Virus record (IMG/VR): IMGVR_UViG_3300001846_000239
Span: 14,281 to 78,280 of that record
Length of the DNA stretch: 64,000 nt
Origin: a virus
Strand: one strand, 5' to 3'
Shown piece after piece: positions 1 to 64,000 of this stretch (within the stretch, counting starts at the first letter, position 1; the number at the start of each line of letters is the position of its first letter). The position numbers and the translations under genes are program-made. The notes under the pieces were generated by a model that worked only from the letters and a program-made list of their open reading frames with translations, was not told the origin of the DNA and did not search any database.

Positions 1-2
1 CG

Positions 3-221
3 AAAGGCTGGGATTACGATCCTTTGAATGGCCTTACTGTATTAAAAGGTGATATGGATAAATGGTATGATTCAGATCCTATCATTCAGGCGCATCAGGC
101 CAAGATGCATTATACTCAAGAACTAATTGATACATTGAAAGAGATTTTAGATAATATCAAATGGCGACATCAGAATATCAAAAATATTATTGAGTGGAAT
201 AAGTTTACTAGTGGGATGTAA
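3..221 (+). CDS. uvsY: Recombination mediator UvsY, 5'-truncated by window edge
   Basis: Frame is open from base 3 (KGWDYDPLNGLTVLKGDMDKWYDSDP...IKNIIEWNKFTSG), resembling UvsY C-terminus; abuts uvsW. Confidence 0.85.
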   Translation, partial: KGWDYDPLNGLTVLKGDMDKWYDSDPIIQAHQAKMHYTQELIDTLKEILDNIKWRHQNIKNIIEWNKFTSGM

Positions 222-1729
222 TGGAAAAAATAATCGTTAAAAGTAAGAACGAAGTATTTTTAAGCGTAGTCACAGAGCCAGGTATAGAAATGGAGTTATC
301 AGAACATTTCTGTTTTTATGTCCCTGGTTATAAATTCATGCCTGCATATAAGAATCGTATGTGGGATGGTAAGATTAGATTATATGATTTACGCAAAAAG
401 CAAATATACGGTGGCCTCTTTAAGTATTTGAAAGAGTTTGCTGAGGCTCGTGAATATGAACTTATAGTAGAGGATAACGCTAATTTTGGTCGACCCGATG
501 CTGAAGAGATTCACGATATAGATGAGTACCTTAAAACTTTAACTCTTACTGCAGGTGGTGAATTAATTAAGCCGCGGGATTATCAGCTCGAGGCACTTTC
601 CCACGCCCTAGAAAATAAAAAGTCTTTATTGCTGAGTCCGACCGCGTCGGGTAAGAGTCTTATTATTTACTTGGCTGTTCGATATTATTTAGAGAATAAT
701 GATGGCAATGTGCTACTTATCGTTCCGACTACTTCTTTGGTAGAACAAATGTATTCTGATTTTGCGGATTATTCCAAAAGTGATATGTGGAATGTAGATG
801 AAAATTGTCATAAGATTTATGCAGGTAAAGAAAAGTACCACATAAAGCAGCGTGTTATTATTACTACATGGCAATCGATTTATAAATTACAGTCAAACTG
901 GTTTAGTGATTATGGAATGGTGATTGGTGATGAAGCGCATAACTTTAAGGCTAAATCACTTACTGCTATTCTCGAAAAATGTGTCAATGCTAAATATCGT
1001 ATGGGTACTACAGGTACATTAGATGGTACACAAACTCATCAGTTAGTATTAGAAGGATTGTTTGGTCCAGTATATAAAGTGACAACTACTAAAAAGTTGA
1101 TTGAAGAGAAGTCGTTATCTCAGTTGGATATATATGTACTACTACTAAAATACAAACCTGAATTTTGTCAAACTGTTTCGAAAATGAAATATCAAGATGA
1201 GGTGGATTTTATAGTTAAATATGGACCGCGGAATAACTTCATTTCTAATTTGGCTATGGATCAGAGTGGTAATACATTGATACTTTTTCAATTCGTGGAT
1301 AAGCATGGTAAACCACTACATGACTTATTGAGAAAGAAATTTGATGAATTACCAAGGAATACTAGGAGGTTATTTTATGTCTCAGGTGAAACCGATGTGG
1401 ATACGCGGGAGGAGATTCGCGCGATTACAGAAAAACAGGATGATGCGATTATTGTCGCCAGTATGGGCACTTTTTCTACTGGTATTAATATTAAGCGTCT
1501 GCACAATATTATTTTCGCTTCTCCATCTAAGTCACAAATTAGGGTTCTTCAGAGTATCGGACGAGGTTTAAGAAAATCTGACGATGGAATAAATACTAAG
1601 GTATATGATATTGCAGATGATTTACATTGGAAGAATAAGAAGAACTATACATTAGAACATGCAGCTGAAAGGATTAGGATTTATAGTCGCGAAAAATTTG
1701 ACTATAAGATTCATGATATAAATATATAA
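221..1729 (+). CDS. uvsW: SF2 DNA/RNA helicase UvsW
   Basis: Walker A SPTASGKS, DEAH, GTTGT, QSIGRGLR; T4 synteny. Confidence 0.95.
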   Translation: MEKIIVKSKNEVFLSVVTEPGIEMELSEHFCFYVPGYKFMPAYKNRMWDGKIRLYDLRKKQIYGGLFKYLKEFAEAREYELIVEDNANFGRPDAEEIHDIDEYLKTLTLTAGGELIKPRDYQLEALSHALENKKSLLLSPTASGKSLIIYLAVRYYLENNDGNVLLIVPTTSLVEQMYSDFADYSKSDMWNVDENCHKIYAGKEKYHIKQRVIITTWQSIYKLQSNWFSDYGMVIGDEAHNFKAKSLTAILEKCVNAKYRMGTTGTLDGTQTHQLVLEGLFGPVYKVTTTKKLIEEKSLSQLDIYVLLLKYKPEFCQTVSKMKYQDEVDFIVKYGPRNNFISNLAMDQSGNTLILFQFVDKHGKPLHDLLRKKFDELPRNTRRLFYVSGETDVDTREEIRAITEKQDDAIIVASMGTFSTGINIKRLHNIIFASPSKSQIRVLQSIGRGLRKSDDGINTKVYDIADDLHWKNKKNYTLEHAAERIRIYSREKFDYKIHDINI

Positions 1730-1730
1730 T

Positions 1731-2123
1731 ATGGAAGATATAAATAATATAAACGACATAAACATTCGACACTTTAAGCTGACGAATGGTGAAGATCTTA
1801 TTTGTTACGTGCAGGATATGAATACTGACGCATTTATTGTTGAACGGCCTGCGGCCGTGCAGGTTTCACCTGCTGGACAATGGACATTTCAAGATTGGTT
1901 TCCATTTTCAGATAAGAAAGTGTTTAAGATTATGAAGAGATTTGTGATCAACCATACAGAGGTTGTTGAAGAGACTAAGGAGTCATATATTAAGTATTCG
2001 TTACAATACGAACTTAAACAACTAATTGGACCAGAATTTGAATTTAGTGATGATTATACAGAAGATGATGAACTTAATCAAACGACGCTCAATACAGATA
2101 AAAAAGAGCCCACAATACATTAG
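1731..2123 (+). CDS. Conserved T4-like hypothetical protein (Sm-like fold suspected)
   Basis: FKLTNGEDLIC N-terminus, acidic tail; TATAAATA at 1717-1724. Confidence 0.6.
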   Translation: MEDINNINDINIRHFKLTNGEDLICYVQDMNTDAFIVERPAAVQVSPAGQWTFQDWFPFSDKKVFKIMKRFVINHTEVVEETKESYIKYSLQYELKQLIGPEFEFSDDYTEDDELNQTTLNTDKKEPTIH

Positions 2124-2154
2124 GTATACCCCTACCTCCCCGGTGTACTTCTAT

Positions 2155-2183
2155 ATTATATCACGCTTTTTATGATTTGTACA
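2155..2183 (-). promoter_or_regulatory. Early-type promoter on minus strand, divergent from gene 55 promoter
   Basis: Minus strand reads TGTACA-17 nt-(GTGA)TATAAT, same consensus as the plus-strand copies. Confidence 0.75.
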
Positions 2184-2227
2184 TACTTTTTTAAATTATT
2201 TTTAAATTATTTTATTGAAAATAACTG

Positions 2228-2256
2228 TTTACTTTTTGTGTAAACCATGTTATAAT
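2228..2256 (+). promoter_or_regulatory. Early promoter for gene 55
   Basis: TTTACT-17 nt-TATAAT with TG extension. Confidence 0.8.
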
Positions 2257-2279
2257 ATACCATTATCAGGAGATTTTAT

Positions 2280-2855
2280 ATGACTAAAAGACTAAAAGCG
2301 AAAGCGAAACCACATTACGTTAATAATAAAGAGTTCTCACTCGCGGTAGTTGACTATGTTAAAAGTGTTAATACTGCCAAGGAGAAAGGTGAAAGTATTC
2401 CAATTGTTCCTGATTACGTAGCTTCCTGTTTCATGAAAATATCAGAAGGCCTGTCTCACAGACCGAACTTCGTTCGGTACACCTATCGTGAAGAGATGGT
2501 TATGGATGGTGTTGAAAATTGTTTAAGAGCAATTGGTAACTATAATATTGATACTGCGACAAGAACTGGTAATCCGAACGCATTTAGTTATTTTACGCAA
2601 ATATGTTATTTTGCATTTATTCGTAGAATTACTAAAGAGAAAAAACAACAAGATATCAAGTTTAAATTCATTGAAAAAATGGGTGTTGAAGACTTTGTTG
2701 CTATGGGTATGGATAATACAGCTGCAGCAGAAACTATGAATTATGTTGATACCTTGAGAAGCAGGATTGATCAGATCAGAACTAAAGATCAAAAGATCAA
2801 AGAATTTGCTAAGATTGAAAAAGAGAAAGAAAAACTTGAATTGTTTATGGTATAA
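2280..2855 (+). CDS. 55: Late-transcription sigma factor gp55
   Basis: HYVNNKEF, YTYREEMVMDGVENCL, NPNAFSYFTQICYFAFIRRI. Confidence 0.95.
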   Translation: MTKRLKAKAKPHYVNNKEFSLAVVDYVKSVNTAKEKGESIPIVPDYVASCFMKISEGLSHRPNFVRYTYREEMVMDGVENCLRAIGNYNIDTATRTGNPNAFSYFTQICYFAFIRRITKEKKQQDIKFKFIEKMGVEDFVAMGMDNTAAAETMNYVDTLRSRIDQIRTKDQKIKEFAKIEKEKEKLELFMV

Positions 2856-2858
2856 TAT

Positions 2859-3080
2859 ATGATTAAAAAAGCTGAAGAGAAACCTTATATTACATTAGTA
2901 TGCGAACCGTATGAGTGTGTGTCATCTGTGAATACACGTGTTACTATTGAAGTTATGGAAAAGGATTTAGATCGTGATGCAATAGTAAGCGTATTTGAAG
3001 ACTTTATGAAAGCAATGGGTTATCATTTTGATCCTAATGAACATCTTGATATAGTTAACGATTGGGGTGGTAGTGAATGA
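2859..3080 (+). CDS. Hypothetical protein
   Basis: 73-aa ORF tightly packed between 55 and 47. Confidence 0.6.
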   Translation: MIKKAEEKPYITLVCEPYECVSSVNTRVTIEVMEKDLDRDAIVSVFEDFMKAMGYHFDPNEHLDIVNDWGGSE

Positions 3081-4138
3081 AAATAGCTATATTAAATGAC
3101 ACACACGCAGGGGTAAGAAACTCATCGGATATATTTCTAAATTACCAAGAAAGGTTTTATACAGAAATATTTTTCCCTTATTTGAAAGAGCATAATATCA
3201 AAAATATTTTGCATCTAGGTGATTATTATGAACACAGAAAATTCGTCAATTTTAAAGCTCTTAATGCTAATAGGAAACATTTTCTTGAACCTATGCGGGA
3301 TGCTGGTATTACTATGGATATCATTCCTGGTAATCATGATGTGTATTTCAAAAATACTAATGAGCTGTGTAGCCTCAAAGAATTGCTCGGATACTTTACT
3401 TCAAATGTTAATATTATCATGAAACCGACAGTCCTAGATTATGATGGTCTAGGAGTTGCTGTTATTCCATGGATTAATAATACTAACTATAAAGAGTATG
3501 TCGACTTTGCTTTGAAGTGTAAAGCTCCATTCTTAGGTGCTCATTTGGAATTAGCTGGTTTTGAAATGATGGCTGGTATTACTAATCCACATGGCATGAA
3601 CGCTGAGATTTTCTCGCGATTTGAAAAAGTATTATCTGGACATTTTCATACTAGATCAAGTCAAGGTAATGTCGATTATTTAGGATCACAATTTGAATTT
3701 ACATGGGCCGATGTTGATGATCCAAAATATTTCCACATTCTAGATACTGAAACACGTGAAGTAACTCCAGTACGTAATCCTATTACTATGTTTAAAAAGA
3801 TTGTATATGATGATTCTAAGAATGATTATAGTAATTTCGACTTTACGGATTGTGAAAAGAAATTTATTAAGCTAATTGTTTTGAATAAAAATGATTTGTA
3901 TATGTTTGATAAATTCGTTGATAAGTTACAAAGTATTGAAACCTACGAATTAAAAATCGCTGAGAGCTTTGAGGAATATCTAGGTGAAAGCGTAGAAGAT
4001 GAAAAAGTATCTTTGGAAGATACGACTGAATTATTAGATTCTTATGTAGATGCTGTTGAAACAGAATTAGATAAAGATCATTTAAAAATTGAATTGAGAA
4101 AGCTTTATACCGAAGCTCAAAACCTAGAGGTTATATGA
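3077..4138 (+). CDS. 47: Mre11/SbcD-like recombination nuclease gp47
   Basis: DTH, LGD, GNHD, GHFH metallophosphoesterase motifs. Confidence 0.95.
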   Translation: MKIAILNDTHAGVRNSSDIFLNYQERFYTEIFFPYLKEHNIKNILHLGDYYEHRKFVNFKALNANRKHFLEPMRDAGITMDIIPGNHDVYFKNTNELCSLKELLGYFTSNVNIIMKPTVLDYDGLGVAVIPWINNTNYKEYVDFALKCKAPFLGAHLELAGFEMMAGITNPHGMNAEIFSRFEKVLSGHFHTRSSQGNVDYLGSQFEFTWADVDDPKYFHILDTETREVTPVRNPITMFKKIVYDDSKNDYSNFDFTDCEKKFIKLIVLNKNDLYMFDKFVDKLQSIETYELKIAESFEEYLGESVEDEKVSLEDTTELLDSYVDAVETELDKDHLKIELRKLYTEAQNLEVI

Positions 4139-5850
4139 TACATTTTAAAAGCGTCAGTTGGAAGAATTTTCTTTCGACTGGCAACGATACTATTAAAGTA
4201 CAATTAGATAGAACTCCATCAACTCTTATTGTTGGTTCTAATGGTGCAGGTAAGTCTACAATGCTAGATGCTTTATCGTTTGGTCTATTTGGTAAACCGC
4301 ATCGCGATATTAAGAAAGATCAAATGATCAATAGTATTAATAAGAAAGGCGCTGTAGTTGAAGTAGAGTTCAATATTGGTAACTCGGAATTTAGGATTCT
4401 TCGTGGCATCAAACCAAATAAGTTCGAAATATATCAAAATGGAAATATGATCAATCAATCTAGTAATGCTAGAGATTATCAAAAGTTCCTAGAACAAAAT
4501 ATTCTAAAACTTAATCACAAATCGTTTCACCAAGTAGTCGTATTGGGAAGTAGTTCATTTATTCCATTTATGCAATTACCTGCATGGTCTCGTAGAGATG
4601 TTATTGAAGATCTATTGGATATTAATATTTTCTCAAAGATGAACATGTTACTGAAAGAACGTAACGCAAAGATCAGAGACGAGTTATCAGAAATCAACCA
4701 TTCTTTGGATTTGTATAAAGCCAAGATGGATACTCAAACAAAATATATTAAAGATCTACAAGCTATCAATAAGGATATGATCGAATCTAAACAAGCTTCT
4801 ATTGAGACGTATGAAGGCGATGTTAAATCTTTGGTTAGTGAATCATCAGAGCTAGGCAAAAATTTAGAATCGTTAACTGAGCTTGAGAACGCAAAGCATG
4901 AAGAGTTAACACAAAAAGTTTCTGATATCAAATCTGAAGACCGAGTCTTTAAGTCTAAAATCAAAGACCTTGTGAGTCAGGCTAAATTCTTCGAGGAAAA
5001 TGAAGTTTGTCCTACATGTGATCAAGATATTGATAGTAGTATTAAAGATAGTAAGTTGACTAGTATTAAAGAGTCTGCTGCTAATATCCAAAAAGGTATG
5101 TCTGAACTGGCCGAAGATAATGCTGCATGCGCTACTCAATTAGCTGAATGTCAAACTAATATGAAGGAGTTATTGAATAAGCAAAGAAAGATCAATTCTA
5201 ATAATGATAAGATTAATTTGATTCAAAAAGAAATCGAAAAGATTCAGAAAGAAATTGCTACACTATTACAATCGTCAGGTGATATTAAATCTGCTAAGGA
5301 TGAACTAAACACATTGCGCGATGGTAAAGAGACAATGACTGAGAAAAAGCTTCAATATGTAGAAGAGCGCACATACAATGAAGTTATAGGCGAGATGTTG
5401 AAAGATACGGGCATTAAAACGAAGGTAATTAAGCAATACCTTCCTGTGATGAATAGACTGATCAATCAGTATCTACAAGTCTTAGATTTCTTTGTTGCAT
5501 TCCATTTGGATGAGAACTTTACTGAAACTATTAGATCTCGACATCGCGATGCATTTAACTATGCTTCGTTCTCTGAAGGTGAAAAGCAAAGAATTGACTT
5601 AAGTCTACTTTTCACGTGGAGACAAATCGCTAAGATGAAAAACTCAGCTTCGACAAATCTACTAGTTCTAGACGAAACCTTTGATTCTTCACTAGATCAC
5701 GACGGAATTGATAATCTGACTAAGATTCTAAATACTCTAGAAGATGGAACAAACGTCTTCATTATATCACACAAAGGTGATATCCTAGAGAATAAGTTTA
5801 GATCTAAGATCGAATTCATTAAAGAGAGGAATTTCTCTAAAATTAAATAA
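4135..5850 (+). CDS. 46: Rad50/SbcC-like ATPase gp46
   Basis: GSNGAGKST, CPTC zinc hook, FSEGE signature, LDE Walker B. Confidence 0.95.
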   Translation: MIHFKSVSWKNFLSTGNDTIKVQLDRTPSTLIVGSNGAGKSTMLDALSFGLFGKPHRDIKKDQMINSINKKGAVVEVEFNIGNSEFRILRGIKPNKFEIYQNGNMINQSSNARDYQKFLEQNILKLNHKSFHQVVVLGSSSFIPFMQLPAWSRRDVIEDLLDINIFSKMNMLLKERNAKIRDELSEINHSLDLYKAKMDTQTKYIKDLQAINKDMIESKQASIETYEGDVKSLVSESSELGKNLESLTELENAKHEELTQKVSDIKSEDRVFKSKIKDLVSQAKFFEENEVCPTCDQDIDSSIKDSKLTSIKESAANIQKGMSELAEDNAACATQLAECQTNMKELLNKQRKINSNNDKINLIQKEIEKIQKEIATLLQSSGDIKSAKDELNTLRDGKETMTEKKLQYVEERTYNEVIGEMLKDTGIKTKVIKQYLPVMNRLINQYLQVLDFFVAFHLDENFTETIRSRHRDAFNYASFSEGEKQRIDLSLLFTWRQIAKMKNSASTNLLVLDETFDSSLDHDGIDNLTKILNTLEDGTNVFIISHKGDILENKFRSKIEFIKERNFSKIK

Positions 5851-5882
5851 TTCGAGTCCTTATTCCGGAAAGTTATAAGCTT

Positions 5883-5956
5883 ATAACAAATACGTCTAAA
5901 AAATATATACTTTTTTTCAAAAAAGTGTGTACAAGTACGCTGAAACATCGTATAAT
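5883..5956 (+). promoter_or_regulatory. Early promoter with upstream A-tract/T-tract stem-loop
   Basis: TGTACA 5928-33, 17 nt, TATAAT 5951-56; upstream 52 nt match 31613-31664 at 45/52. Confidence 0.8.
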
Positions 5957-5984
5957 ATACCTATATTAAAGATAAGGAGTTAAT

Positions 5985-8120
5985 ATGTACGATAATTCAA
6001 GTTTACCTAAACTGTTGGCGAAAGAGAACATCTCTATTCGTCACGGTAATTATCAGACCCCATGGTTTGATATCAAAAACCGTGTTCTCGGTCTTCCGCT
6101 CTGGAAGGATATGGGTAAAGACGTTTATGATCTATTTGTTGGTCATGAAGTTGGTCACGCGTTAGAAACTCCTTATGAAGGATGGCACGACAGCCCTGAA
6201 AAACTTCAAGGCTGTCCTCGCTCTTATATCAACGTAATCGAAGATGCAAGGATCGAAAGAAAAGTTAAAGCTAGATATCCTGGTCTAGTCGGTCCTTTCG
6301 CACGTGCATACGCAAAACTCTTTGATGATAACTTTTTCGGTACTAACAATCTTGATCATACAGAACTTAAGTTAATCGATAAAATCAATCTTCAAGCGAA
6401 GGTTGGTGATCACTTAAATCTTGAGTTTAATGACGAAGAACAAGTCTTTATGGATCGAGCTATGAAAACTGAAGATTTCCAAGAAGTCTTACAGTTAGTA
6501 AAAGACATTGTCGCGTATGACAAGACTCAACAAGATGACGAGGAAGAGCCTAATACTCCTGAGAATAACGACGAAAATGATTCTACTGATGAGTCACAAG
6601 ATAGCATGCAAGATTCTATGTCAGGTGGTGATGAAGAATCTGAAGAAGAAAACAATGATCAATCGGATCAAGCTGGTGACGAAGATCAAGGTAGCGAAGA
6701 AAACGAAGATCAAAAACGTGAAGTTTCAAATGGTAAAGAAGCTCCGGAAGGTCCTACTTCAATTACTGATGAAGCTTTCAGATCAAACGAACATAAGTTC
6801 TTAGATACAAATGAAGATGGTACACAGACGTTAACTGTAAGTGACATCAATAAAGAGATTAGAAAAAAGATTGTGATCAGCTACGATCAACTAGCAGAAG
6901 AAAGACTTAAGCAAAACGAATTTATTAACAGTTATCAACAAAGCATTATTGACAAAGCTTTAGAAAACTACGGTCCTTTCATGAAGTCTGTCAAGAGAAG
7001 TGTTGGTATTGCTGTGAAAGAATTTGAAATGAGAAAAGCAGCTACGCAATGGGCCAAAGCGACAACCGCAAAAACTGGTGTGATTGATGTAAACAAGTTG
7101 TTCTCGTACAAAACTAACGAAGATATTTTCAAGCAAACTACACGACTTTATGATTCAAAAAATCATGGTATGATGTTGCTCATTGACTATTCAGGTTCTA
7201 TGTGTGATTCTCTACCTAAAGTGCTTGAGCAAGTAATTCACTTAGTGTTGTTCTGTAAGCAAGTAAATATTCCTTTCGAAGTTTACGCGTTTACTACAAC
7301 AAACAGAGCTTTAGATACATACGATCTACGTCATCAAGGTCTTCTATTTGATGGTGATATGGATTTAGATAACGTAGCTATGCCGCTATTAACTTCTTCG
7401 AAGCTCAAGAAAAAAGACTTCGAAGAGTCTATTAAGAATCTTTACGTTAGATCACAAGTTGATGGATGGACTTCTAGAGATATTATATCTCCTCATGAAG
7501 ATTACGGTTCAACTCCGTTGAATCAAGCTTTAGTTATGTCACATCACTTGATCAAAGACTTCAAAATGAAGAATGCGATTGAGAAAATGAATCTAGTCGT
7601 ATTTTCTGATGGTGAAGCGAATAGTCTACGTGCATTTTCTGACAATAAACTACGTAAGAAAAAGATCGAAACTCAGGCTTCTTGGAGAGATGTTAATATT
7701 GTTGTTGATGGTAAGTTAGTCAAGTCAGAAGGTGGAAGAAGCCAAGTAACTCAAGCTTTACTTGAGAATCTAAGAAACAGATACGGAATCAACTGTATCG
7801 GATTCTTCATGGCTGATAACAATCGTGCGTTTAACTTTAAAGTTGATCAGATTGTGAATACGACTTGGGCTGAAGATGCTAGGAAAGCCGCTCAACAAGA
7901 ATATAGAAAAAACAAGTGTGTTGTAAAAGTAAATGCTTTAGGTTACAACGAATTTTACTTGATCAAAGGTGGCAATAACCTTTCTACTGAAGATGATGAT
8001 TTCGAAGTTTCTTCAGAGCAGTCTAGAGGTCAAATGGCAAATGCTTTCAAAAAGTACTCTAAGAGTAAGAAAGCAAATAAAGTGCTTATGACCCAATTCG
8101 GTAGATGTGTCGCTCAATAA
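5985..8120 (+). CDS. Metallopeptidase-motif plus vWA-domain protein (CobT-like partner of MoxR ATPase)
   Basis: HEVGH (HExxH), long acidic linker, DYSGS MIDAS, TPL and FSDG motifs. Confidence 0.8.
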   Translation: MYDNSSLPKLLAKENISIRHGNYQTPWFDIKNRVLGLPLWKDMGKDVYDLFVGHEVGHALETPYEGWHDSPEKLQGCPRSYINVIEDARIERKVKARYPGLVGPFARAYAKLFDDNFFGTNNLDHTELKLIDKINLQAKVGDHLNLEFNDEEQVFMDRAMKTEDFQEVLQLVKDIVAYDKTQQDDEEEPNTPENNDENDSTDESQDSMQDSMSGGDEESEEENNDQSDQAGDEDQGSEENEDQKREVSNGKEAPEGPTSITDEAFRSNEHKFLDTNEDGTQTLTVSDINKEIRKKIVISYDQLAEERLKQNEFINSYQQSIIDKALENYGPFMKSVKRSVGIAVKEFEMRKAATQWAKATTAKTGVIDVNKLFSYKTNEDIFKQTTRLYDSKNHGMMLLIDYSGSMCDSLPKVLEQVIHLVLFCKQVNIPFEVYAFTTTNRALDTYDLRHQGLLFDGDMDLDNVAMPLLTSSKLKKKDFEESIKNLYVRSQVDGWTSRDIISPHEDYGSTPLNQALVMSHHLIKDFKMKNAIEKMNLVVFSDGEANSLRAFSDNKLRKKKIETQASWRDVNIVVDGKLVKSEGGRSQVTQALLENLRNRYGINCIGFFMADNNRAFNFKVDQIVNTTWAEDARKAAQQEYRKNKCVVKVNALGYNEFYLIKGGNNLSTEDDDFEVSSEQSRGQMANAFKKYSKSKKANKVLMTQFGRCVAQ

Positions 8121-8154
8121 GTGTAAAAAAATTAAACTTTTTTGCAAAAAAGTG

Positions 8155-8183
8155 TGTACAAGACCTAAAAAACTTGGTATAAT
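8155..8183 (+). promoter_or_regulatory. Early promoter
   Basis: TGTACA-17 nt-TATAAT. Confidence 0.8.
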
Positions 8184-8218
8184 ATACACATATTGAAAAA
8201 TTGATAAGGAATTACATT

Positions 8219-9349
8219 ATGAAAAACATTAAAATATCAACCCAAAACATTCTTAAGGAACTGAAAAAGAACTATCCAGATCAGACTCAATTCCGTAAGA
8301 ATGTTATCGAATCCACAGCAAAAGCTATGGGTTATACTGGTAAAGACTTTTATCCAATGCTTACAGCAGAAAATAGAGTCAAGATTGGTACTTATGATTT
8401 AAGTGCTTTACTTCAAACAGTAGAAATTGACACGAGTGTTGTGGATATTTCTCCAAAGGCGAAAATGCAATCAATTGTTAACGACGAGAAGACTTTTGCA
8501 AAGGCTGATCCTACGTTTGTACCTTGGGGTGCATTCCACGATCTAGTAAAGATTATAAAGTCAGAGATGTTCTATCCTGTTTACGTTTCAGGTTTGTCTG
8601 GTAACGGTAAGACCTTTATGGTAGAACAAGCTTGTTCGAAACTGAATAAGGAGTTTATACGTGTTCAAATCAATCCTGAAACAGACGAAGACGATTTGCT
8701 TGGTGGCTTTAGGCTCATCAACGGAGAAACTGTCTTCTCTAAAGGACCAGTTCTTAAAGCAATGGAAAACGGTGCAATATTATTGCTCGACGAAATTGAT
8801 AGAGCTACAAATAAAATTATGTGTCTTCAAGGTATATTGGAAGGTAAGCCTGTTCTGGTTAAGAAAACGGGCGAAACGATTACTCCGGCGCCTGGATTCA
8901 ATGTTATAGCAACAGCTAACACAAAAGGTAAAGGTTCTGAAGACGGTAGGTTTACTGCTGCTTCTATTATCGATGAAGCTTTCCTTGAAAGGTTTACTGT
9001 TGCGATTGATCAGAAGTTTCCATCGCCTTCAATCGAAACAAAAATTCTTAACAACCACATGTCTAAGTTTGGTACTGAAGACGAAGATTTCGTCGAAAAG
9101 CTAATCACTTGGGCCGATATTATTAGGAAGACTTTCTATGATGATGGTGTCGACGAAGTTATTTCAACTCGTAGGTTATGTCACATAGCTCAAACTTACT
9201 CTATCTTTAAGAATAGAGCAAAAGCGATCGATCTATGTATCGCAAGGTTTGATGAAGATACCAAGTCAGCTTTCTTAGATCTCTACAGCAAAGTTGATGC
9301 CGGAGTAGAAACTCTCGAAGAAACAGAGGATAACGATGGCGAAATCTAA
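8219..9349 (+). CDS. cobS: MoxR-family AAA+ ATPase (phage CobS-like)
   Basis: GLSGNGKT, LLLDEIDR, ANTKGKG, FLERF; ATG 8219 follows AAGGA. Confidence 0.85.
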   Translation: MKNIKISTQNILKELKKNYPDQTQFRKNVIESTAKAMGYTGKDFYPMLTAENRVKIGTYDLSALLQTVEIDTSVVDISPKAKMQSIVNDEKTFAKADPTFVPWGAFHDLVKIIKSEMFYPVYVSGLSGNGKTFMVEQACSKLNKEFIRVQINPETDEDDLLGGFRLINGETVFSKGPVLKAMENGAILLLDEIDRATNKIMCLQGILEGKPVLVKKTGETITPAPGFNVIATANTKGKGSEDGRFTAASIIDEAFLERFTVAIDQKFPSPSIETKILNNHMSKFGTEDEDFVEKLITWADIIRKTFYDDGVDEVISTRRLCHIAQTYSIFKNRAKAIDLCIARFDEDTKSAFLDLYSKVDAGVETLEETEDNDGEI

Positions 9350-9629
9350 AAAGCCCGATTATAAATTTAACGAAGGAGCTCTTATTGAAGAGCTCCAAAA
9401 GTATATTGATTCTACATACGGTGCACATTACGGTCAAGGTGGTTTACAATCATCAGAAGTAATTATTGATCGTGGACATGGCCTAGGATTTTTTCTAGGA
9501 AATGTTGATAAGTATAATGCGCGGTACGGTAAAAAAGGAACTCCAGAAGATCATAGGAAAGATCTGATGAAGGTCTTACACTATGGATTGCTTGCGCTCT
9601 ATGAGCACGATCGATTAAACTCAAATTAA
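9336..9629 (+). CDS. DUF3310-like protein (T7 gp1.7-like nucleotide kinase family)
   Basis: HY...GF.LGNV.KY.ARYGKK...DL.K.LHY pattern. Confidence 0.55.
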   Translation: MAKSKKPDYKFNEGALIEELQKYIDSTYGAHYGQGGLQSSEVIIDRGHGLGFFLGNVDKYNARYGKKGTPEDHRKDLMKVLHYGLLALYEHDRLNSN

Positions 9630-9632
9630 GTA

Positions 9633-9661
9633 TGTACAATCATTGTAAAATGTGTTATAAT
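9633..9661 (+). promoter_or_regulatory. Early promoter for gene 45
   Basis: TGTACA-17 nt-TATAAT (TGTGT extension). Confidence 0.8.
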
Positions 9662-9690
9662 ACTGGTATCAAAATTAAAAAAGGTAAATT

Positions 9691-10356
9691 ATGAAAATAT
9701 CAAGTGAAACTATTAGTATCCTCAAAAACTTTGCGGGTATCAATTCGAATCTAGTCTTTAAACCTGGAAAGGAACTCAAGACTATTTCCGAAGCAAAAAC
9801 AATTATGGCAAAAGCCTCTATCCTAGAAGATTTTCCAGGTGAGTTCGGTGTATACGATCTCAACGAGTTTTTGTCATTGTATAATCTTATGAATGATCCG
9901 GATCTTACATTTACAGATCACTATTTGATCATGTCCGACGGATCTCAAAAGATTAAGTATTTCTATTCTGAGGTAGACATTCTTACACAACCAAGTAAGG
10001 ATATCAATATGCCAGAGTGTGAAGTTGTATTGGATCTGACTATGGAAAACCTACAGAAGATTCAAAAAGCGGCCGCTGTTCTTGGTCACTCGGAATTGAG
10101 TTTTAGTAGTAAAGGTGGTGACGTTGTAGCATCTGTCTTTAATGAAAAAGATGCGACTGCGAATACTTTTGATATCGATCTAGGTACTACATCTACTGAA
10201 ACATTCAACTACGTCTTTAGCATCGCTAACCTTAAGATGCTTCAAGGTGATTATAAAGTATCGATTTCATCTAAGCTAATTTCTAATTGGCGCAACGCGG
10301 ATAATCCTTTAGATTATTATATCGCTTTAGAGAAATCATCAAGTTTCGGTGTATAA
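9691..10356 (+). CDS. 45: Sliding clamp gp45
   Basis: LKNFAGINSNL, FGVYDLNEFL, YYIALEK. Confidence 0.93.
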   Translation: MKISSETISILKNFAGINSNLVFKPGKELKTISEAKTIMAKASILEDFPGEFGVYDLNEFLSLYNLMNDPDLTFTDHYLIMSDGSQKIKYFYSEVDILTQPSKDINMPECEVVLDLTMENLQKIQKAAAVLGHSELSFSSKGGDVVASVFNEKDATANTFDIDLGTTSTETFNYVFSIANLKMLQGDYKVSISSKLISNWRNADNPLDYYIALEKSSSFGV

Positions 10357-10359
10357 ATA
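10352..10359 (+). promoter_or_regulatory. T4-type late promoter
   Basis: TATAAATA at end of gene 45. Confidence 0.6.
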
Positions 10360-10402
10360 AATGTGCACAGAAAAATTCTCATATACATTATGAGGATAAT
10401 GC

Positions 10403-10428
10403 GAGAAATGCCGACGGTCGGGTTTCTC
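10403..10428 (+). promoter_or_regulatory. Structured 5' leader hairpin (copy 1)
   Basis: GAGAAA-TG-CCGA-CGG-TCGG-G-TTTCTC; same architecture as 15194-15219. Confidence 0.65.
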
Positions 10429-10463
10429 AAAATTAGTCTATAAACTTTGCAAAGGAGAAGAAA

Positions 10464-10739
10464 ATGACTGAAGAAGTAAACGCAGCTGTAGATGCTGCAC
10501 CAGAGGAGCAAGTTGCTCCACAACTTTCACTACAAGATATCGCTACAGTAGTACAAGTAATTGATATTTGTTCTAAGCGTGGCGCTTTCGAAGGTAGTGA
10601 ACTAGAAGCAGTTGGCGCTGTAAGAACTCGTATTGTAGCATTCCTACAAGCGGCAGCCCCTGCTCAAGGTGAAGAAGTTTCAGAAGGTGAAGTACCTGCT
10701 GGCGACGATCTTCCTACCGAAGAAGCTGAAGTAGCTTAA
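10464..10739 (+). CDS. Conserved T4-like hypothetical protein
   Basis: SD AAGGAG; LSLQDI...IDICSKRGAF.G.EL..VG core. Confidence 0.7.
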   Translation: MTEEVNAAVDAAPEEQVAPQLSLQDIATVVQVIDICSKRGAFEGSELEAVGAVRTRIVAFLQAAAPAQGEEVSEGEVPAGDDLPTEEAEVA

Positions 10740-10754
10740 TCGAAGTAGCTTAAT

Positions 10755-10780
10755 GCGAGGGTAGCTCCCTCGCGTTTTAT
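10755..10780 (+). terminator. Intrinsic terminator
   Basis: GCGAGGG-TAGCT-CCCTCGC followed by GTTTTATT. Confidence 0.8.
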
Positions 10781-10805
10781 TAATTTTTATTATGAAGGAT
10801 ATATT

Positions 10806-11063
10806 ATGGATCGCAATGAATGTTCACGCTTAATTGAAGCGCTTCGAAAAGGTACAGTTACTGTTACCTTTCAAAAAATTGACTCTGACGAAATACGAGT
10901 CATGCCTTGTTCTCTCAACCCTGCTGTTTTAGAAGCAAATGGTGTTAAAGCCACAATTGATTCTATTAGTCCAGATTCAGACCATTTAGCGGTTTGGTCT
11001 TTGGATAAAGATGCATGGAGATCTTTCCGCGTATCAACGGTTCTTGGTTGGGAGGTACTATAA
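10806..11063 (+). CDS. WYL-like/SH3-barrel protein (DUF2693-like)
   Basis: VTVTFQKID...R.M.C...VWSLDKDAWRSFR. Confidence 0.6.
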   Translation: MDRNECSRLIEALRKGTVTVTFQKIDSDEIRVMPCSLNPAVLEANGVKATIDSISPDSDHLAVWSLDKDAWRSFRVSTVLGWEVL

Positions 11064-11998
11064 TGTCAGAATTTCTTTGGGTTGAAAAATATCGTCCACA
11101 AAAAATTCAAGATTGTATTTTACCAAAATCAATCAAGAAAACCTTTGAAGATATTGTTAGAGGAGGTGACCTACACAATATGCTTCTGACCGGAACAGCC
11201 GGCCTGGGTAAAACTACAGTTGCGAAAGCTTTGTGCAACGAACTTGAACTAGATTATCTTCTTATCAATGGATCCGAAGAATCTGGCATCGATACATTAC
11301 GTAACAAGATAAAACAATTCGCGTCTACTGTATCACTTCAAGGTGGCTATAAAGTAGTCATCTTAGATGAGGCTGATTACCTCAATGCACAATCAACACA
11401 ACCTGCTTTGCGTGGTTTCATCGAAGAGTTTTCTAACAATTGCCGTTTTATTTTGACGTGTAATTTTAAGAATCGAATCATTGATCCATTGCATTCTCGT
11501 TGTACAACAATCGAGTTTAATGTTTCTAAGAAAGATTCAGCTCCACTTTGTGGACAATTCCTTCATAGAGTTTGTGATATTCTTGAAAATGAGAATATTA
11601 CTTATGATAAAAAAGTAGTTGCTGAATTAATTATGAAACACATGCCAGATTGGCGTAAAGTTCTTAATGAACTTCAACGTTACAGTAGTAGCGGCGTTAT
11701 CGATTCAGGCATTTTAGTATCTTTATCGGAAGTATCTCTTAATGATCTTATGCTCCATCTTAAGGGAAAAAACTTTAAAGGTATGCGTCAGTGGGTGAGC
11801 AACAATATTGACTCTGAACCTGCGGCAATTTATCGTAAAATTTATGATAATATGAATGACTATATTGAACCACAAAGTATACCTCAATTGGTACTTATTT
11901 TGGCGGACTATCAATATAAAAATTCATTTGTTGCAGATCACGAACTTAATACTGTTGCTTGTCTTACTGAGGTAATGGCGGGGGTTCAATTTAAATGA
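11063..11998 (+). CDS. 44: Clamp loader large subunit gp44
   Basis: LWVEKYRP, GTAGLGKTT, DEAD, SRC; start moved to ATG 11063 (SD GGAGG). Confidence 0.95.
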   Translation: MSEFLWVEKYRPQKIQDCILPKSIKKTFEDIVRGGDLHNMLLTGTAGLGKTTVAKALCNELELDYLLINGSEESGIDTLRNKIKQFASTVSLQGGYKVVILDEADYLNAQSTQPALRGFIEEFSNNCRFILTCNFKNRIIDPLHSRCTTIEFNVSKKDSAPLCGQFLHRVCDILENENITYDKKVVAELIMKHMPDWRKVLNELQRYSSSGVIDSGILVSLSEVSLNDLMLHLKGKNFKGMRQWVSNNIDSEPAAIYRKIYDNMNDYIEPQSIPQLVLILADYQYKNSFVADHELNTVACLTEVMAGVQFK

Positions 11999-12375
11999 GC
12001 CCCTTCGATTACTTAAACGCAATCAACACAACTAAAAAGGATATTATGGTTGACGATATTGCTGAAAAGGCATATCCGGCTTTTATGGTAAATCGTGGGC
12101 TTTCGTATTTTCCAGACACTATTCTTTTTGCTAATGAAATGAATGTTAATCATCATATTGATAATAGGCTTCAGTTTGATTTTTTTATAAATATAATCAG
12201 TAAGAAGAAAAGATTCTCTAAATGGGCAAAACCTATTGATATAGATAATCTTGAACTGGTAAAAGAATATTATGGATATAGTACTGAAAAAGCTAAATCC
12301 ATTTTGCCATTACTAAATGATGCACAAATTAACGAATTGAAATTAAGGATTTACAAAGGTGGAAAACGAAAATAA
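11995..12375 (+). CDS. 62: Clamp loader small subunit gp62
   Basis: FMVNRGLSYFPDT, KKRFSKW, VKEYYGYS. Confidence 0.93.
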   Translation: MSPFDYLNAINTTKKDIMVDDIAEKAYPAFMVNRGLSYFPDTILFANEMNVNHHIDNRLQFDFFINIISKKKRFSKWAKPIDIDNLELVKEYYGYSTEKAKSILPLLNDAQINELKLRIYKGGKRK

Positions 12376-12784
12376 TACTGAAGTAAAGTGGTCTCCAGCT
12401 TCGATGCTAGAAATCACTTTAAACGAGCCCGACGATTTTTTAAAAATCAGAGAAACCCTGACACGTATTGGAGTAGCTTCTCGTAAAGATCAAAAGCTAT
12501 ACCAATCATGTCATATATTGCACAAGCAAGGTCGATATTTTATCGTACATTTTAAAGAATTGTTTTTACTAGATGGGAAACCTTCTAATTTATTGTTGAA
12601 TGATGTTCAACGTAGAAATACTATTGCCACACTGTTGGCTGACTGGGGACTAATTACTTTTGTTTCTGCGGATCAGGCTAAAGATATTGCACCACTCCGA
12701 CAAATCAAAGTAATTCCTTATAAAGAAAAAAGTCAATGGCAATTATGCCCTAAGTATAATATTGGTAATAGCAATAAGGAGTAA
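12359..12784 (+). CDS. regA: Translational repressor RegA
   Basis: DDFLKIRETLTRIG, QSCHILHKQGRYFIVHFKELF. Confidence 0.95.
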   Translation: MENENNTEVKWSPASMLEITLNEPDDFLKIRETLTRIGVASRKDQKLYQSCHILHKQGRYFIVHFKELFLLDGKPSNLLLNDVQRRNTIATLLADWGLITFVSADQAKDIAPLRQIKVIPYKEKSQWQLCPKYNIGNSNKE

Positions 12785-12791
12785 ATAGTTT

Positions 12792-13478
12792 ATGGCTATT
12801 GGTTCAACTGGAGCTGTATCATTATCCACTGTTCAAACTGAATTTGGTGGAAGTAACCCAATTGGGATTAACGAATATTATGGAGTAAACTCAGATCCAT
12901 ATAAAGTTGTGCCTAGATCTGGAACAATCTCACTGGATGATTTTTATGATACTTCAAAGCGAACTGCAGAGCTAACATTAAAAACTTCTTATGACACAAA
13001 TGCTCGTTTCGGTTGGAGTGTTTATAAAGGTTCGAGCTATATTGTATCAGAAAGCGGTCAGTCAGATTCGGGTTTTGGTAGTATCTCTCGTATCGATGGT
13101 CTTTTTAACTATGGTCCAATAACCTGTATAGTTGGAGAAGATACTTCTGAATTAAATCCTTTTAATCCAAGGTACAATATTGTAATAGGTACTCGCGGCG
13201 GTTATAATAGCGGATGGACTAGAATCGATTTTAGATATACGGCCAATTCGTATACGCACGATCATGCTAACGCCGGCACCGTTTACCAGAAAAGTATATA
13301 TAGAACTGGAGCTGATTCGTTCGTTCAAATGTCTAATACTGCGGTAAACGGGACTTACGCTTATGCTTGGATATATGGTAATGGTAGTTGGACTAGTGAC
13401 GAACTAGCTATTTTTTACTTGCTTCGAAGCGCACTAAATACTGGGTCGACCCACTATTGTTCGATAAGAGTTTATTAG
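12792..13478 (+). CDS. Virion fibre/decoration-type protein
   Basis: N-terminal SLSTVQTEFGGSNPIGINEYY...SGTISLDDFY module typical of marine phage tail-associated proteins; Gly/Ser/Tyr-rich body. Confidence 0.55.
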   Translation: MAIGSTGAVSLSTVQTEFGGSNPIGINEYYGVNSDPYKVVPRSGTISLDDFYDTSKRTAELTLKTSYDTNARFGWSVYKGSSYIVSESGQSDSGFGSISRIDGLFNYGPITCIVGEDTSELNPFNPRYNIVIGTRGGYNSGWTRIDFRYTANSYTHDHANAGTVYQKSIYRTGADSFVQMSNTAVNGTYAYAWIYGNGSWTSDELAIFYLLRSALNTGSTHYCSIRVY

Positions 13479-13488
13479 GAATTAAAAA

Positions 13489-14028
13489 ATGTATAACAGA
13501 TATGAAATTATAAGAATTGATGCGGTTGAGAATGTAATAAAAGTAAAGTTTGAAAGTGATACTTTACCTACTTATTATGATCAACAATACTATGATCCAG
13601 TTATTGGATTGTCTGAAGAAATACTAGCAGAAATTATATTTAATTTGCAAATGAAAGCAGTAAAATACGCCAGCAAATTAGAAGAAGCAGTAGAGTTTAC
13701 TCCTGAGTCAATGACAGGAGATTTAAAAGAACTTACACTAGTCGATTTGCCGGAGTTTAATCCGTTATATCAAAGAGTCGTAGAAACTTGGGAAGAAACA
13801 GAAACTACTAAAACCCAAGTATTAACCGTAACTGATTTAACGGATAGCGATAAGGCTGCATTCATTCGACAAAAGCGTAATATATTATTGGCTGATACCG
13901 ATATTGAAGCACTAGGTGATAGAACTATGAGCACTGAAATGCAAGACTATCGCGCAGCACTAAGAAATATTACTGATCAAGAAACATTTCCACAATCAGT
14001 TATCTGGCCAATTTTACCTATTGGATAA
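13489..14028 (+). CDS. Tail fibre assembly chaperone-like protein
   Basis: C-terminal R.KRN.LL..TD....D......YR.ALR.IT.Q..FP..V.WP. Confidence 0.65.
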   Translation: MYNRYEIIRIDAVENVIKVKFESDTLPTYYDQQYYDPVIGLSEEILAEIIFNLQMKAVKYASKLEEAVEFTPESMTGDLKELTLVDLPEFNPLYQRVVETWEETETTKTQVLTVTDLTDSDKAAFIRQKRNILLADTDIEALGDRTMSTEMQDYRAALRNITDQETFPQSVIWPILPIG

Positions 14029-14031
14029 GTT

Positions 14032-15063
14032 ATGGCTAAACTTAAATATTATGCGTTATGCAGTAAAAACATAAATGCTGCTAAAAGACACCTAGCTCGT
14101 ATTCCAAAAGAAGATCTAGTAATAGTTATAAACACATTGTTAGATACTGATGAAAGATGGGCATTTCATAACCAAACAGTTGCTTGGTGTGAAGCCGAAG
14201 GAATCGAGCATTACGTTACTGAAAGTGACGGAACTCCTTCTACTGGAAAAAATTCAGTATTTGATTTGTTCCTAGCTTCAGATAACGACTATATGGTACT
14301 AGTTGATGGTGATGATTTTATTACTCCCCATGGACTAGTAGTATATGACATGATAGCGCAATCGGATAATCCACCCGATGCAGTTGCCTTGGAATATCAG
14401 TATGGACTTGTTCCAAATGAAGGATATCATCCTGGTGAAGCTTGGATGCATCTTCATGGAGAAAATGTAGGTAAAGCAAATGCCGCTGATATTACAAATC
14501 CGGATCATATTCATGGGTTTGGACTAAGAATATTCCAACACCCGTATGACTGGTGGCAAAAAGCATTAGCCGGAGAATCTGTAAAGGTTTGGGATGAGTT
14601 TACTCAAGAATGTTCTGATGCGCATCAAAAATTATATACGTACGAGTATAATAATATTAATGGCTGGGAAAGTCACTTAAGAATTACTTTTTATTCTAGG
14701 CATGGTGCCACGTACAGGTTTGATCCTGAACTTTTAGTTGGTGAAGACACAATGCAATATTTTAGAATGAAGTACGATATGTCATTAGGAACTTTTGATC
14801 TAAGACATCTAAATGAAATATATCCAACATACGTATATGATCAAAGAATTGAAGGAATTGTTCGATTCGCAAATGAAAGAGATGATGGTCGCGGTTGGTT
14901 AAACTGGATGAATAAGCTCAACGATGAATTTGACAAGTGGGATGCTGCTGGTAAATTTGTCGATGTAGAAGTACCTTCAGTTGATTTACCTGATTTCGCG
15001 GATGATTATCGACCTGACACTCTTGGATTAGTTAACTATCCGCATAAAAACCCAAGATATTAA
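14032..15063 (+). CDS. Putative GT-A glycosyltransferase
   Basis: YMVLVDGDDF DxD motif, GED motif. Confidence 0.5.
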   Translation: MAKLKYYALCSKNINAAKRHLARIPKEDLVIVINTLLDTDERWAFHNQTVAWCEAEGIEHYVTESDGTPSTGKNSVFDLFLASDNDYMVLVDGDDFITPHGLVVYDMIAQSDNPPDAVALEYQYGLVPNEGYHPGEAWMHLHGENVGKANAADITNPDHIHGFGLRIFQHPYDWWQKALAGESVKVWDEFTQECSDAHQKLYTYEYNNINGWESHLRITFYSRHGATYRFDPELLVGEDTMQYFRMKYDMSLGTFDLRHLNEIYPTYVYDQRIEGIVRFANERDDGRGWLNWMNKLNDEFDKWDAAGKFVDVEVPSVDLPDFADDYRPDTLGLVNYPHKNPRY

Positions 15064-15064
15064 T

Positions 15065-15166
15065 ATGATACAAAAGATAAAAGACAAATTAAAACAGTTT
15101 CATAAGCTTATGAAATCTGGTAGACTTAGTAAAATAATAAACAAAAGTTTACAAAAAAATATTTAA
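15065..15166 (+). CDS. Small basic hypothetical peptide (33 aa)
   Basis: Read by hand: MIQKIKDKLKQFHKLMKSGRLSKIINKSLQKNI. Confidence 0.35.
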   Translation: MIQKIKDKLKQFHKLMKSGRLSKIINKSLQKNI

Positions 15167-15183
15167 ACTGGCAAGATTGCTGG

Positions 15184-15219
15184 TATAAATATATTCGGAT
15201 GCCGATGGTCGGGTCCGAA
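15184..15219 (+). promoter_or_regulatory. Late promoter plus structured leader hairpin (copy 2) of hsp20
   Basis: TATAAATA 15184-91 then TTCGGA-TG-CCGA-TGG-TCGG-G-TCCGAA 15194-219. Confidence 0.7.
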
Positions 15220-15253
15220 AAATTAACCTTGCTATATATAGGAGGAAACTAAA

Positions 15254-15709
15254 ATGGTAAGAAGTACTATGAACGTACCACGTTCACTATTCATTGGTTT
15301 TGAACCAATACTAAACGAACTCGAAAGAATCCACTCAGCTGGAAGAGCTCAAGATAATTATCCACCCCATAACGTTGTAAAGGTCGATGATGAAAACTTC
15401 ATTATTGAACTAGCGGTTGCTGGGTTCTCGGAAGAGGACATTTCAATCGAAGTCAAAGACGGAATTCTTTTAGTTCAAGGTCAAAAAGCTTTTGATGACG
15501 AACGCGAATACGCACACAAAGGTATCTCATCCCGCAAGTTTGAAAAGTCCTTCCGACTTTCTGAATTTGTCGTAATAGATGGTGCCGATCTTGTGAATGG
15601 CATACTCGTGGTGAATGCCAGGGTTGAAGTTCCAGAAGAAAGGCGTCCTAGGAAGATCGAAATCGGATCTGCTGGGGCATCAAAGAAGAAGGAATTTATT
15701 CAAGACTAA
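15254..15709 (+). CDS. hsp20: Small heat-shock protein Hsp20 (IbpA-like)
   Basis: NYPPHN, IELAVAGF, HKGISSRKF, NGIL; SD AGGAGG. Confidence 0.93.
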   Translation: MVRSTMNVPRSLFIGFEPILNELERIHSAGRAQDNYPPHNVVKVDDENFIIELAVAGFSEEDISIEVKDGILLVQGQKAFDDEREYAHKGISSRKFEKSFRLSEFVVIDGADLVNGILVVNARVEVPEERRPRKIEIGSAGASKKKEFIQD

Positions 15710-15768
15710 ATTCCGGTGAGCAGCGAATACCCAGTGGATTGTAATAATCAATTTACTGGAGTCTAACT

Positions 15769-15888
15769 ATGGGTTACATACGTAAACACAAAGAAGGCAT
15801 TAGATCTGGATTCGAAGTAGTATTATTAATGGGTGGAGTCTTAGGAATTTCTCCGTTAATTATTTACGCAGCTTCGAATACATTCTAA
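15769..15888 (+). CDS. Small membrane peptide (39 aa)
   Basis: Read by hand: MGYIRKHKEGIRSGFEVVLLMGGVLGISPLIIYAASNTF; SD GGAG; followed by terminator. Confidence 0.55.
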   Translation: MGYIRKHKEGIRSGFEVVLLMGGVLGISPLIIYAASNTF

Positions 15889-15900
15889 TTGTTGAATAAA

Positions 15901-15927
15901 ATGAGGGGGGAAACTCCCTCATTTTTG
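15901..15927 (+). terminator. Intrinsic terminator
   Basis: ATGAGGG..GAAA..CCCTCAT stem then T-run. Confidence 0.8.
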
Positions 15928-15929
15928 TG

Positions 15930-15958
15930 TGTACAATACGTTTAAAATGTGATATAAT
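15930..15958 (+). promoter_or_regulatory. Early promoter for gene 43
   Basis: TGTACA-17 nt-TATAAT. Confidence 0.8.
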
Positions 15959-15988
15959 ATGTACATATAAAATTGAAATGGCTATACT

Positions 15989-18505
15989 ATGAACACAAAA
16001 TTCTACACTAACGTTTCTCGATACGGCAACTCGCTCATGTATCGGGGTTATAAAAACGGCAAAAAGATTCAAACTAAAATAAAATACCAACCTACGTATT
16101 TTGTTAGTACCGCTAAACCTTCCGCATGGAAATCCCTAGACGGGTATAATGTAGCACCTATCAAATTTGAATCAATGCGTGAAGCTAAAGAATGGCTTCA
16201 TGTCAATAAGCAAGTTGTTGGCCGTAATATTTACGGTAACGATAAACATATTCCAGCCTTTATCAATGATGAATTTCCAGGAGAAATCAAATTTGATCGA
16301 AACTTGATTAACGTTACTACTATCGATATCGAGGTTCAATCTGATGCTGGATTCCCTGATCCAGAACATGCGGCACATGAAGTTACCGCTATCTGTATGA
16401 AAAATAATATTGATAATACCTTCTATGTTTGGGGTCTAAAAGACTATGATGTGGAAAGTAGTATCATGCAAGAAAATCGAGTTGTATACAAAAAGTGTGC
16501 AACCGAATCAGAACTCTTACTCGAATTTATTGCGCATTGGTCATTACCTTCACAATGTCCCGATGTAATTACCGGATGGAACTCTCGATTCTTTGATATG
16601 CCTTATATCATCAATCGTATTATCAAAATACATGGTGAAGAGTTTGTTCGTAGATTATCCCCTTGGGGTTTGATCGATCGTCGTGATGTGACTACAATGC
16701 AACGTAAACAAATCGCATACGATATTCAAGGTATTGCTCAAATGGATTACCTAGATTTGTTCCGTAAATTCGGTTATTCTTATGGTCCACAAGAATCTTA
16801 CAAACTTGATCATATTGCATCTGTTGTCCTTGGTGAGAAAAAACTAAGTTACGAAGAACATGGTAACTTGCATACACTTTACAAACATGATCATCAAAAG
16901 TTCATTGACTATAATATCAAAGACGTAGATTTGGTAGATCGCTTCGAGGATAAGATGGGTCTTATTACTCTAGCATTGACTATGGCCTATCGTGGTGGTG
17001 TGAACTACAGCGATGTTATGGGAACAACTGCTATTTGGGATGCGATCATATTTCGTAATCTATATGCTAATAACGTCATCATTCCATTCGGTGAAGAAAA
17101 GTTTAAAACCCCATATCCTGGTGGTTTTGTAAAAGATCCTCATGTTGGAATGCACGAATGGGTTGTATCTTTCGATCTAAACTCACTATATCCGTCTATT
17201 ATTATGCAGTACAATATGTCACCAGAAACTATTATTCCTGGTAAAGTTGCTAATATCAATGTTGAAAGTTTGCTTAGTGGCGAAGTACGACCAGTTATCG
17301 AAGATGGCGAATGCGCATCTGCTTCCGGACAATATTTCAAAACTGACAAACAAGGTATTCTTCCAAAGATTATCGATCAGATGTATAGTGAACGTGTTGT
17401 TATTAAAAAGCAAATGATCAATGCTCAACGCGAACTTGAAAAGATTGACAAAAGCGATAAACAAGAATTGTATCGAGTACAACGTGATATTGCTATTGCT
17501 GAAAACCAACAAATGTCTATTAAGATTCTACTTAATAGTCTTTATGGTGCGCTAGGTAATAAATACTTCCGATTCTTCGATCAACGTATCGCAGAAGGTA
17601 TTACGCTAACTGGTCAGTTGACAATTCGTTGGGCTGAAAAAGCAATCAATGATTATTTGAACAAGATCTTAAAAACTAACAAAGATTATGTACTAGCGAT
17701 CGACACTGATTCTGTTTATGTTTCACTAGATACACTTGTTAATGCGGTAAAACCTAAAAACCCACTTGAGTTTGTAAATACGGTTTGTCAAGAAAAACTA
17801 GAAACTGTACTTGCAGATAGCTATACTAATCTATTCGAAAGTATGGGTGGTATCGAAAACCGTATGGTAATGAAACGAGAAGCAATTGCTGACCGTGGTA
17901 TCTGGACTGCTAAGAAACGTTACATTCTAAATGTCCTTGATAACGAAGGTGTTCGATACGCAGAACCTAAACTCAAGATTATGGGCATCGAAGCTATTAA
18001 ATCTTCGACACCAGCTCCATGTCGAGAAGCACTTAAAGAAATATTCAAAACAATTATTGGCGGAACCGAACGTGATGTTCAAAAGAATATCGACTCGTTC
18101 CGAACGTATTTTAAAACACTTCCGCCACACGAAATCGCATTCCCTCGTGGAATTACAAACTTGACTCAATTCAGAGACAAGCAAACAATATACAAAAAGG
18201 GAACACCAATCCATGCTCGCGGTGGCATTTTGTATAATAAAATGTTGAAAGATTTATCATTAGATAAACAATACAACAAAATTCAAAATGGCGAGAAGAT
18301 TAAGTTCATCTATCTTCGAACACCAAATCATCTCAAGGAAAATGTAATCTCTTTCTTGGATTACCTACCTGAAGAGTTTGGTCTACATCGTTATATTGAT
18401 TATGATACTCAGTTCAATAAAACATTCTTAGATGTTATTGATCCGATACTATCAGCTGTTGGATGGAACTCAAAAGAGATTGCAACCCTTGATGAATTTT
18501 TTTAA
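15989..18505 (+). CDS. 43: Family B DNA polymerase gp43
   Basis: DIEV exonuclease I, YNIKD, FDLNSLYPSII, KILLNSLYGALG, IDTDS; uninterrupted. Confidence 0.97.
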   Translation: MNTKFYTNVSRYGNSLMYRGYKNGKKIQTKIKYQPTYFVSTAKPSAWKSLDGYNVAPIKFESMREAKEWLHVNKQVVGRNIYGNDKHIPAFINDEFPGEIKFDRNLINVTTIDIEVQSDAGFPDPEHAAHEVTAICMKNNIDNTFYVWGLKDYDVESSIMQENRVVYKKCATESELLLEFIAHWSLPSQCPDVITGWNSRFFDMPYIINRIIKIHGEEFVRRLSPWGLIDRRDVTTMQRKQIAYDIQGIAQMDYLDLFRKFGYSYGPQESYKLDHIASVVLGEKKLSYEEHGNLHTLYKHDHQKFIDYNIKDVDLVDRFEDKMGLITLALTMAYRGGVNYSDVMGTTAIWDAIIFRNLYANNVIIPFGEEKFKTPYPGGFVKDPHVGMHEWVVSFDLNSLYPSIIMQYNMSPETIIPGKVANINVESLLSGEVRPVIEDGECASASGQYFKTDKQGILPKIIDQMYSERVVIKKQMINAQRELEKIDKSDKQELYRVQRDIAIAENQQMSIKILLNSLYGALGNKYFRFFDQRIAEGITLTGQLTIRWAEKAINDYLNKILKTNKDYVLAIDTDSVYVSLDTLVNAVKPKNPLEFVNTVCQEKLETVLADSYTNLFESMGGIENRMVMKREAIADRGIWTAKKRYILNVLDNEGVRYAEPKLKIMGIEAIKSSTPAPCREALKEIFKTIIGGTERDVQKNIDSFRTYFKTLPPHEIAFPRGITNLTQFRDKQTIYKKGTPIHARGGILYNKMLKDLSLDKQYNKIQNGEKIKFIYLRTPNHLKENVISFLDYLPEEFGLHRYIDYDTQFNKTFLDVIDPILSAVGWNSKEIATLDEFF

Positions 18506-18513
18506 AATAACTA

Positions 18514-18542
18514 TGTACAATACGCAAAAAGCGTGTTATAAT
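18514..18542 (+). promoter_or_regulatory. Early promoter
   Basis: TGTACA-17 nt-TATAAT. Confidence 0.8.
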
Positions 18543-18565
18543 ATACCAATTATAGGAGAAATAAA

Positions 18566-18844
18566 ATGAAATTAATACGATTAACCTCAGGTGAGGAAAT
18601 CATTGGAAAAGTAGCAGTGTCAGATACGACTGTAACTATTAGCGATGCATTTAATATGGTTTCGACTGAACCCGGTAAAATTGGGTTTATTCCATTTATG
18701 GCATACTCTAGTGATACACAGTTCGAAGTTGACAAAAGCCATGTACTTATGATCTGTACGCCAGTCGATGAATTGGTTGATCAAATCAGAAGTATGACGT
18801 CTGGAATCGTAACACCACCAAAACAAGGAATCATTACATCATGA
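18566..18844 (+). CDS. Conserved hypothetical protein (Sm-like fold suspected)
   Basis: MKLIRLTSGEEIIGKV, similar start to 1731 ORF; SD AGGAG. Confidence 0.6.
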   Translation: MKLIRLTSGEEIIGKVAVSDTTVTISDAFNMVSTEPGKIGFIPFMAYSSDTQFEVDKSHVLMICTPVDELVDQIRSMTSGIVTPPKQGIITS

Positions 18845-19251
18845 GCCAGAACTGGGTAAAAGACATCGAACAGATGCAAGATAAGTTCGGAACCCTTGAT
18901 TGGGTTTTCGAAAATAAAAATAATCCTGAAAAGCTAAGAAAGTTTTTGGAATTTCGTATTGCGTTTCTACAAGAAGAACTTGATGAAACTAAAAAGGCTT
19001 TTGAAACTATGGACGGTGAAGAAATCGTCGATGGTTTGATTGACCTATGTGTTGTAGCAATCGGAACTCTAGATGCTTTCAGTGTAGATGCATATAAGGC
19101 TTGGGACGAAGTCCTTAAAGCTAATATGGCAAAGGAAGTAGGGGTTAAAGCAGAACGACCCAATCCTCTAGGTTTGCCTGATTTGGTAAAACCAAAAGGT
19201 TGGACAAATCCATCACATAGTGGCAACCATGGTATCTTGGGAGATATTTAA
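18841..19251 (+). CDS. MazG-like/all-alpha NTP pyrophosphohydrolase
   Basis: FLQEELDE...EEIVDGLIDLCVV ExxE..ExxD pattern, ANM.K. Confidence 0.8.
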   Translation: MSQNWVKDIEQMQDKFGTLDWVFENKNNPEKLRKFLEFRIAFLQEELDETKKAFETMDGEEIVDGLIDLCVVAIGTLDAFSVDAYKAWDEVLKANMAKEVGVKAERPNPLGLPDLVKPKGWTNPSHSGNHGILGDI

Positions 19252-19266
19252 AAAAAGAGTTAAATA

Positions 19267-20187
19267 ATGACAGTATCTTTGACGATATTTGATAGTATCT
19301 ATGATAACAAGACGACTAAACGAGTCGATTATAACTCGTTTGATGATTTTGAGAAAGTACTATATAAACTAGCAGGAAGTGAGAAGTATCAGAAAAAAGC
19401 TGATGCTCCATTAATATCACCTGCGGTATATCAAGCCGAAACGACCCGCGCAAATGCTAACGTAGTTGAGTGGGGAGGTTTCGGTATCGTCGATGTTGAT
19501 GACTATGAAGGATCAATTGAAGATATCCATGAGAAATACTCTAAGTACAAATACGTTTGTTATTCGACAGCAAGTTCAACTAAAGAGCATCCAAAGTTTA
19601 GATTAGTATTTCCACTTACATCATCAGTTCCTGCTGATAAGATTAAACACTTTTGGTTTGCACTTAATAAAGAAATAGGAGACATCGCAGATGCCCAAAC
19701 AAAAGACCTTAGCCGAATGTACTACGTCCCAAGTAAGTACAGAGGGGCTTACAATTTCATATTCACCCACGACGGAGAGCTCATGGATGCAAACGTACTC
19801 ATGGCCAAACACAGATATGTCGTACCAAATGAATCGTTTTTCGATAAGTTACCCGAATCTATCAGAAACGGTATCATTGAACACAGAAAATCCCAACTCA
19901 ATAACACTGACTTTACATGGACCGGATATCGCGACTGTCCTTTTGTAAATCAAAAACAAGTTAATGAATATAAATCAATTACTGGTTCTGGTTGGTATTT
20001 ACAGATGTACAAAATTATGGTATCAACTGCTGGTAATGCGATGCAACGTGGTTATCCAATCACTGCTCGCGAAATAGCATGGATCTGTTCTGATCTAGAT
20101 AATGATACAGGCAATTGGTACGGGAAAAGAGATATGGTAAAAGAAGCAGAGAGAGCAATTGATTTCGTTTTTCGGAATAATATGTAA
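19267..20187 (+). CDS. Archaeo-eukaryotic primase (PrimPol-like) with C-terminal helical domain
   Basis: IVDVDD (DxD), YSTASS..HPKFRLVFPL, DLSRMYYVP. Confidence 0.7.
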   Translation: MTVSLTIFDSIYDNKTTKRVDYNSFDDFEKVLYKLAGSEKYQKKADAPLISPAVYQAETTRANANVVEWGGFGIVDVDDYEGSIEDIHEKYSKYKYVCYSTASSTKEHPKFRLVFPLTSSVPADKIKHFWFALNKEIGDIADAQTKDLSRMYYVPSKYRGAYNFIFTHDGELMDANVLMAKHRYVVPNESFFDKLPESIRNGIIEHRKSQLNNTDFTWTGYRDCPFVNQKQVNEYKSITGSGWYLQMYKIMVSTAGNAMQRGYPITAREIAWICSDLDNDTGNWYGKRDMVKEAERAIDFVFRNNM

Positions 20188-20567
20188 TGAGAAGATCTAA
20201 TTTTAAAGGCAAATTTGTGCCAAAGAATGTATCGAAATATAAAGGTAATGAAAAGCAAATCATTTATCGCAGTAGTTGGGAAAGACTTTTTATGGTCTAC
20301 TGTGATAAGAAAGAAGAAATACTGTCATGGTCAAGTGAGGAAGTAAAGATTCCTTATGAGTTTGATGGTAAACATAGAACATACTATCCTGACTTTTACA
20401 TTCGTATGATTAATGAAAAAGGCAATATAGTAGAGAAGCTGATAGAAATCAAGCCACATCATCAACGCAAGATGAGAGTGAATGTAGCTAAATGGCAAGC
20501 TGCGGAACAATGGTGTTCAGCTTCTAATATGCAGTTTCTTGTATTAACTGAAAGGGAGTTATTTTAA
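20187..20567 (+). CDS. gp4-like (TnsA-type PD-(D/E)XK) nuclease
   Basis: GKFVPKN.SKYKG, YRSSWE, WSSE..IPY, YYPDF, IEIKP recall T4 gp4. Confidence 0.8.
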   Translation: MRRSNFKGKFVPKNVSKYKGNEKQIIYRSSWERLFMVYCDKKEEILSWSSEEVKIPYEFDGKHRTYYPDFYIRMINEKGNIVEKLIEIKPHHQRKMRVNVAKWQAAEQWCSASNMQFLVLTERELF

Positions 20568-20776
20568 TGCGTTTCTTTTATAGACTCAAAGGGAAACTGT
20601 TTAGAAAAATAGTAAATATCGCTGATAGAATCGATATTTGGTTTAATAATAAATTTAATGTAAATTTAAAACAAAAAGCGCTTGAGGTTGCTCAAGATAA
20701 AATACCACTAAGTCATTTAGATAAGACTATTGGTTCACATTTAAAGATTAAAACTGGAGAAAAAAATGGCAATTAA
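20567..20776 (+). CDS. Hypothetical protein
   Basis: 69-aa ORF coupled to neighbours. Confidence 0.5.
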   Translation: MRFFYRLKGKLFRKIVNIADRIDIWFNNKFNVNLKQKALEVAQDKIPLSHLDKTIGSHLKIKTGEKNGN

Positions 20777-21029
20777 AATGTTACATAATCAAGTCCTGGT
20801 AACTCAGGCCGAAAAAGAAGAAACAACTGCTGGTGGTATTATCCTTACAGCAGATACTACAAAGGGATCTAAGCCTGGTGTAGTACTAGCTGCTAGTACT
20901 GATGCACTTAGTTTTGTTGAACCTGGTAATCGTGTATTTCTCGATTGGAATAAAGCGATGCCAGTAGATGTTGATGGAAGTGCGGCTGCTATTATTGATG
21001 TGGAATTTGTTAAAGCGGTTATTTCATAA
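20766..21029 (+). CDS. groES: GroES-like co-chaperonin
   Basis: LHNQVLV, EETTAGGIIL mobile loop. Confidence 0.85.
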   Translation: MAIKMLHNQVLVTQAEKEETTAGGIILTADTTKGSKPGVVLAASTDALSFVEPGNRVFLDWNKAMPVDVDGSAAAIIDVEFVKAVIS

Positions 21030-21526
21030 TGAAGCTTTATAAATCGGATATCATTACGGACTTTAATGGAGTATATACAGGTACACCAACCGCTGATTTT
21101 ATCAAGAAAAGAGACGCGCATGTAGCACAGACTCGTGATAAAAGTGAGCTAAATAAGTATCGTAGATGGGATTCCGAGTTTCCGGAACATGATATTATTA
21201 ATCATAGAAATGATCTCAAGCTATATGAAGGAATTGCATATGATAATATTCATGAAGAATACGGAAATATTGATTTTAAGATGTTTGCAAAAATCGGGGT
21301 AAAAGTTAATTACTTTCCACAAGAACAAGTTTTATTGGGTAATATTAATTACTTTATGATATGGAAATGGGTTGAACCTTGGTCAGAACCTCTTCGCGAA
21401 GGACAAGAATATTCTTACCAAATCTTAGGATTGGTCGATGCACATAAAGCATTAAACGCTTTGAAGGTAGGTAAGAGTTTTCCAGGTAAAGATCCAGATT
21501 ATAGATTTGCATTTCCGCTAAAATAA
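21029..21526 (+). CDS. Hypothetical protein, possible PD-(D/E)XK nuclease
   Basis: E...YD.......IDFK spacing; weak. Confidence 0.45.
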   Translation: MKLYKSDIITDFNGVYTGTPTADFIKKRDAHVAQTRDKSELNKYRRWDSEFPEHDIINHRNDLKLYEGIAYDNIHEEYGNIDFKMFAKIGVKVNYFPQEQVLLGNINYFMIWKWVEPWSEPLREGQEYSYQILGLVDAHKALNALKVGKSFPGKDPDYRFAFPLK

Positions 21527-21539
21527 ATGAAAAAAAGTA

Positions 21540-21568
21540 TGTACAAATCCAATTCATCGTGTTATAAT
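21540..21568 (+). promoter_or_regulatory. Early promoter heading the hmC operon
   Basis: TGTACA-17 nt-TATAAT. Confidence 0.8.
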
Positions 21569-21599
21569 ATACAAGTAAATTTGAAAAGGCTCTATTATT

Positions 21600-21902
21600 A
21601 TGAAGTTTGACGAAGGTAAAGCTCCATTAGCTTTAATTCCACCAGAAGCATTACTCGAAATCGCTGAAGTGTTTGGCTTCGGTGCTGAAAAGTATGGCGT
21701 AAACAATTGGCGTATCGATGGCGATACAAGTAAGTTGCGCACATATTCATCTATTCAGCGACATCTTAATGCATGGCATAGTGGCGAAGATCTAGATCCA
21801 GAATCTGGTATGAGTCACTTGGCACACGCCGCAACACAATTAATGATTCTAATGATTCATACATTAGAACATCCAGAAGTAGACGATAGGTATGGCAAAT
21901 GA
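21600..21902 (+). CDS. dNTP diphosphohydrolase-like protein (DUF5664)
   Basis: KFDEGK, FGAEKYGVNNW, RHL..W..GE..D.ESG..HLAHA. Confidence 0.8.
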   Translation: MKFDEGKAPLALIPPEALLEIAEVFGFGAEKYGVNNWRIDGDTSKLRTYSSIQRHLNAWHSGEDLDPESGMSHLAHAATQLMILMIHTLEHPEVDDRYGK

Positions 21903-22549
21903 ATATACGTGATATAAGAAACCACTTTAGACAAGAACTCTTAAACAAGAATTTTACTGTTGATCGGAATGGCAGTAAGACGATTGAATTGTTGGGTGCG
22001 TCCTTTCATGCAACCGAACCGGCTATTTTTGGTACACCTAATCAAGAATATATTGATGCTGAAATTGCATGGTATGAATCGCAATCGACAAATATCTATG
22101 ATATCTTTATTGACAAAGATCCACCAAAGGCATGGCAAATGACCGCCAATCGTCATGGTGAGATTAACTCGAATTATGGCCATCTTATTTTTAGCGATAA
22201 GTATAATAACCAGTTTGAACAAGTAGTTAACGAGCTACGTAAAAACAAAGATTCACGTCGAGCTTCTATGATCTATACTCGTCCATCTATTTGGCTTGAG
22301 TATAATGATCAAAACAAGAATGACTATATTTGTACAAATTCTGTTACATATTATATCCGCGACAATGAATTACATTGTGTGGTACAGATGCGTTCTAATG
22401 ATGTTATCTTCGGATATCGTAATGATTATGCATGGCAAGAATATGTACTATGCACATTGGCTGATGAACTTGGAGTCGATGACGGTGAAATTTATTGGCA
22501 AGTTCAAAATTTACATGTCTATGAACGACACTTTGATTTGGTAGAATAA
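21899..22549 (+). CDS. 42: dCMP hydroxymethylase (T4 gp42-like, thymidylate synthase fold)
   Basis: KTIELLGASF, GEINSNYG, DSRRASMIYTRPS, CTN, MRSNDVIFGYRNDYAWQ, LHVYERHF closely track T4 gp42; Asp at the pyrimidine-specificity position. Confidence 0.9.
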   Translation: MNIRDIRNHFRQELLNKNFTVDRNGSKTIELLGASFHATEPAIFGTPNQEYIDAEIAWYESQSTNIYDIFIDKDPPKAWQMTANRHGEINSNYGHLIFSDKYNNQFEQVVNELRKNKDSRRASMIYTRPSIWLEYNDQNKNDYICTNSVTYYIRDNELHCVVQMRSNDVIFGYRNDYAWQEYVLCTLADELGVDDGEIYWQVQNLHVYERHFDLVE

Positions 22550-23037
22550 TGGAAAATTATAACAAACGGCCTGGCGGCCAATGGGCAGTCGCAAACATAT
22601 ACAAGTGGGATAAACGCTATTTAGATTTAGCGGAACATATTTCCACTTGGTCTAAAGATCCTTCACGTAAAGTAGGAGCTGTCGCTGTTGGTTCTAAAGG
22701 TCAAGTTTTAGCACAAGGTTATAATGGTTTTCCTCGTGGAATCTCAGATGATGATTCCATGTATGAAAATAAAGTAACTAAATATCAGTATGTCGTTCAT
22801 GCTGAAATGAATTGTATTTACAATGCTACATATAACGGCACATCACTTGATGGAGCAACTATGTACATTTATGGATTACCAGTTTGTTCCGAATGCGCAA
22901 AAGGCATTATTCAAGTCGGAATTAAACGAGTGGTAACACGCGAGCTCGATGATACAATGCCAGAACGCTGGGTTGAATCGACTCAATTGACTAAACGAAT
23001 GTTTGAAGAGGCTAATATAGTTTATGAGTTCATCTAA
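22549..23037 (+). CDS. cd: dCMP deaminase
   Basis: GYNGFP, HAEMN, PVCSECAK. Confidence 0.92.
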   Translation: MENYNKRPGGQWAVANIYKWDKRYLDLAEHISTWSKDPSRKVGAVAVGSKGQVLAQGYNGFPRGISDDDSMYENKVTKYQYVVHAEMNCIYNATYNGTSLDGATMYIYGLPVCSECAKGIIQVGIKRVVTRELDDTMPERWVESTQLTKRMFEEANIVYEFI

Positions 23038-23329
23038 AGCATTAGATCGCTTTGATCTAGAAGAACAAATTATGAAATGTTGGAATGTTACTGAAGATTT
23101 GGATATGGTACTAGAACGAGTACTTGATAGTCCATCATTTGAAGGTATGCCACCAGAACTAGCAGATAAAATTGCTAATATTTTAATTGGTATGAAAGAG
23201 TTGTACGAAATGAGGTTTGAAAAACTTTGGGACACGTTTGAAACAATGGTAGAACAAGGTCAATTCAAATTTGATTACTCAGAGATTAACCAGTATAAGT
23301 ATCTAGCGGATAATGGCAACTGCGGGTAA
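23024..23329 (+). CDS. Hypothetical protein
   Basis: RFDLEEQIMKCW...F.KLW.TFE. Confidence 0.6.
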   Translation: MSSSKALDRFDLEEQIMKCWNVTEDLDMVLERVLDSPSFEGMPPELADKIANILIGMKELYEMRFEKLWDTFETMVEQGQFKFDYSEINQYKYLADNGNCG

Positions 23330-23347
23330 AGAGGATTAAAAGTTTTT

Positions 23348-23423
23348 GCGCCCGTAGTTCAGTGGATAGAACAACGGTCTTCTAAACCGTAGGTCACAGG
23401 TTCGAATCCTGTCGGGCGCGCCA
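23348..23423 (+). tRNA. tRNA-Arg(TCT)
   Basis: 76-nt cloverleaf: acceptor GCGCCCG/CGGGCGC, anticodon arm ACGGT-CTTCTAA-ACCGT, GGTTCGAATCC, encoded CCA. Confidence 0.95.
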
Positions 23424-23427
23424 ATTA

Positions 23428-23504
23428 CGGAACATAGCACAGTCTGGTAGTGCACTGCCTTTGGGAGGCAGGGGTCGTAGGTTCGAATCCTACTGTTCCG
23501 ACCA
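23428..23504 (+). tRNA. tRNA-Pro(TGG)
   Basis: 77-nt cloverleaf: acceptor CGGAACA/TGTTCCG, anticodon arm CTGCC-TTTGGGA-GGCAG, GGTTCGAATCC, encoded CCA. Confidence 0.95.
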
Positions 23505-23521
23505 ATGAGGAGAAAAGTAAA

Positions 23522-23731
23522 ATGTTATATTCAGGATATATGTTTAAAATCACGGAAGATGGTTTACTTATGGTTGATAGTCAACCAGATGAAATGATCA
23601 TGATAGAAAGTACTCCATTTAGTGTTGGAGATACCTTCGTATTAACACAAACAACAGAAGGTAATATGTTTTTTAGGAAAACACAACAACCGCAACAAAT
23701 ACCTTTAGAAATTGAGGGATGGGAATGGTAA
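23522..23731 (+). CDS. Hypothetical protein
   Basis: ATG 23522 after SD GAGGAG; upstream extension of the ORF-track call overlaps tRNA-Pro. Confidence 0.6.
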   Translation: MLYSGYMFKITEDGLLMVDSQPDEMIMIESTPFSVGDTFVLTQTTEGNMFFRKTQQPQQIPLEIEGWEW

Positions 23732-23910
23732 GTAAAAATGATATTACAGGAGATTCAATTAAATCCAAAACGTTATCACAACAAGGAAGAGATAACTGGG
23801 ATCGAATCTTCGGTAAAAAAGATAAACCAAGTGCAGTAGACGACTGCGCAACAAGCAAGGAAGAAAGTGCAATTAATGAAATTGAAAAAAGAACTGAAAA
23901 GAATGGCTGA
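23719..23910 (+). CDS. Hypothetical protein
   Basis: KNDITGDSIKSK......NWDRIFGK, a small-ORF pattern common in phages. Confidence 0.55.
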   Translation: MGMVSKNDITGDSIKSKTLSQQGRDNWDRIFGKKDKPSAVDDCATSKEESAINEIEKRTEKNG

Positions 23911-24154
23911 GTTTACAACACCAAAACAGACTTTAGACTGGTATGTAAAGTGGGTTGCATCTATTTTTGTACTGGCTGCAATGTCATTGCGAGGAATTGA
24001 AGGATTACAATTATGGGACCTTTTATTGTCCTCTATTGGTATTCTATTATGGTTATGGGTTTCTATTTTATGGAAAGACCGCGCATTAATTCTACTTAAT
24101 GGGGTAGGATTAATCTTTTTGGCTAAGAACTTTTTTGCGACACTTATGATATGA
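23903..24154 (+). CDS. Small three-TM membrane protein
   Basis: WYVKWVAS...W..VS.LW.DRALI.LN hydrophobic segments. Confidence 0.65.
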   Translation: MAEFTTPKQTLDWYVKWVASIFVLAAMSLRGIEGLQLWDLLLSSIGILLWLWVSILWKDRALILLNGVGLIFLAKNFFATLMI

Positions 24155-24564
24155 GAGTAGGAATAACTTTTTCTAGTTTTGATTTATTACATGCAGGTCA
24201 TGTACAAATGCTACGTGAAGCAAAGAGTCAATGTGATTATCTAATATGCGGATTACAATATGATCCATCAATAGATAGACTAGAAAAAAATCAACCAGTA
24301 CAATCGATGGTTGAAAGATATACACAATTGAATGCTATTAAATATGTAGATGAAATTATTCCTTATATGTTTGAGCACGAAGTTGTAGATATTCTGAGTC
24401 TATATAAACCAGACGTAAGAATTTTAGGTGACGAATACAGACACCAAGATTTTACTGGAAAAGAATTATGTCAACAATATAATATAGAATTATATTTTAA
24501 TAGTAGACGTCATAGATTCAGTACAACTAACTTGAGACAAGATATACAAAATGCAAAAAACTAA
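24151..24564 (+). CDS. Glycerol-3-phosphate cytidylyltransferase-like (TagD family)
   Basis: FDLLHAGH, ER...L...KYVD, RRHRFSTT. Confidence 0.85.
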   Translation: MRVGITFSSFDLLHAGHVQMLREAKSQCDYLICGLQYDPSIDRLEKNQPVQSMVERYTQLNAIKYVDEIIPYMFEHEVVDILSLYKPDVRILGDEYRHQDFTGKELCQQYNIELYFNSRRHRFSTTNLRQDIQNAKN

Positions 24565-25699
24565 ATATTATTATGACTTTTTGAAGTACTTCCAGTTGGC
24601 CAAAGATCAACAAGAAAAGTGTAATGTTCCTAATTTTATGCCTCATACTGAAAGTGGCATGAATGATGATCTTATGGAACAAGTTGAACTATATGATGTA
24701 GTCGAAAGAAAATATGCAGGTTTTTCACAAATCGTAAATGACATATTTTATGGTTGGACTGATAAACATCCTTATTGGGATCGAATGCAAGCTGGTAAAG
24801 CAACTTCTCAAAGAGAACTCGTTGCACAAAATTGGACTGGACGTCAACATACACTAGAAACCTGGTTGTATCTTTTTATTCTACATAGAGTAACCGGTTC
24901 AGCAATTAACTATGGAACTAAACCTTCCGGATATCATAACACATTATTATTCAAGCTTCATTTAGCCGATGATATTGAAGCTATGAAAAAGATTATCAAA
25001 GCTGAAGGTAAGATGGGTAAACCTTTCTATACCTCTATCGGATATCAATTCCCAGCATTTCCAAAACCGACAAATGATTTTAAGAAAGGTGGTGATTACT
25101 ATCTCTGTGAATATGCTCCTAGATTAGCATGTGATCTTGCACGATATTTAGAAACACCTGGTAAAAAAGATCTACGTCAGATCGGTGAATTTATGCTCAA
25201 CTGGAATGTTGAAAATGGACTAAGACAATACAAGTTTCAATACGCGGCTGTTGTCGCAGATGTTGCTGATTGGTTTCCAGAATATGTGAATAAAGAAAGT
25301 CTATTTTATTATGGAACAAACGCAGTTGAGTGTATTTCATATCTTGCTGAAAATGATCAACGATTAAAGAAGGAAGCTTTCCTTGATGAAGTAATGATGA
25401 ACATTTATAAAGATACAGGAAGTGTACCATATAATGCAGAAGATGTATGTTGTGATTATATTAGATGGGTAGAAAATTATATTAAACCCGGTGACGATTA
25501 TGCGCATCTTGATTTTGACAAAGTATGGTCTAGCAGTGATATTAAAGATCATCCACGTGGACGTCAAAAAGCAATGTTGGATTTAGGACTTGTAGAAACA
25601 TTTAACGGCATGACTTCACATCCTTCGGATTTTAAAATACTAAATGATAATGGTCTAACTGTTGAACAATATCAAAGCATGGTGAATAATGGCTCATAA
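24551..25699 (+). CDS. Putative DNA base-modification enzyme, aGPT-Pplase/HhH-glycosylase-like
   Basis: N-terminal D.LM.....YDVV.R, A.V.AD, C-terminal AEDVCCDYIRW resemble the E..LCE..KY end of aGPT-Pplase family; context next to gp42 and PLP enzyme. Confidence 0.5.
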   Translation: MQKTKYYYDFLKYFQLAKDQQEKCNVPNFMPHTESGMNDDLMEQVELYDVVERKYAGFSQIVNDIFYGWTDKHPYWDRMQAGKATSQRELVAQNWTGRQHTLETWLYLFILHRVTGSAINYGTKPSGYHNTLLFKLHLADDIEAMKKIIKAEGKMGKPFYTSIGYQFPAFPKPTNDFKKGGDYYLCEYAPRLACDLARYLETPGKKDLRQIGEFMLNWNVENGLRQYKFQYAAVVADVADWFPEYVNKESLFYYGTNAVECISYLAENDQRLKKEAFLDEVMMNIYKDTGSVPYNAEDVCCDYIRWVENYIKPGDDYAHLDFDKVWSSSDIKDHPRGRQKAMLDLGLVETFNGMTSHPSDFKILNDNGLTVEQYQSMVNNGS

Positions 25700-26564
25700 T
25701 AAACACGTAGAAGATGGATTTAATAAAGATATTGGGTTAATGCAACCTGATGAAGCAAAGCAATATTACCTAGATCTAGCTAAAGATTGGGAAGATCCGA
25801 ATCCAGCTCCAGTTGAAGTAATTCATGATGGAGTTCGTGTTATTAGAGATGATATGATCGTCGGATCTAAAACACGTGGTGGTGATTGTCTAATTAGTAC
25901 AATTAAAGAAGATACAATTGCGTATGTTCAACCACGTACAGGTTTGGCCGGTGTGAGTATTTTAGATGTAGCAAAACGTCATGGTAAAAAAGTACGACTG
26001 TATATGCCATCAAGTAAAAAGATTTCTCATCATCAAGCATGTTGTATTGAACAAGGCGCTGAAGCAAGTTTTCATCGAATCGCAGCAATGCCTAATCTAA
26101 ACAAAATCGCATTAGAAGATTCTAAGAAGAACGGATATTACTTTGTTCCTCTTGGTCTAAAACATGAAATGGTAACTGCGGGTTTAGTAAAGGTTGCGAG
26201 TGCAATTAAAGAACCCGATGAAGTTTATGTGGCTACATCAACTGGCGTTCTAACACGAGCACTTCAAATAGCATGGCCTAATGCGAAGTTTGTTTCAGTA
26301 GCAGTATCTAGAAATATGAAAGCAGGTGAGTTGGGTAGAGCTGAAGTGATTAGTGAACCTAAAGCTTTTACCGCATCAGAGAGTAAAGAAAACTTACCAC
26401 CATTTCCATGCATTGATACTTATGACGGAAAAGTATGGAAATTTATTCCAAAGAATAGCGACAAAGATATTCTATTTTGGAACGTAGGTCCCGAACCTAC
26501 ATTACATGATGAAACACTATATGAAACTGTTGACTCTTATAGAGATTGGGATAAGAATTTATGA
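25689..26564 (+). CDS. PLP-dependent fold-type II enzyme (cysteine synthase/Trp synthase beta-like)
   Basis: RDD...GSKTR Schiff-base Lys, VATSTG loop, WNVG. Confidence 0.75.
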   Translation: MAHNKHVEDGFNKDIGLMQPDEAKQYYLDLAKDWEDPNPAPVEVIHDGVRVIRDDMIVGSKTRGGDCLISTIKEDTIAYVQPRTGLAGVSILDVAKRHGKKVRLYMPSSKKISHHQACCIEQGAEASFHRIAAMPNLNKIALEDSKKNGYYFVPLGLKHEMVTAGLVKVASAIKEPDEVYVATSTGVLTRALQIAWPNAKFVSVAVSRNMKAGELGRAEVISEPKAFTASESKENLPPFPCIDTYDGKVWKFIPKNSDKDILFWNVGPEPTLHDETLYETVDSYRDWDKNL

Positions 26565-26800
26565 ACCAAGAAGCCTTGATTATAACAATGGAAGAATGTG
26601 GTGAGTTGATCCAAGCATGTAGTAAAGTTATAAGATCAAAAGGTGATACAAAGTATATACATAATCTGCAAGATGAAATCGGTGATGTGATGTGTATGAT
26701 CGAAATCCTTAAGAAACATAACTTTGTAACTGATGAACAAATTGAAAATCGCATAGAAGTAAAAATGAACAAATTGAAAAAGTGGAGCACTTTATTATGA
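26561..26800 (+). CDS. Small MazG-like pyrophosphohydrolase
   Basis: EECGELIQACSK...LQDEIGDV. Confidence 0.8.
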   Translation: MNQEALIITMEECGELIQACSKVIRSKGDTKYIHNLQDEIGDVMCMIEILKKHNFVTDEQIENRIEVKMNKLKKWSTLL

Positions 26801-27750
26801 TAACCGGAACTTTTAGTAAAATACCTAAAAAGAAAAATAGTCATGGTTATGGTTGGGCAAGAACCTGGTCAGAAAATCTAGGAGTCGGTATTAATCATGA
26901 AGGTGATTTTACCGAAGTTTTATATTTAGATCATGGAGTTAATTTTGGAGGATCTCTAAACTTATTCGGAGGTTTTACTCCAGACCTTGAACGTAGAATT
27001 AACAACTTTCTAAAAGCACGATACGTATATTCACTAGATATTGATATGCCAGATTATGGTGAAATGTTAAAGAAAAGAAAGGATGTAGTAGACAAAGGAT
27101 GGTGTGATCTAGTTTCAGCCAAATGTAAATCAGCAAAGACTCTAAAATCTACCGATATCTCTGAACTGAGATGGTTAACTATCGGTGATTCTCATACTGC
27201 CGCATACGCAAAAGATAGATCTATGGTAATAAAAACTAATGGATTGACACTCAATGGTCAAATCAGAACTGCATTTGATTATGTCACGGACCACATTCAA
27301 CAATGTATGCCTTCAGGTGTTACAATGTCATTTGGTAATATAGATATTAGGCATCACGTTTGCAGACTCGGTGTAGATATCGAAGGAATGCTAATTGCTT
27401 GGAAAAAGTATGGTGATAGACTAGAAGATCGTGGTATTATTGTCGAATATGCAACACCATGGCCAATCGAATACGAAGAGAGAAAACTACCTAAAACTGG
27501 TTATTATAAAGGTCAACCGTTTTGGGGAACTCGCGATGAAAGAATCAACGTCTTAAATAAATGGATTTCAATTATGGATGATCTAGGTATGAAAAGGGTT
27601 GAATATCCATCGGAATGGCTCACTATGGATGGTGAGAAATATGCCAAGGATATTATGGAAAGCGTGTCATCTGTACACTTATCTCCTGAATGTTATAGAA
27701 GAAAAAATTGGGGAATTAACTGTGTACAATTAACAGATTTCATGTTATAA
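26797..27750 (+). CDS. SGNH/GDSL-like hydrolase or acyltransferase
   Basis: IGDSH (block I), FGNID (block III), SVHL (block V variant). Confidence 0.6.
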   Translation: MITGTFSKIPKKKNSHGYGWARTWSENLGVGINHEGDFTEVLYLDHGVNFGGSLNLFGGFTPDLERRINNFLKARYVYSLDIDMPDYGEMLKKRKDVVDKGWCDLVSAKCKSAKTLKSTDISELRWLTIGDSHTAAYAKDRSMVIKTNGLTLNGQIRTAFDYVTDHIQQCMPSGVTMSFGNIDIRHHVCRLGVDIEGMLIAWKKYGDRLEDRGIIVEYATPWPIEYEERKLPKTGYYKGQPFWGTRDERINVLNKWISIMDDLGMKRVEYPSEWLTMDGEKYAKDIMESVSSVHLSPECYRRKNWGINCVQLTDFML

Positions 27751-27751
27751 T
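27723..27751 (+). promoter_or_regulatory. Early promoter for rpsU-uvsX-41
   Basis: TGTACA-17 nt-TATAAT. Confidence 0.8.
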
Positions 27752-27782
27752 ATACACATTAAATTAATAAAAGAAGGAAAAT

Positions 27783-28052
27783 ATGCCAAGTATAAATTTG
27801 AAAGCACAACCACGGAAGTTTCGTAAAGGTAAGAAAAACAACCGGCCTCCACAGGATATGCCGTTTGATGTTGCATTACGAAAGTTCAAAAAGGCTGTAG
27901 AAGCTGCAGGTATTCTACAAGATGTTCGTAGAAAAGAATATTATGAAAAACCAACAGCAAAACGTAAGCGCAAAAAAGCCGAAGCAATCGCGCGCCATAA
28001 GAGACAATTAAGAGCTCAAGAGCAAACACAGTTCGGCAGGAGAAAACGATAA
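27783..28052 (+). CDS. rpsU: Ribosomal protein bS21 with basic insertion
   Basis: [11 protein letters not shown]...[22 protein letters not shown]. Confidence 0.9.
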
Positions 28053-29107
28053 TGTCAGTAATGGACAAACTAAAAAAGAACTCTAAGATTAAAACCTCGG
28101 AGGTTCTTAAGGAATCCGTTTTCTTTAGTGATAAAGAAATGATTCCTACAGATGTACCAATGATCAATGTTGCATTATCAGGCGATCCCGATGGTGGATT
28201 AACACCTGGTTTGACAGTATTGGCTGGTCCATCTAAGCACTTCAAAACGTCATTCGCTTTATTGATGGCGAGTGCGTATATGAAAAAACATGATGATGCA
28301 GTATTACTATTTTATGATTCAGAATTTGGTTCACCACAATCATACTTTGAATCTTTTGATATCGATACTGGTAGAGTATTACACACTCCGATTACGGATG
28401 TGGAACAATTGAAATTTGATTTAGTTAATCAATTAGAAAATATTGAACGTAGTGATAAAGTAATTGTTGTTATCGATTCTATTGGTAACCTAGCTTCTAA
28501 GAAAGAACTAGAAGATGCATTGAATGAAAAATCAGTGGCTGATATGTCTCGAGCTAAAGCACTTAAAGGATTGTTTAGAATGGTAACTCCATATCTAGCA
28601 ATGAAAAATATTCCTTTGCTTGCAGTAAACCATACGTATCAAGAGATCGGTTTATTCCCTAAAGCTATCGTATCAGGTGGTACAGGGATTTATTATTCAG
28701 CAGATAATATCTGGATTCTTGGTCGTCAACAACAAAAACAAGGTACCGAAGTAAAAGGTTACAACTTTGTTATTAACGTAGAAAAATCAAGATTTGTAAA
28801 AGAGAAATCTAAAATCCCAATTAGTGTAACATGGGAAGGTGGTATCGAAACTTATTCGGGTCTACTTGATGTTGCATTGGCTGGTGGTTATGTACAAAAA
28901 CCAAGTAATGGTTGGTATTGTAGAGTTGATCAAGACACAAGAGAATTGATTGAACCCAAAGTTCGTGAAAAAGATACATTGACTGCTGCATTCTGGAATC
29001 CAATCTTTGAAGAAACTAATTTCAAAGAGTTCTTGATCGGTCATTATCAGATCGGACATAAACCATTGTTTGACGTAGAAATCGATTTGGAGCAAGAGGA
29101 TGGATAG
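28052..29107 (+). CDS. uvsX: RecA-like recombinase UvsX
   Basis: GPSKHFKT, YDSEFG, IDSIGN, SGGTGIYYSAD. Confidence 0.95.
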   Translation: MSVMDKLKKNSKIKTSEVLKESVFFSDKEMIPTDVPMINVALSGDPDGGLTPGLTVLAGPSKHFKTSFALLMASAYMKKHDDAVLLFYDSEFGSPQSYFESFDIDTGRVLHTPITDVEQLKFDLVNQLENIERSDKVIVVIDSIGNLASKKELEDALNEKSVADMSRAKALKGLFRMVTPYLAMKNIPLLAVNHTYQEIGLFPKAIVSGGTGIYYSADNIWILGRQQQKQGTEVKGYNFVINVEKSRFVKEKSKIPISVTWEGGIETYSGLLDVALAGGYVQKPSNGWYCRVDQDTRELIEPKVREKDTLTAAFWNPIFEETNFKEFLIGHYQIGHKPLFDVEIDLEQEDG

Positions 29108-29402
29108 TCATTTTATTGTACAAGAACATCCCGGTTCTGATTTTTACGCGATACATTTGACTGAAGATTCACCATATCCTGGGGTAAGATTTATTTATGG
29201 AACCGTTTCTATTAAAGAAGATCCCAACCTAGGATTTGCGACATTGTCATTTTCATATAATATCAATGATCCAGGTGAATATGAACATGATTTATTGAAA
29301 GACGACGAGGATTTTAACAATTACCTCGGAGAGTTATTAACCCATATTATTGAACAAGGAACAATAGAACGTGCAGAACGAGATACCGACACACGTACTT
29401 AG
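29100..29402 (+). CDS. Hypothetical protein at the T4 gp40 position
   Basis: Between uvsX and 41; identity to gp40 not verified. Confidence 0.5.
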   Translation: MDSHFIVQEHPGSDFYAIHLTEDSPYPGVRFIYGTVSIKEDPNLGFATLSFSYNINDPGEYEHDLLKDDEDFNNYLGELLTHIIEQGTIERAERDTDTRT

Positions 29403-30759
29403 TCATCTACTGAATAACGAAGAATACTGTAGACGCGTAATCCCATATATTCAAAAAGAATATTTTGAGGGTTCGCATAAAATAGTATTCGATCTTATTG
29501 TAGACTTTGTAGCTAAACATAATAAACTACCAACAGGTAGAGTATTAGATATTGAGCTACAAAAAGTATCTGCGCCAGAAGATGTTCTAAATCAGTCATC
29601 GATATTGATTAGTGAAATCAATAGTAAGACTGATCTAGATACTGACTATTTGATTAATGAAACTGAGAAATGGTGTAAAGATAGAGCTGTATATCTTGCT
29701 ATTATGGATTCTATCAACATTATTGACGGTAAAGATAAAGAAAGAACTGAGGGAGCAATTCCTGACATTCTATCTAATGCGTTAGGTGTATCTTTTGATC
29801 AAGCTATTGGTCATGACTATATTGATGATTCGGATAGTCGTTTTGATTTTTATACTAAAGTGGAAGAAAGACTACCATGGGATTTGGAATACTTTAATAA
29901 AATTACAAAAGGTGGCATCCCAAATAAAACACTCAATGTTTGTTTGGCAGGTACGGGTGTAGGTAAATCTTTGTTTATGTGTCACAATGCGGCATCTGTG
30001 TTACAACAAGGGAAAAATGTTCTTTACATCACTATGGAAATGGCTGAAGAGAGAATTGCTGAACGTATCGACGCTAATCTAATGGATTTGCCAATTCAGC
30101 AACTTGAGTCATTACCTAAAGATGTATTTTCTGAAAAGATTCAGAAGATTGCTAAAGGCACAATCGGTAAACTATTAATTAAAGAATATCCAACGGGTGC
30201 TGCGCATTCTGGTCACTTTAGAGCTTTACTAAATGAATTAAAATTGAAGAAGAAATTTAAGCCTGATATCATTTATGTAGATTATCTTAATATATGTTCG
30301 TCTTCTCGTATGAAGGCAATGGGTGGAAGTATAAATAGTTACACTTACGTAAAAGCAATCGCAGAAGAATTACGTGGTTTAGCAATTGAGTTTAATGTCC
30401 CAATCATGACAGCAACTCAAACAACAAGATCGGGTTATAGTAATACTGATGTTGGTTTGGAAGATACATCCGAATCCTTCGGTTTGCCTGCAACGGCTGA
30501 TTTGATGTTTGCTTTGATTGCTACAGAAGAACTAGATGAGTTAAATCAGGTAATGGTAAAACAATTAAAAAACCGTTACAACGATCCCACAAAATATAAA
30601 CGTTTTGTGATAGGAATAGATCGTGCAAGAATGAAGTTGTACGATGTTGAAGAGTCGGCTCAATCGGATATTATGTCTGATATGAGCATCCCCGATAAAC
30701 CAATTGCAACGTGGGGGGATAATGAAAAGAAAGACACGTTTGCAGATTTTCAAGTATAG
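29371..30759 (+). CDS. 41: Replicative helicase gp41
   Basis: AGTGVGKS, TMEMAEE, VDYLNI, TATQTTR, SESFGLPATAD, KQLKNRY. Confidence 0.96.
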   Translation: MQNEIPTHVLSHLLNNEEYCRRVIPYIQKEYFEGSHKIVFDLIVDFVAKHNKLPTGRVLDIELQKVSAPEDVLNQSSILISEINSKTDLDTDYLINETEKWCKDRAVYLAIMDSINIIDGKDKERTEGAIPDILSNALGVSFDQAIGHDYIDDSDSRFDFYTKVEERLPWDLEYFNKITKGGIPNKTLNVCLAGTGVGKSLFMCHNAASVLQQGKNVLYITMEMAEERIAERIDANLMDLPIQQLESLPKDVFSEKIQKIAKGTIGKLLIKEYPTGAAHSGHFRALLNELKLKKKFKPDIIYVDYLNICSSSRMKAMGGSINSYTYVKAIAEELRGLAIEFNVPIMTATQTTRSGYSNTDVGLEDTSESFGLPATADLMFALIATEELDELNQVMVKQLKNRYNDPTKYKRFVIGIDRARMKLYDVEESAQSDIMSDMSIPDKPIATWGDNEKKDTFADFQV

Positions 30760-30768
30760 GAGATGATT

Positions 30769-30933
30769 ATGTTAGATTGGATTAAAGCAAGAATCGCAGA
30801 AAGAACATCACTAGATGGACTTTCACTTATTGTAATTTGTGGTTCAGTAATCTTATTTGGCGGTATTGCCAAATTATTGGCTTGGGCTGGATTAGCCTGG
30901 GGTGTTTATACATTAGTAAAAGAAGAGGGCTAA
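30769..30933 (+). CDS. Small two-TM membrane protein (54 aa)
   Basis: Read by hand: MLDWIKARIAERTSLDGLSLIVICG...AWAGLAWGVYTLVKEEG; SD AGGAG. Confidence 0.65.
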   Translation: MLDWIKARIAERTSLDGLSLIVICGSVILFGGIAKLLAWAGLAWGVYTLVKEEG

Positions 30934-30940
30934 TAATACC

Positions 30941-31600
30941 ATGTTTAATGTGCGAGTTGTTTCACACAGTAAACCGGCAATCGGTGTGGAGTTAAAAGAT
31001 GATTTGTTACAAATGGTTGCGTATTGCGCAAGAGTATCAAATCCAGGAAATCAAAGCAACGAAGAAACTGCCGAAAAATTAGTCAAGTATTTGATTAAAC
31101 ATCAGCACTGGTCTCCACTAGAGATGGCCAGTGTCTGCATGGAAATCGAGACCACAAGGGATATTGCTAGACAAATTCTTAGACATCGATCTTTTTCGTT
31201 TCAAGAATTTAGTCAGCGATATGCCGATCCAACACAAGATCTAAGCTTTGTTACACGTGAAGCCAGATTACAAGACAATAAGAATAGACAAAACTCATTG
31301 TCAATCCCTATTGAAGATTCAATTCATCATATTTGGGAATCATACCAGGAAGTTATCATTGAGCGATGCAAACACGCTTATGAATGGGCTATCAATGCTG
31401 GTATTGCTAAAGAACAGGCTAGAGCAATTCTGCCTGAGGGACTAACAATGTCTCGTATGTACGTTAATGGAACATTGCGTTCTTGGATTCATTATATCCA
31501 ATTGAGAGCAGGTAATGGTACTCAGAAGGAACATCAGGAGATTGCTAAAGCTTGTGCAGAGGCAATTTATCAGATATTCCCGCTTGATGACGTTATATAA
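30941..31600 (+). CDS. thyX: Flavin-dependent thymidylate synthase
   Basis: HWSPLE, RHRSFSFQEFSQRY, AKEQAR.ILP, Q.EH. Confidence 0.93.
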   Translation: MFNVRVVSHSKPAIGVELKDDLLQMVAYCARVSNPGNQSNEETAEKLVKYLIKHQHWSPLEMASVCMEIETTRDIARQILRHRSFSFQEFSQRYADPTQDLSFVTREARLQDNKNRQNSLSIPIEDSIHHIWESYQEVIIERCKHAYEWAINAGIAKEQARAILPEGLTMSRMYVNGTLRSWIHYIQLRAGNGTQKEHQEIAKACAEAIYQIFPLDDVI

Positions 31601-31612
31601 AATACTTTACAT

Positions 31613-31686
31613 ATAACAAATATATCTAAAAAATGTATACTTTTTTTACAAAAACTGTTTACAACAGGTGAAAACTGTGGTATAAT
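31613..31686 (+). promoter_or_regulatory. Early promoter with upstream A-tract/T-tract stem-loop
   Basis: TTTACA 31658-63, 17 nt, TGTGG-TATAAT 31681-86; repeat of 5883-5934. Confidence 0.8.
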
Positions 31687-31716
31687 ATAACTATAAATTG
31701 ACGAGGTACTTATAAT

Positions 31717-31890
31717 ATGAAATATAGTTTAGAAGACGTAATTAAAGGAATAGTTAAGGTCGACCTGACCGAAGCGCAAGTCAGGAGTCTTGTAGGTGCT
31801 CCTTCTCAAGAAGAGTCGGAGACCTGCATGTGCGGAAAGAAACTAAACGAATGTGACGAGTCATACGAACACATGACTCATGGAGTATAA
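31717..31890 (+). CDS. Small hypothetical protein (57 aa, CxC..C..H..H)
   Basis: Read by hand; SD GAGG; first gene after the early promoter. Confidence 0.55.
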   Translation: MKYSLEDVIKGIVKVDLTEAQVRSLVGAPSQEESETCMCGKKLNECDESYEHMTHGV

Positions 31891-31892
31891 TT

Positions 31893-32195
31893 ATGAGATA
31901 TAGTGACAGTTACGTAATGACAGCTCACTGCGCTTCTGCAGGTGATATGTTAGAGGTTGAAACAATTAGAAAGACTGTATCGATCATCAATAAGCACAAT
32001 AAAGCAAAAGAGATGATGAGAAACAGGATTAATCCGATGAATCCCATAGATCTTCCTAGATATAGAGTAAAGCTACAAGGAAGAGGTCCTAGGACTTCAG
32101 CGGCACTTTCGGATGGAAAATATCCTAGAAAGTATGATCAATCTTTACCATTAAAACACGCAGAGAGAGTCGATGTCTATATTTACGAAATCTAA
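31893..32195 (+). CDS. Hypothetical protein
   Basis: RVKLQGRGPR motif; early cluster. Confidence 0.6.
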   Translation: MRYSDSYVMTAHCASAGDMLEVETIRKTVSIINKHNKAKEMMRNRINPMNPIDLPRYRVKLQGRGPRTSAALSDGKYPRKYDQSLPLKHAERVDVYIYEI

Positions 32196-32403
32196 GTTAA
32201 GAGCTTTTAAAGAAATTACGAAGTGGGAAGATAACACACCAAATCATACCTATATTCTAAATGAACAAGGTCATTGCGTTGGTTATCGGAAAACTAGTAC
32301 AAAGGAATATATCCAATTTAAAAATCCTATGAAACAATTTTCAAAATCTCGTAGGAAATTTATTGAACTCAAACCCGTTGAAAAATATATGGTGAATGCA
32401 TGA
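32173..32403 (+). CDS. Hypothetical protein
   Basis: EIT.W....PNHTY.L......FSKSRRKF. Confidence 0.6.
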   Translation: MSIFTKSKLRAFKEITKWEDNTPNHTYILNEQGHCVGYRKTSTKEYIQFKNPMKQFSKSRRKFIELKPVEKYMVNA

Positions 32404-32549
32404 ATTACAGCTTTAAAGTTTTCGCAATAAACCCTAAGGATAAAAGGTGCGTAGCTGAGTATATATTTGAACAATTGCAAGAAGCAATGAAGTTCGAACT
32501 TGGTATGCGCAAAAAAGGTTACGAAACTAGAATAGAGCGGTTCATTTAA
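32400..32549 (+). CDS. Small hypothetical protein (49 aa)
   Basis: Read by hand; ATGA overlap with upstream stop. Confidence 0.45.
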   Translation: MNYSFKVFAINPKDKRCVAEYIFEQLQEAMKFELGMRKKGYETRIERFI

Positions 32550-32550
32550 T

Positions 32551-32739
32551 ATGCATGAATTTATTATATTTACCGTCTGTTGTATCGGATCCGGAATTAT
32601 GTCGTATCGTATTGGACGTGAAGAAGGTGCCGCAAATACGGTTGATCTATTAGAGGATCTCGGAATAATTAATGTAGACGAAGATGGCGAAATAACGCCA
32701 AATAAGTTGTACGTGCCTAAATATCAAGTTAAAAAATAG
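32551..32739 (+). CDS. Small membrane-anchored hypothetical protein
   Basis: N-terminal hydrophobic stretch. Confidence 0.55.
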   Translation: MHEFIIFTVCCIGSGIMSYRIGREEGAANTVDLLEDLGIINVDEDGEITPNKLYVPKYQVKK

Positions 32740-32779
32740 TATAAATAGTATTGTACAAATTCTACTGGAGTGTTATAAT
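32740..32779 (+). promoter_or_regulatory. Tandem late promoter and early-type promoter
   Basis: TATAAATA 32740-47; TTGTACA 32751-57 and TGT-TATAAT 32774-79. Confidence 0.7.
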
Positions 32780-32785
32780 ACTACT

Positions 32786-34150
32786 ATGAAAAGTTTTTTA
32801 TCTTTTGAACCGTTAAACGAGGCGTCTAAGTTACAACCTAGTCAGCTAAAGAAACCGAATGCTGCAACTGGTGAAGCTCGGATCGATATCCTAGCAAGAC
32901 TTATTCGAGATGGAAAGCCTCTTGAATTAGCTAAAGGCGGAACCTTTACTGTAACTGAAGTTGAAGATGCCTTGGCGCAAATTGAAATCTTTAAAAAACT
33001 TGGTAAAGCATTTAATCTCCACGGAGACGGTAAAACAATTTCTACTTCCGAACTAGCCAAATCATCAGTATTTGGTGGCGGAAGTGGTGCAGGCGGTGGT
33101 ACATTAAATACAAAAATCACCGAATCACATCAGTGTGTTATATGTCAAGCAGTACTAGATCATGGTGTTCAGTCTAAGGAATACTTCGAAGATCCAAACG
33201 TGCTTAAAGATGCATATAAAAAAGTTGAAGTAGATGCATCCCTTGATGAAATTATGTCAGTTGATGAGACGTGGTTTCATTCGTCATATGAATCCGCTAT
33301 ATTACTTCTTAAAGAAGGTTATATTAACAAAAACCAAGTATTCCACAGAAATAGTAAACTGATGAATTTAGTCTATGCACAGAAAAATATCGCATATAAA
33401 AATTCTGATCAGAAACCTGTTAAAGATGATAAGTGGAATCCAGGTGATATATGGGCAATTGAAAAAGGATTTAATGTAAAAGATCTAAACATAGATTCTA
33501 TTGCCGGTTATAACAAATCATTATTACAAGCTTTCGTTGATAGAAAACTAGTTGGTATATCACTCAAGCTTGTGAAAAAGAAAGCAAAAGCTAAAGTATA
33601 TAATACACAAATTCCCCCCGATACAGATGATCATAAGTTAGAAAGAATCACATTCCAAGGCGATAAGCGTGGAACTTTCTGGTCAAATAAAACAGGAACA
33701 GTTTTCTTCGATTCTGGAAAAATGGATTTCAGAGCCGGAACGCTAGGCGGTGCAATCAAAGCAGAAATTATTCTGAAAACAGCACGCGGTGGTGGTGCAG
33801 GTTATGGTGTAATGCTAGATGCGGCTAAGCAAGTATTTAGAAAAACTATACCTACAAATAAAGCTATAAATAGAACAGCAAAAGATATTACTAAAAATAA
33901 TAAAAGAGCACTTAGTGTCTTTTGGAAGCTATATAGTCATTTTTATAAAAACGACACTTATGAAAACTTTGAGAAAGAAATCAGTAAGAAAGATGTCTAT
34001 TGGATCGGAGCCAAAATGCAAAGCTTGTATGTTTTGTATTATGTAGATACAAATACTGGCCCGAAAGCAAATAGATTTATTACTAAACTTGTTAATTACG
34101 CTGGATCTAAATTAGAAGATTCTAGTGTATATGTTAAGGTGTATGAATAA
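32786..34150 (+). CDS. Putative internal head protein with PD-(D/E)XK-like nuclease motifs
   Basis: Leader MKSFLSFEPLNEA; TESHQC, KWNPGDIW, GISLK. Confidence 0.5.
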   Translation: MKSFLSFEPLNEASKLQPSQLKKPNAATGEARIDILARLIRDGKPLELAKGGTFTVTEVEDALAQIEIFKKLGKAFNLHGDGKTISTSELAKSSVFGGGSGAGGGTLNTKITESHQCVICQAVLDHGVQSKEYFEDPNVLKDAYKKVEVDASLDEIMSVDETWFHSSYESAILLLKEGYINKNQVFHRNSKLMNLVYAQKNIAYKNSDQKPVKDDKWNPGDIWAIEKGFNVKDLNIDSIAGYNKSLLQAFVDRKLVGISLKLVKKKAKAKVYNTQIPPDTDDHKLERITFQGDKRGTFWSNKTGTVFFDSGKMDFRAGTLGGAIKAEIILKTARGGGAGYGVMLDAAKQVFRKTIPTNKAINRTAKDITKNNKRALSVFWKLYSHFYKNDTYENFEKEISKKDVYWIGAKMQSLYVLYYVDTNTGPKANRFITKLVNYAGSKLEDSSVYVKVYE

Positions 34151-35394
34151 TGAGATCATTTAAAAATTACGTACCGTTACAAGAAGCAGCAAAAAATACT
34201 CATATGACTCATATCGAGGATTTGATTCTTGACGGTGGTGTTAAGGGGGCGCGCCAAGCTATCATCGCACTCAGGTCGTTGCGAGATATGTTACAAGGTA
34301 ACGCAAAATCTGCAGTAGACGTTACAGTCAAGTGGGACGGTGCCCCCGCCGTATTTGCGGGTGAAGATCCAGAAACTGGAGAATTCTTCGTTGCGAAAAA
34401 AGGAATCTTTGCAAAGAATCCTAAGATTTATAAATCCCATGCTGATATTGATGCAGATACAAGTGGCGATCTAGCTAAAAAATTAAAGCTTGCATTTGAT
34501 AACCTAAAGGATTTAGGTATTAAAGGAGTTATTCAAGGTGATTTTATGTTCGACTCCTCAGATTTAAAAAAGGAGAAGATAAATGGAGTTACTCATATTG
34601 TGTTTCATCCTAACACTATTGCCTATGCAATACCTGTTGACAGTCCTCTTGCTAAGGAGATTAGATCAGCTAAGGTCGGAATTGTTTGGCATACTACATA
34701 CTCAGGAGCAACATTCGAAACGATGAGAGCTGAGTTTGGAAGAGAAATCGTTCCAAAATTAAGAAAATCTAAAAGCGTATGGATGCAAGATGCAACATTA
34801 CCCGATCTATCTGGTACTGCTACATTGACAAAAGCTGAAACTGACGAACTCAATAAGAACCTATCTAATGCTGGTAAAATGTTTAAGAAGATTGCAGCTA
34901 GCACATTGAAAGATATTGAATCGAATAAAGAGCTCAATATGATTATTAATATATACAATAATCGTAAGGTAAGAGAAGGTCAAAGAATCACGGATACAAA
35001 GAAACATGCAACCGGCCTTATTATGTTTGTGCAAGATCGTTATCAAAAAGAAATCGATAAAAGATCAAGTCAAGCTGGTAAAGATGTACAAATTGCAAAA
35101 AGAGACGAATTACTTAAGTTTTTTGATAAAAAGAATCTAAAAAACTTGCAAAATGTGTTCGATTTGCAAAATTTTGTTATTGATAGCAAATTAATTATTA
35201 TAAATAAACTAAACAAACTGAACAAAATTGGGACGTTTGTCAAAACTAAGTCCGGATTTAAGGTAACCAACCCAGAGGGTTTTGTTGCCATAGATCGTAT
35301 GGAAGGTGGAGCAGTTAAGCTTGTTGATAGATTAGAATTTTCTACTAACAACTTTAGCAAAGATATTATAAAAGGTTGGGACAATCCTAACTAA
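34150..35394 (+). CDS. Putative internal head protein, ligase-superfamily nucleotidyltransferase (DUF6267-like)
   Basis: Leader MRSFKNYVPLQEA; K61WDG, QGDFMF, E376GFVA, K390. Confidence 0.6.
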   Translation: MRSFKNYVPLQEAAKNTHMTHIEDLILDGGVKGARQAIIALRSLRDMLQGNAKSAVDVTVKWDGAPAVFAGEDPETGEFFVAKKGIFAKNPKIYKSHADIDADTSGDLAKKLKLAFDNLKDLGIKGVIQGDFMFDSSDLKKEKINGVTHIVFHPNTIAYAIPVDSPLAKEIRSAKVGIVWHTTYSGATFETMRAEFGREIVPKLRKSKSVWMQDATLPDLSGTATLTKAETDELNKNLSNAGKMFKKIAASTLKDIESNKELNMIINIYNNRKVREGQRITDTKKHATGLIMFVQDRYQKEIDKRSSQAGKDVQIAKRDELLKFFDKKNLKNLQNVFDLQNFVIDSKLIIINKLNKLNKIGTFVKTKSGFKVTNPEGFVAIDRMEGGAVKLVDRLEFSTNNFSKDIIKGWDNPN

Positions 35395-35411
35395 TGGGAA
35401 CCGAGGATCAG

Positions 35412-35795
35412 ATGAAATCTTTTAAAGAGCACAGCGCAGAACTATCTGAAGAAAGCGTAGACTTCTCTGAAGCTATGTCTTTGCAGCATAGAATGAAAAT
35501 GAAAGCTGCATTCAGAAAAAATAAAGCAAAGATTGCGCTAGGTAAAAAGAAAGCCGAACGTAAATTAGCGACTCCAGAAAAGCTTCAAAAACGAGCCGAG
35601 AGACACGCTCGTGATTTACTAGTTAAGAAAATCCTTAAGGATAAAGATAAGAGTGATCTATCTTATGCAGGCCGTGAAGGTATCGAAAAGAAATTAAAGA
35701 ATAAAAAAGCAGCAATCAAAAAGATTGCTAGAAAACTATTACCTCAAATTAAGAAGGCTGATAGAGCTAAATTAAAACAAAAAGGTGGTGAATAA
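35412..35795 (+). CDS. Lys/Ala-rich basic putative internal protein
   Basis: Leader MKSFKEHSAELSEE; SD GAGG. Confidence 0.6.
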   Translation: MKSFKEHSAELSEESVDFSEAMSLQHRMKMKAAFRKNKAKIALGKKKAERKLATPEKLQKRAERHARDLLVKKILKDKDKSDLSYAGREGIEKKLKNKKAAIKKIARKLLPQIKKADRAKLKQKGGE

Positions 35796-35799
35796 TATT

Positions 35800-37113
35800 A
35801 TGGAATTTAAGAGTTTTAGTGACTATTTGACGGAACAAAAGGGTGAAATTACTTTTGTATTTGGCCGATTTAATCCACCTACGACAGGACATGAAAAGCT
35901 TTTCGAGAAACTAAAGAAAGTTTCTGGAGGGTCATATCGAATATACGCGTCAAAATCGCAAGATCCAAAAAAGAACCCACTACCATTTAAAGTAAAAATT
36001 AAGTTTATGCGCAAAATGTTTCCTAAGCATGCGCGAAACATTATGGCTGATGCAGATGTAAGAACTGTATTGGATATTGCAGTAAAGCTTTATGATCAAG
36101 GGTTTACTAAAGTCCAAATGGTTGCTGGTAGTGATAGAGTAAAAGAATTTGATACACTATTAAACAAATATAATGGTGTAAAAGCAAGACACGGTTTCTA
36201 TAATTTTGAAGAAGGTGTTAAAGTTATTTCAGCTGGCGAAAGAGATCCAGACGCTGAAGGTGTTGCTGGTATGTCGGCCTCAAAATTGAGAGCCTTTGTT
36301 GCCGCAGGTGATCTACAAGGATTTGCTGATAATTCATTAGAAATTCCAGGTGATGGAATACAAACCTTATACTATGCCTTAAGAAAAGGCATGGGCCTCA
36401 AAAAAGAATCAACGAGAAAGCACATAGAATTACAACCAGTTTCTGAACATAGAGAAAAGTTTGTAGAAGGTTCTCTATTTAAAGCCGGTGATGAAGTTGT
36501 GTTAAAAGAAACAAATCAAGTTGGTATTATCGAAAGATGCGGAACAAACTTTCTTGTAGTTGAGTTCGGTCAATGGAAAAAGAGAGTCTGGTTAGATCAA
36601 GTCGAACTTGTAGAAAAGTGCGGTAGTGATCATAAGAAGCCGGCTAAAGAAGATAAAGAACCACAAAAGCGCAAAGCTGCATATCATAAAGATTTAAGTA
36701 AATCTACTCAAGATAAGCGTCAAGCTCATTTCAATAAGCAAGCAAAAAAAGATGACGATGATCCTAGTGCGTATAAACCTGCACCAGGTGATGCTCAAGC
36801 AAAAACAAAGCCATCTAAACATACTAAAAAATATCAACAAATGTTTGGTGAAGAAACTCTTTCACTGGCTGACTTTTTACTTGATGAAGGCCAGGCTGAT
36901 GCAGCATTAAAGAAAAAAGCTGAAAAGACTGGTATGCCATTAGGTATTCTAAGAAAGGTATTTGATAGAGGTGTTGCTGCATGGAGAACAGGTCATAGAC
37001 CTGGAACAAATTCAATTCAATGGGGATTAGCGAGAGTTAATTCTTTTGTTACTAAATCAAAAGGTACCTGGGGCGGGGCTGATAAAGACCTTGCTGCTAA
37101 AGTAAGGAGTTAA
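35800..37113 (+). CDS. HIGH-motif nucleotidyltransferase (phage cytidyltransferase-like) with C-terminal accessory domains
   Basis: Leader MEFKSFSDYLTEQ; FGRFNPPTTGH, VAGSDR, MSASK; C-terminal RG.AAW.TGHRPG...W..ARVNSF domain. Confidence 0.75.
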   Translation: MEFKSFSDYLTEQKGEITFVFGRFNPPTTGHEKLFEKLKKVSGGSYRIYASKSQDPKKNPLPFKVKIKFMRKMFPKHARNIMADADVRTVLDIAVKLYDQGFTKVQMVAGSDRVKEFDTLLNKYNGVKARHGFYNFEEGVKVISAGERDPDAEGVAGMSASKLRAFVAAGDLQGFADNSLEIPGDGIQTLYYALRKGMGLKKESTRKHIELQPVSEHREKFVEGSLFKAGDEVVLKETNQVGIIERCGTNFLVVEFGQWKKRVWLDQVELVEKCGSDHKKPAKEDKEPQKRKAAYHKDLSKSTQDKRQAHFNKQAKKDDDDPSAYKPAPGDAQAKTKPSKHTKKYQQMFGEETLSLADFLLDEGQADAALKKKAEKTGMPLGILRKVFDRGVAAWRTGHRPGTNSIQWGLARVNSFVTKSKGTWGGADKDLAAKVRS

Positions 37114-37114
37114 A

Positions 37115-37732
37115 ATGCAAAGGTTTAAAGATATTAAAGAATTAAAAGGTATAGTTGAAAATTACGACTATATCAACGAAATGACTGATACTCAACTTGA
37201 CGAGTATGTTAGAGGTTTAAGCGAAGAACAGCTTGACGAATTAATCGGTAGGTTGGTAAAAGGCGTTGGTAGACTAGCGGCTAAAGGTGCTAAAGCTGGT
37301 GGTAGCCTAGCAGTTAAGGGAGCCAAGGCCGGAGCCAAAAGAATGTCTGCTGACGGTAGAGCCGCTGCTGCTGAAAAGAAAGCTGCTAAACTAGAAAAGA
37401 AAAGAAAAGCTTTAGAGCGAATCCAAGCTGCGCGTGATAAAATCAGAGCAGAAAAAGAAGCTATTAAAAAGAAAAAAGATTCAATGCCACCAAATACTTT
37501 GGCTAAACTAAGAGCGAAACTAAAGCAAAAAGTTTCTAAAGTAAATGATGCAGAAAATAAACTAAAAGAATATAAAGAAGAAGACGAGGAAGAAGTAGAA
37601 GAGTCTTCAGCTTCATGGGCTAAGTCTTTAGAGAAGATCGCTAAGCAGAGACAGCTAGATAAAATCTCTGATAAAGATAAAGAAACCTTAATGAAGATTG
37701 CTGCAATGATGGCTAAAGAAAAGAAGAAGTAA
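37115..37732 (+). CDS. Lys/Ala-rich putative internal/core protein
   Basis: Leader MQRFKDIKE; repeated LxE sites. Confidence 0.6.
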   Translation: MQRFKDIKELKGIVENYDYINEMTDTQLDEYVRGLSEEQLDELIGRLVKGVGRLAAKGAKAGGSLAVKGAKAGAKRMSADGRAAAAEKKAAKLEKKRKALERIQAARDKIRAEKEAIKKKKDSMPPNTLAKLRAKLKQKVSKVNDAENKLKEYKEEDEEEVEESSASWAKSLEKIAKQRQLDKISDKDKETLMKIAAMMAKEKKK

Positions 37733-37733
37733 T

Positions 37734-37970
37734 ATGAAATCTTTTAAAGAACAAGCTAATTTAGATGAAGCTCCATTAGTCATGAAAGACTTAGATATGG
37801 TTAAGACTTTATTTCATAAAATTGAATCAGACTTAGCAAAAAATGTAAGATCCAATAAAAGTGAAAAGAACTGGCCTATTCTAAAGCAATTAGCTAGTAT
37901 TGCAGGTTATGGTATTACTAAAAAAGGCCAGACTTCAGGCAAGTCTTACAGATATGATTTAAAAAAATGA
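37734..37970 (+). CDS. Small putative internal protein
   Basis: Leader MKSFKEQANLDEA. Confidence 0.6.
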   Translation: MKSFKEQANLDEAPLVMKDLDMVKTLFHKIESDLAKNVRSNKSEKNWPILKQLASIAGYGITKKGQTSGKSYRYDLKK

Positions 37971-38485
37971 TTACGTTTAAAGACTACATTACTGAGCAAA
38001 AAAAGATTAAGTGGCTTAAAAAGCCCGATGGCTATATTGGTAATAATAAAAAAGTATTTAAACACGTTTCTTCAGATGGTAAGTTTGAGATTCGTTTATC
38101 TGGTATGGATAGTTCTCGTAAGAACAAAGATGGTAGTCAGAAAGTAATGCCTACATTGTTTGATATGAGTGGCCATACACCAAGGCATCCAGTTACAGCA
38201 TATAAAAATGTAGCTGCAGCTAAGAAAGATGCTCAAATATGGGCAGATAGACATTGGACTATTACTGAAGGCGAAGGTAAATATAAAGGCGAAACATGGG
38301 AAGATGGTTATAAAAGGCGAGTTGTAAAAACAACCGATCCTGAGCATAAAGAAAAAGGATATAATTGGAGAATCAAAGGCAAAGAAAGACCTGAGATTTC
38401 AATTAAATTATATAAACAAAAACCAGATTTTGCTGAATTTAAAAAGCAAATGAAGCGAGTTGCGGGGCACGAATTCGGTGGATAG
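37967..38485 (+). CDS. Putative internal protein, two ITE-delimited modules
   Basis: Leader MITFKDYITEQ; second ITEGEG site. Confidence 0.6.
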   Translation: MITFKDYITEQKKIKWLKKPDGYIGNNKKVFKHVSSDGKFEIRLSGMDSSRKNKDGSQKVMPTLFDMSGHTPRHPVTAYKNVAAAKKDAQIWADRHWTITEGEGKYKGETWEDGYKRRVVKTTDPEHKEKGYNWRIKGKERPEISIKLYKQKPDFAEFKKQMKRVAGHEFGG

Positions 38486-39146
38486 TTTTAAAGAACATTA
38501 TGATATAATGGAAGGTGTTAATGATCCTGCTATATTTAAAGCAATATTTTTAGCAGGTGGCCCAGGAAGCGGTAAATCGTTTGTTGTGGGTAAAACATCT
38601 TTGATGGCATTAGGATTTAAATTAATTAATTCCGATGATGCCTTTGAAAAAGGTTTGAAAAAAGCTGGATTGACAATGAATCCAGAAGATATATTTTCAG
38701 TTCAAGGCCAGGAAGTAAGAGCTAAAGCGAAAGCGCTTACTGGTAAAAAAATGAATATGGCTTTGAGAGGAAGAAACGGCATTGTAATCGATGGTACTGG
38801 TAAAGACTATGCTAAGATTAAAAAGCAAGTTGATATGCTAAGAAATATCGGTTATGCTGTTCATATGATTTTTGTAAATACAGATTTAGAAACAGCTTTA
38901 GACAGAAATCAGTCTAGACCAAGAAGTCTACCTGATGCGGAAGTCGAAAAGATGTGGAAAAATGTACAAAAGAATATCGGTAAATTCCAAGGGCTATTTA
39001 GGAATAGACTGATTATTGTTGATAACTCTAAGGGAGCAGATATTGAAACTGCAACTTTAGAAGCTTATAAAGATATTATGGCATGGTCAAAAAGACCACC
39101 CGAAAACGCAATAGCAATTAAATGGATAAAGAGTCAAACAAAATGA
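38478..39146 (+). CDS. P-loop kinase (PNK/zeta-toxin-like)
   Basis: GTG start, leader MDSFKEHYDIMEG; GGPGSGKS, NSDD, IDGTG, RN.SR.R lid. Confidence 0.75.
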   Translation: MDSFKEHYDIMEGVNDPAIFKAIFLAGGPGSGKSFVVGKTSLMALGFKLINSDDAFEKGLKKAGLTMNPEDIFSVQGQEVRAKAKALTGKKMNMALRGRNGIVIDGTGKDYAKIKKQVDMLRNIGYAVHMIFVNTDLETALDRNQSRPRSLPDAEVEKMWKNVQKNIGKFQGLFRNRLIIVDNSKGADIETATLEAYKDIMAWSKRPPENAIAIKWIKSQTK

Positions 39147-39352
39147 AAAATTTTAAAACAATAAGAGAAGCCTTGAAGAATCCTTACAAAGGAAAACCAG
39201 AACGTGATCTAAAGCGCAAGCTCGATTCCTTTGAATCGCAACTTCAAGACTTAATTAAAAAGAGTCGAGGACGTCAGCGAAGAGAAATCGAAGGTGAAAT
39301 CCGAGATATGGAAACAAAAGTGCAACAGGTTAGAGCTGCACTAAAGGATTAA
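39143..39352 (+). CDS. Small coiled-coil putative internal protein
   Basis: Leader MKNFKTIREA. Confidence 0.55.
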   Translation: MKNFKTIREALKNPYKGKPERDLKRKLDSFESQLQDLIKKSRGRQRREIEGEIRDMETKVQQVRAALKD

Positions 39353-39356
39353 TATA

Positions 39357-39725
39357 ATGCATTCTTTTTTAGAACATATAGAAGAGAGGTTTGGTCTATA
39401 TGAAGGTGTTCATGTACCATTGGAACAACCAATGATTGAAATCGAAGAGCAAGAGCTGAATAAGCCAAAACGCTCTAGCGGTAAAAAGAAGTATGTAGTA
39501 TATGTTAAAAATCCTAAAACAGGGAATATTAAGAAAATAGAATTTGGGGACGAAAAAGGTGGTCTTACTTCAAAAATTAACGATAGAGAAGCAGCTAGAA
39601 ACTTCGCATCACGACATAACTGCGATACGAAGACAGATAAATTATCTCCAGGATATTGGGCTTGCAGATTGCCTAAATATGCGAAAGACTTGGGACTTAA
39701 AGGCGGTGGAAACTATTTTTGGTAA
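39357..39725 (+). CDS. Basic putative internal protein
   Basis: Leader MHSFLEHIEE; KKIEFG...NFASRHNC...YWAC. Confidence 0.6.
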   Translation: MHSFLEHIEERFGLYEGVHVPLEQPMIEIEEQELNKPKRSSGKKKYVVYVKNPKTGNIKKIEFGDEKGGLTSKINDREAARNFASRHNCDTKTDKLSPGYWACRLPKYAKDLGLKGGGNYFW

Positions 39726-39996
39726 GCCATATTGGGAAAACGGAGAAATTCGTATCTTCGACCCTACGGTTGAGGATAGCGAATTTGTTTGGCATAGAGA
39801 TGATGAAAACAGAGAAATAGAGATTTTAGAAGGCGAGGGTTGGCAATTCCAACTTCAAGGTTGTTTACCTTGGCTTTTAAAAAAGGGTATGGTATTTAGA
39901 ATTACTAAATTAGAATATCATCGATTAATAAAAGGCGTTACGCCACTAAAATGTAGGGTGTGTAGATATGACCACAGCAGCACAACAACGGGCTGA
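39706..39996 (+). CDS. Small cupin-like protein
   Basis: Probable GTG start 39706; WHRD...IEILEG.GW.F...YHRLIKG. Confidence 0.5.
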   Translation: METIFGKPYWENGEIRIFDPTVEDSEFVWHRDDENREIEILEGEGWQFQLQGCLPWLLKKGMVFRITKLEYHRLIKGVTPLKCRVCRYDHSSTTTG

Positions 39997-40267
39997 ACAA
40001 GCGGCAAGACTTGACAGAATCGAAGAAAAAATCGATAAAATGTCAGACGTTATTATTTCTTTAGCAAGAGCTGAAGAAAGAATTGCTACTATGGCCGAAT
40101 TTGGTAAACAACAAGGAGAGCAGATTCTAACTCTTATAAATAGAGTTGATAGGCTTGAAATATTGGTGAGGGAGAATGCCCAAACCGTAAACGTAATTAA
40201 TAAATTATTCTGGATAGTAATTGCTGGCGCCGCCACAGCTATCACAGGAATGCTTTTCATACAATAG
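39968..40267 (+). CDS. Coiled-coil protein with C-terminal TM
   Basis: RLDRIEEKIDK...LARAEERI; hydrophobic C-terminus. Confidence 0.6.
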   Translation: MTTAAQQRAEQAARLDRIEEKIDKMSDVIISLARAEERIATMAEFGKQQGEQILTLINRVDRLEILVRENAQTVNVINKLFWIVIAGAATAITGMLFIQ

Positions 40268-40277
40268 GAGAACTAAT

Positions 40278-40988
40278 ATGAAACTTAAAGATGCAAAAAC
40301 TTTGAGCATTGCTGAGGCCGTTAGCGATGTACTCGAAGGTAAAGTAAAAAAGGAAGAAGTAAAATATCCACACGATATGTTTCATCCAGAAACTGGTGAG
40401 AAAGAAGTAGCCAAAAACGAAGCAGAGCATAAAGCCCTTGCTAAGAAAGGTTACACTCACGAGAAACCAGAAGTTGACGAAGTAGCAGAGCCTAAAGCTA
40501 AAGGTGAAAAAGACTTTAAAGACGCTCATGTTGCAGCTGTGTCTGGTGAAAAAGAAGATGGTACAGTTGTTAAAGAAGCTGAAGAAAAAGAAGAAGAAGA
40601 AGAAGAAGAAGTTGAAGAAGCTAAATCTAAGTTTTCAAAGTCGCTTCTTAAGAAAGCAAGTGACATCGCTCTTTCAATGAGTGGTAACATGACTGGTGCT
40701 GTTAAGAAAATCGAAAAAATTAAAAAAGGTTTGTCTGACGACCCAGAAGTTAAAGCTGCATTGCAACTAGCTAACGAAGAAGTAACTAAAGAAATTATGG
40801 ATGAAGCTTATGCAATGAATGAAGCCAAAGATAAAGTTGCAGAAGATAAAGAAAGATATCAAAAATTCTTCCAAAAAGCACTGAAAAAGTTTGGTGTTGA
40901 TTCACCTGCTCAACTCAAAGGTGATAAAAAGAAAGAGTTTTTTGATTACGTAGATGCAAACTACGAGGCTGATGACGAAGAAGACTAA
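40278..40988 (+). CDS. Acidic prohead-core/scaffold-like protein
   Basis: SD AGGAG; Glu/Lys-rich with many xxE sites; C-terminal YQKFF..ALKKFGV.SP..L...KKEFF. Confidence 0.55.
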   Translation: MKLKDAKTLSIAEAVSDVLEGKVKKEEVKYPHDMFHPETGEKEVAKNEAEHKALAKKGYTHEKPEVDEVAEPKAKGEKDFKDAHVAAVSGEKEDGTVVKEAEEKEEEEEEEVEEAKSKFSKSLLKKASDIALSMSGNMTGAVKKIEKIKKGLSDDPEVKAALQLANEEVTKEIMDEAYAMNEAKDKVAEDKERYQKFFQKALKKFGVDSPAQLKGDKKKEFFDYVDANYEADDEED

Positions 40989-41010
40989 AATTATCTGATA
41001 TAGATAATAT

Positions 41011-41382
41011 ATGATGAAAATATTTGACGAGTTGACAAACAGGAACTTTGAGCTCTATGCGTCACAGCATTACAATAACCCGGAATGCTGTGACGTTGAA
41101 GAGTTCAAGGAAGATTTAACCAGGTTTAAGTATCTAAAAAGATTACTTAGACGCTATGAGCAATCTGGTGATCTGCAAGAGCGATTAATACTAAATCACA
41201 TTATTGTTATTTTTAATGTATTTGGTATTAAAGCAGCAAATAGAATGATTTGGTTCAAAGTAGAACCTGAACATTATTCTACGCTAAAAACATTTTTAGT
41301 GTTCTTGCATTATATGCCAGAGGATTATAAAGTAGAAATCCCTCTAGATAAAAACGTTATTGAGAGGTTAAGGAAAATTTAA
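41011..41382 (+). CDS. Conserved T4-like hypothetical protein
   Basis: YASQHY.NP.C...EF.EDL.RFKY.KRLL, ERLILNHII. Confidence 0.7.
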   Translation: MMKIFDELTNRNFELYASQHYNNPECCDVEEFKEDLTRFKYLKRLLRRYEQSGDLQERLILNHIIVIFNVFGIKAANRMIWFKVEPEHYSTLKTFLVFLHYMPEDYKVEIPLDKNVIERLRKI

Positions 41383-41975
41383 TGAGTATAGTATCAAGAA
41401 CAGCTGATTTATTCTATGCGTTTAGATTCCTAAAGCTATTAGTAACGCCTTGGGAAAAAACTACTGCATTTGAATTAGGCATTATCGATAAAGATGGTAA
41501 CACCTTAAAGAAAAGCAAAGATAGAACTACTTCTCAAGAAAGGTCTGCATATACTGTTTTTCATAGATTAGTATTTAATCTGAAAAGACTATTGGGCAAA
41601 GTGCCAGGTGGTTCATCAAGATTAGCTACTTATGCTTCGGCTTTGTTTTTAATTAAAGAACATGCTAATCTAACTGAAGATGAAATCAGAGATGTACTAA
41701 ACAATATATTTGAAGATCTTGAAGAAACAATTGATCTATCAGAAAGTAGTGCATGGTTTGAAAAGAATAATAAACTTGCGCCAGGAACTTATAAGCTGGT
41801 TCAAGAAGTAGCATCACCACAAACTGGTGAAGTTATTGCGCATATAAATACTAATGTTAAGGCATTAGATTTTGTAGAACCTCACGGTTCTATATTTGGT
41901 TTAAATGTATACCAAGTGGAACATACATTAACAAAACAAAAAATACTTATTACGAGTATGGATATAAAAAGATGA
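41382..41975 (+). CDS. Conserved T4-like hypothetical protein
   Basis: FRFLKLL.TPWEK..AF.LGIID..G. Confidence 0.7.
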   Translation: MSIVSRTADLFYAFRFLKLLVTPWEKTTAFELGIIDKDGNTLKKSKDRTTSQERSAYTVFHRLVFNLKRLLGKVPGGSSRLATYASALFLIKEHANLTEDEIRDVLNNIFEDLEETIDLSESSAWFEKNNKLAPGTYKLVQEVASPQTGEVIAHINTNVKALDFVEPHGSIFGLNVYQVEHTLTKQKILITSMDIKR

Positions 41976-42184
41976 AGACATTTAAAGACATGTGGGAAGA
42001 CGCGGCAGCTACATCAGTAGCGTCAGGTGACATTGCTTTACCTGCCGATGCAGTTCATGATAAAAAGAAAAAGAAAAAAGATTTGTATGACGGGAGAACG
42101 AAAGCCGGTCGTGCGTTCATAGAAAGGATATTGGCTAGAAGAAAAGCCGCTGAACAGAAAAGGATCGATAATGAAGAAGTTTAA
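41972..42184 (+). CDS. Small putative internal protein
   Basis: Leader MKTFKDMWEDA; DGRTK motif. Confidence 0.6.
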   Translation: MKTFKDMWEDAAATSVASGDIALPADAVHDKKKKKKDLYDGRTKAGRAFIERILARRKAAEQKRIDNEEV

Positions 42185-42401
42185 TGATATTAGAGAAGAC
42201 GCTTTTGATAAATCAAAAGAAAAGAATGTTGACCAACTGAATAAAAAGCTTCAGAGTATGTCTCAGCATATTAACAACTTAGAAAAGTTGGACAAGCAAG
42301 GTGAAGGCAAAGGCGAAATGGCTAAAGAGATTAAAGTCTTCAAATCTAAATTCTTTGAACTGAATAAGGCTTTAGCAAAATTAGAAAATAGATTAGTGTA
42401 A
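42171..42401 (+). CDS. Small coiled-coil putative internal protein
   Basis: Leader MKKFNDIREDA. Confidence 0.55.
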   Translation: MKKFNDIREDAFDKSKEKNVDQLNKKLQSMSQHINNLEKLDKQGEGKGEMAKEIKVFKSKFFELNKALAKLENRLV

Positions 42402-42405
42402 AATT

Positions 42406-42798
42406 ATGTCAAAAATATTGATTGGAATTATTGTTGCTATGGGTTTGTCAGGTATATTATATTACCAATTCTCCGTAGTACCTATGAAAAATAAAATCGA
42501 AGAACAGGGTAAGGTTATCCTTGCCCAAGATCTTCGTAATCAAGAACAAATTGCTACAATCGAAGCAATTCAGACTCGGATGGAGCAAACTACAATTGCT
42601 CTGACCGACATGCAAAACGAAAATCAAAGAATTGAAGCAGAAATGTCAGAATATCTTGATATATTCAGACGACATAATACTACTAAATTAGCAAGTGCTA
42701 AACCTGGATTGATGGAAAAACGAATTAATAATGCAACCAAGGGGGTATTCGATGCAATTGAAAATGATAGCAAGCGCATTTCTAGTCTTAATGATTAG
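42406..42798 (+). CDS. i-spanin-like protein
   Basis: N-terminal TM plus coiled coil; overlaps downstream lipoprotein. Confidence 0.65.
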   Translation: MSKILIGIIVAMGLSGILYYQFSVVPMKNKIEEQGKVILAQDLRNQEQIATIEAIQTRMEQTTIALTDMQNENQRIEAEMSEYLDIFRRHNTTKLASAKPGLMEKRINNATKGVFDAIENDSKRISSLND

Positions 42799-43249
42799 TG
42801 GATGTAGCTTACTCCAACAACCTCCAAGAGAAGTAGAAATAATCACAAAACCGGTTCAAATTGAAATTGTTCAACCGGTAATGCCAAGACCATTAGATTT
42901 AAAAGAACCAAAATGGTATGTAGTTTCTGACTCTGTAATCATTGAAGAATGTATTAGGAATCAAGAAACTAAAGAAAGAGATTGTAAACTGGGTAAGGAA
43001 GATTTGTATCCTGAGGGATACACATATCTAGACCGGTTTATTGATAGTATAAAAAAGAAGCACGGAGGCGATATTGTATTTGTCGCAATGACTGTTGATG
43101 ATTATGAATTAATGTCCTATAATACTCAGGAAATTAAAAGATATATAAATCAATTAGGTGAAGTTATAGTGTATTACAGGAATGTAACAATAGGTGATGA
43201 AGATGCTGGAGCAGTTGAAATTAAAGTGGAGAAAAAGGAAGATGAGTAG
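42764..43249 (+). CDS. o-spanin-like lipoprotein
   Basis: Signal MIASAFLVLMISGC lipobox, Pro-rich segment. Confidence 0.65.
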   Translation: MIASAFLVLMISGCSLLQQPPREVEIITKPVQIEIVQPVMPRPLDLKEPKWYVVSDSVIIEECIRNQETKERDCKLGKEDLYPEGYTYLDRFIDSIKKKHGGDIVFVAMTVDDYELMSYNTQEIKRYINQLGEVIVYYRNVTIGDEDAGAVEIKVEKKEDE

Positions 43250-43997
43250 AATGAAAGATAAATTAACGGTATGGCAAAGGGCAGAGATAGCAGCTAAGTT
43301 ATCAGCCATTGCTTATATGAACCCAAAACCAGCTGAAACTGCATGTAAGAAATTAGGATTTGCGTCAGGAAAGATTATTAGTAGAGACGGTGCAGAGGTA
43401 CTAATCGCAAAGGATAGAAACGATTTGTGGTTTGCTTTTAGAGGAACAGAACCATCAAAACTAAATGATGTGATGGCCGATCTAAAAGTAATTAAAAATA
43501 CTGCCAAAGCTGGTGGTAAAGTCCATGGCGGATTTCAAGAAGAAGTCAACGACCTATGGATGGATATTGTAAAAGAACTAGAACATAACGATCAACTTAA
43601 GGTAAGAAAAGATGTATACTTTACTGGTCATAGTCTTGGTGCTGCTATGGCTACCATTAGCGCAACGCGTTATCAACCGGAAGAATTGTTTACGTTCGGA
43701 TCCCCGAGGGTCGGAGGTAAATACTTCATCAAGAATATAAAGTGTGATCATTATAGGTTTATGAACAATAATGATATTGTTTGTAGAATCCCACCGGCTT
43801 GGTTGGGTTTTAAGCATCATGGAGAAATGATTTATTTCGATAGAAATGGAAGTAGAGCTTTAAAACCAACTTGGGCTGATATGTTTTACGGTATTTTAAA
43901 TAGCTGGAAAAGATTTAAATTCTTTGACGGAATTGTAGATCACGGAATGCCTAATTATGTAAAGGCTATTAAGAAATTTGCTAAGGAAGCAGAATAA
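43242..43997 (+). CDS. Class 3 lipase (alpha/beta hydrolase)
   Basis: AFRGTE, VHGGF, GHSLG, FGSPRVG, DIV..IPP, DH. Confidence 0.88.
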   Translation: MSRMKDKLTVWQRAEIAAKLSAIAYMNPKPAETACKKLGFASGKIISRDGAEVLIAKDRNDLWFAFRGTEPSKLNDVMADLKVIKNTAKAGGKVHGGFQEEVNDLWMDIVKELEHNDQLKVRKDVYFTGHSLGAAMATISATRYQPEELFTFGSPRVGGKYFIKNIKCDHYRFMNNNDIVCRIPPAWLGFKHHGEMIYFDRNGSRALKPTWADMFYGILNSWKRFKFFDGIVDHGMPNYVKAIKKFAKEAE

Positions 43998-44113
43998 TGG
44001 ATCCCGTAAATGCTTGGAATAGTCTAACATATGTCGACGGTGTATTATTCACCGTTTGGCTTGGTATACTTTATTACGGAAAATGCTGGATAGACAGCAA
44101 ATTTAAGGATTAA
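43997..44113 (+). CDS. Small membrane peptide (38 aa)
   Basis: Read by hand: MDPVNAWNSLTYVDGVLFTVWLGILYYGKCWIDSKFKD; TAATG coupling. Confidence 0.5.
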   Translation: MDPVNAWNSLTYVDGVLFTVWLGILYYGKCWIDSKFKD

Positions 44114-44115
44114 CA

Positions 44116-44415
44116 ATGAGCTGGCTTATAACACTTACACTAAAATCAATTTTGTCTTCTATTATTGGTAGTTCTTTTTACGCTTGGTTTCAAGGCACAA
44201 CACTTGGCATCTGGTTTCAAAAGCAAGTAGATAAATTTATGCAGTACTTTGCAGAGAAGTATGAACTAGAATTAATGAAAAAAGATGCAAAGTTTAGAAA
44301 ACAGTATCCACTTCAGGCTGAAAGATTAGATCATCTTGAAGCTGATGTGCAGACCTTCTTTGAACTTCCAATAGTTCAAAAGGCCCTTCAGGCTGAATTA
44401 AAAAAGAAAAAATAA
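44116..44415 (+). CDS. Membrane protein with N-terminal TM
   Basis: Hydrophobic first 30 aa, charged C-terminus. Confidence 0.55.
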   Translation: MSWLITLTLKSILSSIIGSSFYAWFQGTTLGIWFQKQVDKFMQYFAEKYELELMKKDAKFRKQYPLQAERLDHLEADVQTFFELPIVQKALQAELKKKK

Positions 44416-44418
44416 CTA

Positions 44419-44447
44419 TGTACAAAATTTAGCTTTCGTGTTATAAT
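44419..44447 (+). promoter_or_regulatory. Early promoter for nrdA operon
   Basis: TGTACA-17 nt-TATAAT. Confidence 0.8.
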
Positions 44448-44476
44448 ATATAATATTATTATTTAACTAACTGACA

Positions 44477-46795
44477 ATGAATGACGGACTAAAACTTATG
44501 ACGATGCACGTAACTAAGCGTGACGGCTCGACGCAGGACTTTGACTTAGAAAAAGTACACAAGGTCTTAGAATGGGCTACCGCTGACATTTCTGGAGTTT
44601 CGATTTCTGAGATCGAACTCAAGGCAAACATACAACTATATGACAAGATTCCAGCTTATGATATTCATGAGCTTCTTATTAAATCTGCCGCAGAACTAAT
44701 TTCTGAGCATACTCCAAATTACCAATTTGTAGCAGCTCGATTAGTTTCTTATAAACTTCGAAAAGAAGTATACGGAGATTATAAACCTTGGCCACTAAAG
44801 CAAATCATTATTGAGAATGTAAGTAATAATATTTACGATGGTGGTATTATGGAATCTTATAATCCAGATGAAATCGACGAACTAGACGCTTACATCAAAC
44901 ACGATCGTGACGATAATTTTACCTATGCTGGTATGGAACAGTTTAGAGGTAAATATCTAGTACAAGATCGAAGAACAAAACAACATTTTGAAACTCCTCA
45001 AGTGTTGTATATGATGATTGCGGCTACGTTATTTTCTAACTATCCAAAAGAAACTCGTATGAAATACGTAAAGGACTACTACGATGCAATTTCTCAATTT
45101 TATATTTCATTACCTACACCAATTATGGCAGGAGTTCGAACTCCAACAAGACAATTCTCAAGTTGTGTACTCATTGAATCTGGTGATAGCCTCGATTCTA
45201 TTAATTCTACTGCTACGAGTATTGTCAAATATATAAGTAAAAAAGCAGGTATTGGTATTGGCGCGGGTTCTATTCGAGCAGAAGGTGCACGAGTTGGTGA
45301 TGGATCAGTTGTCCATACCGGTTTGATTCCGTTTCTAAAATATTTTCAGGCTGCAGTTAAGTCATGTTCACAAGGTGGTGTTCGAGGTGGTGCTGCTACG
45401 GTATATCTACCTATTTGGCACTATGAATTTGAAGATCTAGTAGTACTTAAAAATAATAAAGGTATTGAAGAGAATCGGGTTCGTCACATGGATTATGCAT
45501 TCCAGTTGAACAAACTGATGTATGAACGACTTCTTACTGGTGGTAATATAACTTTCTTTGATCCGAATGATGTCCCAGGGTTATATGACGCATTCTTTGA
45601 TGATCAAGATAAGTTTAAAGAATTGTATGAAAAATACGAACGAGCATATTCGATTCGTAAGAAAACATTACCAGCTACAGAAGTATTTTCTCAACTTATT
45701 CAACAAAGAAAAGATACTGGTAGAATCTATATAATGAATGTAGATCACGCAAACGAACATGGTGCATTTGATCCTAAACAAGCACCAATTAAGATGAGTA
45801 ATCTATGTTGTGAAATTGATCTACCTACAAGTCCATTGTCAGACAATCCGGATGAAGGTGAGATTTCATTATGTACACTATCAGCAATTAATTGGGGATT
45901 AATTAATGAACCATCAGAATTTGAAAAATATTGCAACCTGTCTGTTCGTGCTCTCGATGAGTTGCTTGACTATCAGTCTTATCCTGTACGTGCGGCAGAA
46001 CGTGGGACTATGAATCGTAGACCGCTGGGTATTGGTATTATTAACCTAGCATATTTCTTAGCTAAACGTGGTCTTAAATATGATGAATCAGCCTTTGAAA
46101 TTGTTGATGAGTACGCAGAAGCATGGTCATATTACTTAATTAAGGCTTCTCAGCAATTAGCTGAAGAAAAAGGTGAAATAAATTTAAAAAATCATACAAA
46201 ATATGCCGGTGGAGTTCTCCCAATTGATACATATAAACGAGAGCTAGATAATTTAATAGAGCATAAAGAAAGACTACCGTGGAACGAGCTTAGAGAAAAA
46301 CTCCTAGAAACGGGAACTCGCAATTCTACTCTAATGGCATTAATGCCTGCTGAAACAAGCGCTCAAATTTCTAATAGCACGAATGGTATTGAACCACCTC
46401 GAGCATTAGTTAGTTACAAACAGAGTAAAGATGGAGTTATGGCTCAGGTTGTACCTGGTTATCACCATCTAAAAAATAAATATGATCTTCTGTGGGATCA
46501 AAAATCTCCAGATGGATATTTAAAAATTTGTGGAATTTTACAAAAATATATTGATCAGGGGATCAGTGTAAATACCTCTTATAACCCTGAACATTATGAA
46601 GATAATAAAATTCCGATGTCTGTAATGTTGACTGATCTTGTTACAGCATATAAGTATGGCCTAAAACAGCTCTACTACTTTAATACGTACGACGGAGCCG
46701 GTGAAATAACTGACAATGAAACGCATCACGCGTATGATGGTGAAAGTGAACAACCAACATATGACAACGAAGAATGCGATAGTTGTACTATCTAA
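44477..46795 (+). CDS. nrdA: Class Ia ribonucleotide reductase alpha subunit with ATP cone
   Basis: VTKRDG, QFSSC, SNLCCEI, MPAETS, C-terminal CDSC; uninterrupted. Confidence 0.97.
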   Translation: MNDGLKLMTMHVTKRDGSTQDFDLEKVHKVLEWATADISGVSISEIELKANIQLYDKIPAYDIHELLIKSAAELISEHTPNYQFVAARLVSYKLRKEVYGDYKPWPLKQIIIENVSNNIYDGGIMESYNPDEIDELDAYIKHDRDDNFTYAGMEQFRGKYLVQDRRTKQHFETPQVLYMMIAATLFSNYPKETRMKYVKDYYDAISQFYISLPTPIMAGVRTPTRQFSSCVLIESGDSLDSINSTATSIVKYISKKAGIGIGAGSIRAEGARVGDGSVVHTGLIPFLKYFQAAVKSCSQGGVRGGAATVYLPIWHYEFEDLVVLKNNKGIEENRVRHMDYAFQLNKLMYERLLTGGNITFFDPNDVPGLYDAFFDDQDKFKELYEKYERAYSIRKKTLPATEVFSQLIQQRKDTGRIYIMNVDHANEHGAFDPKQAPIKMSNLCCEIDLPTSPLSDNPDEGEISLCTLSAINWGLINEPSEFEKYCNLSVRALDELLDYQSYPVRAAERGTMNRRPLGIGIINLAYFLAKRGLKYDESAFEIVDEYAEAWSYYLIKASQQLAEEKGEINLKNHTKYAGGVLPIDTYKRELDNLIEHKERLPWNELREKLLETGTRNSTLMALMPAETSAQISNSTNGIEPPRALVSYKQSKDGVMAQVVPGYHHLKNKYDLLWDQKSPDGYLKICGILQKYIDQGISVNTSYNPEHYEDNKIPMSVMLTDLVTAYKYGLKQLYYFNTYDGAGEITDNETHHAYDGESEQPTYDNEECDSCTI

Positions 46796-46809
46796 CAAGA
46801 GGTAATATT

Positions 46810-46977
46810 ATGAAGAAACGACCAAAGATTAAATTTAAGAGTAGTGGCGAATGGGATGCATTAACTTCTGCCAAGAAATTTTACTGCTATCTTACAAAAC
46901 CAGGTATTTCTAAGCGAATAAAAAGGATATATAATAAACGCTTTAGAAAACTGGGCAAAGATGAGTGTGTCTCGTGA
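46810..46977 (+). CDS. Small basic hypothetical protein
   Basis: EWDALT.....YCYL..PG..K.IKR.YNKRFR. Confidence 0.55.
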   Translation: MKKRPKIKFKSSGEWDALTSAKKFYCYLTKPGISKRIKRIYNKRFRKLGKDECVS

Positions 46978-47366
46978 AATGGTTAGCCGTAACACTAGCG
47001 TGTTTACTGTCGGGCACAGTAATGGCAAACGAAGCCCAAGAATTAGTCTTACCTGAAACATCCGAATGGTTACCTTTAACTGCATCATGTAGCTTTACAG
47101 ATCAAGGTCCAATGTTGGAAGAACGGCATGGTGAAATCGCATTAGTTGGCGGCCGAATGGTCGTCGTTATACCAGATGAAAAACGACTTCCTGGTAGACT
47201 TAGATTTTATATTAATACAGAAACAGGCTCTTTCACTATAGTATTTGTAGTTGAGGGACAAAGAAATATTCACTGTATTATTGCCTCAGGTCTAGAACTA
47301 GAGCCACTAAAGTATAAAAGCACATTAAACATATTAAAAAAGAAATTAAAAGGAACATTAACGTAA
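46965..47366 (+). CDS. Exported hypothetical protein
   Basis: Signal-peptide-like N-terminus; inserted between nrdA and nrdB. Confidence 0.55.
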   Translation: MCLVKWLAVTLACLLSGTVMANEAQELVLPETSEWLPLTASCSFTDQGPMLEERHGEIALVGGRMVVVIPDEKRLPGRLRFYINTETGSFTIVFVVEGQRNIHCIIASGLELEPLKYKSTLNILKKKLKGTLT

Positions 47367-48440
47367 ATGGCAGTATTGAAAAAGAATAGAAAATCTCATC
47401 TAACAAAGAATATGTTTTTAGATGAAGCGGTTGATATTCAACGTTATGATGAAGTAAAATACCCACAAATGGATAAAATCACAGATAGACAACTTGGTTT
47501 CTTTTGGAGACCTGAAGAAGTTGATGTATCTAAAGACAAAAAGGATTTTAACGCTCTTACAGAGAATGAACAACACATCTTTACTAGTAATCTGAAAAGA
47601 CAGATTCTACTTGATAGTGTACAAGGCCGAGCTCCTAACTTGGCATTTCTTCCAATCGTATCTTTACCTGAAGTAGAGAATTGGATTGAAACATGGTCAT
47701 TTTCTGAAACGATTCATAGTAGATCATATACACATATTATTCGTAATATCTATCCAGATCCATCATTTGTATTTGATGGCTTACTAGAAGAAAAGAATAT
47801 TATGGATTGTGGTAAATCAATCGCAAAATATTACGACGATCTAATCATATGTAATAATGGTCCGACAAATAAAATAGATCATAAGAGAGCGATTTGGATG
47901 GCATTGATGAGTGCTAATGCTTTAGAAGGTGTTAGATTCTATGTATCATTTGCTTGTTCATGGGCTTTTGCTGAATTGAAGAAGATGGAAGGGAACGCAA
48001 AAATTATTAAGTTGATTGCACGTGATGAGAATGTTCATCTAGCATCAACTACAACTATGCTCAAGCTTCTTAAAAAAGAAGATAAAGATTTCGAAAAGAT
48101 CGCGAAAGAAATGGAGCAAAAATGTATTGATCTATATGTTGAAGTTATTGATCAAGAAAAAGAATGGGCTAAATACCTATTCAAAAACGGTTCAATGATC
48201 GGACTAAATGAAAAGATTTTGGCTGATTATATCGAATGGATCGGATGTAAGAGAATGAGGGCAATCGGGTTACCATGTCCTTATGTAGTACCACAAGCAA
48301 ATCCACTACCATGGACTGAAAAATGGATCGGAGGCGGTAACGTACAAGTTGCTCCTCAAGAGACTGAAATCAGTTCTTATATTATTGGTGGTGTTAAACA
48401 AGATATTGATAACGACGCATTAAAAGGATTAAGTTTATGA
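47367..48440 (+). CDS. nrdB: Ribonucleotide reductase beta subunit
   Basis: FFWRPEE, LDSVQG, ETIHSRSY, EGVRFYVSF, RDENVH. Confidence 0.97.
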   Translation: MAVLKKNRKSHLTKNMFLDEAVDIQRYDEVKYPQMDKITDRQLGFFWRPEEVDVSKDKKDFNALTENEQHIFTSNLKRQILLDSVQGRAPNLAFLPIVSLPEVENWIETWSFSETIHSRSYTHIIRNIYPDPSFVFDGLLEEKNIMDCGKSIAKYYDDLIICNNGPTNKIDHKRAIWMALMSANALEGVRFYVSFACSWAFAELKKMEGNAKIIKLIARDENVHLASTTTMLKLLKKEDKDFEKIAKEMEQKCIDLYVEVIDQEKEWAKYLFKNGSMIGLNEKILADYIEWIGCKRMRAIGLPCPYVVPQANPLPWTEKWIGGGNVQVAPQETEISSYIIGGVKQDIDNDALKGLSL

Positions 48441-48664
48441 ACATAGAAATTTATAGTAAGGATGGTTGCCCCAGCTGTGTTGTAGCAGAAGCAAAAGCTT
48501 CGATGCTTAAAAGAGCATCGTACAAAGTCTACAAATTAGGTGTAGATTTCACTCGAGAAGAATTGTTAGCAAAATTTCCAACGGCTAGAACATTCCCTCA
48601 AATCACAATCGATGGTAAATCAATCGGTGGTGCACAAGAATTTCTAGAAATGGAGATTGTGTAA
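48437..48664 (+). CDS. Glutaredoxin
   Basis: CPSC, TFPQI, IGG. Confidence 0.88.
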   Translation: MNIEIYSKDGCPSCVVAEAKASMLKRASYKVYKLGVDFTREELLAKFPTARTFPQITIDGKSIGGAQEFLEMEIV

Positions 48665-48804
48665 TGAAACGAACGGTTGTAGATTGTGATTATTGCTATA
48701 ATAAATCTATAATTGCTCATAGTGAGGATGATGTAGTATTATTCTGTCCTCACTGTGGAGAGGCCCAAGGAGATGATCTAGAAGAACTAGATTTTGATGA
48801 GTAA
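48664..48804 (+). CDS. Small zinc-ribbon protein (46 aa)
   Basis: Read by hand: CDYC...FCPHCG, acidic tail. Confidence 0.65.
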   Translation: MKRTVVDCDYCYNKSIIAHSEDDVVLFCPHCGEAQGDDLEELDFDE

Positions 48805-49227
48805 ATGACATGGCACTACAAAGGCAAAGAATGGCAGCCGCCAGAAGAGTTCAATCCCAAAGACGCTTATGGCTTTGTTTACATGATAACGAACAGAGCG
48901 ACCAACCGCAAGTATATCGGAAAGAAGTTCTTTTGGAACCAGAAAACTCTTCCTATAACGAAAACTCGGAAGAGGCGAAAAAGAACGTTAGTTGAATCTG
49001 ATTGGAGAGAATACTACGGATCTAATAAACATCTTAATGAAGATGTAAACAAACAAGGCGAAGATTTCTTTTATAGAGAGATACTTCACTTTTGTAAAAC
49101 TAAAGGAGAATGTTCTTACATGGAAGCAAAAGAACAATTCGATCGAGGTGTACTTTTAACGGATGATTACTATAATGGAATCATTCAAATAAGACTTGGC
49201 GGAAACGCTATTAAGAAAATTAAGTAA
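48805..49227 (+). CDS. GIY-YIG endonuclease
   Basis: YGFVY.ITN.....YIGKK, Y.GS, E..EQF, YYN. Confidence 0.85.
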   Translation: MTWHYKGKEWQPPEEFNPKDAYGFVYMITNRATNRKYIGKKFFWNQKTLPITKTRKRRKRTLVESDWREYYGSNKHLNEDVNKQGEDFFYREILHFCKTKGECSYMEAKEQFDRGVLLTDDYYNGIIQIRLGGNAIKKIK

Positions 49228-49236
49228 GGATTTATA

Positions 49237-49842
49237 ATGCTAGAAACAATTTGTGAAGTGATGAAACATTCATACGATAAAGGTATGATTAGTACAAGGG
49301 ATGGTAATGTATCGATTCGACATAAAGATAGAGATTATTTTCATGTAACACCATCGGGTGTAAGAAAGCAAGTCATTCAATATGACATGTTTAAAAAATT
49401 AAAAGCGGTAGACTGTGAAGAAATGTATTTTACAGATATCGCATCGGGATTGAAACCAACAGGAGAATTGCCACTTCATTGGGGACTACAGAAAAATATA
49501 CCGACTGATACAAGAGTTGTATTACATACTCATCCGACGTATATTGTAGCAGCAATGCATGCGGGAATACAACTAAACGAATTAGTTGATAAATTTCCAG
49601 AGCTTGGTCGCTATTCAAAAGTGGCAGCGAATGTTCCAGACGTTCCACCTATTTCACAAGAGTTGGCTGATAAATGTTTTGAAAACCTTGGACTACAAGA
49701 AGATGGAAGTTGCTATTTTGATATTGTAGGAATTAAAGGCCACGGAGTAGTAGCTATTGACGAAACTCCATGGAGAGCATTTGAACATATTGAAAGGCTT
49801 GAGCACATTTGTAAGATTGTGTTGATGTCTGGAAATTACTAA
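49237..49842 (+). CDS. Class II aldolase/adducin-family protein
   Basis: DGNVS, TPSG, E...H, HTHP, HG. Confidence 0.88.
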   Translation: MLETICEVMKHSYDKGMISTRDGNVSIRHKDRDYFHVTPSGVRKQVIQYDMFKKLKAVDCEEMYFTDIASGLKPTGELPLHWGLQKNIPTDTRVVLHTHPTYIVAAMHAGIQLNELVDKFPELGRYSKVAANVPDVPPISQELADKCFENLGLQEDGSCYFDIVGIKGHGVVAIDETPWRAFEHIERLEHICKIVLMSGNY

Positions 49843-49850
49843 AATAACTG

Positions 49851-49879
49851 TGTACATTTATAGAAAGGTGTGTTATAAT
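49851..49879 (+). promoter_or_regulatory. Early promoter
   Basis: TGTACA-17 nt-TATAAT. Confidence 0.8.
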
Positions 49880-49888
49880 ATATAGATT

Positions 49889-50218
49889 ATGGATAACAAT
49901 ATAATTGAATTTCCTATAAAAAGGAGAATGCAAGAAATTGCAGATGAACGTGAAGAGCTTCAAATTGAATTTGAGTTCTTCGCTGATGAATGTAGAGAAG
50001 CGGCACAATTAGTGCTGATGATGATGGAAGAATTTTTCGCGAATGACGCGAGCTCTTTTGACGAACTGGATTTTAGAGATAGTCTAATGCCAGAATCTCG
50101 AGACGCTTTCGTTATTGTAAATTTGATTTCATCTATGCTACTCAGGTATGGTGGTGCAAAACATTTCCTACAAGAATACTTAGATGTGATATACGAAAAA
50201 TTGATGGATGCAAAATAA
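49889..50218 (+). CDS. Acidic hypothetical protein
   Basis: NIIEFP start; coupled to rnh. Confidence 0.6.
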   Translation: MDNNIIEFPIKRRMQEIADEREELQIEFEFFADECREAAQLVLMMMEEFFANDASSFDELDFRDSLMPESRDAFVIVNLISSMLLRYGGAKHFLQEYLDVIYEKLMDAK

Positions 50219-51072
50219 TGATTTTACTTGATTATAGTCAGATTGCGCTAAGCAATATTATAGTGCAAAAACTGAATGATGAAAATATGATACGACATAT
50301 GATACTAAACAGTATACGTATGTACAATAAGAAATACCGTGATGAGTATGGCCAAATGGTAATTTGTGCAGACGGTATTAATACTTGGAGAAAAGAATAT
50401 TTTCCATTGTATAAAGCGCATCGTAAAAAGAGCAGGGATAACTCTGATCAGGATTGGACAGAAATATTTAGGATTCTTAATTTGGTACGAGAAGAAATAA
50501 AAGAGAACTTGCCATATAAAGTTATACACCTTGAAGGTTGTGAAGCTGATGATATTATTGGCACTCTTACAGCTCAAACGCAAGAGTTTGGTCAACATGA
50601 ACCAGTGATGATTATTTCTTCGGATAAAGATTTTATACAACTACACAAGTATAAAAATGTCAAGCAATATTCACCTATTCAAAAGAAAATGCTCGTAGAT
50701 AAAAATCCAAGAAGCTATTGTTTTGAACATATTTGTAGAGGTGATAAAGGAGATGGTATACCTAACGTACTATCACCGGATAACGCAATCGTTGAAGGTT
50801 TGCGTCAAACTGCAATGACTAAAAAGAAAATAGAACATTGGGCCGAAAATGTAGATAAGCTAAAAGAGATAATGTCCCATGAGGAATATAGGAATTATCA
50901 AAGAAATAAGAAGCTAATCGATTTAGGTGAAATCCCAGAGGCTATACAATCGACTATTATAAATACTTTTGTGGAACAAAAACCAGCAATGAAAATGAAG
51001 GTTTTAAATTACTTAATTAAGAAACGATGCAATCTATTGATTGAATGTGCGGAGGAATTTTACAATGGATAA
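50218..51072 (+). CDS. rnh: T4 RNase H / 5'-3' exonuclease (FEN-like)
   Basis: EADDII, SSDKDF.QL, GDKGDGIPN. Confidence 0.93.
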   Translation: MILLDYSQIALSNIIVQKLNDENMIRHMILNSIRMYNKKYRDEYGQMVICADGINTWRKEYFPLYKAHRKKSRDNSDQDWTEIFRILNLVREEIKENLPYKVIHLEGCEADDIIGTLTAQTQEFGQHEPVMIISSDKDFIQLHKYKNVKQYSPIQKKMLVDKNPRSYCFEHICRGDKGDGIPNVLSPDNAIVEGLRQTAMTKKKIEHWAENVDKLKEIMSHEEYRNYQRNKKLIDLGEIPEAIQSTIINTFVEQKPAMKMKVLNYLIKKRCNLLIECAEEFYNG

Positions 51073-51490
51073 ACCATTAATATCTGAAATTTTAGCGCAA
51101 GCTAATAAATTAGGATCTAAAGATAAAAGGATCGAGTATTTAAGAGAACAGTCATGTACTGCTCTTAAAGACATTTTACGTATCGGTTTAGACGATACTA
51201 TTCAACTATCACTTCCAGAAGGTGCACCACCTTTTAAGAAGTTCGATGTCGAAGGCAACAAGAAACCTAAAGAGCTTAGGTTTGTATATACCGAATTTGC
51301 CAAGTTTGTTAAAGCAGCAACACCAAATTTAAATCAATTTAAGCGTGAAACCGCTTTTATTGAATTGCTAGAATCTATTCACCCGGATGATGCCAAGCTT
51401 TTTTGTGACGCCAAAGATAAAAATCTTAAATACAAATATATCACAAAGACGTTAGTTAAAGCCGCATTTCCAAATTTGATTAAAAAATAG
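51065..51490 (+). CDS. Conserved T4-like hypothetical protein
   Basis: LP.G.PP...RET.FI.LLE..HP.DA.L. Confidence 0.65.
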   Translation: MDKPLISEILAQANKLGSKDKRIEYLREQSCTALKDILRIGLDDTIQLSLPEGAPPFKKFDVEGNKKPKELRFVYTEFAKFVKAATPNLNQFKRETAFIELLESIHPDDAKLFCDAKDKNLKYKYITKTLVKAAFPNLIKK

Positions 51491-51556
51491 GAGATTAATT
51501 ACGATACACTCTATATAATGATAGTTTTTCAATTCACTTTAACCCGGAGATTGCTT

Positions 51557-51727
51557 ATGAGTTATATTCAAATTGAACGCCTTAAAAAAGACAGAAACGA
51601 GGCACTATACTATCAAAGAAAACTGTTAAAAAAAGGTAAGTCAGTGTTAGCATATAAGATGGAAAAAAAGATTGCGCATTTAAATCATTACCTGCAGGAT
51701 ATGGAGGAAGTAACTAAAACCCATTAG
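51557..51727 (+). CDS. Small basic hypothetical protein
   Basis: ATG 51557 after GGAG. Confidence 0.5.
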   Translation: MSYIQIERLKKDRNEALYYQRKLLKKGKSVLAYKMEKKIAHLNHYLQDMEEVTKTH

Positions 51728-51739
51728 ATAAGCAAACTG

Positions 51740-51798
51740 CCCCTCGGTAAAACTTTTTTTACTGAGGGGTTTACTTTTGATTGAAAGCATGTTATAAT
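51740..51798 (+). promoter_or_regulatory. Stem-loop (terminator-like) fused to early promoter
   Basis: CCCCTCGGTAAAA/TTTTACTGAGGGG 13-bp stem, then TTTACT-17 nt-TATAAT. Confidence 0.75.
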
Positions 51799-51805
51799 AT
51801 AGATT

Positions 51806-52375
51806 ATGAATATATTTGTTTTAGATGATGATCCAACAATTGCAGCCCAACTCCAGTGCGACAAACACGTCGTAAAAATGATAGTTGAGTCTGCGCAAAT
51901 GTTATCAACAGTACATCGTATGGTTGATGGAGTAATGGAACGTAGACCTTCAAAGTCTGGTTCAATGCTTCAGTATTACAAGCTAGATGATGAAAGAGAA
52001 AATCTTCTCTATAAAGCTTGTCATTATAATCATCCGTCTACAGTATGGACTCGTGAGAGCTGTTGTAATTATAGTTGGCACTATGAGCACTTCAAAGCAT
52101 TATGTGACGAGTATACATATCGTTATGGAAAAGTTCATGCGACAGATATTAAATTAAGAGAAGTATTAAAAGCTTTACCGGTTAACATTAATAGAATGGC
52201 CGGTAAAACGCCATTTAAATTGGCTATGAGCTCTAATCCAGAGTGTGTAGTTCATGATTTAGGTGGAACTAATGCTGTAGAATCGTATCGTAATTTTTAT
52301 AAAACTAAACAAAAAAGGTTCAAAATGGTTTGGACCAAACGTAAAATACCGGAGTGGTTTAATGCCATTATATGA
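51806..52375 (+). CDS. Pyrimidine-dimer DNA glycosylase-related protein
   Basis: MNIF.LD.DP..AA...CDKHVVKMI.ESAQML.T, H.NHP, Y..RYGK.H. Confidence 0.75.
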   Translation: MNIFVLDDDPTIAAQLQCDKHVVKMIVESAQMLSTVHRMVDGVMERRPSKSGSMLQYYKLDDERENLLYKACHYNHPSTVWTRESCCNYSWHYEHFKALCDEYTYRYGKVHATDIKLREVLKALPVNINRMAGKTPFKLAMSSNPECVVHDLGGTNAVESYRNFYKTKQKRFKMVWTKRKIPEWFNAII

Positions 52376-52607
52376 TTTTGAAAATAAAGAGACAGGCGAA
52401 GTCGTGACAAAGATGATGTCTATTGCTGACAAAGCTACGTATCTTGAAGAAAATCCAAATATGAGACAGGTTATTAGTGCGCCAAATCTTATTGGTGAGA
52501 CTGGTGGATCTGTATTAAAAAAGGCTGGTGACGGCTGGAAAGAAGTACAAGACCGAATTAAACGTGGATTACCACCATCACTTAAGGATAATATCAATAC
52601 AAAATGA
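52362..52607 (+). CDS. FmdB-like small regulatory protein
   Basis: MPLYDF.N..TGE, D.GW.EV pattern. Confidence 0.6.
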   Translation: MPLYDFENKETGEVVTKMMSIADKATYLEENPNMRQVISAPNLIGETGGSVLKKAGDGWKEVQDRIKRGLPPSLKDNINTK

Positions 52608-53287
52608 AGAAACCTAACGTTTTAAAGCTCGAACATTTAGTTAAATTAGATCCATTAACAGAAAACCAGAAACTAGCATTTGACGCATTCGAATCGGGCA
52701 GTCACATGTGTCTTGATGGATCGGCGGGTACGGGTAAGACTTTTATATCTTTATATTTGGCACTTGAAGCCGTATTGAAAAAAGATTATGAAAAAGTCGT
52801 GATTGTAAGATCTGCGGTACCGACAAGGGATATGGGCTTTCTTCCAGGAACTCAAGAAGAAAAGGAAGATGCTTATACTCAACCTTATAAAGCTATCGTA
52901 AGTGATTTATTTGATGATAGTGAAGCTTGGGATAAGCTGACCCGATTAAATAAAAAAGTTGAATTTTTAACCACATCATTTATTCGTGGTTTAACTATTA
53001 AGAATGCAGTTGTTATTGTGGACGAATCACAAAACTGCAATTATCATGAGTTGTGTTCTGTTATTACAAGGCTTGGTGAAGATTGTAGATTCATTATGGC
53101 AGGTGATTATTATCAATCTGATTTTACTCGTAAGGGAGATCAAGATGGTATAAAAGACTTTATCAATATCATTAAACATATGAATCAATTTGAACACATT
53201 GAATTTAAATGGGAAGATATTGTCAGAAGCGGTTTTGTGAGAGACTTTATTATGACAAAGGAACTATATGAAAATGGGAAACTTTAA
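52604..53287 (+). CDS. phoH: PhoH-like ATPase
   Basis: GSAGTGKT, GFLPG, FIRG, DESQN, AGDYYQSD, DIVRSG. Confidence 0.93.
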   Translation: MKKPNVLKLEHLVKLDPLTENQKLAFDAFESGSHMCLDGSAGTGKTFISLYLALEAVLKKDYEKVVIVRSAVPTRDMGFLPGTQEEKEDAYTQPYKAIVSDLFDDSEAWDKLTRLNKKVEFLTTSFIRGLTIKNAVVIVDESQNCNYHELCSVITRLGEDCRFIMAGDYYQSDFTRKGDQDGIKDFINIIKHMNQFEHIEFKWEDIVRSGFVRDFIMTKELYENGKL

Positions 53288-53951
53288 ACATGAAAAGATT
53301 GATCTTGGATACGAAGACATGGATGCTAACACTACTCCCGATGGGAGAAAGTATTCTGCTCCTAATGGTAGGAAGTATCCTTCTATTACTACCGTACTTT
53401 CAATTTTAAGTGAAGATGCAATAAGAGAATGGCGCGCACGCGTCGGAGAAGAAGAGGCTAATAGAGTATCTCATAGAGCCTCAACTCGTGGTACCGCAGT
53501 TCACGAAGTTTTAGAAAGATACGTTGATAATGAGGAGGATTACTACAAAGATTGTAACCTCGTAGTCAAATCTAACTTCATGGAAGTGAAAGATATTCTT
53601 GATAAAAACCTTACAACAGTTTATGCTCAAGAAGCTCCACTTTATTCGGAGCATCTAGGTGTAGCCGGAAGAGTAGATTGTGTCGGTATTTGGAATGGTA
53701 AACCTTCTATTATCGATTACAAGACATCGGCTAAACCTAAAAAGAAAAGCTATTGTGAAAATTACTTTATTCAAGAAACCGCGTATGCTATTATGTGGGA
53801 AGAAAGAACAGGTATGCCAATTACACAGTTGGTAACACTCATTGCTGGTGATCAAGGCGCTCAAGTTTTTATTGAGCATCGTGATAACTGGACAGAAAAA
53901 TTATTGGATACTATATCAGAGTTCAATATGAGAAAATTATTTGGGAGATAA
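53268..53951 (+). CDS. PD-(D/E)XK exonuclease (Cas4/RecB-like)
   Basis: YPSITTVL, RGTAVH, AGRVDC, IIDYKTS, Q..AY. Confidence 0.88.
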   Translation: MKMGNFKHEKIDLGYEDMDANTTPDGRKYSAPNGRKYPSITTVLSILSEDAIREWRARVGEEEANRVSHRASTRGTAVHEVLERYVDNEEDYYKDCNLVVKSNFMEVKDILDKNLTTVYAQEAPLYSEHLGVAGRVDCVGIWNGKPSIIDYKTSAKPKKKSYCENYFIQETAYAIMWEERTGMPITQLVTLIAGDQGAQVFIEHRDNWTEKLLDTISEFNMRKLFGR

Positions 53952-53952
53952 T

Positions 53953-54162
53953 ATGAAAAATCTAAGGGACCAATTGGTCAAAACATCAATTCATTATTTG
54001 CAAGGACAAGCAGAGAAACATAGAATGAATATTGAACTTATTCTAAGTAATCCTGTCGCAGTTCCGGAACATCCGAATATCATGGAAACACTTGAGGGTG
54101 AACTTGGTAAGATGGCTGAGTACCATGATAAGATTGAAATGATGCAAAAATATTTTAAATAA
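53953..54162 (+). CDS. Hypothetical protein
   Basis: L.NP..V.EH.......E.EL..MAEY.DK. Confidence 0.6.
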   Translation: MKNLRDQLVKTSIHYLQGQAEKHRMNIELILSNPVAVPEHPNIMETLEGELGKMAEYHDKIEMMQKYFK

Positions 54163-54176
54163 TTTACAAAAAAGTG

Positions 54177-54205
54177 TTTACAAACCCTTCAAAGTGTGGT
54201 ATAAT
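54177..54205 (+). promoter_or_regulatory. Early promoter
   Basis: TTTACA-17 nt-TATAAT with TGTGG extension. Confidence 0.8.
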
Positions 54206-54234
54206 ACCACTATAGATTGATGAAGGAGTTTATT

Positions 54235-54456
54235 ATGGAAAGTAAAATTGTGGGAAGACCAGTGCATAATCCTGTACTGGCAGTTATGGAAATCCCACTG
54301 AATAGTAAAGAGCTAGTAGAGCTAGCCATATCAAAAGAGATCGATGCGTGGGATATCCTTTGCGAAAAACTTAAAGATCAAGGTTACATGGATCCAAGAG
54401 GTAATATGCACATAGATTATTTAGTAATTAATGGTATAAGGAAGGTGTTTCACTAA
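54235..54456 (+). CDS. Hypothetical protein
   Basis: ATG 54235 after AAGGAG. Confidence 0.55.
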   Translation: MESKIVGRPVHNPVLAVMEIPLNSKELVELAISKEIDAWDILCEKLKDQGYMDPRGNMHIDYLVINGIRKVFH

Positions 54457-55049
54457 TGAAAAAGAATATGAAAGATAACATAATTTTAGTAGATTGTGAT
54501 GGAGTTTTATGTGATTGGGAATACTCATTTACCCAATACATGAATCATAAAGGATATCCAACAGTTGATGATCAACAATATAATGTTGCGAAAAGGTTCG
54601 GTCTAACTCTAGAACAAGGTAAAGCCTTTGTTGCGGAGTTTAATGATTCGGCTGCTATTGCGTTTTTGCCTCCTTTGAGGGACGCGGTATATTATATGAA
54701 AAGATTGAATATGTTGCATGGATATAGGTTCCATTGTATCACATCTTTGTCTACAAATAAGTATGCACAAAAGCTAAGAATCCAAAATTTAGAATTACTA
54801 TTTGGTAAAGAATTATGGGATGATTTTATCTTCCTCGGATGTGGTGAAGATAAAGATGAAGAACTGGCTAAGTACAAAGATACTAATTGCTGGTGGATTG
54901 AAGATAAGCCTGTGAATGCTGAAGTTGGTGAAATGTTTGGTTTAGATCCAATCATTGTTGCGCATGATCATAATGCTTATTACAAAGGCGATATTCCTAG
55001 ATACTGGAAGTGGAAGGATATATATAAACATATAACTGGAGAAATCTAA
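54456..55049 (+). CDS. HAD-superfamily nucleotidase-like protein
   Basis: DCDGVL, IT, K, IEDK. Confidence 0.82.
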   Translation: MKKNMKDNIILVDCDGVLCDWEYSFTQYMNHKGYPTVDDQQYNVAKRFGLTLEQGKAFVAEFNDSAAIAFLPPLRDAVYYMKRLNMLHGYRFHCITSLSTNKYAQKLRIQNLELLFGKELWDDFIFLGCGEDKDEELAKYKDTNCWWIEDKPVNAEVGEMFGLDPIIVAHDHNAYYKGDIPRYWKWKDIYKHITGEI

Positions 55050-55219
55050 TGCCTGTAAAATTTAAAGAAACTGTAAAAAATAGAGACGGATCCGTACAAA
55101 ACTATTATATGAGATCTACACCAACTGATGAGTTAATTGAGGCATTGGAAAATCACAACACTCCAAAAAAGAAGAAGCAAAAAATTCGTAATGAATTAAT
55201 TAAACGTGGCCATGCTTAA
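55049..55219 (+). CDS. Small basic hypothetical protein (56 aa)
   Basis: Read by hand; TAATG coupling; KIRNEL.KRG end. Confidence 0.55.
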   Translation: MPVKFKETVKNRDGSVQNYYMRSTPTDELIEALENHNTPKKKKQKIRNELIKRGHA

Positions 55220-55394
55220 AAAATGGTGGAGAATATGGGCTAAGAGCCTGGGCGAGAAAGTCGGAGAAACTGATAAACAAGCAAATACCATTGCTGCTAT
55301 ACGAACAGTATGGTGGATTACACACATGGCAACTTGCTTGTTTATTATATTAAATGCCATAGCCAATCATGGTTGGGCATTATTTGGATTATGA
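55212..55394 (+). CDS. Small membrane protein
   Basis: W..WAK.LGEK....D..A...A.IRT + TM. Confidence 0.6.
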   Translation: MLKKWWRIWAKSLGEKVGETDKQANTIAAIRTVWWITHMATCLFIILNAIANHGWALFGL

Positions 55395-55504
55395 AAATAA
55401 ATATTAATATTGAAATAGATACGGAAAATTCCCAAGACATATCAACAATAGAAGAACTGATTGAAGCGCTAAAACAATTAAAGCTTCAATCAGAATCAGA
55501 GTAA
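55391..55504 (+). CDS. Small hypothetical protein
   Basis: MKININIEIDTE; ATGA overlap. Confidence 0.45.
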   Translation: MKININIEIDTENSQDISTIEELIEALKQLKLQSESE

Positions 55505-55528
55505 TTTGAAAATTAGCTTTTCTTTATG

Positions 55529-55536
55529 TATAAATA
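55529..55536 (+). promoter_or_regulatory. T4-type late promoter
   Basis: TATAAATA then SD AAGGAG. Confidence 0.75.
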
Positions 55537-55554
55537 ACAGTAAAGGAGAGTTAT

Positions 55555-55818
55555 ATGAGCGAATTATTAGACTTTGATTTCGGCTTTACGGCTGTCGATG
55601 AAGACGAGCTGGAGGCTGTACAATCCGTAAAAAATGAAGCTTCAGATGCTTCTGCAACCGCACAAGAATTAGAGGATAAGTTAAATAGACTTTATAACTC
55701 AATTCTTCCTTTACTTACAAATTTAAAAAAGAATCCAGAAAAAGAATATATTCTTTGGCCGAATAGAGTCGAGAAGATAGAACAATTTGAAGATTTAATA
55801 TCGGGGATAATAAAGTAA
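55555..55818 (+). CDS. Conserved late hypothetical protein
   Basis: DFDFGFTAV, I.PLL.NL.KNPEK.YI.WPNR. Confidence 0.65.
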   Translation: MSELLDFDFGFTAVDEDELEAVQSVKNEASDASATAQELEDKLNRLYNSILPLLTNLKKNPEKEYILWPNRVEKIEQFEDLISGIIK

Positions 55819-57968
55819 TGGCATATATGAATGCATCAGGTGCTATTGGCCTGAAAGACGCTGGGTATGACTATACATCTGATTGGGAAGCCTTAAGCAC
55901 GACGATAACTAGTGGTTCTAGAAGTATTGAAATGAACGTAGCAGTTTATTACTCATGTATACCACAAAGTAGTGGATATACAGCTATTCATCGTGGAGCG
56001 GCTGGAGCAATGTATGGTTATGCGTTATCTTTGGATACAAGTCATGCTGATATCCAACTTGGATATTCGGTTCATAGAGGCGCCGTAGCCGCTGGTTCTG
56101 GTACATTTTACTCGTCAGATCTAGGAACTAATATTTACGGTTCAGATTACCGAAGCAGCGCTGGATATACTACTAGTAATTGGACGCACCGATCATGGCC
56201 CGAATCTACAAATGCCAATGAAGCTATTTGTCCGGCAAATATTTCATGTTTTTCTTCTATATCTGGATTATATTCTAGTTCGGGTTCTGCAATAGGTTCT
56301 CTTGGTTCAGGATGGAATGGAACATATACATCTGAAAATGGTACAGGATGGAAAGTAACTCAAATATTATGGCATCAAGATACTGTTACATCAGCAGGTA
56401 CAAATAAGACATGGGAAAATATAAGTGGTGGCACTTTATATGGAGGAACCCATAATACTTCTACAGATGCTGGTAACTTTTTTACAATATCAATGAAAAG
56501 AACAGATGGTGGAACAATTACCAGTTCGGATATCGCGGCTGAAGATACATTTAAAAAAATTCTAATGGGTAACCAATATTTTTATCATTATAATTGTGAT
56601 AGTATTATCTACAGTGGTTCTTACATTAATTTCAGATGGAAGATAACTGATGCCGTAAGAGCTTCGATCGGTAGTACAGGTAGTAAAACATTTAAAATAT
56701 ATGGTAATACTCAGACACCTAAAAATGGAATTGCTGAACTTCATGGCGGTAATGATACAACCAACATTGCTCTTTCAGAGTATTATAGCGGTGGAGCATA
56801 TACGCATAGTTCTAATACTAGTGTACCAACTAGTGGCGCGATATCTATGGGTGATTTTTATGATACTATACACGGCGATCCAACTTACATGAATACATCT
56901 AACATTAATATAACCGCTGGGTTTAATGAGATTCATGGTGGTGGATCAACAACACAACGTGCTGGAACCAGAGCTGACGTTACGTTTAAGCCAACTGGCA
57001 TAGATATAAATTTTAGGGATTATGATACAACCTCTAGCTATCTCGATTATACTGCCAATATATTATTTAGTGGTGGACGGGATTCAATGCCTGGAACAAT
57101 AACTCCGGAAGATGGTACTTATATTACTTCAATAAGAATGCGTTGGAGACTTCATAATTATGGAGTAGATCATACTGGAACAAGCGGCGGTGGTACTAGG
57201 ACGACCTATATGTATGGTCATGATTCGGGTACAGGATATACATGGATCGACTCTGATTGGTCCGAGTCTTTATCTGCTCATACACCAAATAATACAAGTG
57301 TATATAGTTCTTGGAGAACATATAGCTTTCCTAATGGAATTACTAGTAACCAAAATCGTACTATAGGCTTAGAATGCCGGGCAAACGCAGGCGGTCCTAA
57401 TGGTGTAAATGTTGCGGTCTCACAATTATATGCTAATAGCGGAGGATATTTCCGATTAGAAATTGAGGTATTTAGTGAAGGTACTTCTGATACAATAACT
57501 TATACAAGAAATTATGTTGATAGTAATACTCCTAAGCTTTCTGCACAATCGACTGATTCTAATTTCTCATGTATTTTACCTGATACAATTGTTGAAGAAT
57601 GTACAAAAGGATTTATCCCAGCAAGCGAGGTTGAACAAGGAGACAAAATAAAAGCTAAAGGCGATTTAAATGATCCAACAGTTGAAGACCAATATGTTCG
57701 TGTGTTAGGTATAGAAGAGCATCCTAGATCAGGTTATTATGATCTTATGGGAGTTGGTATTACAGGAGATCACCCGATTAGATTACTAAATGCTAATGAA
57801 TGGATTAAAGTCGAAGACTTAAATGATGATGTTGACTGTGAATATGTAGAAGAATCTTGTACTCCTTTGTATATAAGAACTGCCCCGGGTTGGTTCTACG
57901 TATATCATCCAGGTGATGATTATATGAAAACAACTGTGAGCGGCGATTATGCGCAAGGATCTGATTAA
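55818..57968 (+). CDS. Ser/Thr/Gly-rich fibre-like virion protein with C-terminal Hint domain
   Basis: EYY...VP.SG.IS..DFY module at aa ~305-350; from Cys585 CILPDTIV....G......V..GD Hint block A. Confidence 0.6.
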   Translation: MAYMNASGAIGLKDAGYDYTSDWEALSTTITSGSRSIEMNVAVYYSCIPQSSGYTAIHRGAAGAMYGYALSLDTSHADIQLGYSVHRGAVAAGSGTFYSSDLGTNIYGSDYRSSAGYTTSNWTHRSWPESTNANEAICPANISCFSSISGLYSSSGSAIGSLGSGWNGTYTSENGTGWKVTQILWHQDTVTSAGTNKTWENISGGTLYGGTHNTSTDAGNFFTISMKRTDGGTITSSDIAAEDTFKKILMGNQYFYHYNCDSIIYSGSYINFRWKITDAVRASIGSTGSKTFKIYGNTQTPKNGIAELHGGNDTTNIALSEYYSGGAYTHSSNTSVPTSGAISMGDFYDTIHGDPTYMNTSNINITAGFNEIHGGGSTTQRAGTRADVTFKPTGIDINFRDYDTTSSYLDYTANILFSGGRDSMPGTITPEDGTYITSIRMRWRLHNYGVDHTGTSGGGTRTTYMYGHDSGTGYTWIDSDWSESLSAHTPNNTSVYSSWRTYSFPNGITSNQNRTIGLECRANAGGPNGVNVAVSQLYANSGGYFRLEIEVFSEGTSDTITYTRNYVDSNTPKLSAQSTDSNFSCILPDTIVEECTKGFIPASEVEQGDKIKAKGDLNDPTVEDQYVRVLGIEEHPRSGYYDLMGVGITGDHPIRLLNANEWIKVEDLNDDVDCEYVEESCTPLYIRTAPGWFYVYHPGDDYMKTTVSGDYAQGSD

Positions 57969-58404
57969 ATATTTAATAGAAGATTGTAATCTCATTGAGA
58001 GGTTCCCTGGACATAAAATCTATAAATGGGGAACCTACGGTGAACCAGGAGCCAGTGATTTAGATATAGTTTTTGTGGGAGAGATATCTAAAAACGTCGC
58101 TCTTGATATACGTGACATTTGGCTAAATGCCGATGTCGGATTAGATTTAGATATAACAATATTGCCGGATCATACATTGTTTAATCATATAGATCGATTT
58201 AATGAATGTAAAGATGATCTATATTTTTTTAATGAAACGATTATAAGATATAAATTATGGCCATTATCTAATAATGATGTTCATGGAAGAATAATTGAAG
58301 ATAAAGGTGTTTATTGGAAAGTGACTCAAATGTTTGCAAATAAAGCATTTAAGTATAAAGATAAAGGATGGCCAAAACCGATATTATTGAAAGATTATGT
58401 TTGA
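57949..58404 (+). CDS. Pol beta-type minimal nucleotidyltransferase-like protein
   Basis: WGTYGEPGASDLDIV (GS..SDxD) and later DLDI. Confidence 0.55.
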   Translation: MRKDLIKYLIEDCNLIERFPGHKIYKWGTYGEPGASDLDIVFVGEISKNVALDIRDIWLNADVGLDLDITILPDHTLFNHIDRFNECKDDLYFFNETIIRYKLWPLSNNDVHGRIIEDKGVYWKVTQMFANKAFKYKDKGWPKPILLKDYV

Positions 58405-59011
58405 TATAGATTATTTAAGAAAGAATATTATTAGTGAGAAATGGCCAGTAGAAACTGGAATAGGATCTCCGCCTCAACCATATTATCATGGTTTAGGTTG
58501 TATAAGATTAGCAATGAAGGATAAAAGTTTTATTAATTTTTATTCTAAGGACATAGAGGCTGAGACTAAATTTTTACATACTCATAGAGAGAATTTTTGG
58601 TCTAAAAGCTTACATGGAAGCTATAAGAATATATTATACGACGTAGTTCCAACGAATTATGATACAGGTTGGAAACAAGTCAATATAGTATGTCAGTCAG
58701 GTAAAAATCCAACTGATGTATTTAGTAATGTAAAAGTTACTAAAATGGATGAATTTGTATTAGAAGAAGGAAAAGAGCTATTTCATAATTATAGTGATTT
58801 TCATGATATTGAATTATTGACAGATCATGTGATAACTCAAGTAAAATTTGATTTTTCACCACCATATCCTGTCAACTATAGATTTAATATTCTTCCAAAA
58901 TTGGTTGTGCCAAATGAGGCACAAAATATTAACGCTTTGAATAATTATGGAAATGAAGAAAATAACTGGGAAATCATTTCTGGAATTTTAAATAGCATAA
59001 ATAAAACATAA
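58397..59011 (+). CDS. Cupin-like metalloprotein
   Basis: LHTH....S..L.G...N, later FHDI; HxH...H spacing. Confidence 0.45.
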   Translation: MFDIDYLRKNIISEKWPVETGIGSPPQPYYHGLGCIRLAMKDKSFINFYSKDIEAETKFLHTHRENFWSKSLHGSYKNILYDVVPTNYDTGWKQVNIVCQSGKNPTDVFSNVKVTKMDEFVLEEGKELFHNYSDFHDIELLTDHVITQVKFDFSPPYPVNYRFNILPKLVVPNEAQNINALNNYGNEENNWEIISGILNSINKT

Positions 59012-59021
59012 AGGAGAAAAT

Positions 59022-59486
59022 ATGTTTTTCGGTAGAGACAAAGAAATTGATGTGGATCAGTTGAGGGAACAATTGATTATAGATGAGGGACAAGTAAATG
59101 AAATTTATCATGACCATTTGGGTTATGCTACTTTTGGTATTGGACACTTGGTCATTGAAGGAGACCCAGAATATGGGTTACCGGTCGGTACTCCAGTGGC
59201 AGAGGATAGAGTTATTACATGCTTTGAAAAGGATGTAGAAACTGTTATTGATGATTGTAAAAAATTACATGAAGGCTGGGAAGATTATCCTCAAGAAGTA
59301 AAACAGATCATTGCGAACATGATGTTCAACATGGGACTCACGCGCTTGAGTAAATTTAAAAAGCACAACGCAGCGCTGCAATGTGGTGATTGGAAGGAGG
59401 CTGCTGTAGAAGGCAGAGATTCAAGATGGTACAAACAAGTGACGAACAGAGCAGAGAGACTTATGTCGAGACTCGAGGCGGTGTAG
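59022..59486 (+). CDS. T4-type lysozyme (GH24)
   Basis: DEG....Y.D.LGY.TFGIGH, SRWY.QV.NRA.R; CATAAATA at 58996. Confidence 0.9.
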   Translation: MFFGRDKEIDVDQLREQLIIDEGQVNEIYHDHLGYATFGIGHLVIEGDPEYGLPVGTPVAEDRVITCFEKDVETVIDDCKKLHEGWEDYPQEVKQIIANMMFNMGLTRLSKFKKHNAALQCGDWKEAAVEGRDSRWYKQVTNRAERLMSRLEAV

Positions 59487-59606
59487 ATTATTATCACACT
59501 AATAAGCCACAAGAAACTAAAGGCTGGTTTTGGTGTTGTGAAAAACGAGGGTATTTTAGATACTCTGACTGGAATAAAAGTTTAGAAGAAATTTTAGGAG
59601 AAAAAA

Positions 59607-59846
59607 ATGAAAATTAGATTACAAGGTAGTCAAGGAGATCTGACTGCAGCCTCAAATGTAGGCTTTGCAACTGCTGTAAGAGTTTACAATAGCGGCGGAA
59701 CAGATCTAGTATTGACGCAAAAAGAAGGTGCTGCTGTTGTCGGCACAATCACTATTGCTAAATATACCTCTGAAGTAATTGTTAAACAACCTGCTGATAC
59801 CTTAGAAGGCGGCGCGGCATTAAAAGTTGTGTCTATTGCTCAATAA
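59607..59846 (+). CDS. Small beta-rich hypothetical protein
   Basis: SD AGGAG; AT.VR.YN, I.K...D.L. Confidence 0.55.
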   Translation: MKIRLQGSQGDLTAASNVGFATAVRVYNSGGTDLVLTQKEGAAVVGTITIAKYTSEVIVKQPADTLEGGAALKVVSIAQ

Positions 59847-59855
59847 ACATAAGTT

Positions 59856-60152
59856 ATGACTGATGTTTTTGGTATTATAAATGATGTAGGATTACCTATT
59901 GCTGGTGCGATGGCATCCGGCTTTTTTATATTTACCATTATTAAACAAATGTTAGCTGGTGTTCTTGAGCAAATAGACACATTAAATATGTTTACTAAAA
60001 GCTTAGAGAATCGAGCTCGCACTATGAACAACGAGATTATAAAAATCGATATGTTAGTTTCTAGTGCATTGGAATTAACTCCACCTACAGATAGGATAGC
60101 GAGGGCGGAAAACTTTGTCGAAGACGGCAAAATAGATACTAGACGGGATTAA
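59856..60152 (+). CDS. Single-TM coiled-coil membrane protein (paralog A)
   Basis: GLPIAGAMASGFFIFTIIK TM then amphipathic helix. Confidence 0.65.
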   Translation: MTDVFGIINDVGLPIAGAMASGFFIFTIIKQMLAGVLEQIDTLNMFTKSLENRARTMNNEIIKIDMLVSSALELTPPTDRIARAENFVEDGKIDTRRD

Positions 60153-60154
60153 TT

Positions 60155-60436
60155 ATGGAATCCTTAAATCCCGTTGAGTTGATAGAACAATATGGTTTTA
60201 CTACTGTAGCTATTGTAGCTATGGGGTATTTTGTGTATTTCGTTTGGAAATATGTTAATGAACAATTGAATCCCAAACTAGAAGAAATGCACATGGGCCT
60301 TATTCGACTAATAGATCAAATTAGGATGCTTGATCAAGATATGATTAGACTACAAGAAAAAGTGAAAGTAGTTTTGGAGTATAGGGAAAGACAAAAACAA
60401 ATGAGTGAAAATAAAAATGAAGAGAGTAAAAAATAG
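60155..60436 (+). CDS. Single-TM coiled-coil membrane protein (paralog B)
   Basis: GFTTVAIVAMGYFVYFVWK TM; LIDQIRMLDQD.IRL. Confidence 0.65.
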   Translation: MESLNPVELIEQYGFTTVAIVAMGYFVYFVWKYVNEQLNPKLEEMHMGLIRLIDQIRMLDQDMIRLQEKVKVVLEYRERQKQMSENKNEESKK

Positions 60437-60911
60437 TATAGTATTATCATGCGCGTTTATCATGATATCTGGGATAGTTCATTCCCAAGAAATCGTACAC
60501 GAGTTTAAAAATCCATCTTTTAGTGGTATAGGAACTGGTGCACATTATCTTACAATTGAAAACCAAGAACATAGTAGGAAAAAAGCTATTGAGGATGCTT
60601 TGGAAGCCGCAAGAAAAGCTGCTGAAAGAGCTGAAGAAAATACAACACTAGCTAAGTTTATTCGTAACTTAGAAAGTAGAATATATGCTCAAATGGCTAA
60701 GCAATTAGTTGAATCTATGTTTTCTAATGATAATGCTGTAAGGTTTGGTTCATTTACATTGGAAGGATCAATCATTACTTATGAAGTAATCACCAATGAT
60801 GATGGTACAGAATTTATTAAAATGACCATTACAGGTGAAGATGGATCGGAAACAATAATCGAAATACCAGTAGGATCTGGCAATTTCGGCCAGGATCCAG
60901 ACAATGGCTAG
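60417..60911 (+). CDS. csgF: Curli assembly protein CsgF-like
   Basis: Signal peptide then EIVHEFKNPSFSG; F..NLESRIYAQ...QL. Confidence 0.75.
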   Translation: MKRVKNSIVLSCAFIMISGIVHSQEIVHEFKNPSFSGIGTGAHYLTIENQEHSRKKAIEDALEAARKAAERAEENTTLAKFIRNLESRIYAQMAKQLVESMFSNDNAVRFGSFTLEGSIITYEVITNDDGTEFIKMTITGEDGSETIIEIPVGSGNFGQDPDNG

Positions 60912-61845
60912 AATTTTACTATTAGTTTTATTTTTGAGCGGATGTTCATCAATGCCTCAGTGGAGTCCTAATCCACAGGATTGTACACCTCCAGAAATAA
61001 AAGATGTTGTAACATTAGCACAACAAGTAAAACGTAAATATATTTGTGTTGATATGCCTGAAGTAGTTAAACTACCAGCATACGTAGAATTATTAAATGT
61101 ACCGCCGGCAAAAGAAATGCCAGTTGTTGCGGTATACGGTTTTACCGATAAAACGGGACAAAGAAAAGCTCGTGATGGTATTGCAGATTTTTCAACTGCA
61201 GTAACTCAAGGTGGAACCGAAATGTTAATTGATGCTTTGAAGACTGCCGGTGGTGGTACGTGGTTCAGAGTTGTTGAAAGACAAGGAATCGATAATCTTA
61301 TAAGAGAAAGACAAATAGTAAGGTCTACTCGAGAAGATGTCGCTAAAGCCCAGGGGACTGAGGCAAAAGGAGTTGGACCACTTCTATTCGCAGGAATGAT
61401 AATAGAAGGTGGAATAATTGGTTATGATTCTAATATCGAAACTGGAGGTCGAGGCGCAAGAACTCTAGGAATCGGTTTTAGTAAACAATATCGTAAGGAC
61501 GTTGTAACAGTTTCTATAAGAGCGGTTTCTGTTTTAACGGGTGAAGTATTATTGAATGTCCAAAGTAGGAAATCGGTATTATCCTACGGATCAGGCGGGG
61601 ATGTGTTTAGGTTTATTGAACAGGGAACACAGCTTGTCGAATACGAGGACGGGGTGGGTAATAATGAGTCGGTGACATACGCGGTACGAACAGCTATTGA
61701 AGCTGGCGTGCTGGAACTAATATACCAGGGTCATGACCGTAAATTCTGGGATTTAACAGAGGGCCACCGTCATCCACACCAAAGGGATGGTAAGAATGAT
61801 AGGCACTCACAAAATGAGGAAAACAAAAATGAAGAAACTAATTAG
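60904..61845 (+). CDS. csgG: Curli secretion channel CsgG-like lipoprotein
   Basis: Lipobox FLSGC; VAVYGF.DKTGQ, STAVTQG, WFRVVER.G..NL..ERQI, GGIIGYD. Confidence 0.9.
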   Translation: MARILLLVLFLSGCSSMPQWSPNPQDCTPPEIKDVVTLAQQVKRKYICVDMPEVVKLPAYVELLNVPPAKEMPVVAVYGFTDKTGQRKARDGIADFSTAVTQGGTEMLIDALKTAGGGTWFRVVERQGIDNLIRERQIVRSTREDVAKAQGTEAKGVGPLLFAGMIIEGGIIGYDSNIETGGRGARTLGIGFSKQYRKDVVTVSIRAVSVLTGEVLLNVQSRKSVLSYGSGGDVFRFIEQGTQLVEYEDGVGNNESVTYAVRTAIEAGVLELIYQGHDRKFWDLTEGHRHPHQRDGKNDRHSQNEENKNEETN

Positions 61846-62563
61846 TATAGTTTTACTATTGTCGACATCATTCGTTTTTGCACAAGCCACAGATGATAAT
61901 GAAATCATGATCGAACAAAGTGGTGACACTTTGACATTATATATTGATCAAATTGGATATGGTAACAAAATTGGACTTGACGATTTTTCATCTTCAGGTT
62001 CTGATATGACTATCACAGGTTCAGGTTTAACATTTGACCTTGATATGATTGGTAATCAAAATTTAATTTATGGCCCAGTTGTCATGGATTCATCTTCTTT
62101 GACTTTCTCTTTAACGGGAGATTCAAATGAGGTGGACTGGAATATCGGCTATATCGGTAGTTCAGACGATTCTGATTATAATTTTGACATAACTGGCGAT
62201 TCAAATACATTTGATATCGATCAGGGATATGTTTACAGTGCGGAAAGATTAGATGCTGACTTAATATTAGTTGGTAGTTCTAATGTATTTGATTTAGATT
62301 TTGAATCTGATGATAGTACATGGAATTTTGATATTACTGGTTCAAGCAATAATATTAATACACTTCAAAACGATGGAGCTCAATCACTTACAGTTGTATA
62401 TGATGGAGATTCTGGTGATATTGATATTAATCAAATCAGTGGTACTTGTGCTACTGGTGCAAGTGTTGCTTGTTCAAGTCCAAATGCAACTATTAATTTA
62501 GATATTACATCTGACAATGCAACAATACAAATCAATCAAAAAGATTCTGCAGGCGATTCATAA
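61829..62563 (+). CDS. Secreted curlin-like beta-solenoid repeat protein
   Basis: Signal peptide; I.Q.G...L.I.Q.G.GN start; GxxN repeats every ~22-26 aa. Confidence 0.6.
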   Translation: MKKLISIVLLLSTSFVFAQATDDNEIMIEQSGDTLTLYIDQIGYGNKIGLDDFSSSGSDMTITGSGLTFDLDMIGNQNLIYGPVVMDSSSLTFSLTGDSNEVDWNIGYIGSSDDSDYNFDITGDSNTFDIDQGYVYSAERLDADLILVGSSNVFDLDFESDDSTWNFDITGSSNNINTLQNDGAQSLTVVYDGDSGDIDINQISGTCATGASVACSSPNATINLDITSDNATIQINQKDSAGDS

Positions 62564-63668
62564 TACGCGTCTAACGGCGACGATTAGGAATACTCTGTTA
62601 CTTTTATTGGTTTACACCAATGGGGTCAAAGCTGACTCCATTGGTGACATTGTTGAATCAACTGGTATAGGTTCTATTCTTAGGAACAATATAGAAATAC
62701 CGCACGAAACAAATACATCAATTGAGCTAAACGATGAAGCTCGAACTGGTAATGGCCGTATGTTAATTATGTTTTTGGATAAAGCAGAATTAGCATTAAG
62801 AGAACATTCTGAAGTAATAATTGATGAGATATATTACGACCCAGATCCTTCATTATCAAAAATGAGTATGAAGTTTACGATGGGTACAGCAAGATTTGCT
62901 TCGGGTAGATTAGGATTAGTTAATAAAGCTAATATTGATATTACCACACCTACAGCATCAATTGCTGTAAGAGGAACAGACTTTACTACAACAGTAGATG
63001 AGATAGGTCGGTCACTTATAATTTTATTGCCAGATGACAAAGGTAATCCATCTGGTGAAATTACTGTTACAAATAAAGGTGGAACAGTAACGCTAAATCA
63101 AGCATATCAAGCAACAATGGTATCTTCTTTAGATAGTAGACCAACACAAGCAGTTAAAGTAAATGGTATTACCCCAGCTTTAATTGATAATATGTTTATT
63201 GTATCTCCACCAAAAGAAGTGGAAGATAAAATAAAAGAAGAAATGGCCGAGGAAAGAGATGAAGATAGAGGTCTATTAGATGTAGACTATTTGGCCTTTG
63301 AAGAATTAGAAAAAGACGAATTAGAAGAAACAACTGAAGATTTAGAGTTTAGTGAATTAGATATCGATGAGCTAGATGTAGAATATTTAGTTGATGTATT
63401 GGATATAATTGATTCCTCTGACCTTTTTGATACTCTTGGAGAGTTTGATATTAAAGGTGCAGCACGAGGATTCAATGACGAATCACAATACAATGTTTAT
63501 TTACAAGACGGAGATTTAGTATTATATAGAAATGTAAATGGACTAATAAGAATTAAATTTGCGGCAGGAGGTAACTTTACTCTTGACACAAATACGCCAA
63601 CATGGAGTGGTGCAATAACAGGTAATGATGCCGAGGATGTATACATTTATATAAATCAACAGAACTGA
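62517..63668 (+). CDS. FecR-domain exported protein
   Basis: D...TG.G...I.F.D, I.TPTA.I.VRGTDF; true start uncertain. Confidence 0.78.
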   Translation: MQQYKSIKKILQAIHNTRLTATIRNTLLLLLVYTNGVKADSIGDIVESTGIGSILRNNIEIPHETNTSIELNDEARTGNGRMLIMFLDKAELALREHSEVIIDEIYYDPDPSLSKMSMKFTMGTARFASGRLGLVNKANIDITTPTASIAVRGTDFTTTVDEIGRSLIILLPDDKGNPSGEITVTNKGGTVTLNQAYQATMVSSLDSRPTQAVKVNGITPALIDNMFIVSPPKEVEDKIKEEMAEERDEDRGLLDVDYLAFEELEKDELEETTEDLEFSELDIDELDVEYLVDVLDIIDSSDLFDTLGEFDIKGAARGFNDESQYNVYLQDGDLVLYRNVNGLIRIKFAAGGNFTLDTNTPTWSGAITGNDAEDVYIYINQQN

Positions 63669-63675
63669 GGTGATT

Positions 63676-64000
63676 ATGAAAAACTTAATAGTAAGCTTAT
63701 TTTTATTTTCTAGCATAGCAATTGCTCAAGATGATAACCAAATTACTATAAAACAATCTGGAGATAACTTCTATTTAGAAGTAGAACAAGTCGGATATGG
63801 TAATATTATTAAACAATGGAGCTCTACTGAAGGAATTGATGGTGCTGATAATATGGTTATTATAAAACAAGCCAATGATAGAGGTAATTCAAACGACGAA
63901 AATATAGTAGAAATCCGTAGAATTTGGGGAGACAGAAATACTCTTAAACTTGGCCAAGGGTATCAAGTTGGAACTAACGGAACTTTTTCTATGGATTATC
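63676..64000 (+). CDS. Second secreted curlin-like protein, truncated by window edge
   Basis: Read by hand: MKNLIVSLFLFSSIAIAQDDNQITIKQSGDNFYLEVEQVGYGNII; SD GAGG. Confidence 0.6.
   Translation, partial: MKNLIVSLFLFSSIAIAQDDNQITIKQSGDNFYLEVEQVGYGNIIKQWSSTEGIDGADNMVIIKQANDRGNSNDENIVEIRRIWGDRNTLKLGQGYQVGTNGTFSMDY

What the first reader, a model, noticed from the sequence alone, without database searches (positions are those of the whole stretch)
32786..39146. Payload enzymes form a nuclease / ligase / nucleotidyltransferase / kinase set: candidate pre-packaged nucleic-acid repair or counter-defence system
Seen: 34150-35394 has the ordered motifs of covalent nucleotidyltransferases (ligase/capping family): I K61WDG, III QGDF, IV E376GFV, V K390. 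35800-37113 is a HIGH-type NTase (FGRFNPPTTGH), whose motif resembles NMNAT/NadR-type GRFxPxHxGH. 38478-39146 is a P-loop kinase like the PNK kinase module (GGPGSGKS, RxxxR lid). 32786-34150 has NPGDIW/SLK restriction-fold-like motifs. Established: T4 Pnk plus Rnl1 repair tRNA broken by PrrC, and some phages rebuild NAD+ with NMNAT-type enzymes. Inference: an injected kit acting before phage transcription, for example to repair RNA cut by host defences, restore NAD+, or nucleotidylate host targets. I know no description of this four-enzyme set as one system.
Basis: partly seen in the sequence, partly recalled or inferred. Interest (0 to 1): 0.85.

Follow-up and report, generated by a model that had tools for sequence, protein, structure and literature searches.

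The report
Capsid-tagged ligase-like enzyme set
A marine T4-like phage carries a conserved, often fused pair of enzymes (an unrecognised RNA-ligase-shaped protein, DUF6267, and an NMNAT/PPAT-like adenylyltransferase) plus a P-loop kinase; all three have T4-style head-targeting leaders and are probably injected with the DNA, but the proposed fourth "nuclease" and the specific repair role are not established.

Summary
Three of the four enzyme calls hold.

- **DUF6267 (34150-35394):** the ligase motifs are invariant across 111 diverged relatives (K61-x-D63-G64, D131, E376-G377, K390). A confident model (pLDDT 93.8) is closest to RNA ligases. It has no OB domain, and profile comparison with Rnl2 found nothing.
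- **35800-37113:** a HIGH-motif adenylyltransferase, nearest to PPAT and NMNAT, followed by DUF5824.
- **38478-39146:** a P-loop kinase. It is no closer to T4 Pnk than to adenylate kinase.
- **32786-34150:** a conserved E...PGD...SLK pattern, but no nuclease fold match. The family is missing from five related phage loci.

It is not a four-gene system. The core is DUF6267 plus the adenylyltransferase. They are adjacent in all six related phage loci examined and fused in either order in S-PM2 and in metagenomic proteins. The kinase joins only sometimes.

Packaging is plausible. The evidence is (L/I)xE leaders, a TATAAATA late promoter at 32740, a gp21-type protease in the same record, and published virion proteomes of four cyanophages that contain the adenylyltransferase homolog. 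However, DUF6267 was not listed in the S-SZBM1 proteome.

The function (end sealing, NAD-type chemistry, or DNA ligation) remains inferred. This scan has already noted the same set on other phage DNA.

The parts
32740..32747 (+). T4-type late-promoter consensus TATAAATA, 38 nt upstream of the first gene of the block
   Evidence: It lies in the intergenic gap just before the ATG at 32786. All 13 copies in the window are on the + strand, but the total count is not above chance (10.5 expected), so this rests on position alone.
32786..34150 (+). 454-aa protein of unknown fold (phrog_1462) with leader MKSFLSFEPLNE. It is fast-evolving and not part of the conserved core.
   Evidence: invariant E113, D215-KWNPGD221, S259-L-K261; pLDDT 86, residues 1-11 disordered; no known fold; family absent from five related loci.
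34150..35394 (+). DUF6267: a covalent-nucleotidyltransferase (RNA-ligase-like) domain with a helical insert of about 130 aa (228-355) and no OB domain. Leader MRSFKNYVPLQE.
   Evidence: pLDDT 93.8; NgrRnl Z 8.4; Trl1 and T4 Rnl2 7.8; REL1 7.7; AlphaFold DB 'RNA ligase domain-containing protein', E 7e-6; BFVD: RNA ligases.
35394..35795 (+). 133-aa lysine-rich protein. The leader MKSFKEHSAELSE begins at Met7 (35412). A small ORF occupies the same position between DUF6267 and the nucleotidyltransferase in C48C1, Melnitz and DLP_6.
   Evidence: (phrog_23027).
35800..37113 (+). HIGH-motif adenylyltransferase-like domain (about 17-215), a weak SH3/KOW-like stretch, a basic linker and DUF5824 (300-434). 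Leader MEFKSFSDYLTE.
   Evidence: DUF5824 3.9e-16; CTP_transf_like 19.5 bits, below the cut-off of 21; phrog_3041 4.5e-90; PPAT 4e-5, NMNAT 8e-4.
37115..37732 (+). 205-aa charged, coiled-coil-like protein with leader MQRFKDIKE. Function unknown.
37734..37970 (+). 78-aa protein with leader MKSFKEQANLDE. Function unknown.
   Evidence: Its first 17 nt are identical to those of the leader at 35412.
37967..38485 (+). 172-aa protein with leader MITFKDYITE. Its C-terminal 64 aa recur as the last module of a DUF6267-nucleotidyltransferase-DUF5824 fusion protein.
   Evidence: 55% identity to P0129 residues 789-852, E 7e-20.
38478..39146 (+). P-loop kinase of the NMP-kinase/AAA_33/Zeta type, acceptor unknown. 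GTG start, leader (M)DSFKEHYDIME.
   Evidence: (58% identity to the N-terminal half of P0127).

Best explanation
The real unit is a two-enzyme module, sometimes extended by a kinase.

**Components**
- DUF6267 is a lysine-nucleotidylating enzyme with the fold of ATP-dependent RNA ligases. K61 in KWDG is the predicted AMP acceptor. D131, E376-G377 and K390 correspond to motifs III, IV and V. It has no OB domain and carries a 130-aa helical insert.
- Its constant partner is a HIGH-motif adenylyltransferase, related to PPAT and NMNAT, followed by DUF5824. The two are adjacent in all six related phage loci examined and fused in some relatives.
- This lineage adds a P-loop kinase.

**Delivery (inferred)**
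1. The genes are transcribed late, from TATAAATA at 32740.
2. Each protein starts with a leader of about 10-12 residues like the T4 capsid-targeting sequence, ending in (L/I)-x-Glu.
3. The leader directs the protein into the prohead core. The phage's gp21-type protease cuts it off, and the proteins leave with the DNA.

**Function (inferred)**
After injection, the ligase-like enzyme seals broken polynucleotide ends (RNA, or RNA/DNA nicks). The kinase prepares 5' ends or adenine nucleotides. The adenylyltransferase acts on the same substrate or supplies a nucleotide cofactor.

**What is shown and what is inferred**
- Shown: motifs, fold, gene linkage, leaders, promoter consensus, protease gene, and virion detection of the adenylyltransferase in relatives.
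- Inferred: packaging in this phage, substrates, and the repair role.

**Rough odds**
- Ligase fold: 0.85.
- DUF6267-adenylyltransferase functional link: 0.85.
- Capsid cargo in this phage: 0.65.
- Polynucleotide end-joining as the function: 0.4.

The overall confidence of 0.4 is for the whole chain, including the end-joining function.
For: **Ligase fold**
- Motif columns are invariant in 111 diverged sequences.
- The AF2 model has pLDDT 93.8 and pTM 0.91.
- Of 48,161 PDB representatives, the six best are all RNA ligases (5cot Z 8.4, 6n0t 7.8, 2hvq 7.8, 1xdn 7.7, 1s68 7.7, 9r3w 7.6). DNA ligases follow at Z 5.5-6.5.
- Foldseek hits an AlphaFold DB 'RNA ligase domain-containing protein' at 7e-6.
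- In BFVD, the named hits outside the DUF6267/cytidyltransferase family and one mislabelled cyanophage entry are mostly RNA ligases or kinase-ligases, with a few others.

**Linkage**
- DUF6267 is in 466 phage records and the nucleotidyltransferase in 561. Counts among cyanophage records are nearly identical: Synechococcus 366 and 375, Cyanophage 61 and 61, Prochlorococcus 24 and 24.
- The two genes are adjacent in C48C1, Melnitz, HTVC008M, S-SZBM1 and DLP_6, and are one ORF in the isolate S-PM2.
- Metagenomic fusions occur in both orders: P0129, P0239, P0252 one way and P0199, P0212, P0264 the other.
- The kinase is adjacent to DUF6267 in HTVC008M. It is joined to DUF6267 in P0127.

**Cargo**
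- Of 11 ORFs in the 113-kb record that match the leader pattern, 10 lie in this block. The nucleotidyltransferase and the kinase do not match that pattern but carry similar leaders seen by eye.
- An (L/I/V/M)xE leader is present in 79 of 111 DUF6267 relatives and 54 of 61 P0001 relatives.
- Residues 1-12 are disordered in both models.
- TATAAATA lies at 32740. A gp21-type protease is in the same record at E 4.6e-45.
- T4 internal proteins share only a capsid-targeting sequence (PMC3012670).
- The adenylyltransferase homolog was found in virions of S-SZBM1, S-SCSM1, S-CBWM1 and S-CREM2 (PMC9146016, PMC9602691, PMC10665884). In S-SZBM1 that protein has a leader (MGLMRFRQFIIE).
Against: **Ligase fold**
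- No sequence-level link to known ligases. The DUF6267 profile found no PDB ligase. hhalign against T4 Rnl2 alone aligned only motif IV at E 0.4, and against an Rnl2 family profile it found nothing.
- Foldseek against the PDB gave nothing better than E 0.09.
- Z 8.4 is only at the level the tool calls common. The case rests on the consistency of the hits together with the motifs.

**Cargo**
- DUF6267 (S-SZBM1_141) is not listed in the S-SZBM1 virion proteome, and the cyanophage DUF6267 proteins lack the leader. Packaging of the ligase-like enzyme may therefore be lineage-specific or wrong.
- The published proteome authors note that abundant non-structural proteins can contaminate purified virions.

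**Repair role**
- No 3'-end-healing enzyme (phosphatase or cyclic phosphodiesterase) was identified.
- The kinase is not specifically Pnk-like.
- No known repair pathway uses a HIGH-motif nucleotidyltransferase.
- The P0127 kinase-DUF6267 fusion rests on one 2.9-kb contig and keeps an internal leader, so it may be a read-through of two adjacent genes.
Confidence: 0.4

Rival explanations
1. Virion-delivered adenine-nucleotide or NAD-type cofactor chemistry. The HIGH enzyme makes an ADP-linked cofactor (NAD+, dephospho-CoA or similar). The kinase makes its phosphorylated precursor or recycles AMP, following NadR or adenylate-kinase logic. DUF6267 either uses that cofactor as its nucleotidyl donor, as NAD+-dependent ligases do, or transfers AMP to a target that is not a polynucleotide.
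For: The best solved relatives of the nucleotidyltransferase are PPAT and NMNAT, and there is a weak NadR-NMNAT hit. The kinase profile is nearest to adenylate kinase. Published papers read the virion enzyme as NMNAT-like (PMC9602691, PMC10665884). Fusion of a ligase fold to a cofactor-making enzyme would make sense if the ligase consumes that cofactor.
Against: It is far below the NMNAT family threshold (19 bits against 341). No Nampt, Nudix or NR-transport partner was seen near it. DUF6267 lacks any recognisable NAD-ligase domain Ia, and its nearest folds are ATP-dependent RNA ligases. Earlier scan follow-ups on the same nucleotidyltransferase family also found no NAD pathway; those are unchecked leads.
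Confidence: 0.2
2. DUF6267 is the 'missing' DNA ligase of Kyanoviridae-type phages. It would seal Okazaki fragments and recombination nicks in the cytoplasm as part of the replication module.
For: It sits directly after gp43-uvsX-gp41 in every genome looked at. No PF01068 ligase domain was found in the window's own record, in four complete relatives or in S-SZBM1. No PF01653 domain was found in the own record or the same four relatives, and no T4 gp30 relative in those five records. It is a near-universal gene of cyanomyoviruses.
Against: It has no OB domain or motif VI, which all DNA ligases have. RNA ligases outrank DNA ligases structurally. Stenotrophomonas phage DLP_6 has the DUF6267-nucleotidyltransferase block and also a canonical PF01068 ligase. 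The late promoter and capsid-type leader fit poorly with a replication enzyme. The obligatory HIGH-motif partner is unexplained.
Confidence: 0.15
3. The proteins are not capsid cargo. The shared MKSFKE-type N-termini would be a translation-initiation or recombination cassette of a late, hypervariable gene block, and the enzymes would act in the infected cell late in the cycle. T4 Rnl1 (gp63) has such a late role in tail-fibre attachment.
For: The first 17 nt are identical between two leaders (35412 and 37734), which suggests nucleotide-level copying. DUF6267 is absent from the one proteome in which I could map it. Cyanophage orthologs work without the leader. Virion detections of the adenylyltransferase could be carry-over, as the proteome authors themselves caution (PMC9602691).
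Against: The leader is conserved at the protein level across homologs that are only 40-50% identical. It ends in the (L/I)xE pattern that I recall as the T4 gp21 cleavage rule (the rule is from memory). It is disordered in the models. The adenylyltransferase was detected in four independent virion preparations. The block also contains small, highly charged proteins typical of internal head proteins.
Confidence: 0.25
4. One reading: a four-enzyme kit (nuclease, ligase, nucleotidyltransferase and Pnk-type kinase) acting as one system.
For: All four genes lie in one co-directional block behind one late promoter, and all carry the same type of leader. A conserved E/D/K pattern sits on predicted helix-strand-strand elements in the 454-aa protein.
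Against: No fold match to any nuclease. The P0001 family was not found in five related loci that have the other genes, and tblastn finds it in only 7 phage records. The kinase is present in 10 records and is unlinked in Melnitz.
Confidence: 0.1

Closest known systems
T4 Pnkp + Rnl1 (and Rnl2) RNA repair; bacterial Pnkp/Hen1; fungal Trl1 (ligase-kinase-CPD)
   Same: A P-loop kinase travels with an ATP-dependent ligase-fold enzyme in a phage. The kinase and the ligase-like protein are adjacent in HTVC008M and joined in one metagenomic ORF. The best structural neighbours of DUF6267 are these ligases (NgrRnl, Trl1, T4 Rnl2, REL1, T4 Rnl1).
   Different: There is no detectable sequence homology to any Rnl family. 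No 3' phosphatase or cyclic phosphodiesterase module was seen. The kinase is not specifically Pnk-like. The constant partner is a HIGH-motif adenylyltransferase, which none of these systems has. The proteins carry capsid-type leaders.
Naegleria gruberi RNA ligase NgrRnl (PDB 5cot) and the Rnl5 type
   Same: It is the best fold match (Z 8.4, 189 residues aligned, rmsd 3.9). In both proteins the nucleotidyltransferase domain ends the polypeptide soon after motif V, with no C-terminal OB domain.
   Different: 12% identity. DUF6267 has a 130-aa helical insert between motifs IIIa and IV and a short N-terminal helix with an invariant H-x-x-H-x-E-D segment, instead of the N-terminal domain of NgrRnl.
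T4 internal proteins IPI-III and Alt (capsid-targeting-sequence cargo)
   Same: Unrelated proteins in a hypervariable block share a short N-terminal leader ending in (L/I)xE. A gp21-type prohead protease is in the same genome, and a late promoter precedes the block (PMC3012670).
   Different: The cargo here includes three enzymes of nucleotide and nucleic-acid chemistry, not restriction inhibitors or an ADP-ribosyltransferase. Packaging is not shown for this phage. The T4 leader sequence and cleavage rule are quoted from my own knowledge.
PPAT (CoaD) and NMNAT (NadM/NadR/NadD) HIGH-motif adenylyltransferases
   Same: Both signature motifs are present and align (GxFxPxTxGH and SxSxxR). The family profile hits PPAT at 4e-5 and Francisella NadM at 8e-4.
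   Different: It scores far below family-specific thresholds. It carries extra SH3-like and DUF5824 modules. It is a phage family that travels with a ligase-like gene. The acceptor substrate is unknown.
Cyanophage 'cytitidyltransferase' / virion NMNAT-like protein (S-SZBM1_140, S-SCSM1 ORF91, S-CREM2 ORF154)
   Same: These are homologs of 35800-37113 and were detected in purified virions (PMC9146016, PMC9602691, PMC10665884).
   Different: The three papers read here (PMC9146016, PMC9602691, PMC10665884) discuss it alone, as an auxiliary metabolic or NAD enzyme. In the passages and term searches I ran, none mentions the ligase-like neighbour, the fusions or the leader.

Membership tests
Covalent nucleotidyltransferases (ATP-dependent ligase / capping superfamily) | Motif I KxDG with an invariant lysine | tested here: met
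   K61, D63 and G64 are invariant in 111 sequences.
Covalent nucleotidyltransferases (ATP-dependent ligase / capping superfamily) | Motifs III, IIIa, IV and V in order with ligase-like spacing | tested here: met
   D131, F152/N155, E376-G377 and K390 are invariant or nearly so. The I-III and III-IIIa spacings of about 70 and 21 resemble those of T4 Rnl2 (K35, E99, F119, seen as invariant columns).
Covalent nucleotidyltransferases (ATP-dependent ligase / capping superfamily) | Nucleotidyltransferase fold | tested here: met
   Model pLDDT 93.8. The top six of 48,161 chains are RNA ligases at Z 7.6-8.4. AlphaFold DB RNA-ligase-domain entry at E 7e-6. The Z values alone are borderline.
Covalent nucleotidyltransferases (ATP-dependent ligase / capping superfamily) | Self-nucleotidylation on the motif I lysine | not testable with these tools
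   Needs a biochemical assay.
DNA ligases / mRNA capping enzymes | C-terminal OB domain carrying motif VI | tested here: not met
   The protein ends 24 residues after K390, and the model shows no OB domain.
Rnl2 family (Pfam RNA_ligase PF09414) | Sequence-profile homology | tested here: not met
   No Pfam RNA_ligase hit. hhalign of the DUF6267 profile against a 37-sequence Rnl2 profile gave probability 0.06.
HIGH-motif nucleotidyltransferases (CTP_transf_like) | (H/T)xGH and ISxTxxR-type motifs; profile match | tested here: met
   G22, R23, P26, T28, H31 and S159, R164 are invariant. PPAT 4e-5 with both motifs aligned. P0003 alone scores 19.5 bits against a cut-off of 21, but the fused relatives P0129, P0239, P0252, P0199 and P0264 pass at 23.6-30.8 bits, while P0212 (19.8) does not.
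NMNAT (NadR/NadM type) | Family-level model score | tested here: not met
   TIGR01526 19.4 bits against a cut-off of 341.
Polynucleotide 5'-kinase (T4 Pnk type) | Specific similarity beyond the generic P-loop kinase fold | tested here: inconclusive
   Walker A, an Asp about 20 residues later and an RxxxR lid are present. T4 Pnk at E 0.022 ranks below adenylate kinase, PSTK and Zeta toxin. phrog_505 'polynucleotide kinase' scores 4e-9.
PD-(D/E)xK nucleases | Restriction-endonuclease-like core fold with the catalytic motif on adjacent strands | tested here: inconclusive
   E113, D221 and S259-x-K261 are invariant and lie on a helix and on or beside two strands of the model. No nuclease appears in the PDB, AlphaFold DB or Atlas searches. 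Only weak leads exist: McrC E 0.0095 and HaeIII/HpaII clusters at 0.83.
T4-type capsid-targeted cargo | N-terminal leader ending in (L/I)xE, plus a gp21-type protease in the genome | tested here: met
   for the leaders. Peptidase_S77 at E 4.6e-45 in the same record.
T4-type capsid-targeted cargo | Physical presence in virions and removal of the leader | not testable with these tools
   Literature covers relatives only. The adenylyltransferase was detected in four cyanophage virion proteomes. DUF6267 was not listed for S-SZBM1 (PMC9146016, PMC9602691, PMC10665884).

The most novel reading that the evidence does not exclude
DUF6267 founds a new family of RNA-ligase-fold enzymes whose obligatory partner is a HIGH-motif adenylyltransferase. 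That partner makes or regenerates the ligase's nucleotidyl donor, or adenylylates the same broken end. In heterotroph-infecting marine T4-like phages, the pair and a kinase would be pre-loaded into the capsid. End repair of phage or host nucleic acid would then start before any phage gene is expressed.
Probability: 0.15. Interest if true: 0.85.

Novelty: new variant of a known kind. Interest (0 to 1): 0.6.

Why it matters
- **Abundance.** DUF6267 and its adenylyltransferase partner occur in 466 and 561 of 50,697 phage records, mostly cyanomyoviruses, and are annotated in S-PM2 as a T4-like gene cluster. They also occur in SAR11- and OM43-infecting myophages. The family spans more than 2,600 clusters at 50% identity and thousands of near-identical marine sequences. 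These are among the most abundant viruses in the sea.
- **Gap in the literature.** No paper in the searched library mentions DUF6267. The partner is discussed only as a stray 'cytidylyltransferase/NMNAT' found in virions.
- **A testable hypothesis.** Recognising a ligase-fold enzyme tied to that protein gives a concrete biochemical test for two long-standing unknowns.
- **Wider meaning.** If the capsid-delivery reading holds, it extends the T4 internal-protein idea from inhibitors to a catalytic nucleic-acid or nucleotide toolkit.
- **Missing ligase.** It also bears on why these phages lack a recognisable DNA ligase.

Tried and rejected
- **Megablast of the block against phage records:** no match.
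- **phmmer or profile searches of all four proteins against PDB sequences:** nothing for P0001, P0002 or P0003 as single sequences. The DUF6267 profile hit only low-complexity helices.
- **Foldseek against the PDB with the DUF6267 model:** no match below E 0.09, although DNA ligases led by probability.
- **hhalign of DUF6267 against Rnl2:** against T4 Rnl2 alone, only motif IV aligned, at E 0.4. Against an Rnl2 family profile there was nothing.
- **PADLOC and NCBIfam scans:** no defence or specific family assignment.
- **Complex prediction of DUF6267 with the adenylyltransferase domain:** no verdict (score 0.00). This is not evidence either way.
- **P0001 fold searches in four libraries:** no known fold.
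- **Search for a canonical DNA or RNA ligase:** none in the window's own record or in four complete relatives. This raised the 'missing DNA ligase' rival. It was then weakened because DLP_6 has both genes.
- **2H-phosphoesterase HxT/S motif pairs in the small neighbouring ORFs:** nothing convincing.
- **Literature:** no hits for 'DUF6267' or for 'cytitidyltransferase' with 'cyanophage'. The Syn9 transcriptome paper (PMC5029184) is not held, so the expression class of the orthologs could not be checked.

Full report
**Context.** The window is the replication and nucleotide-metabolism arm of a marine T4-like myovirus. It carries uvsW-type helicase, gp46/47, a clamp loader, gp43, a primase, UvsX, gp41, ThyX and NrdA, at about 35% GC with all genes on the + strand. 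The closest phage records are Kyanoviridae-type: Phage C48C1, the OM43 phage Melnitz, and Pelagibacter phage HTVC008M. The record holding the window is 113 kb and about 63% complete.

**The observation.** All four ORFs are real.

*DUF6267 (34150-35394).*
- It is Pfam DUF6267 (E 2.9e-105). No paper in the library mentions that name.
- An exhaustive HMMER search found 2,670 clusters at 50% identity.
H21, K84, N155, Y159, G177, H181 and N271 are also invariant.
- AlphaFold2 with that alignment gave pLDDT 93.8 and pTM 0.91. The model has a beta-rich core interrupted by a helical insert (228-355). There is nothing after motif V except a short helix, so there is no OB domain.
- Foldseek against the PDB was weak, with DNA ligases leading at E about 0.1-0.4.
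- The Foldseek-independent VIA-align scan of 48,161 chains put RNA ligases in the first six places: NgrRnl 5cot at Z 8.4 over 189 residues, fungal Trl1 at 7.8 and 7.6, T4 Rnl2 at 7.8 and 7.7, and T. brucei REL1 at 7.7. T4 Rnl1, archaeal Rnl3 and a series of DNA ligases followed at Z 5.5-6.9.
- Z around 8 is not exceptional by the tool's own calibration. The consistency of the family among the hits is what counts.
- Foldseek against AlphaFold DB clusters gave an 'RNA ligase domain-containing protein' at E 7e-6.
- In BFVD, the named hits outside the DUF6267/cytidyltransferase family and one mislabelled cyanophage entry are mostly RNA ligases or kinase-ligases, for example Atu_ph07 at 4e-3. A few other names (mRNA 5'-phosphatase, SET domain) also appear.
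- Against this, sequence profiles do not connect DUF6267 to known ligases.
- I conclude that it is a covalent nucleotidyltransferase of RNA-ligase-like architecture (about 0.85). It is not a member of any described Rnl family.

*Nucleotidyltransferase (35800-37113).*
- Pfam gives DUF5824 (3.9e-16) and a sub-threshold CTP_transf_like hit. PHROGs calls it 'cytidyltransferase' (4.5e-90).
- In seven diverged sequences the FGRFNPPTxGH and SASKxR motifs are invariant.
- The profile finds PPAT (4e-5, both motifs aligned) and NMNAT (8e-4) among solved structures.
- It is a HIGH-motif adenylyltransferase-like enzyme. It is not a family-level NMNAT, and its acceptor is unknown.

*Kinase (38478-39146, GTG start).*
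- AAA_33 and Zeta_toxin match it.
- A small family profile hits adenylate kinase, PSTK, Zeta toxin and T4 Pnk, all weakly (0.002-0.02).
- It is a P-loop kinase, and the Pnk label is not specific.

*The 454-aa protein (32786-34150).*
- It has no Pfam family. It evolves much faster than its neighbour: 75% down to 45% identity among the best 120 hits, against 94% down to 82% for DUF6267.
- E113, D215-KWNPGD221 and S259-L-K261 are invariant.
- A pLDDT-86 model found no solved fold (best Z 3.8). AlphaFold DB returned only uncharacterised or automatically named relatives, and the ESM Atlas only unnamed viral clusters.
- The nuclease reading is an unproven motif resemblance.

**Is it one system?** The DUF6267-nucleotidyltransferase pair is.
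- *Record counts.* The two genes occur in 466 and 561 phage records, with near-identical counts among cyanophage records.
- *Neighbour order.* They are neighbours in the same order, just downstream of gp41, in C48C1, Melnitz, HTVC008M and S-SZBM1. They are also neighbours in Stenotrophomonas phage DLP_6.
- *Fusions.* In the isolate S-PM2 they are one 591-aa protein. Metagenomic proteins fuse them in both orders. AlphaFold DB also lists long 'cytidyltransferase-like' proteins whose N-terminal halves match the DUF6267 model.
- *A fifth component.* One fusion (P0129) also ends with the C-terminal module of the 172-aa ORF at 37967.

The other two genes are not tied to the pair in the same way.
- The kinase is a facultative member. 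It appears in 10 phage records, next to the pair in HTVC008M and about 50 kb away in Melnitz.
- The single kinase-DUF6267 'fusion' (58% and 59% identical to the two window proteins) sits on one 2.9-kb contig. It retains an internal leader, MGKTFTDFITEQ, so it may be two adjacent genes read through.
- The P0001 family is not found in any of the five related loci searched with its profile. The ORFs in its position upstream of DUF6267 there are not detectably homologous to it.
- The four genes are therefore distributed independently in part.

**Is it payload?**
- *Leaders in this phage.* Ten ORFs between 32786 and 42401 match a leader pattern of the type M-(K/R)-S-F-K-x. The nucleotidyltransferase and the kinase carry close variants of it. 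All of these run into an (L/I/M)-x-E at about residues 8-13. In the whole 113-kb record, 10 of the 11 ORFs matching the pattern lie in this block.
- *Resemblance to T4.* This resembles the T4 capsid-targeting sequence and the gp21 cleavage rule, which I quote from memory. A review confirms that T4 internal proteins share only such a targeting sequence (PMC3012670).
- *Leaders in relatives.* The leader is conserved in distant homologs: 79 of 111 DUF6267 and 54 of 61 P0001 relatives. It is disordered in both models.
- *Promoter and protease.* A TATAAATA box lies in the intergenic gap 38 nt before the first gene. A gp21-type protease is encoded in the same record.
- *Proteomes of relatives.* The adenylyltransferase homolog was detected in purified virions of S-SZBM1 (with two downstream gene products), S-SCSM1, S-CBWM1 and S-CREM2. 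The authors of those papers already proposed that it is carried into the cell (PMC9146016, PMC9602691, PMC10665884).
- *Caveats.* The S-SZBM1 DUF6267 (gene 141) is not in that proteome. It lacks the leader, as does the S-PM2 protein, while the S-SZBM1 adenylyltransferase has one. This is consistent with leader-dependent packaging, but it rests on one case. The TATAAATA count in the window is not above chance.
- I put capsid delivery in this phage at about 0.65.

**Mechanism.** The most economical reading is an end-joining enzyme with accessory nucleotide-handling enzymes, delivered with the genome.
- The fold neighbours are nick-sealing and tRNA-repair ligases, and a kinase partner echoes Pnk-Rnl systems.
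- There is no end-healing phosphatase, the kinase is generic, and no known repair pathway uses a HIGH-motif enzyme. I hold polynucleotide sealing at only about 0.4.
- Rival: NAD-type or adenine-nucleotide chemistry. It is favoured by the PPAT/NMNAT and adenylate-kinase affinities.
- Rival: the missing replicative DNA ligase. It is favoured by gene position and by the absence of PF01068 and PF01653 domains and of gp30 relatives in complete relatives. It is weakened by the missing OB domain and by DLP_6, which has both the block and a canonical ligase.
- Rival: a purely cytoplasmic late function.

**Novelty.** The virion 'NMNAT-like' protein is published. The ligase-fold nature of DUF6267, its fusion with that protein and the shared leaders are not mentioned in the parts of the papers I read or searched. 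This scan has already flagged the same set on several other phage genomes, including one follow-up with the same reading. Those are unchecked AI notes and I did not count them as evidence.

Noticed in passing
window 24151-24564: A second, unrelated HIGH-motif enzyme begins MRVGITFSSFDLLHAGHVQMLREAK, which looks like a TagD/RfaE-type cytidylyltransferase. It lies in a different operon. It should not be confused with the 'cytidyltransferase' of this finding.
   Followed up: no
window 35412-35428 and 37734-37750: The first 17 nt of two leaders are identical (ATGAAATCTTTTAAAGA). This hints that the leader spreads by recombination as a nucleotide cassette.
   Followed up: partly
window 39122-42401: More leader-bearing small ORFs lie downstream: 39143, 39357, 41972, 42171. 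They are mixed with ORFs that lack the leader pattern, including a membrane-anchored 99-aa protein (39968) and a very acidic 255-aa protein (40221).
   Followed up: no
own record G000:C1:80565-80954 (outside the window): This is the only ORF outside the block that matches the leader pattern (internal MKTFNEATNELLDF).
   Followed up: no
L011/L012 (Stenotrophomonas phage DLP_6, KU682439.2): This soil T4-like phage carries the DUF6267-small ORF-cytidyltransferase block next to cobS/thyX. It also carries a canonical ATP-dependent DNA ligase domain (PF01068, E 2.5e-15) at 126448-127011.
   Followed up: partly
Literature: S-SCSM1 ORF180 (supplement of PMC9602691): A 165-aa cyanophage ORF is reported there with an HHpred match to T4 DNA ligase (99.9%). 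That is too short for a whole ligase. It may be a stand-alone ligase domain and is worth checking against DUF6267, which lacks an OB domain.
   Followed up: no
L009 (S-SZBM1) 7307-8680 and 9375-9974: Genes 139 (457 aa, hypothetical) and 136, just downstream of the cytidylyltransferase, are also in the published virion proteome. The whole neighbourhood may therefore encode head cargo in cyanophages too.
   Followed up: partly
window 32786-34150 versus 34150-35394: The two adjacent genes evolve at very different rates among close marine relatives. The best 120 database hits run from 75% down to 45% identity for the first gene and from 94% down to 82% for DUF6267.
   Followed up: partly
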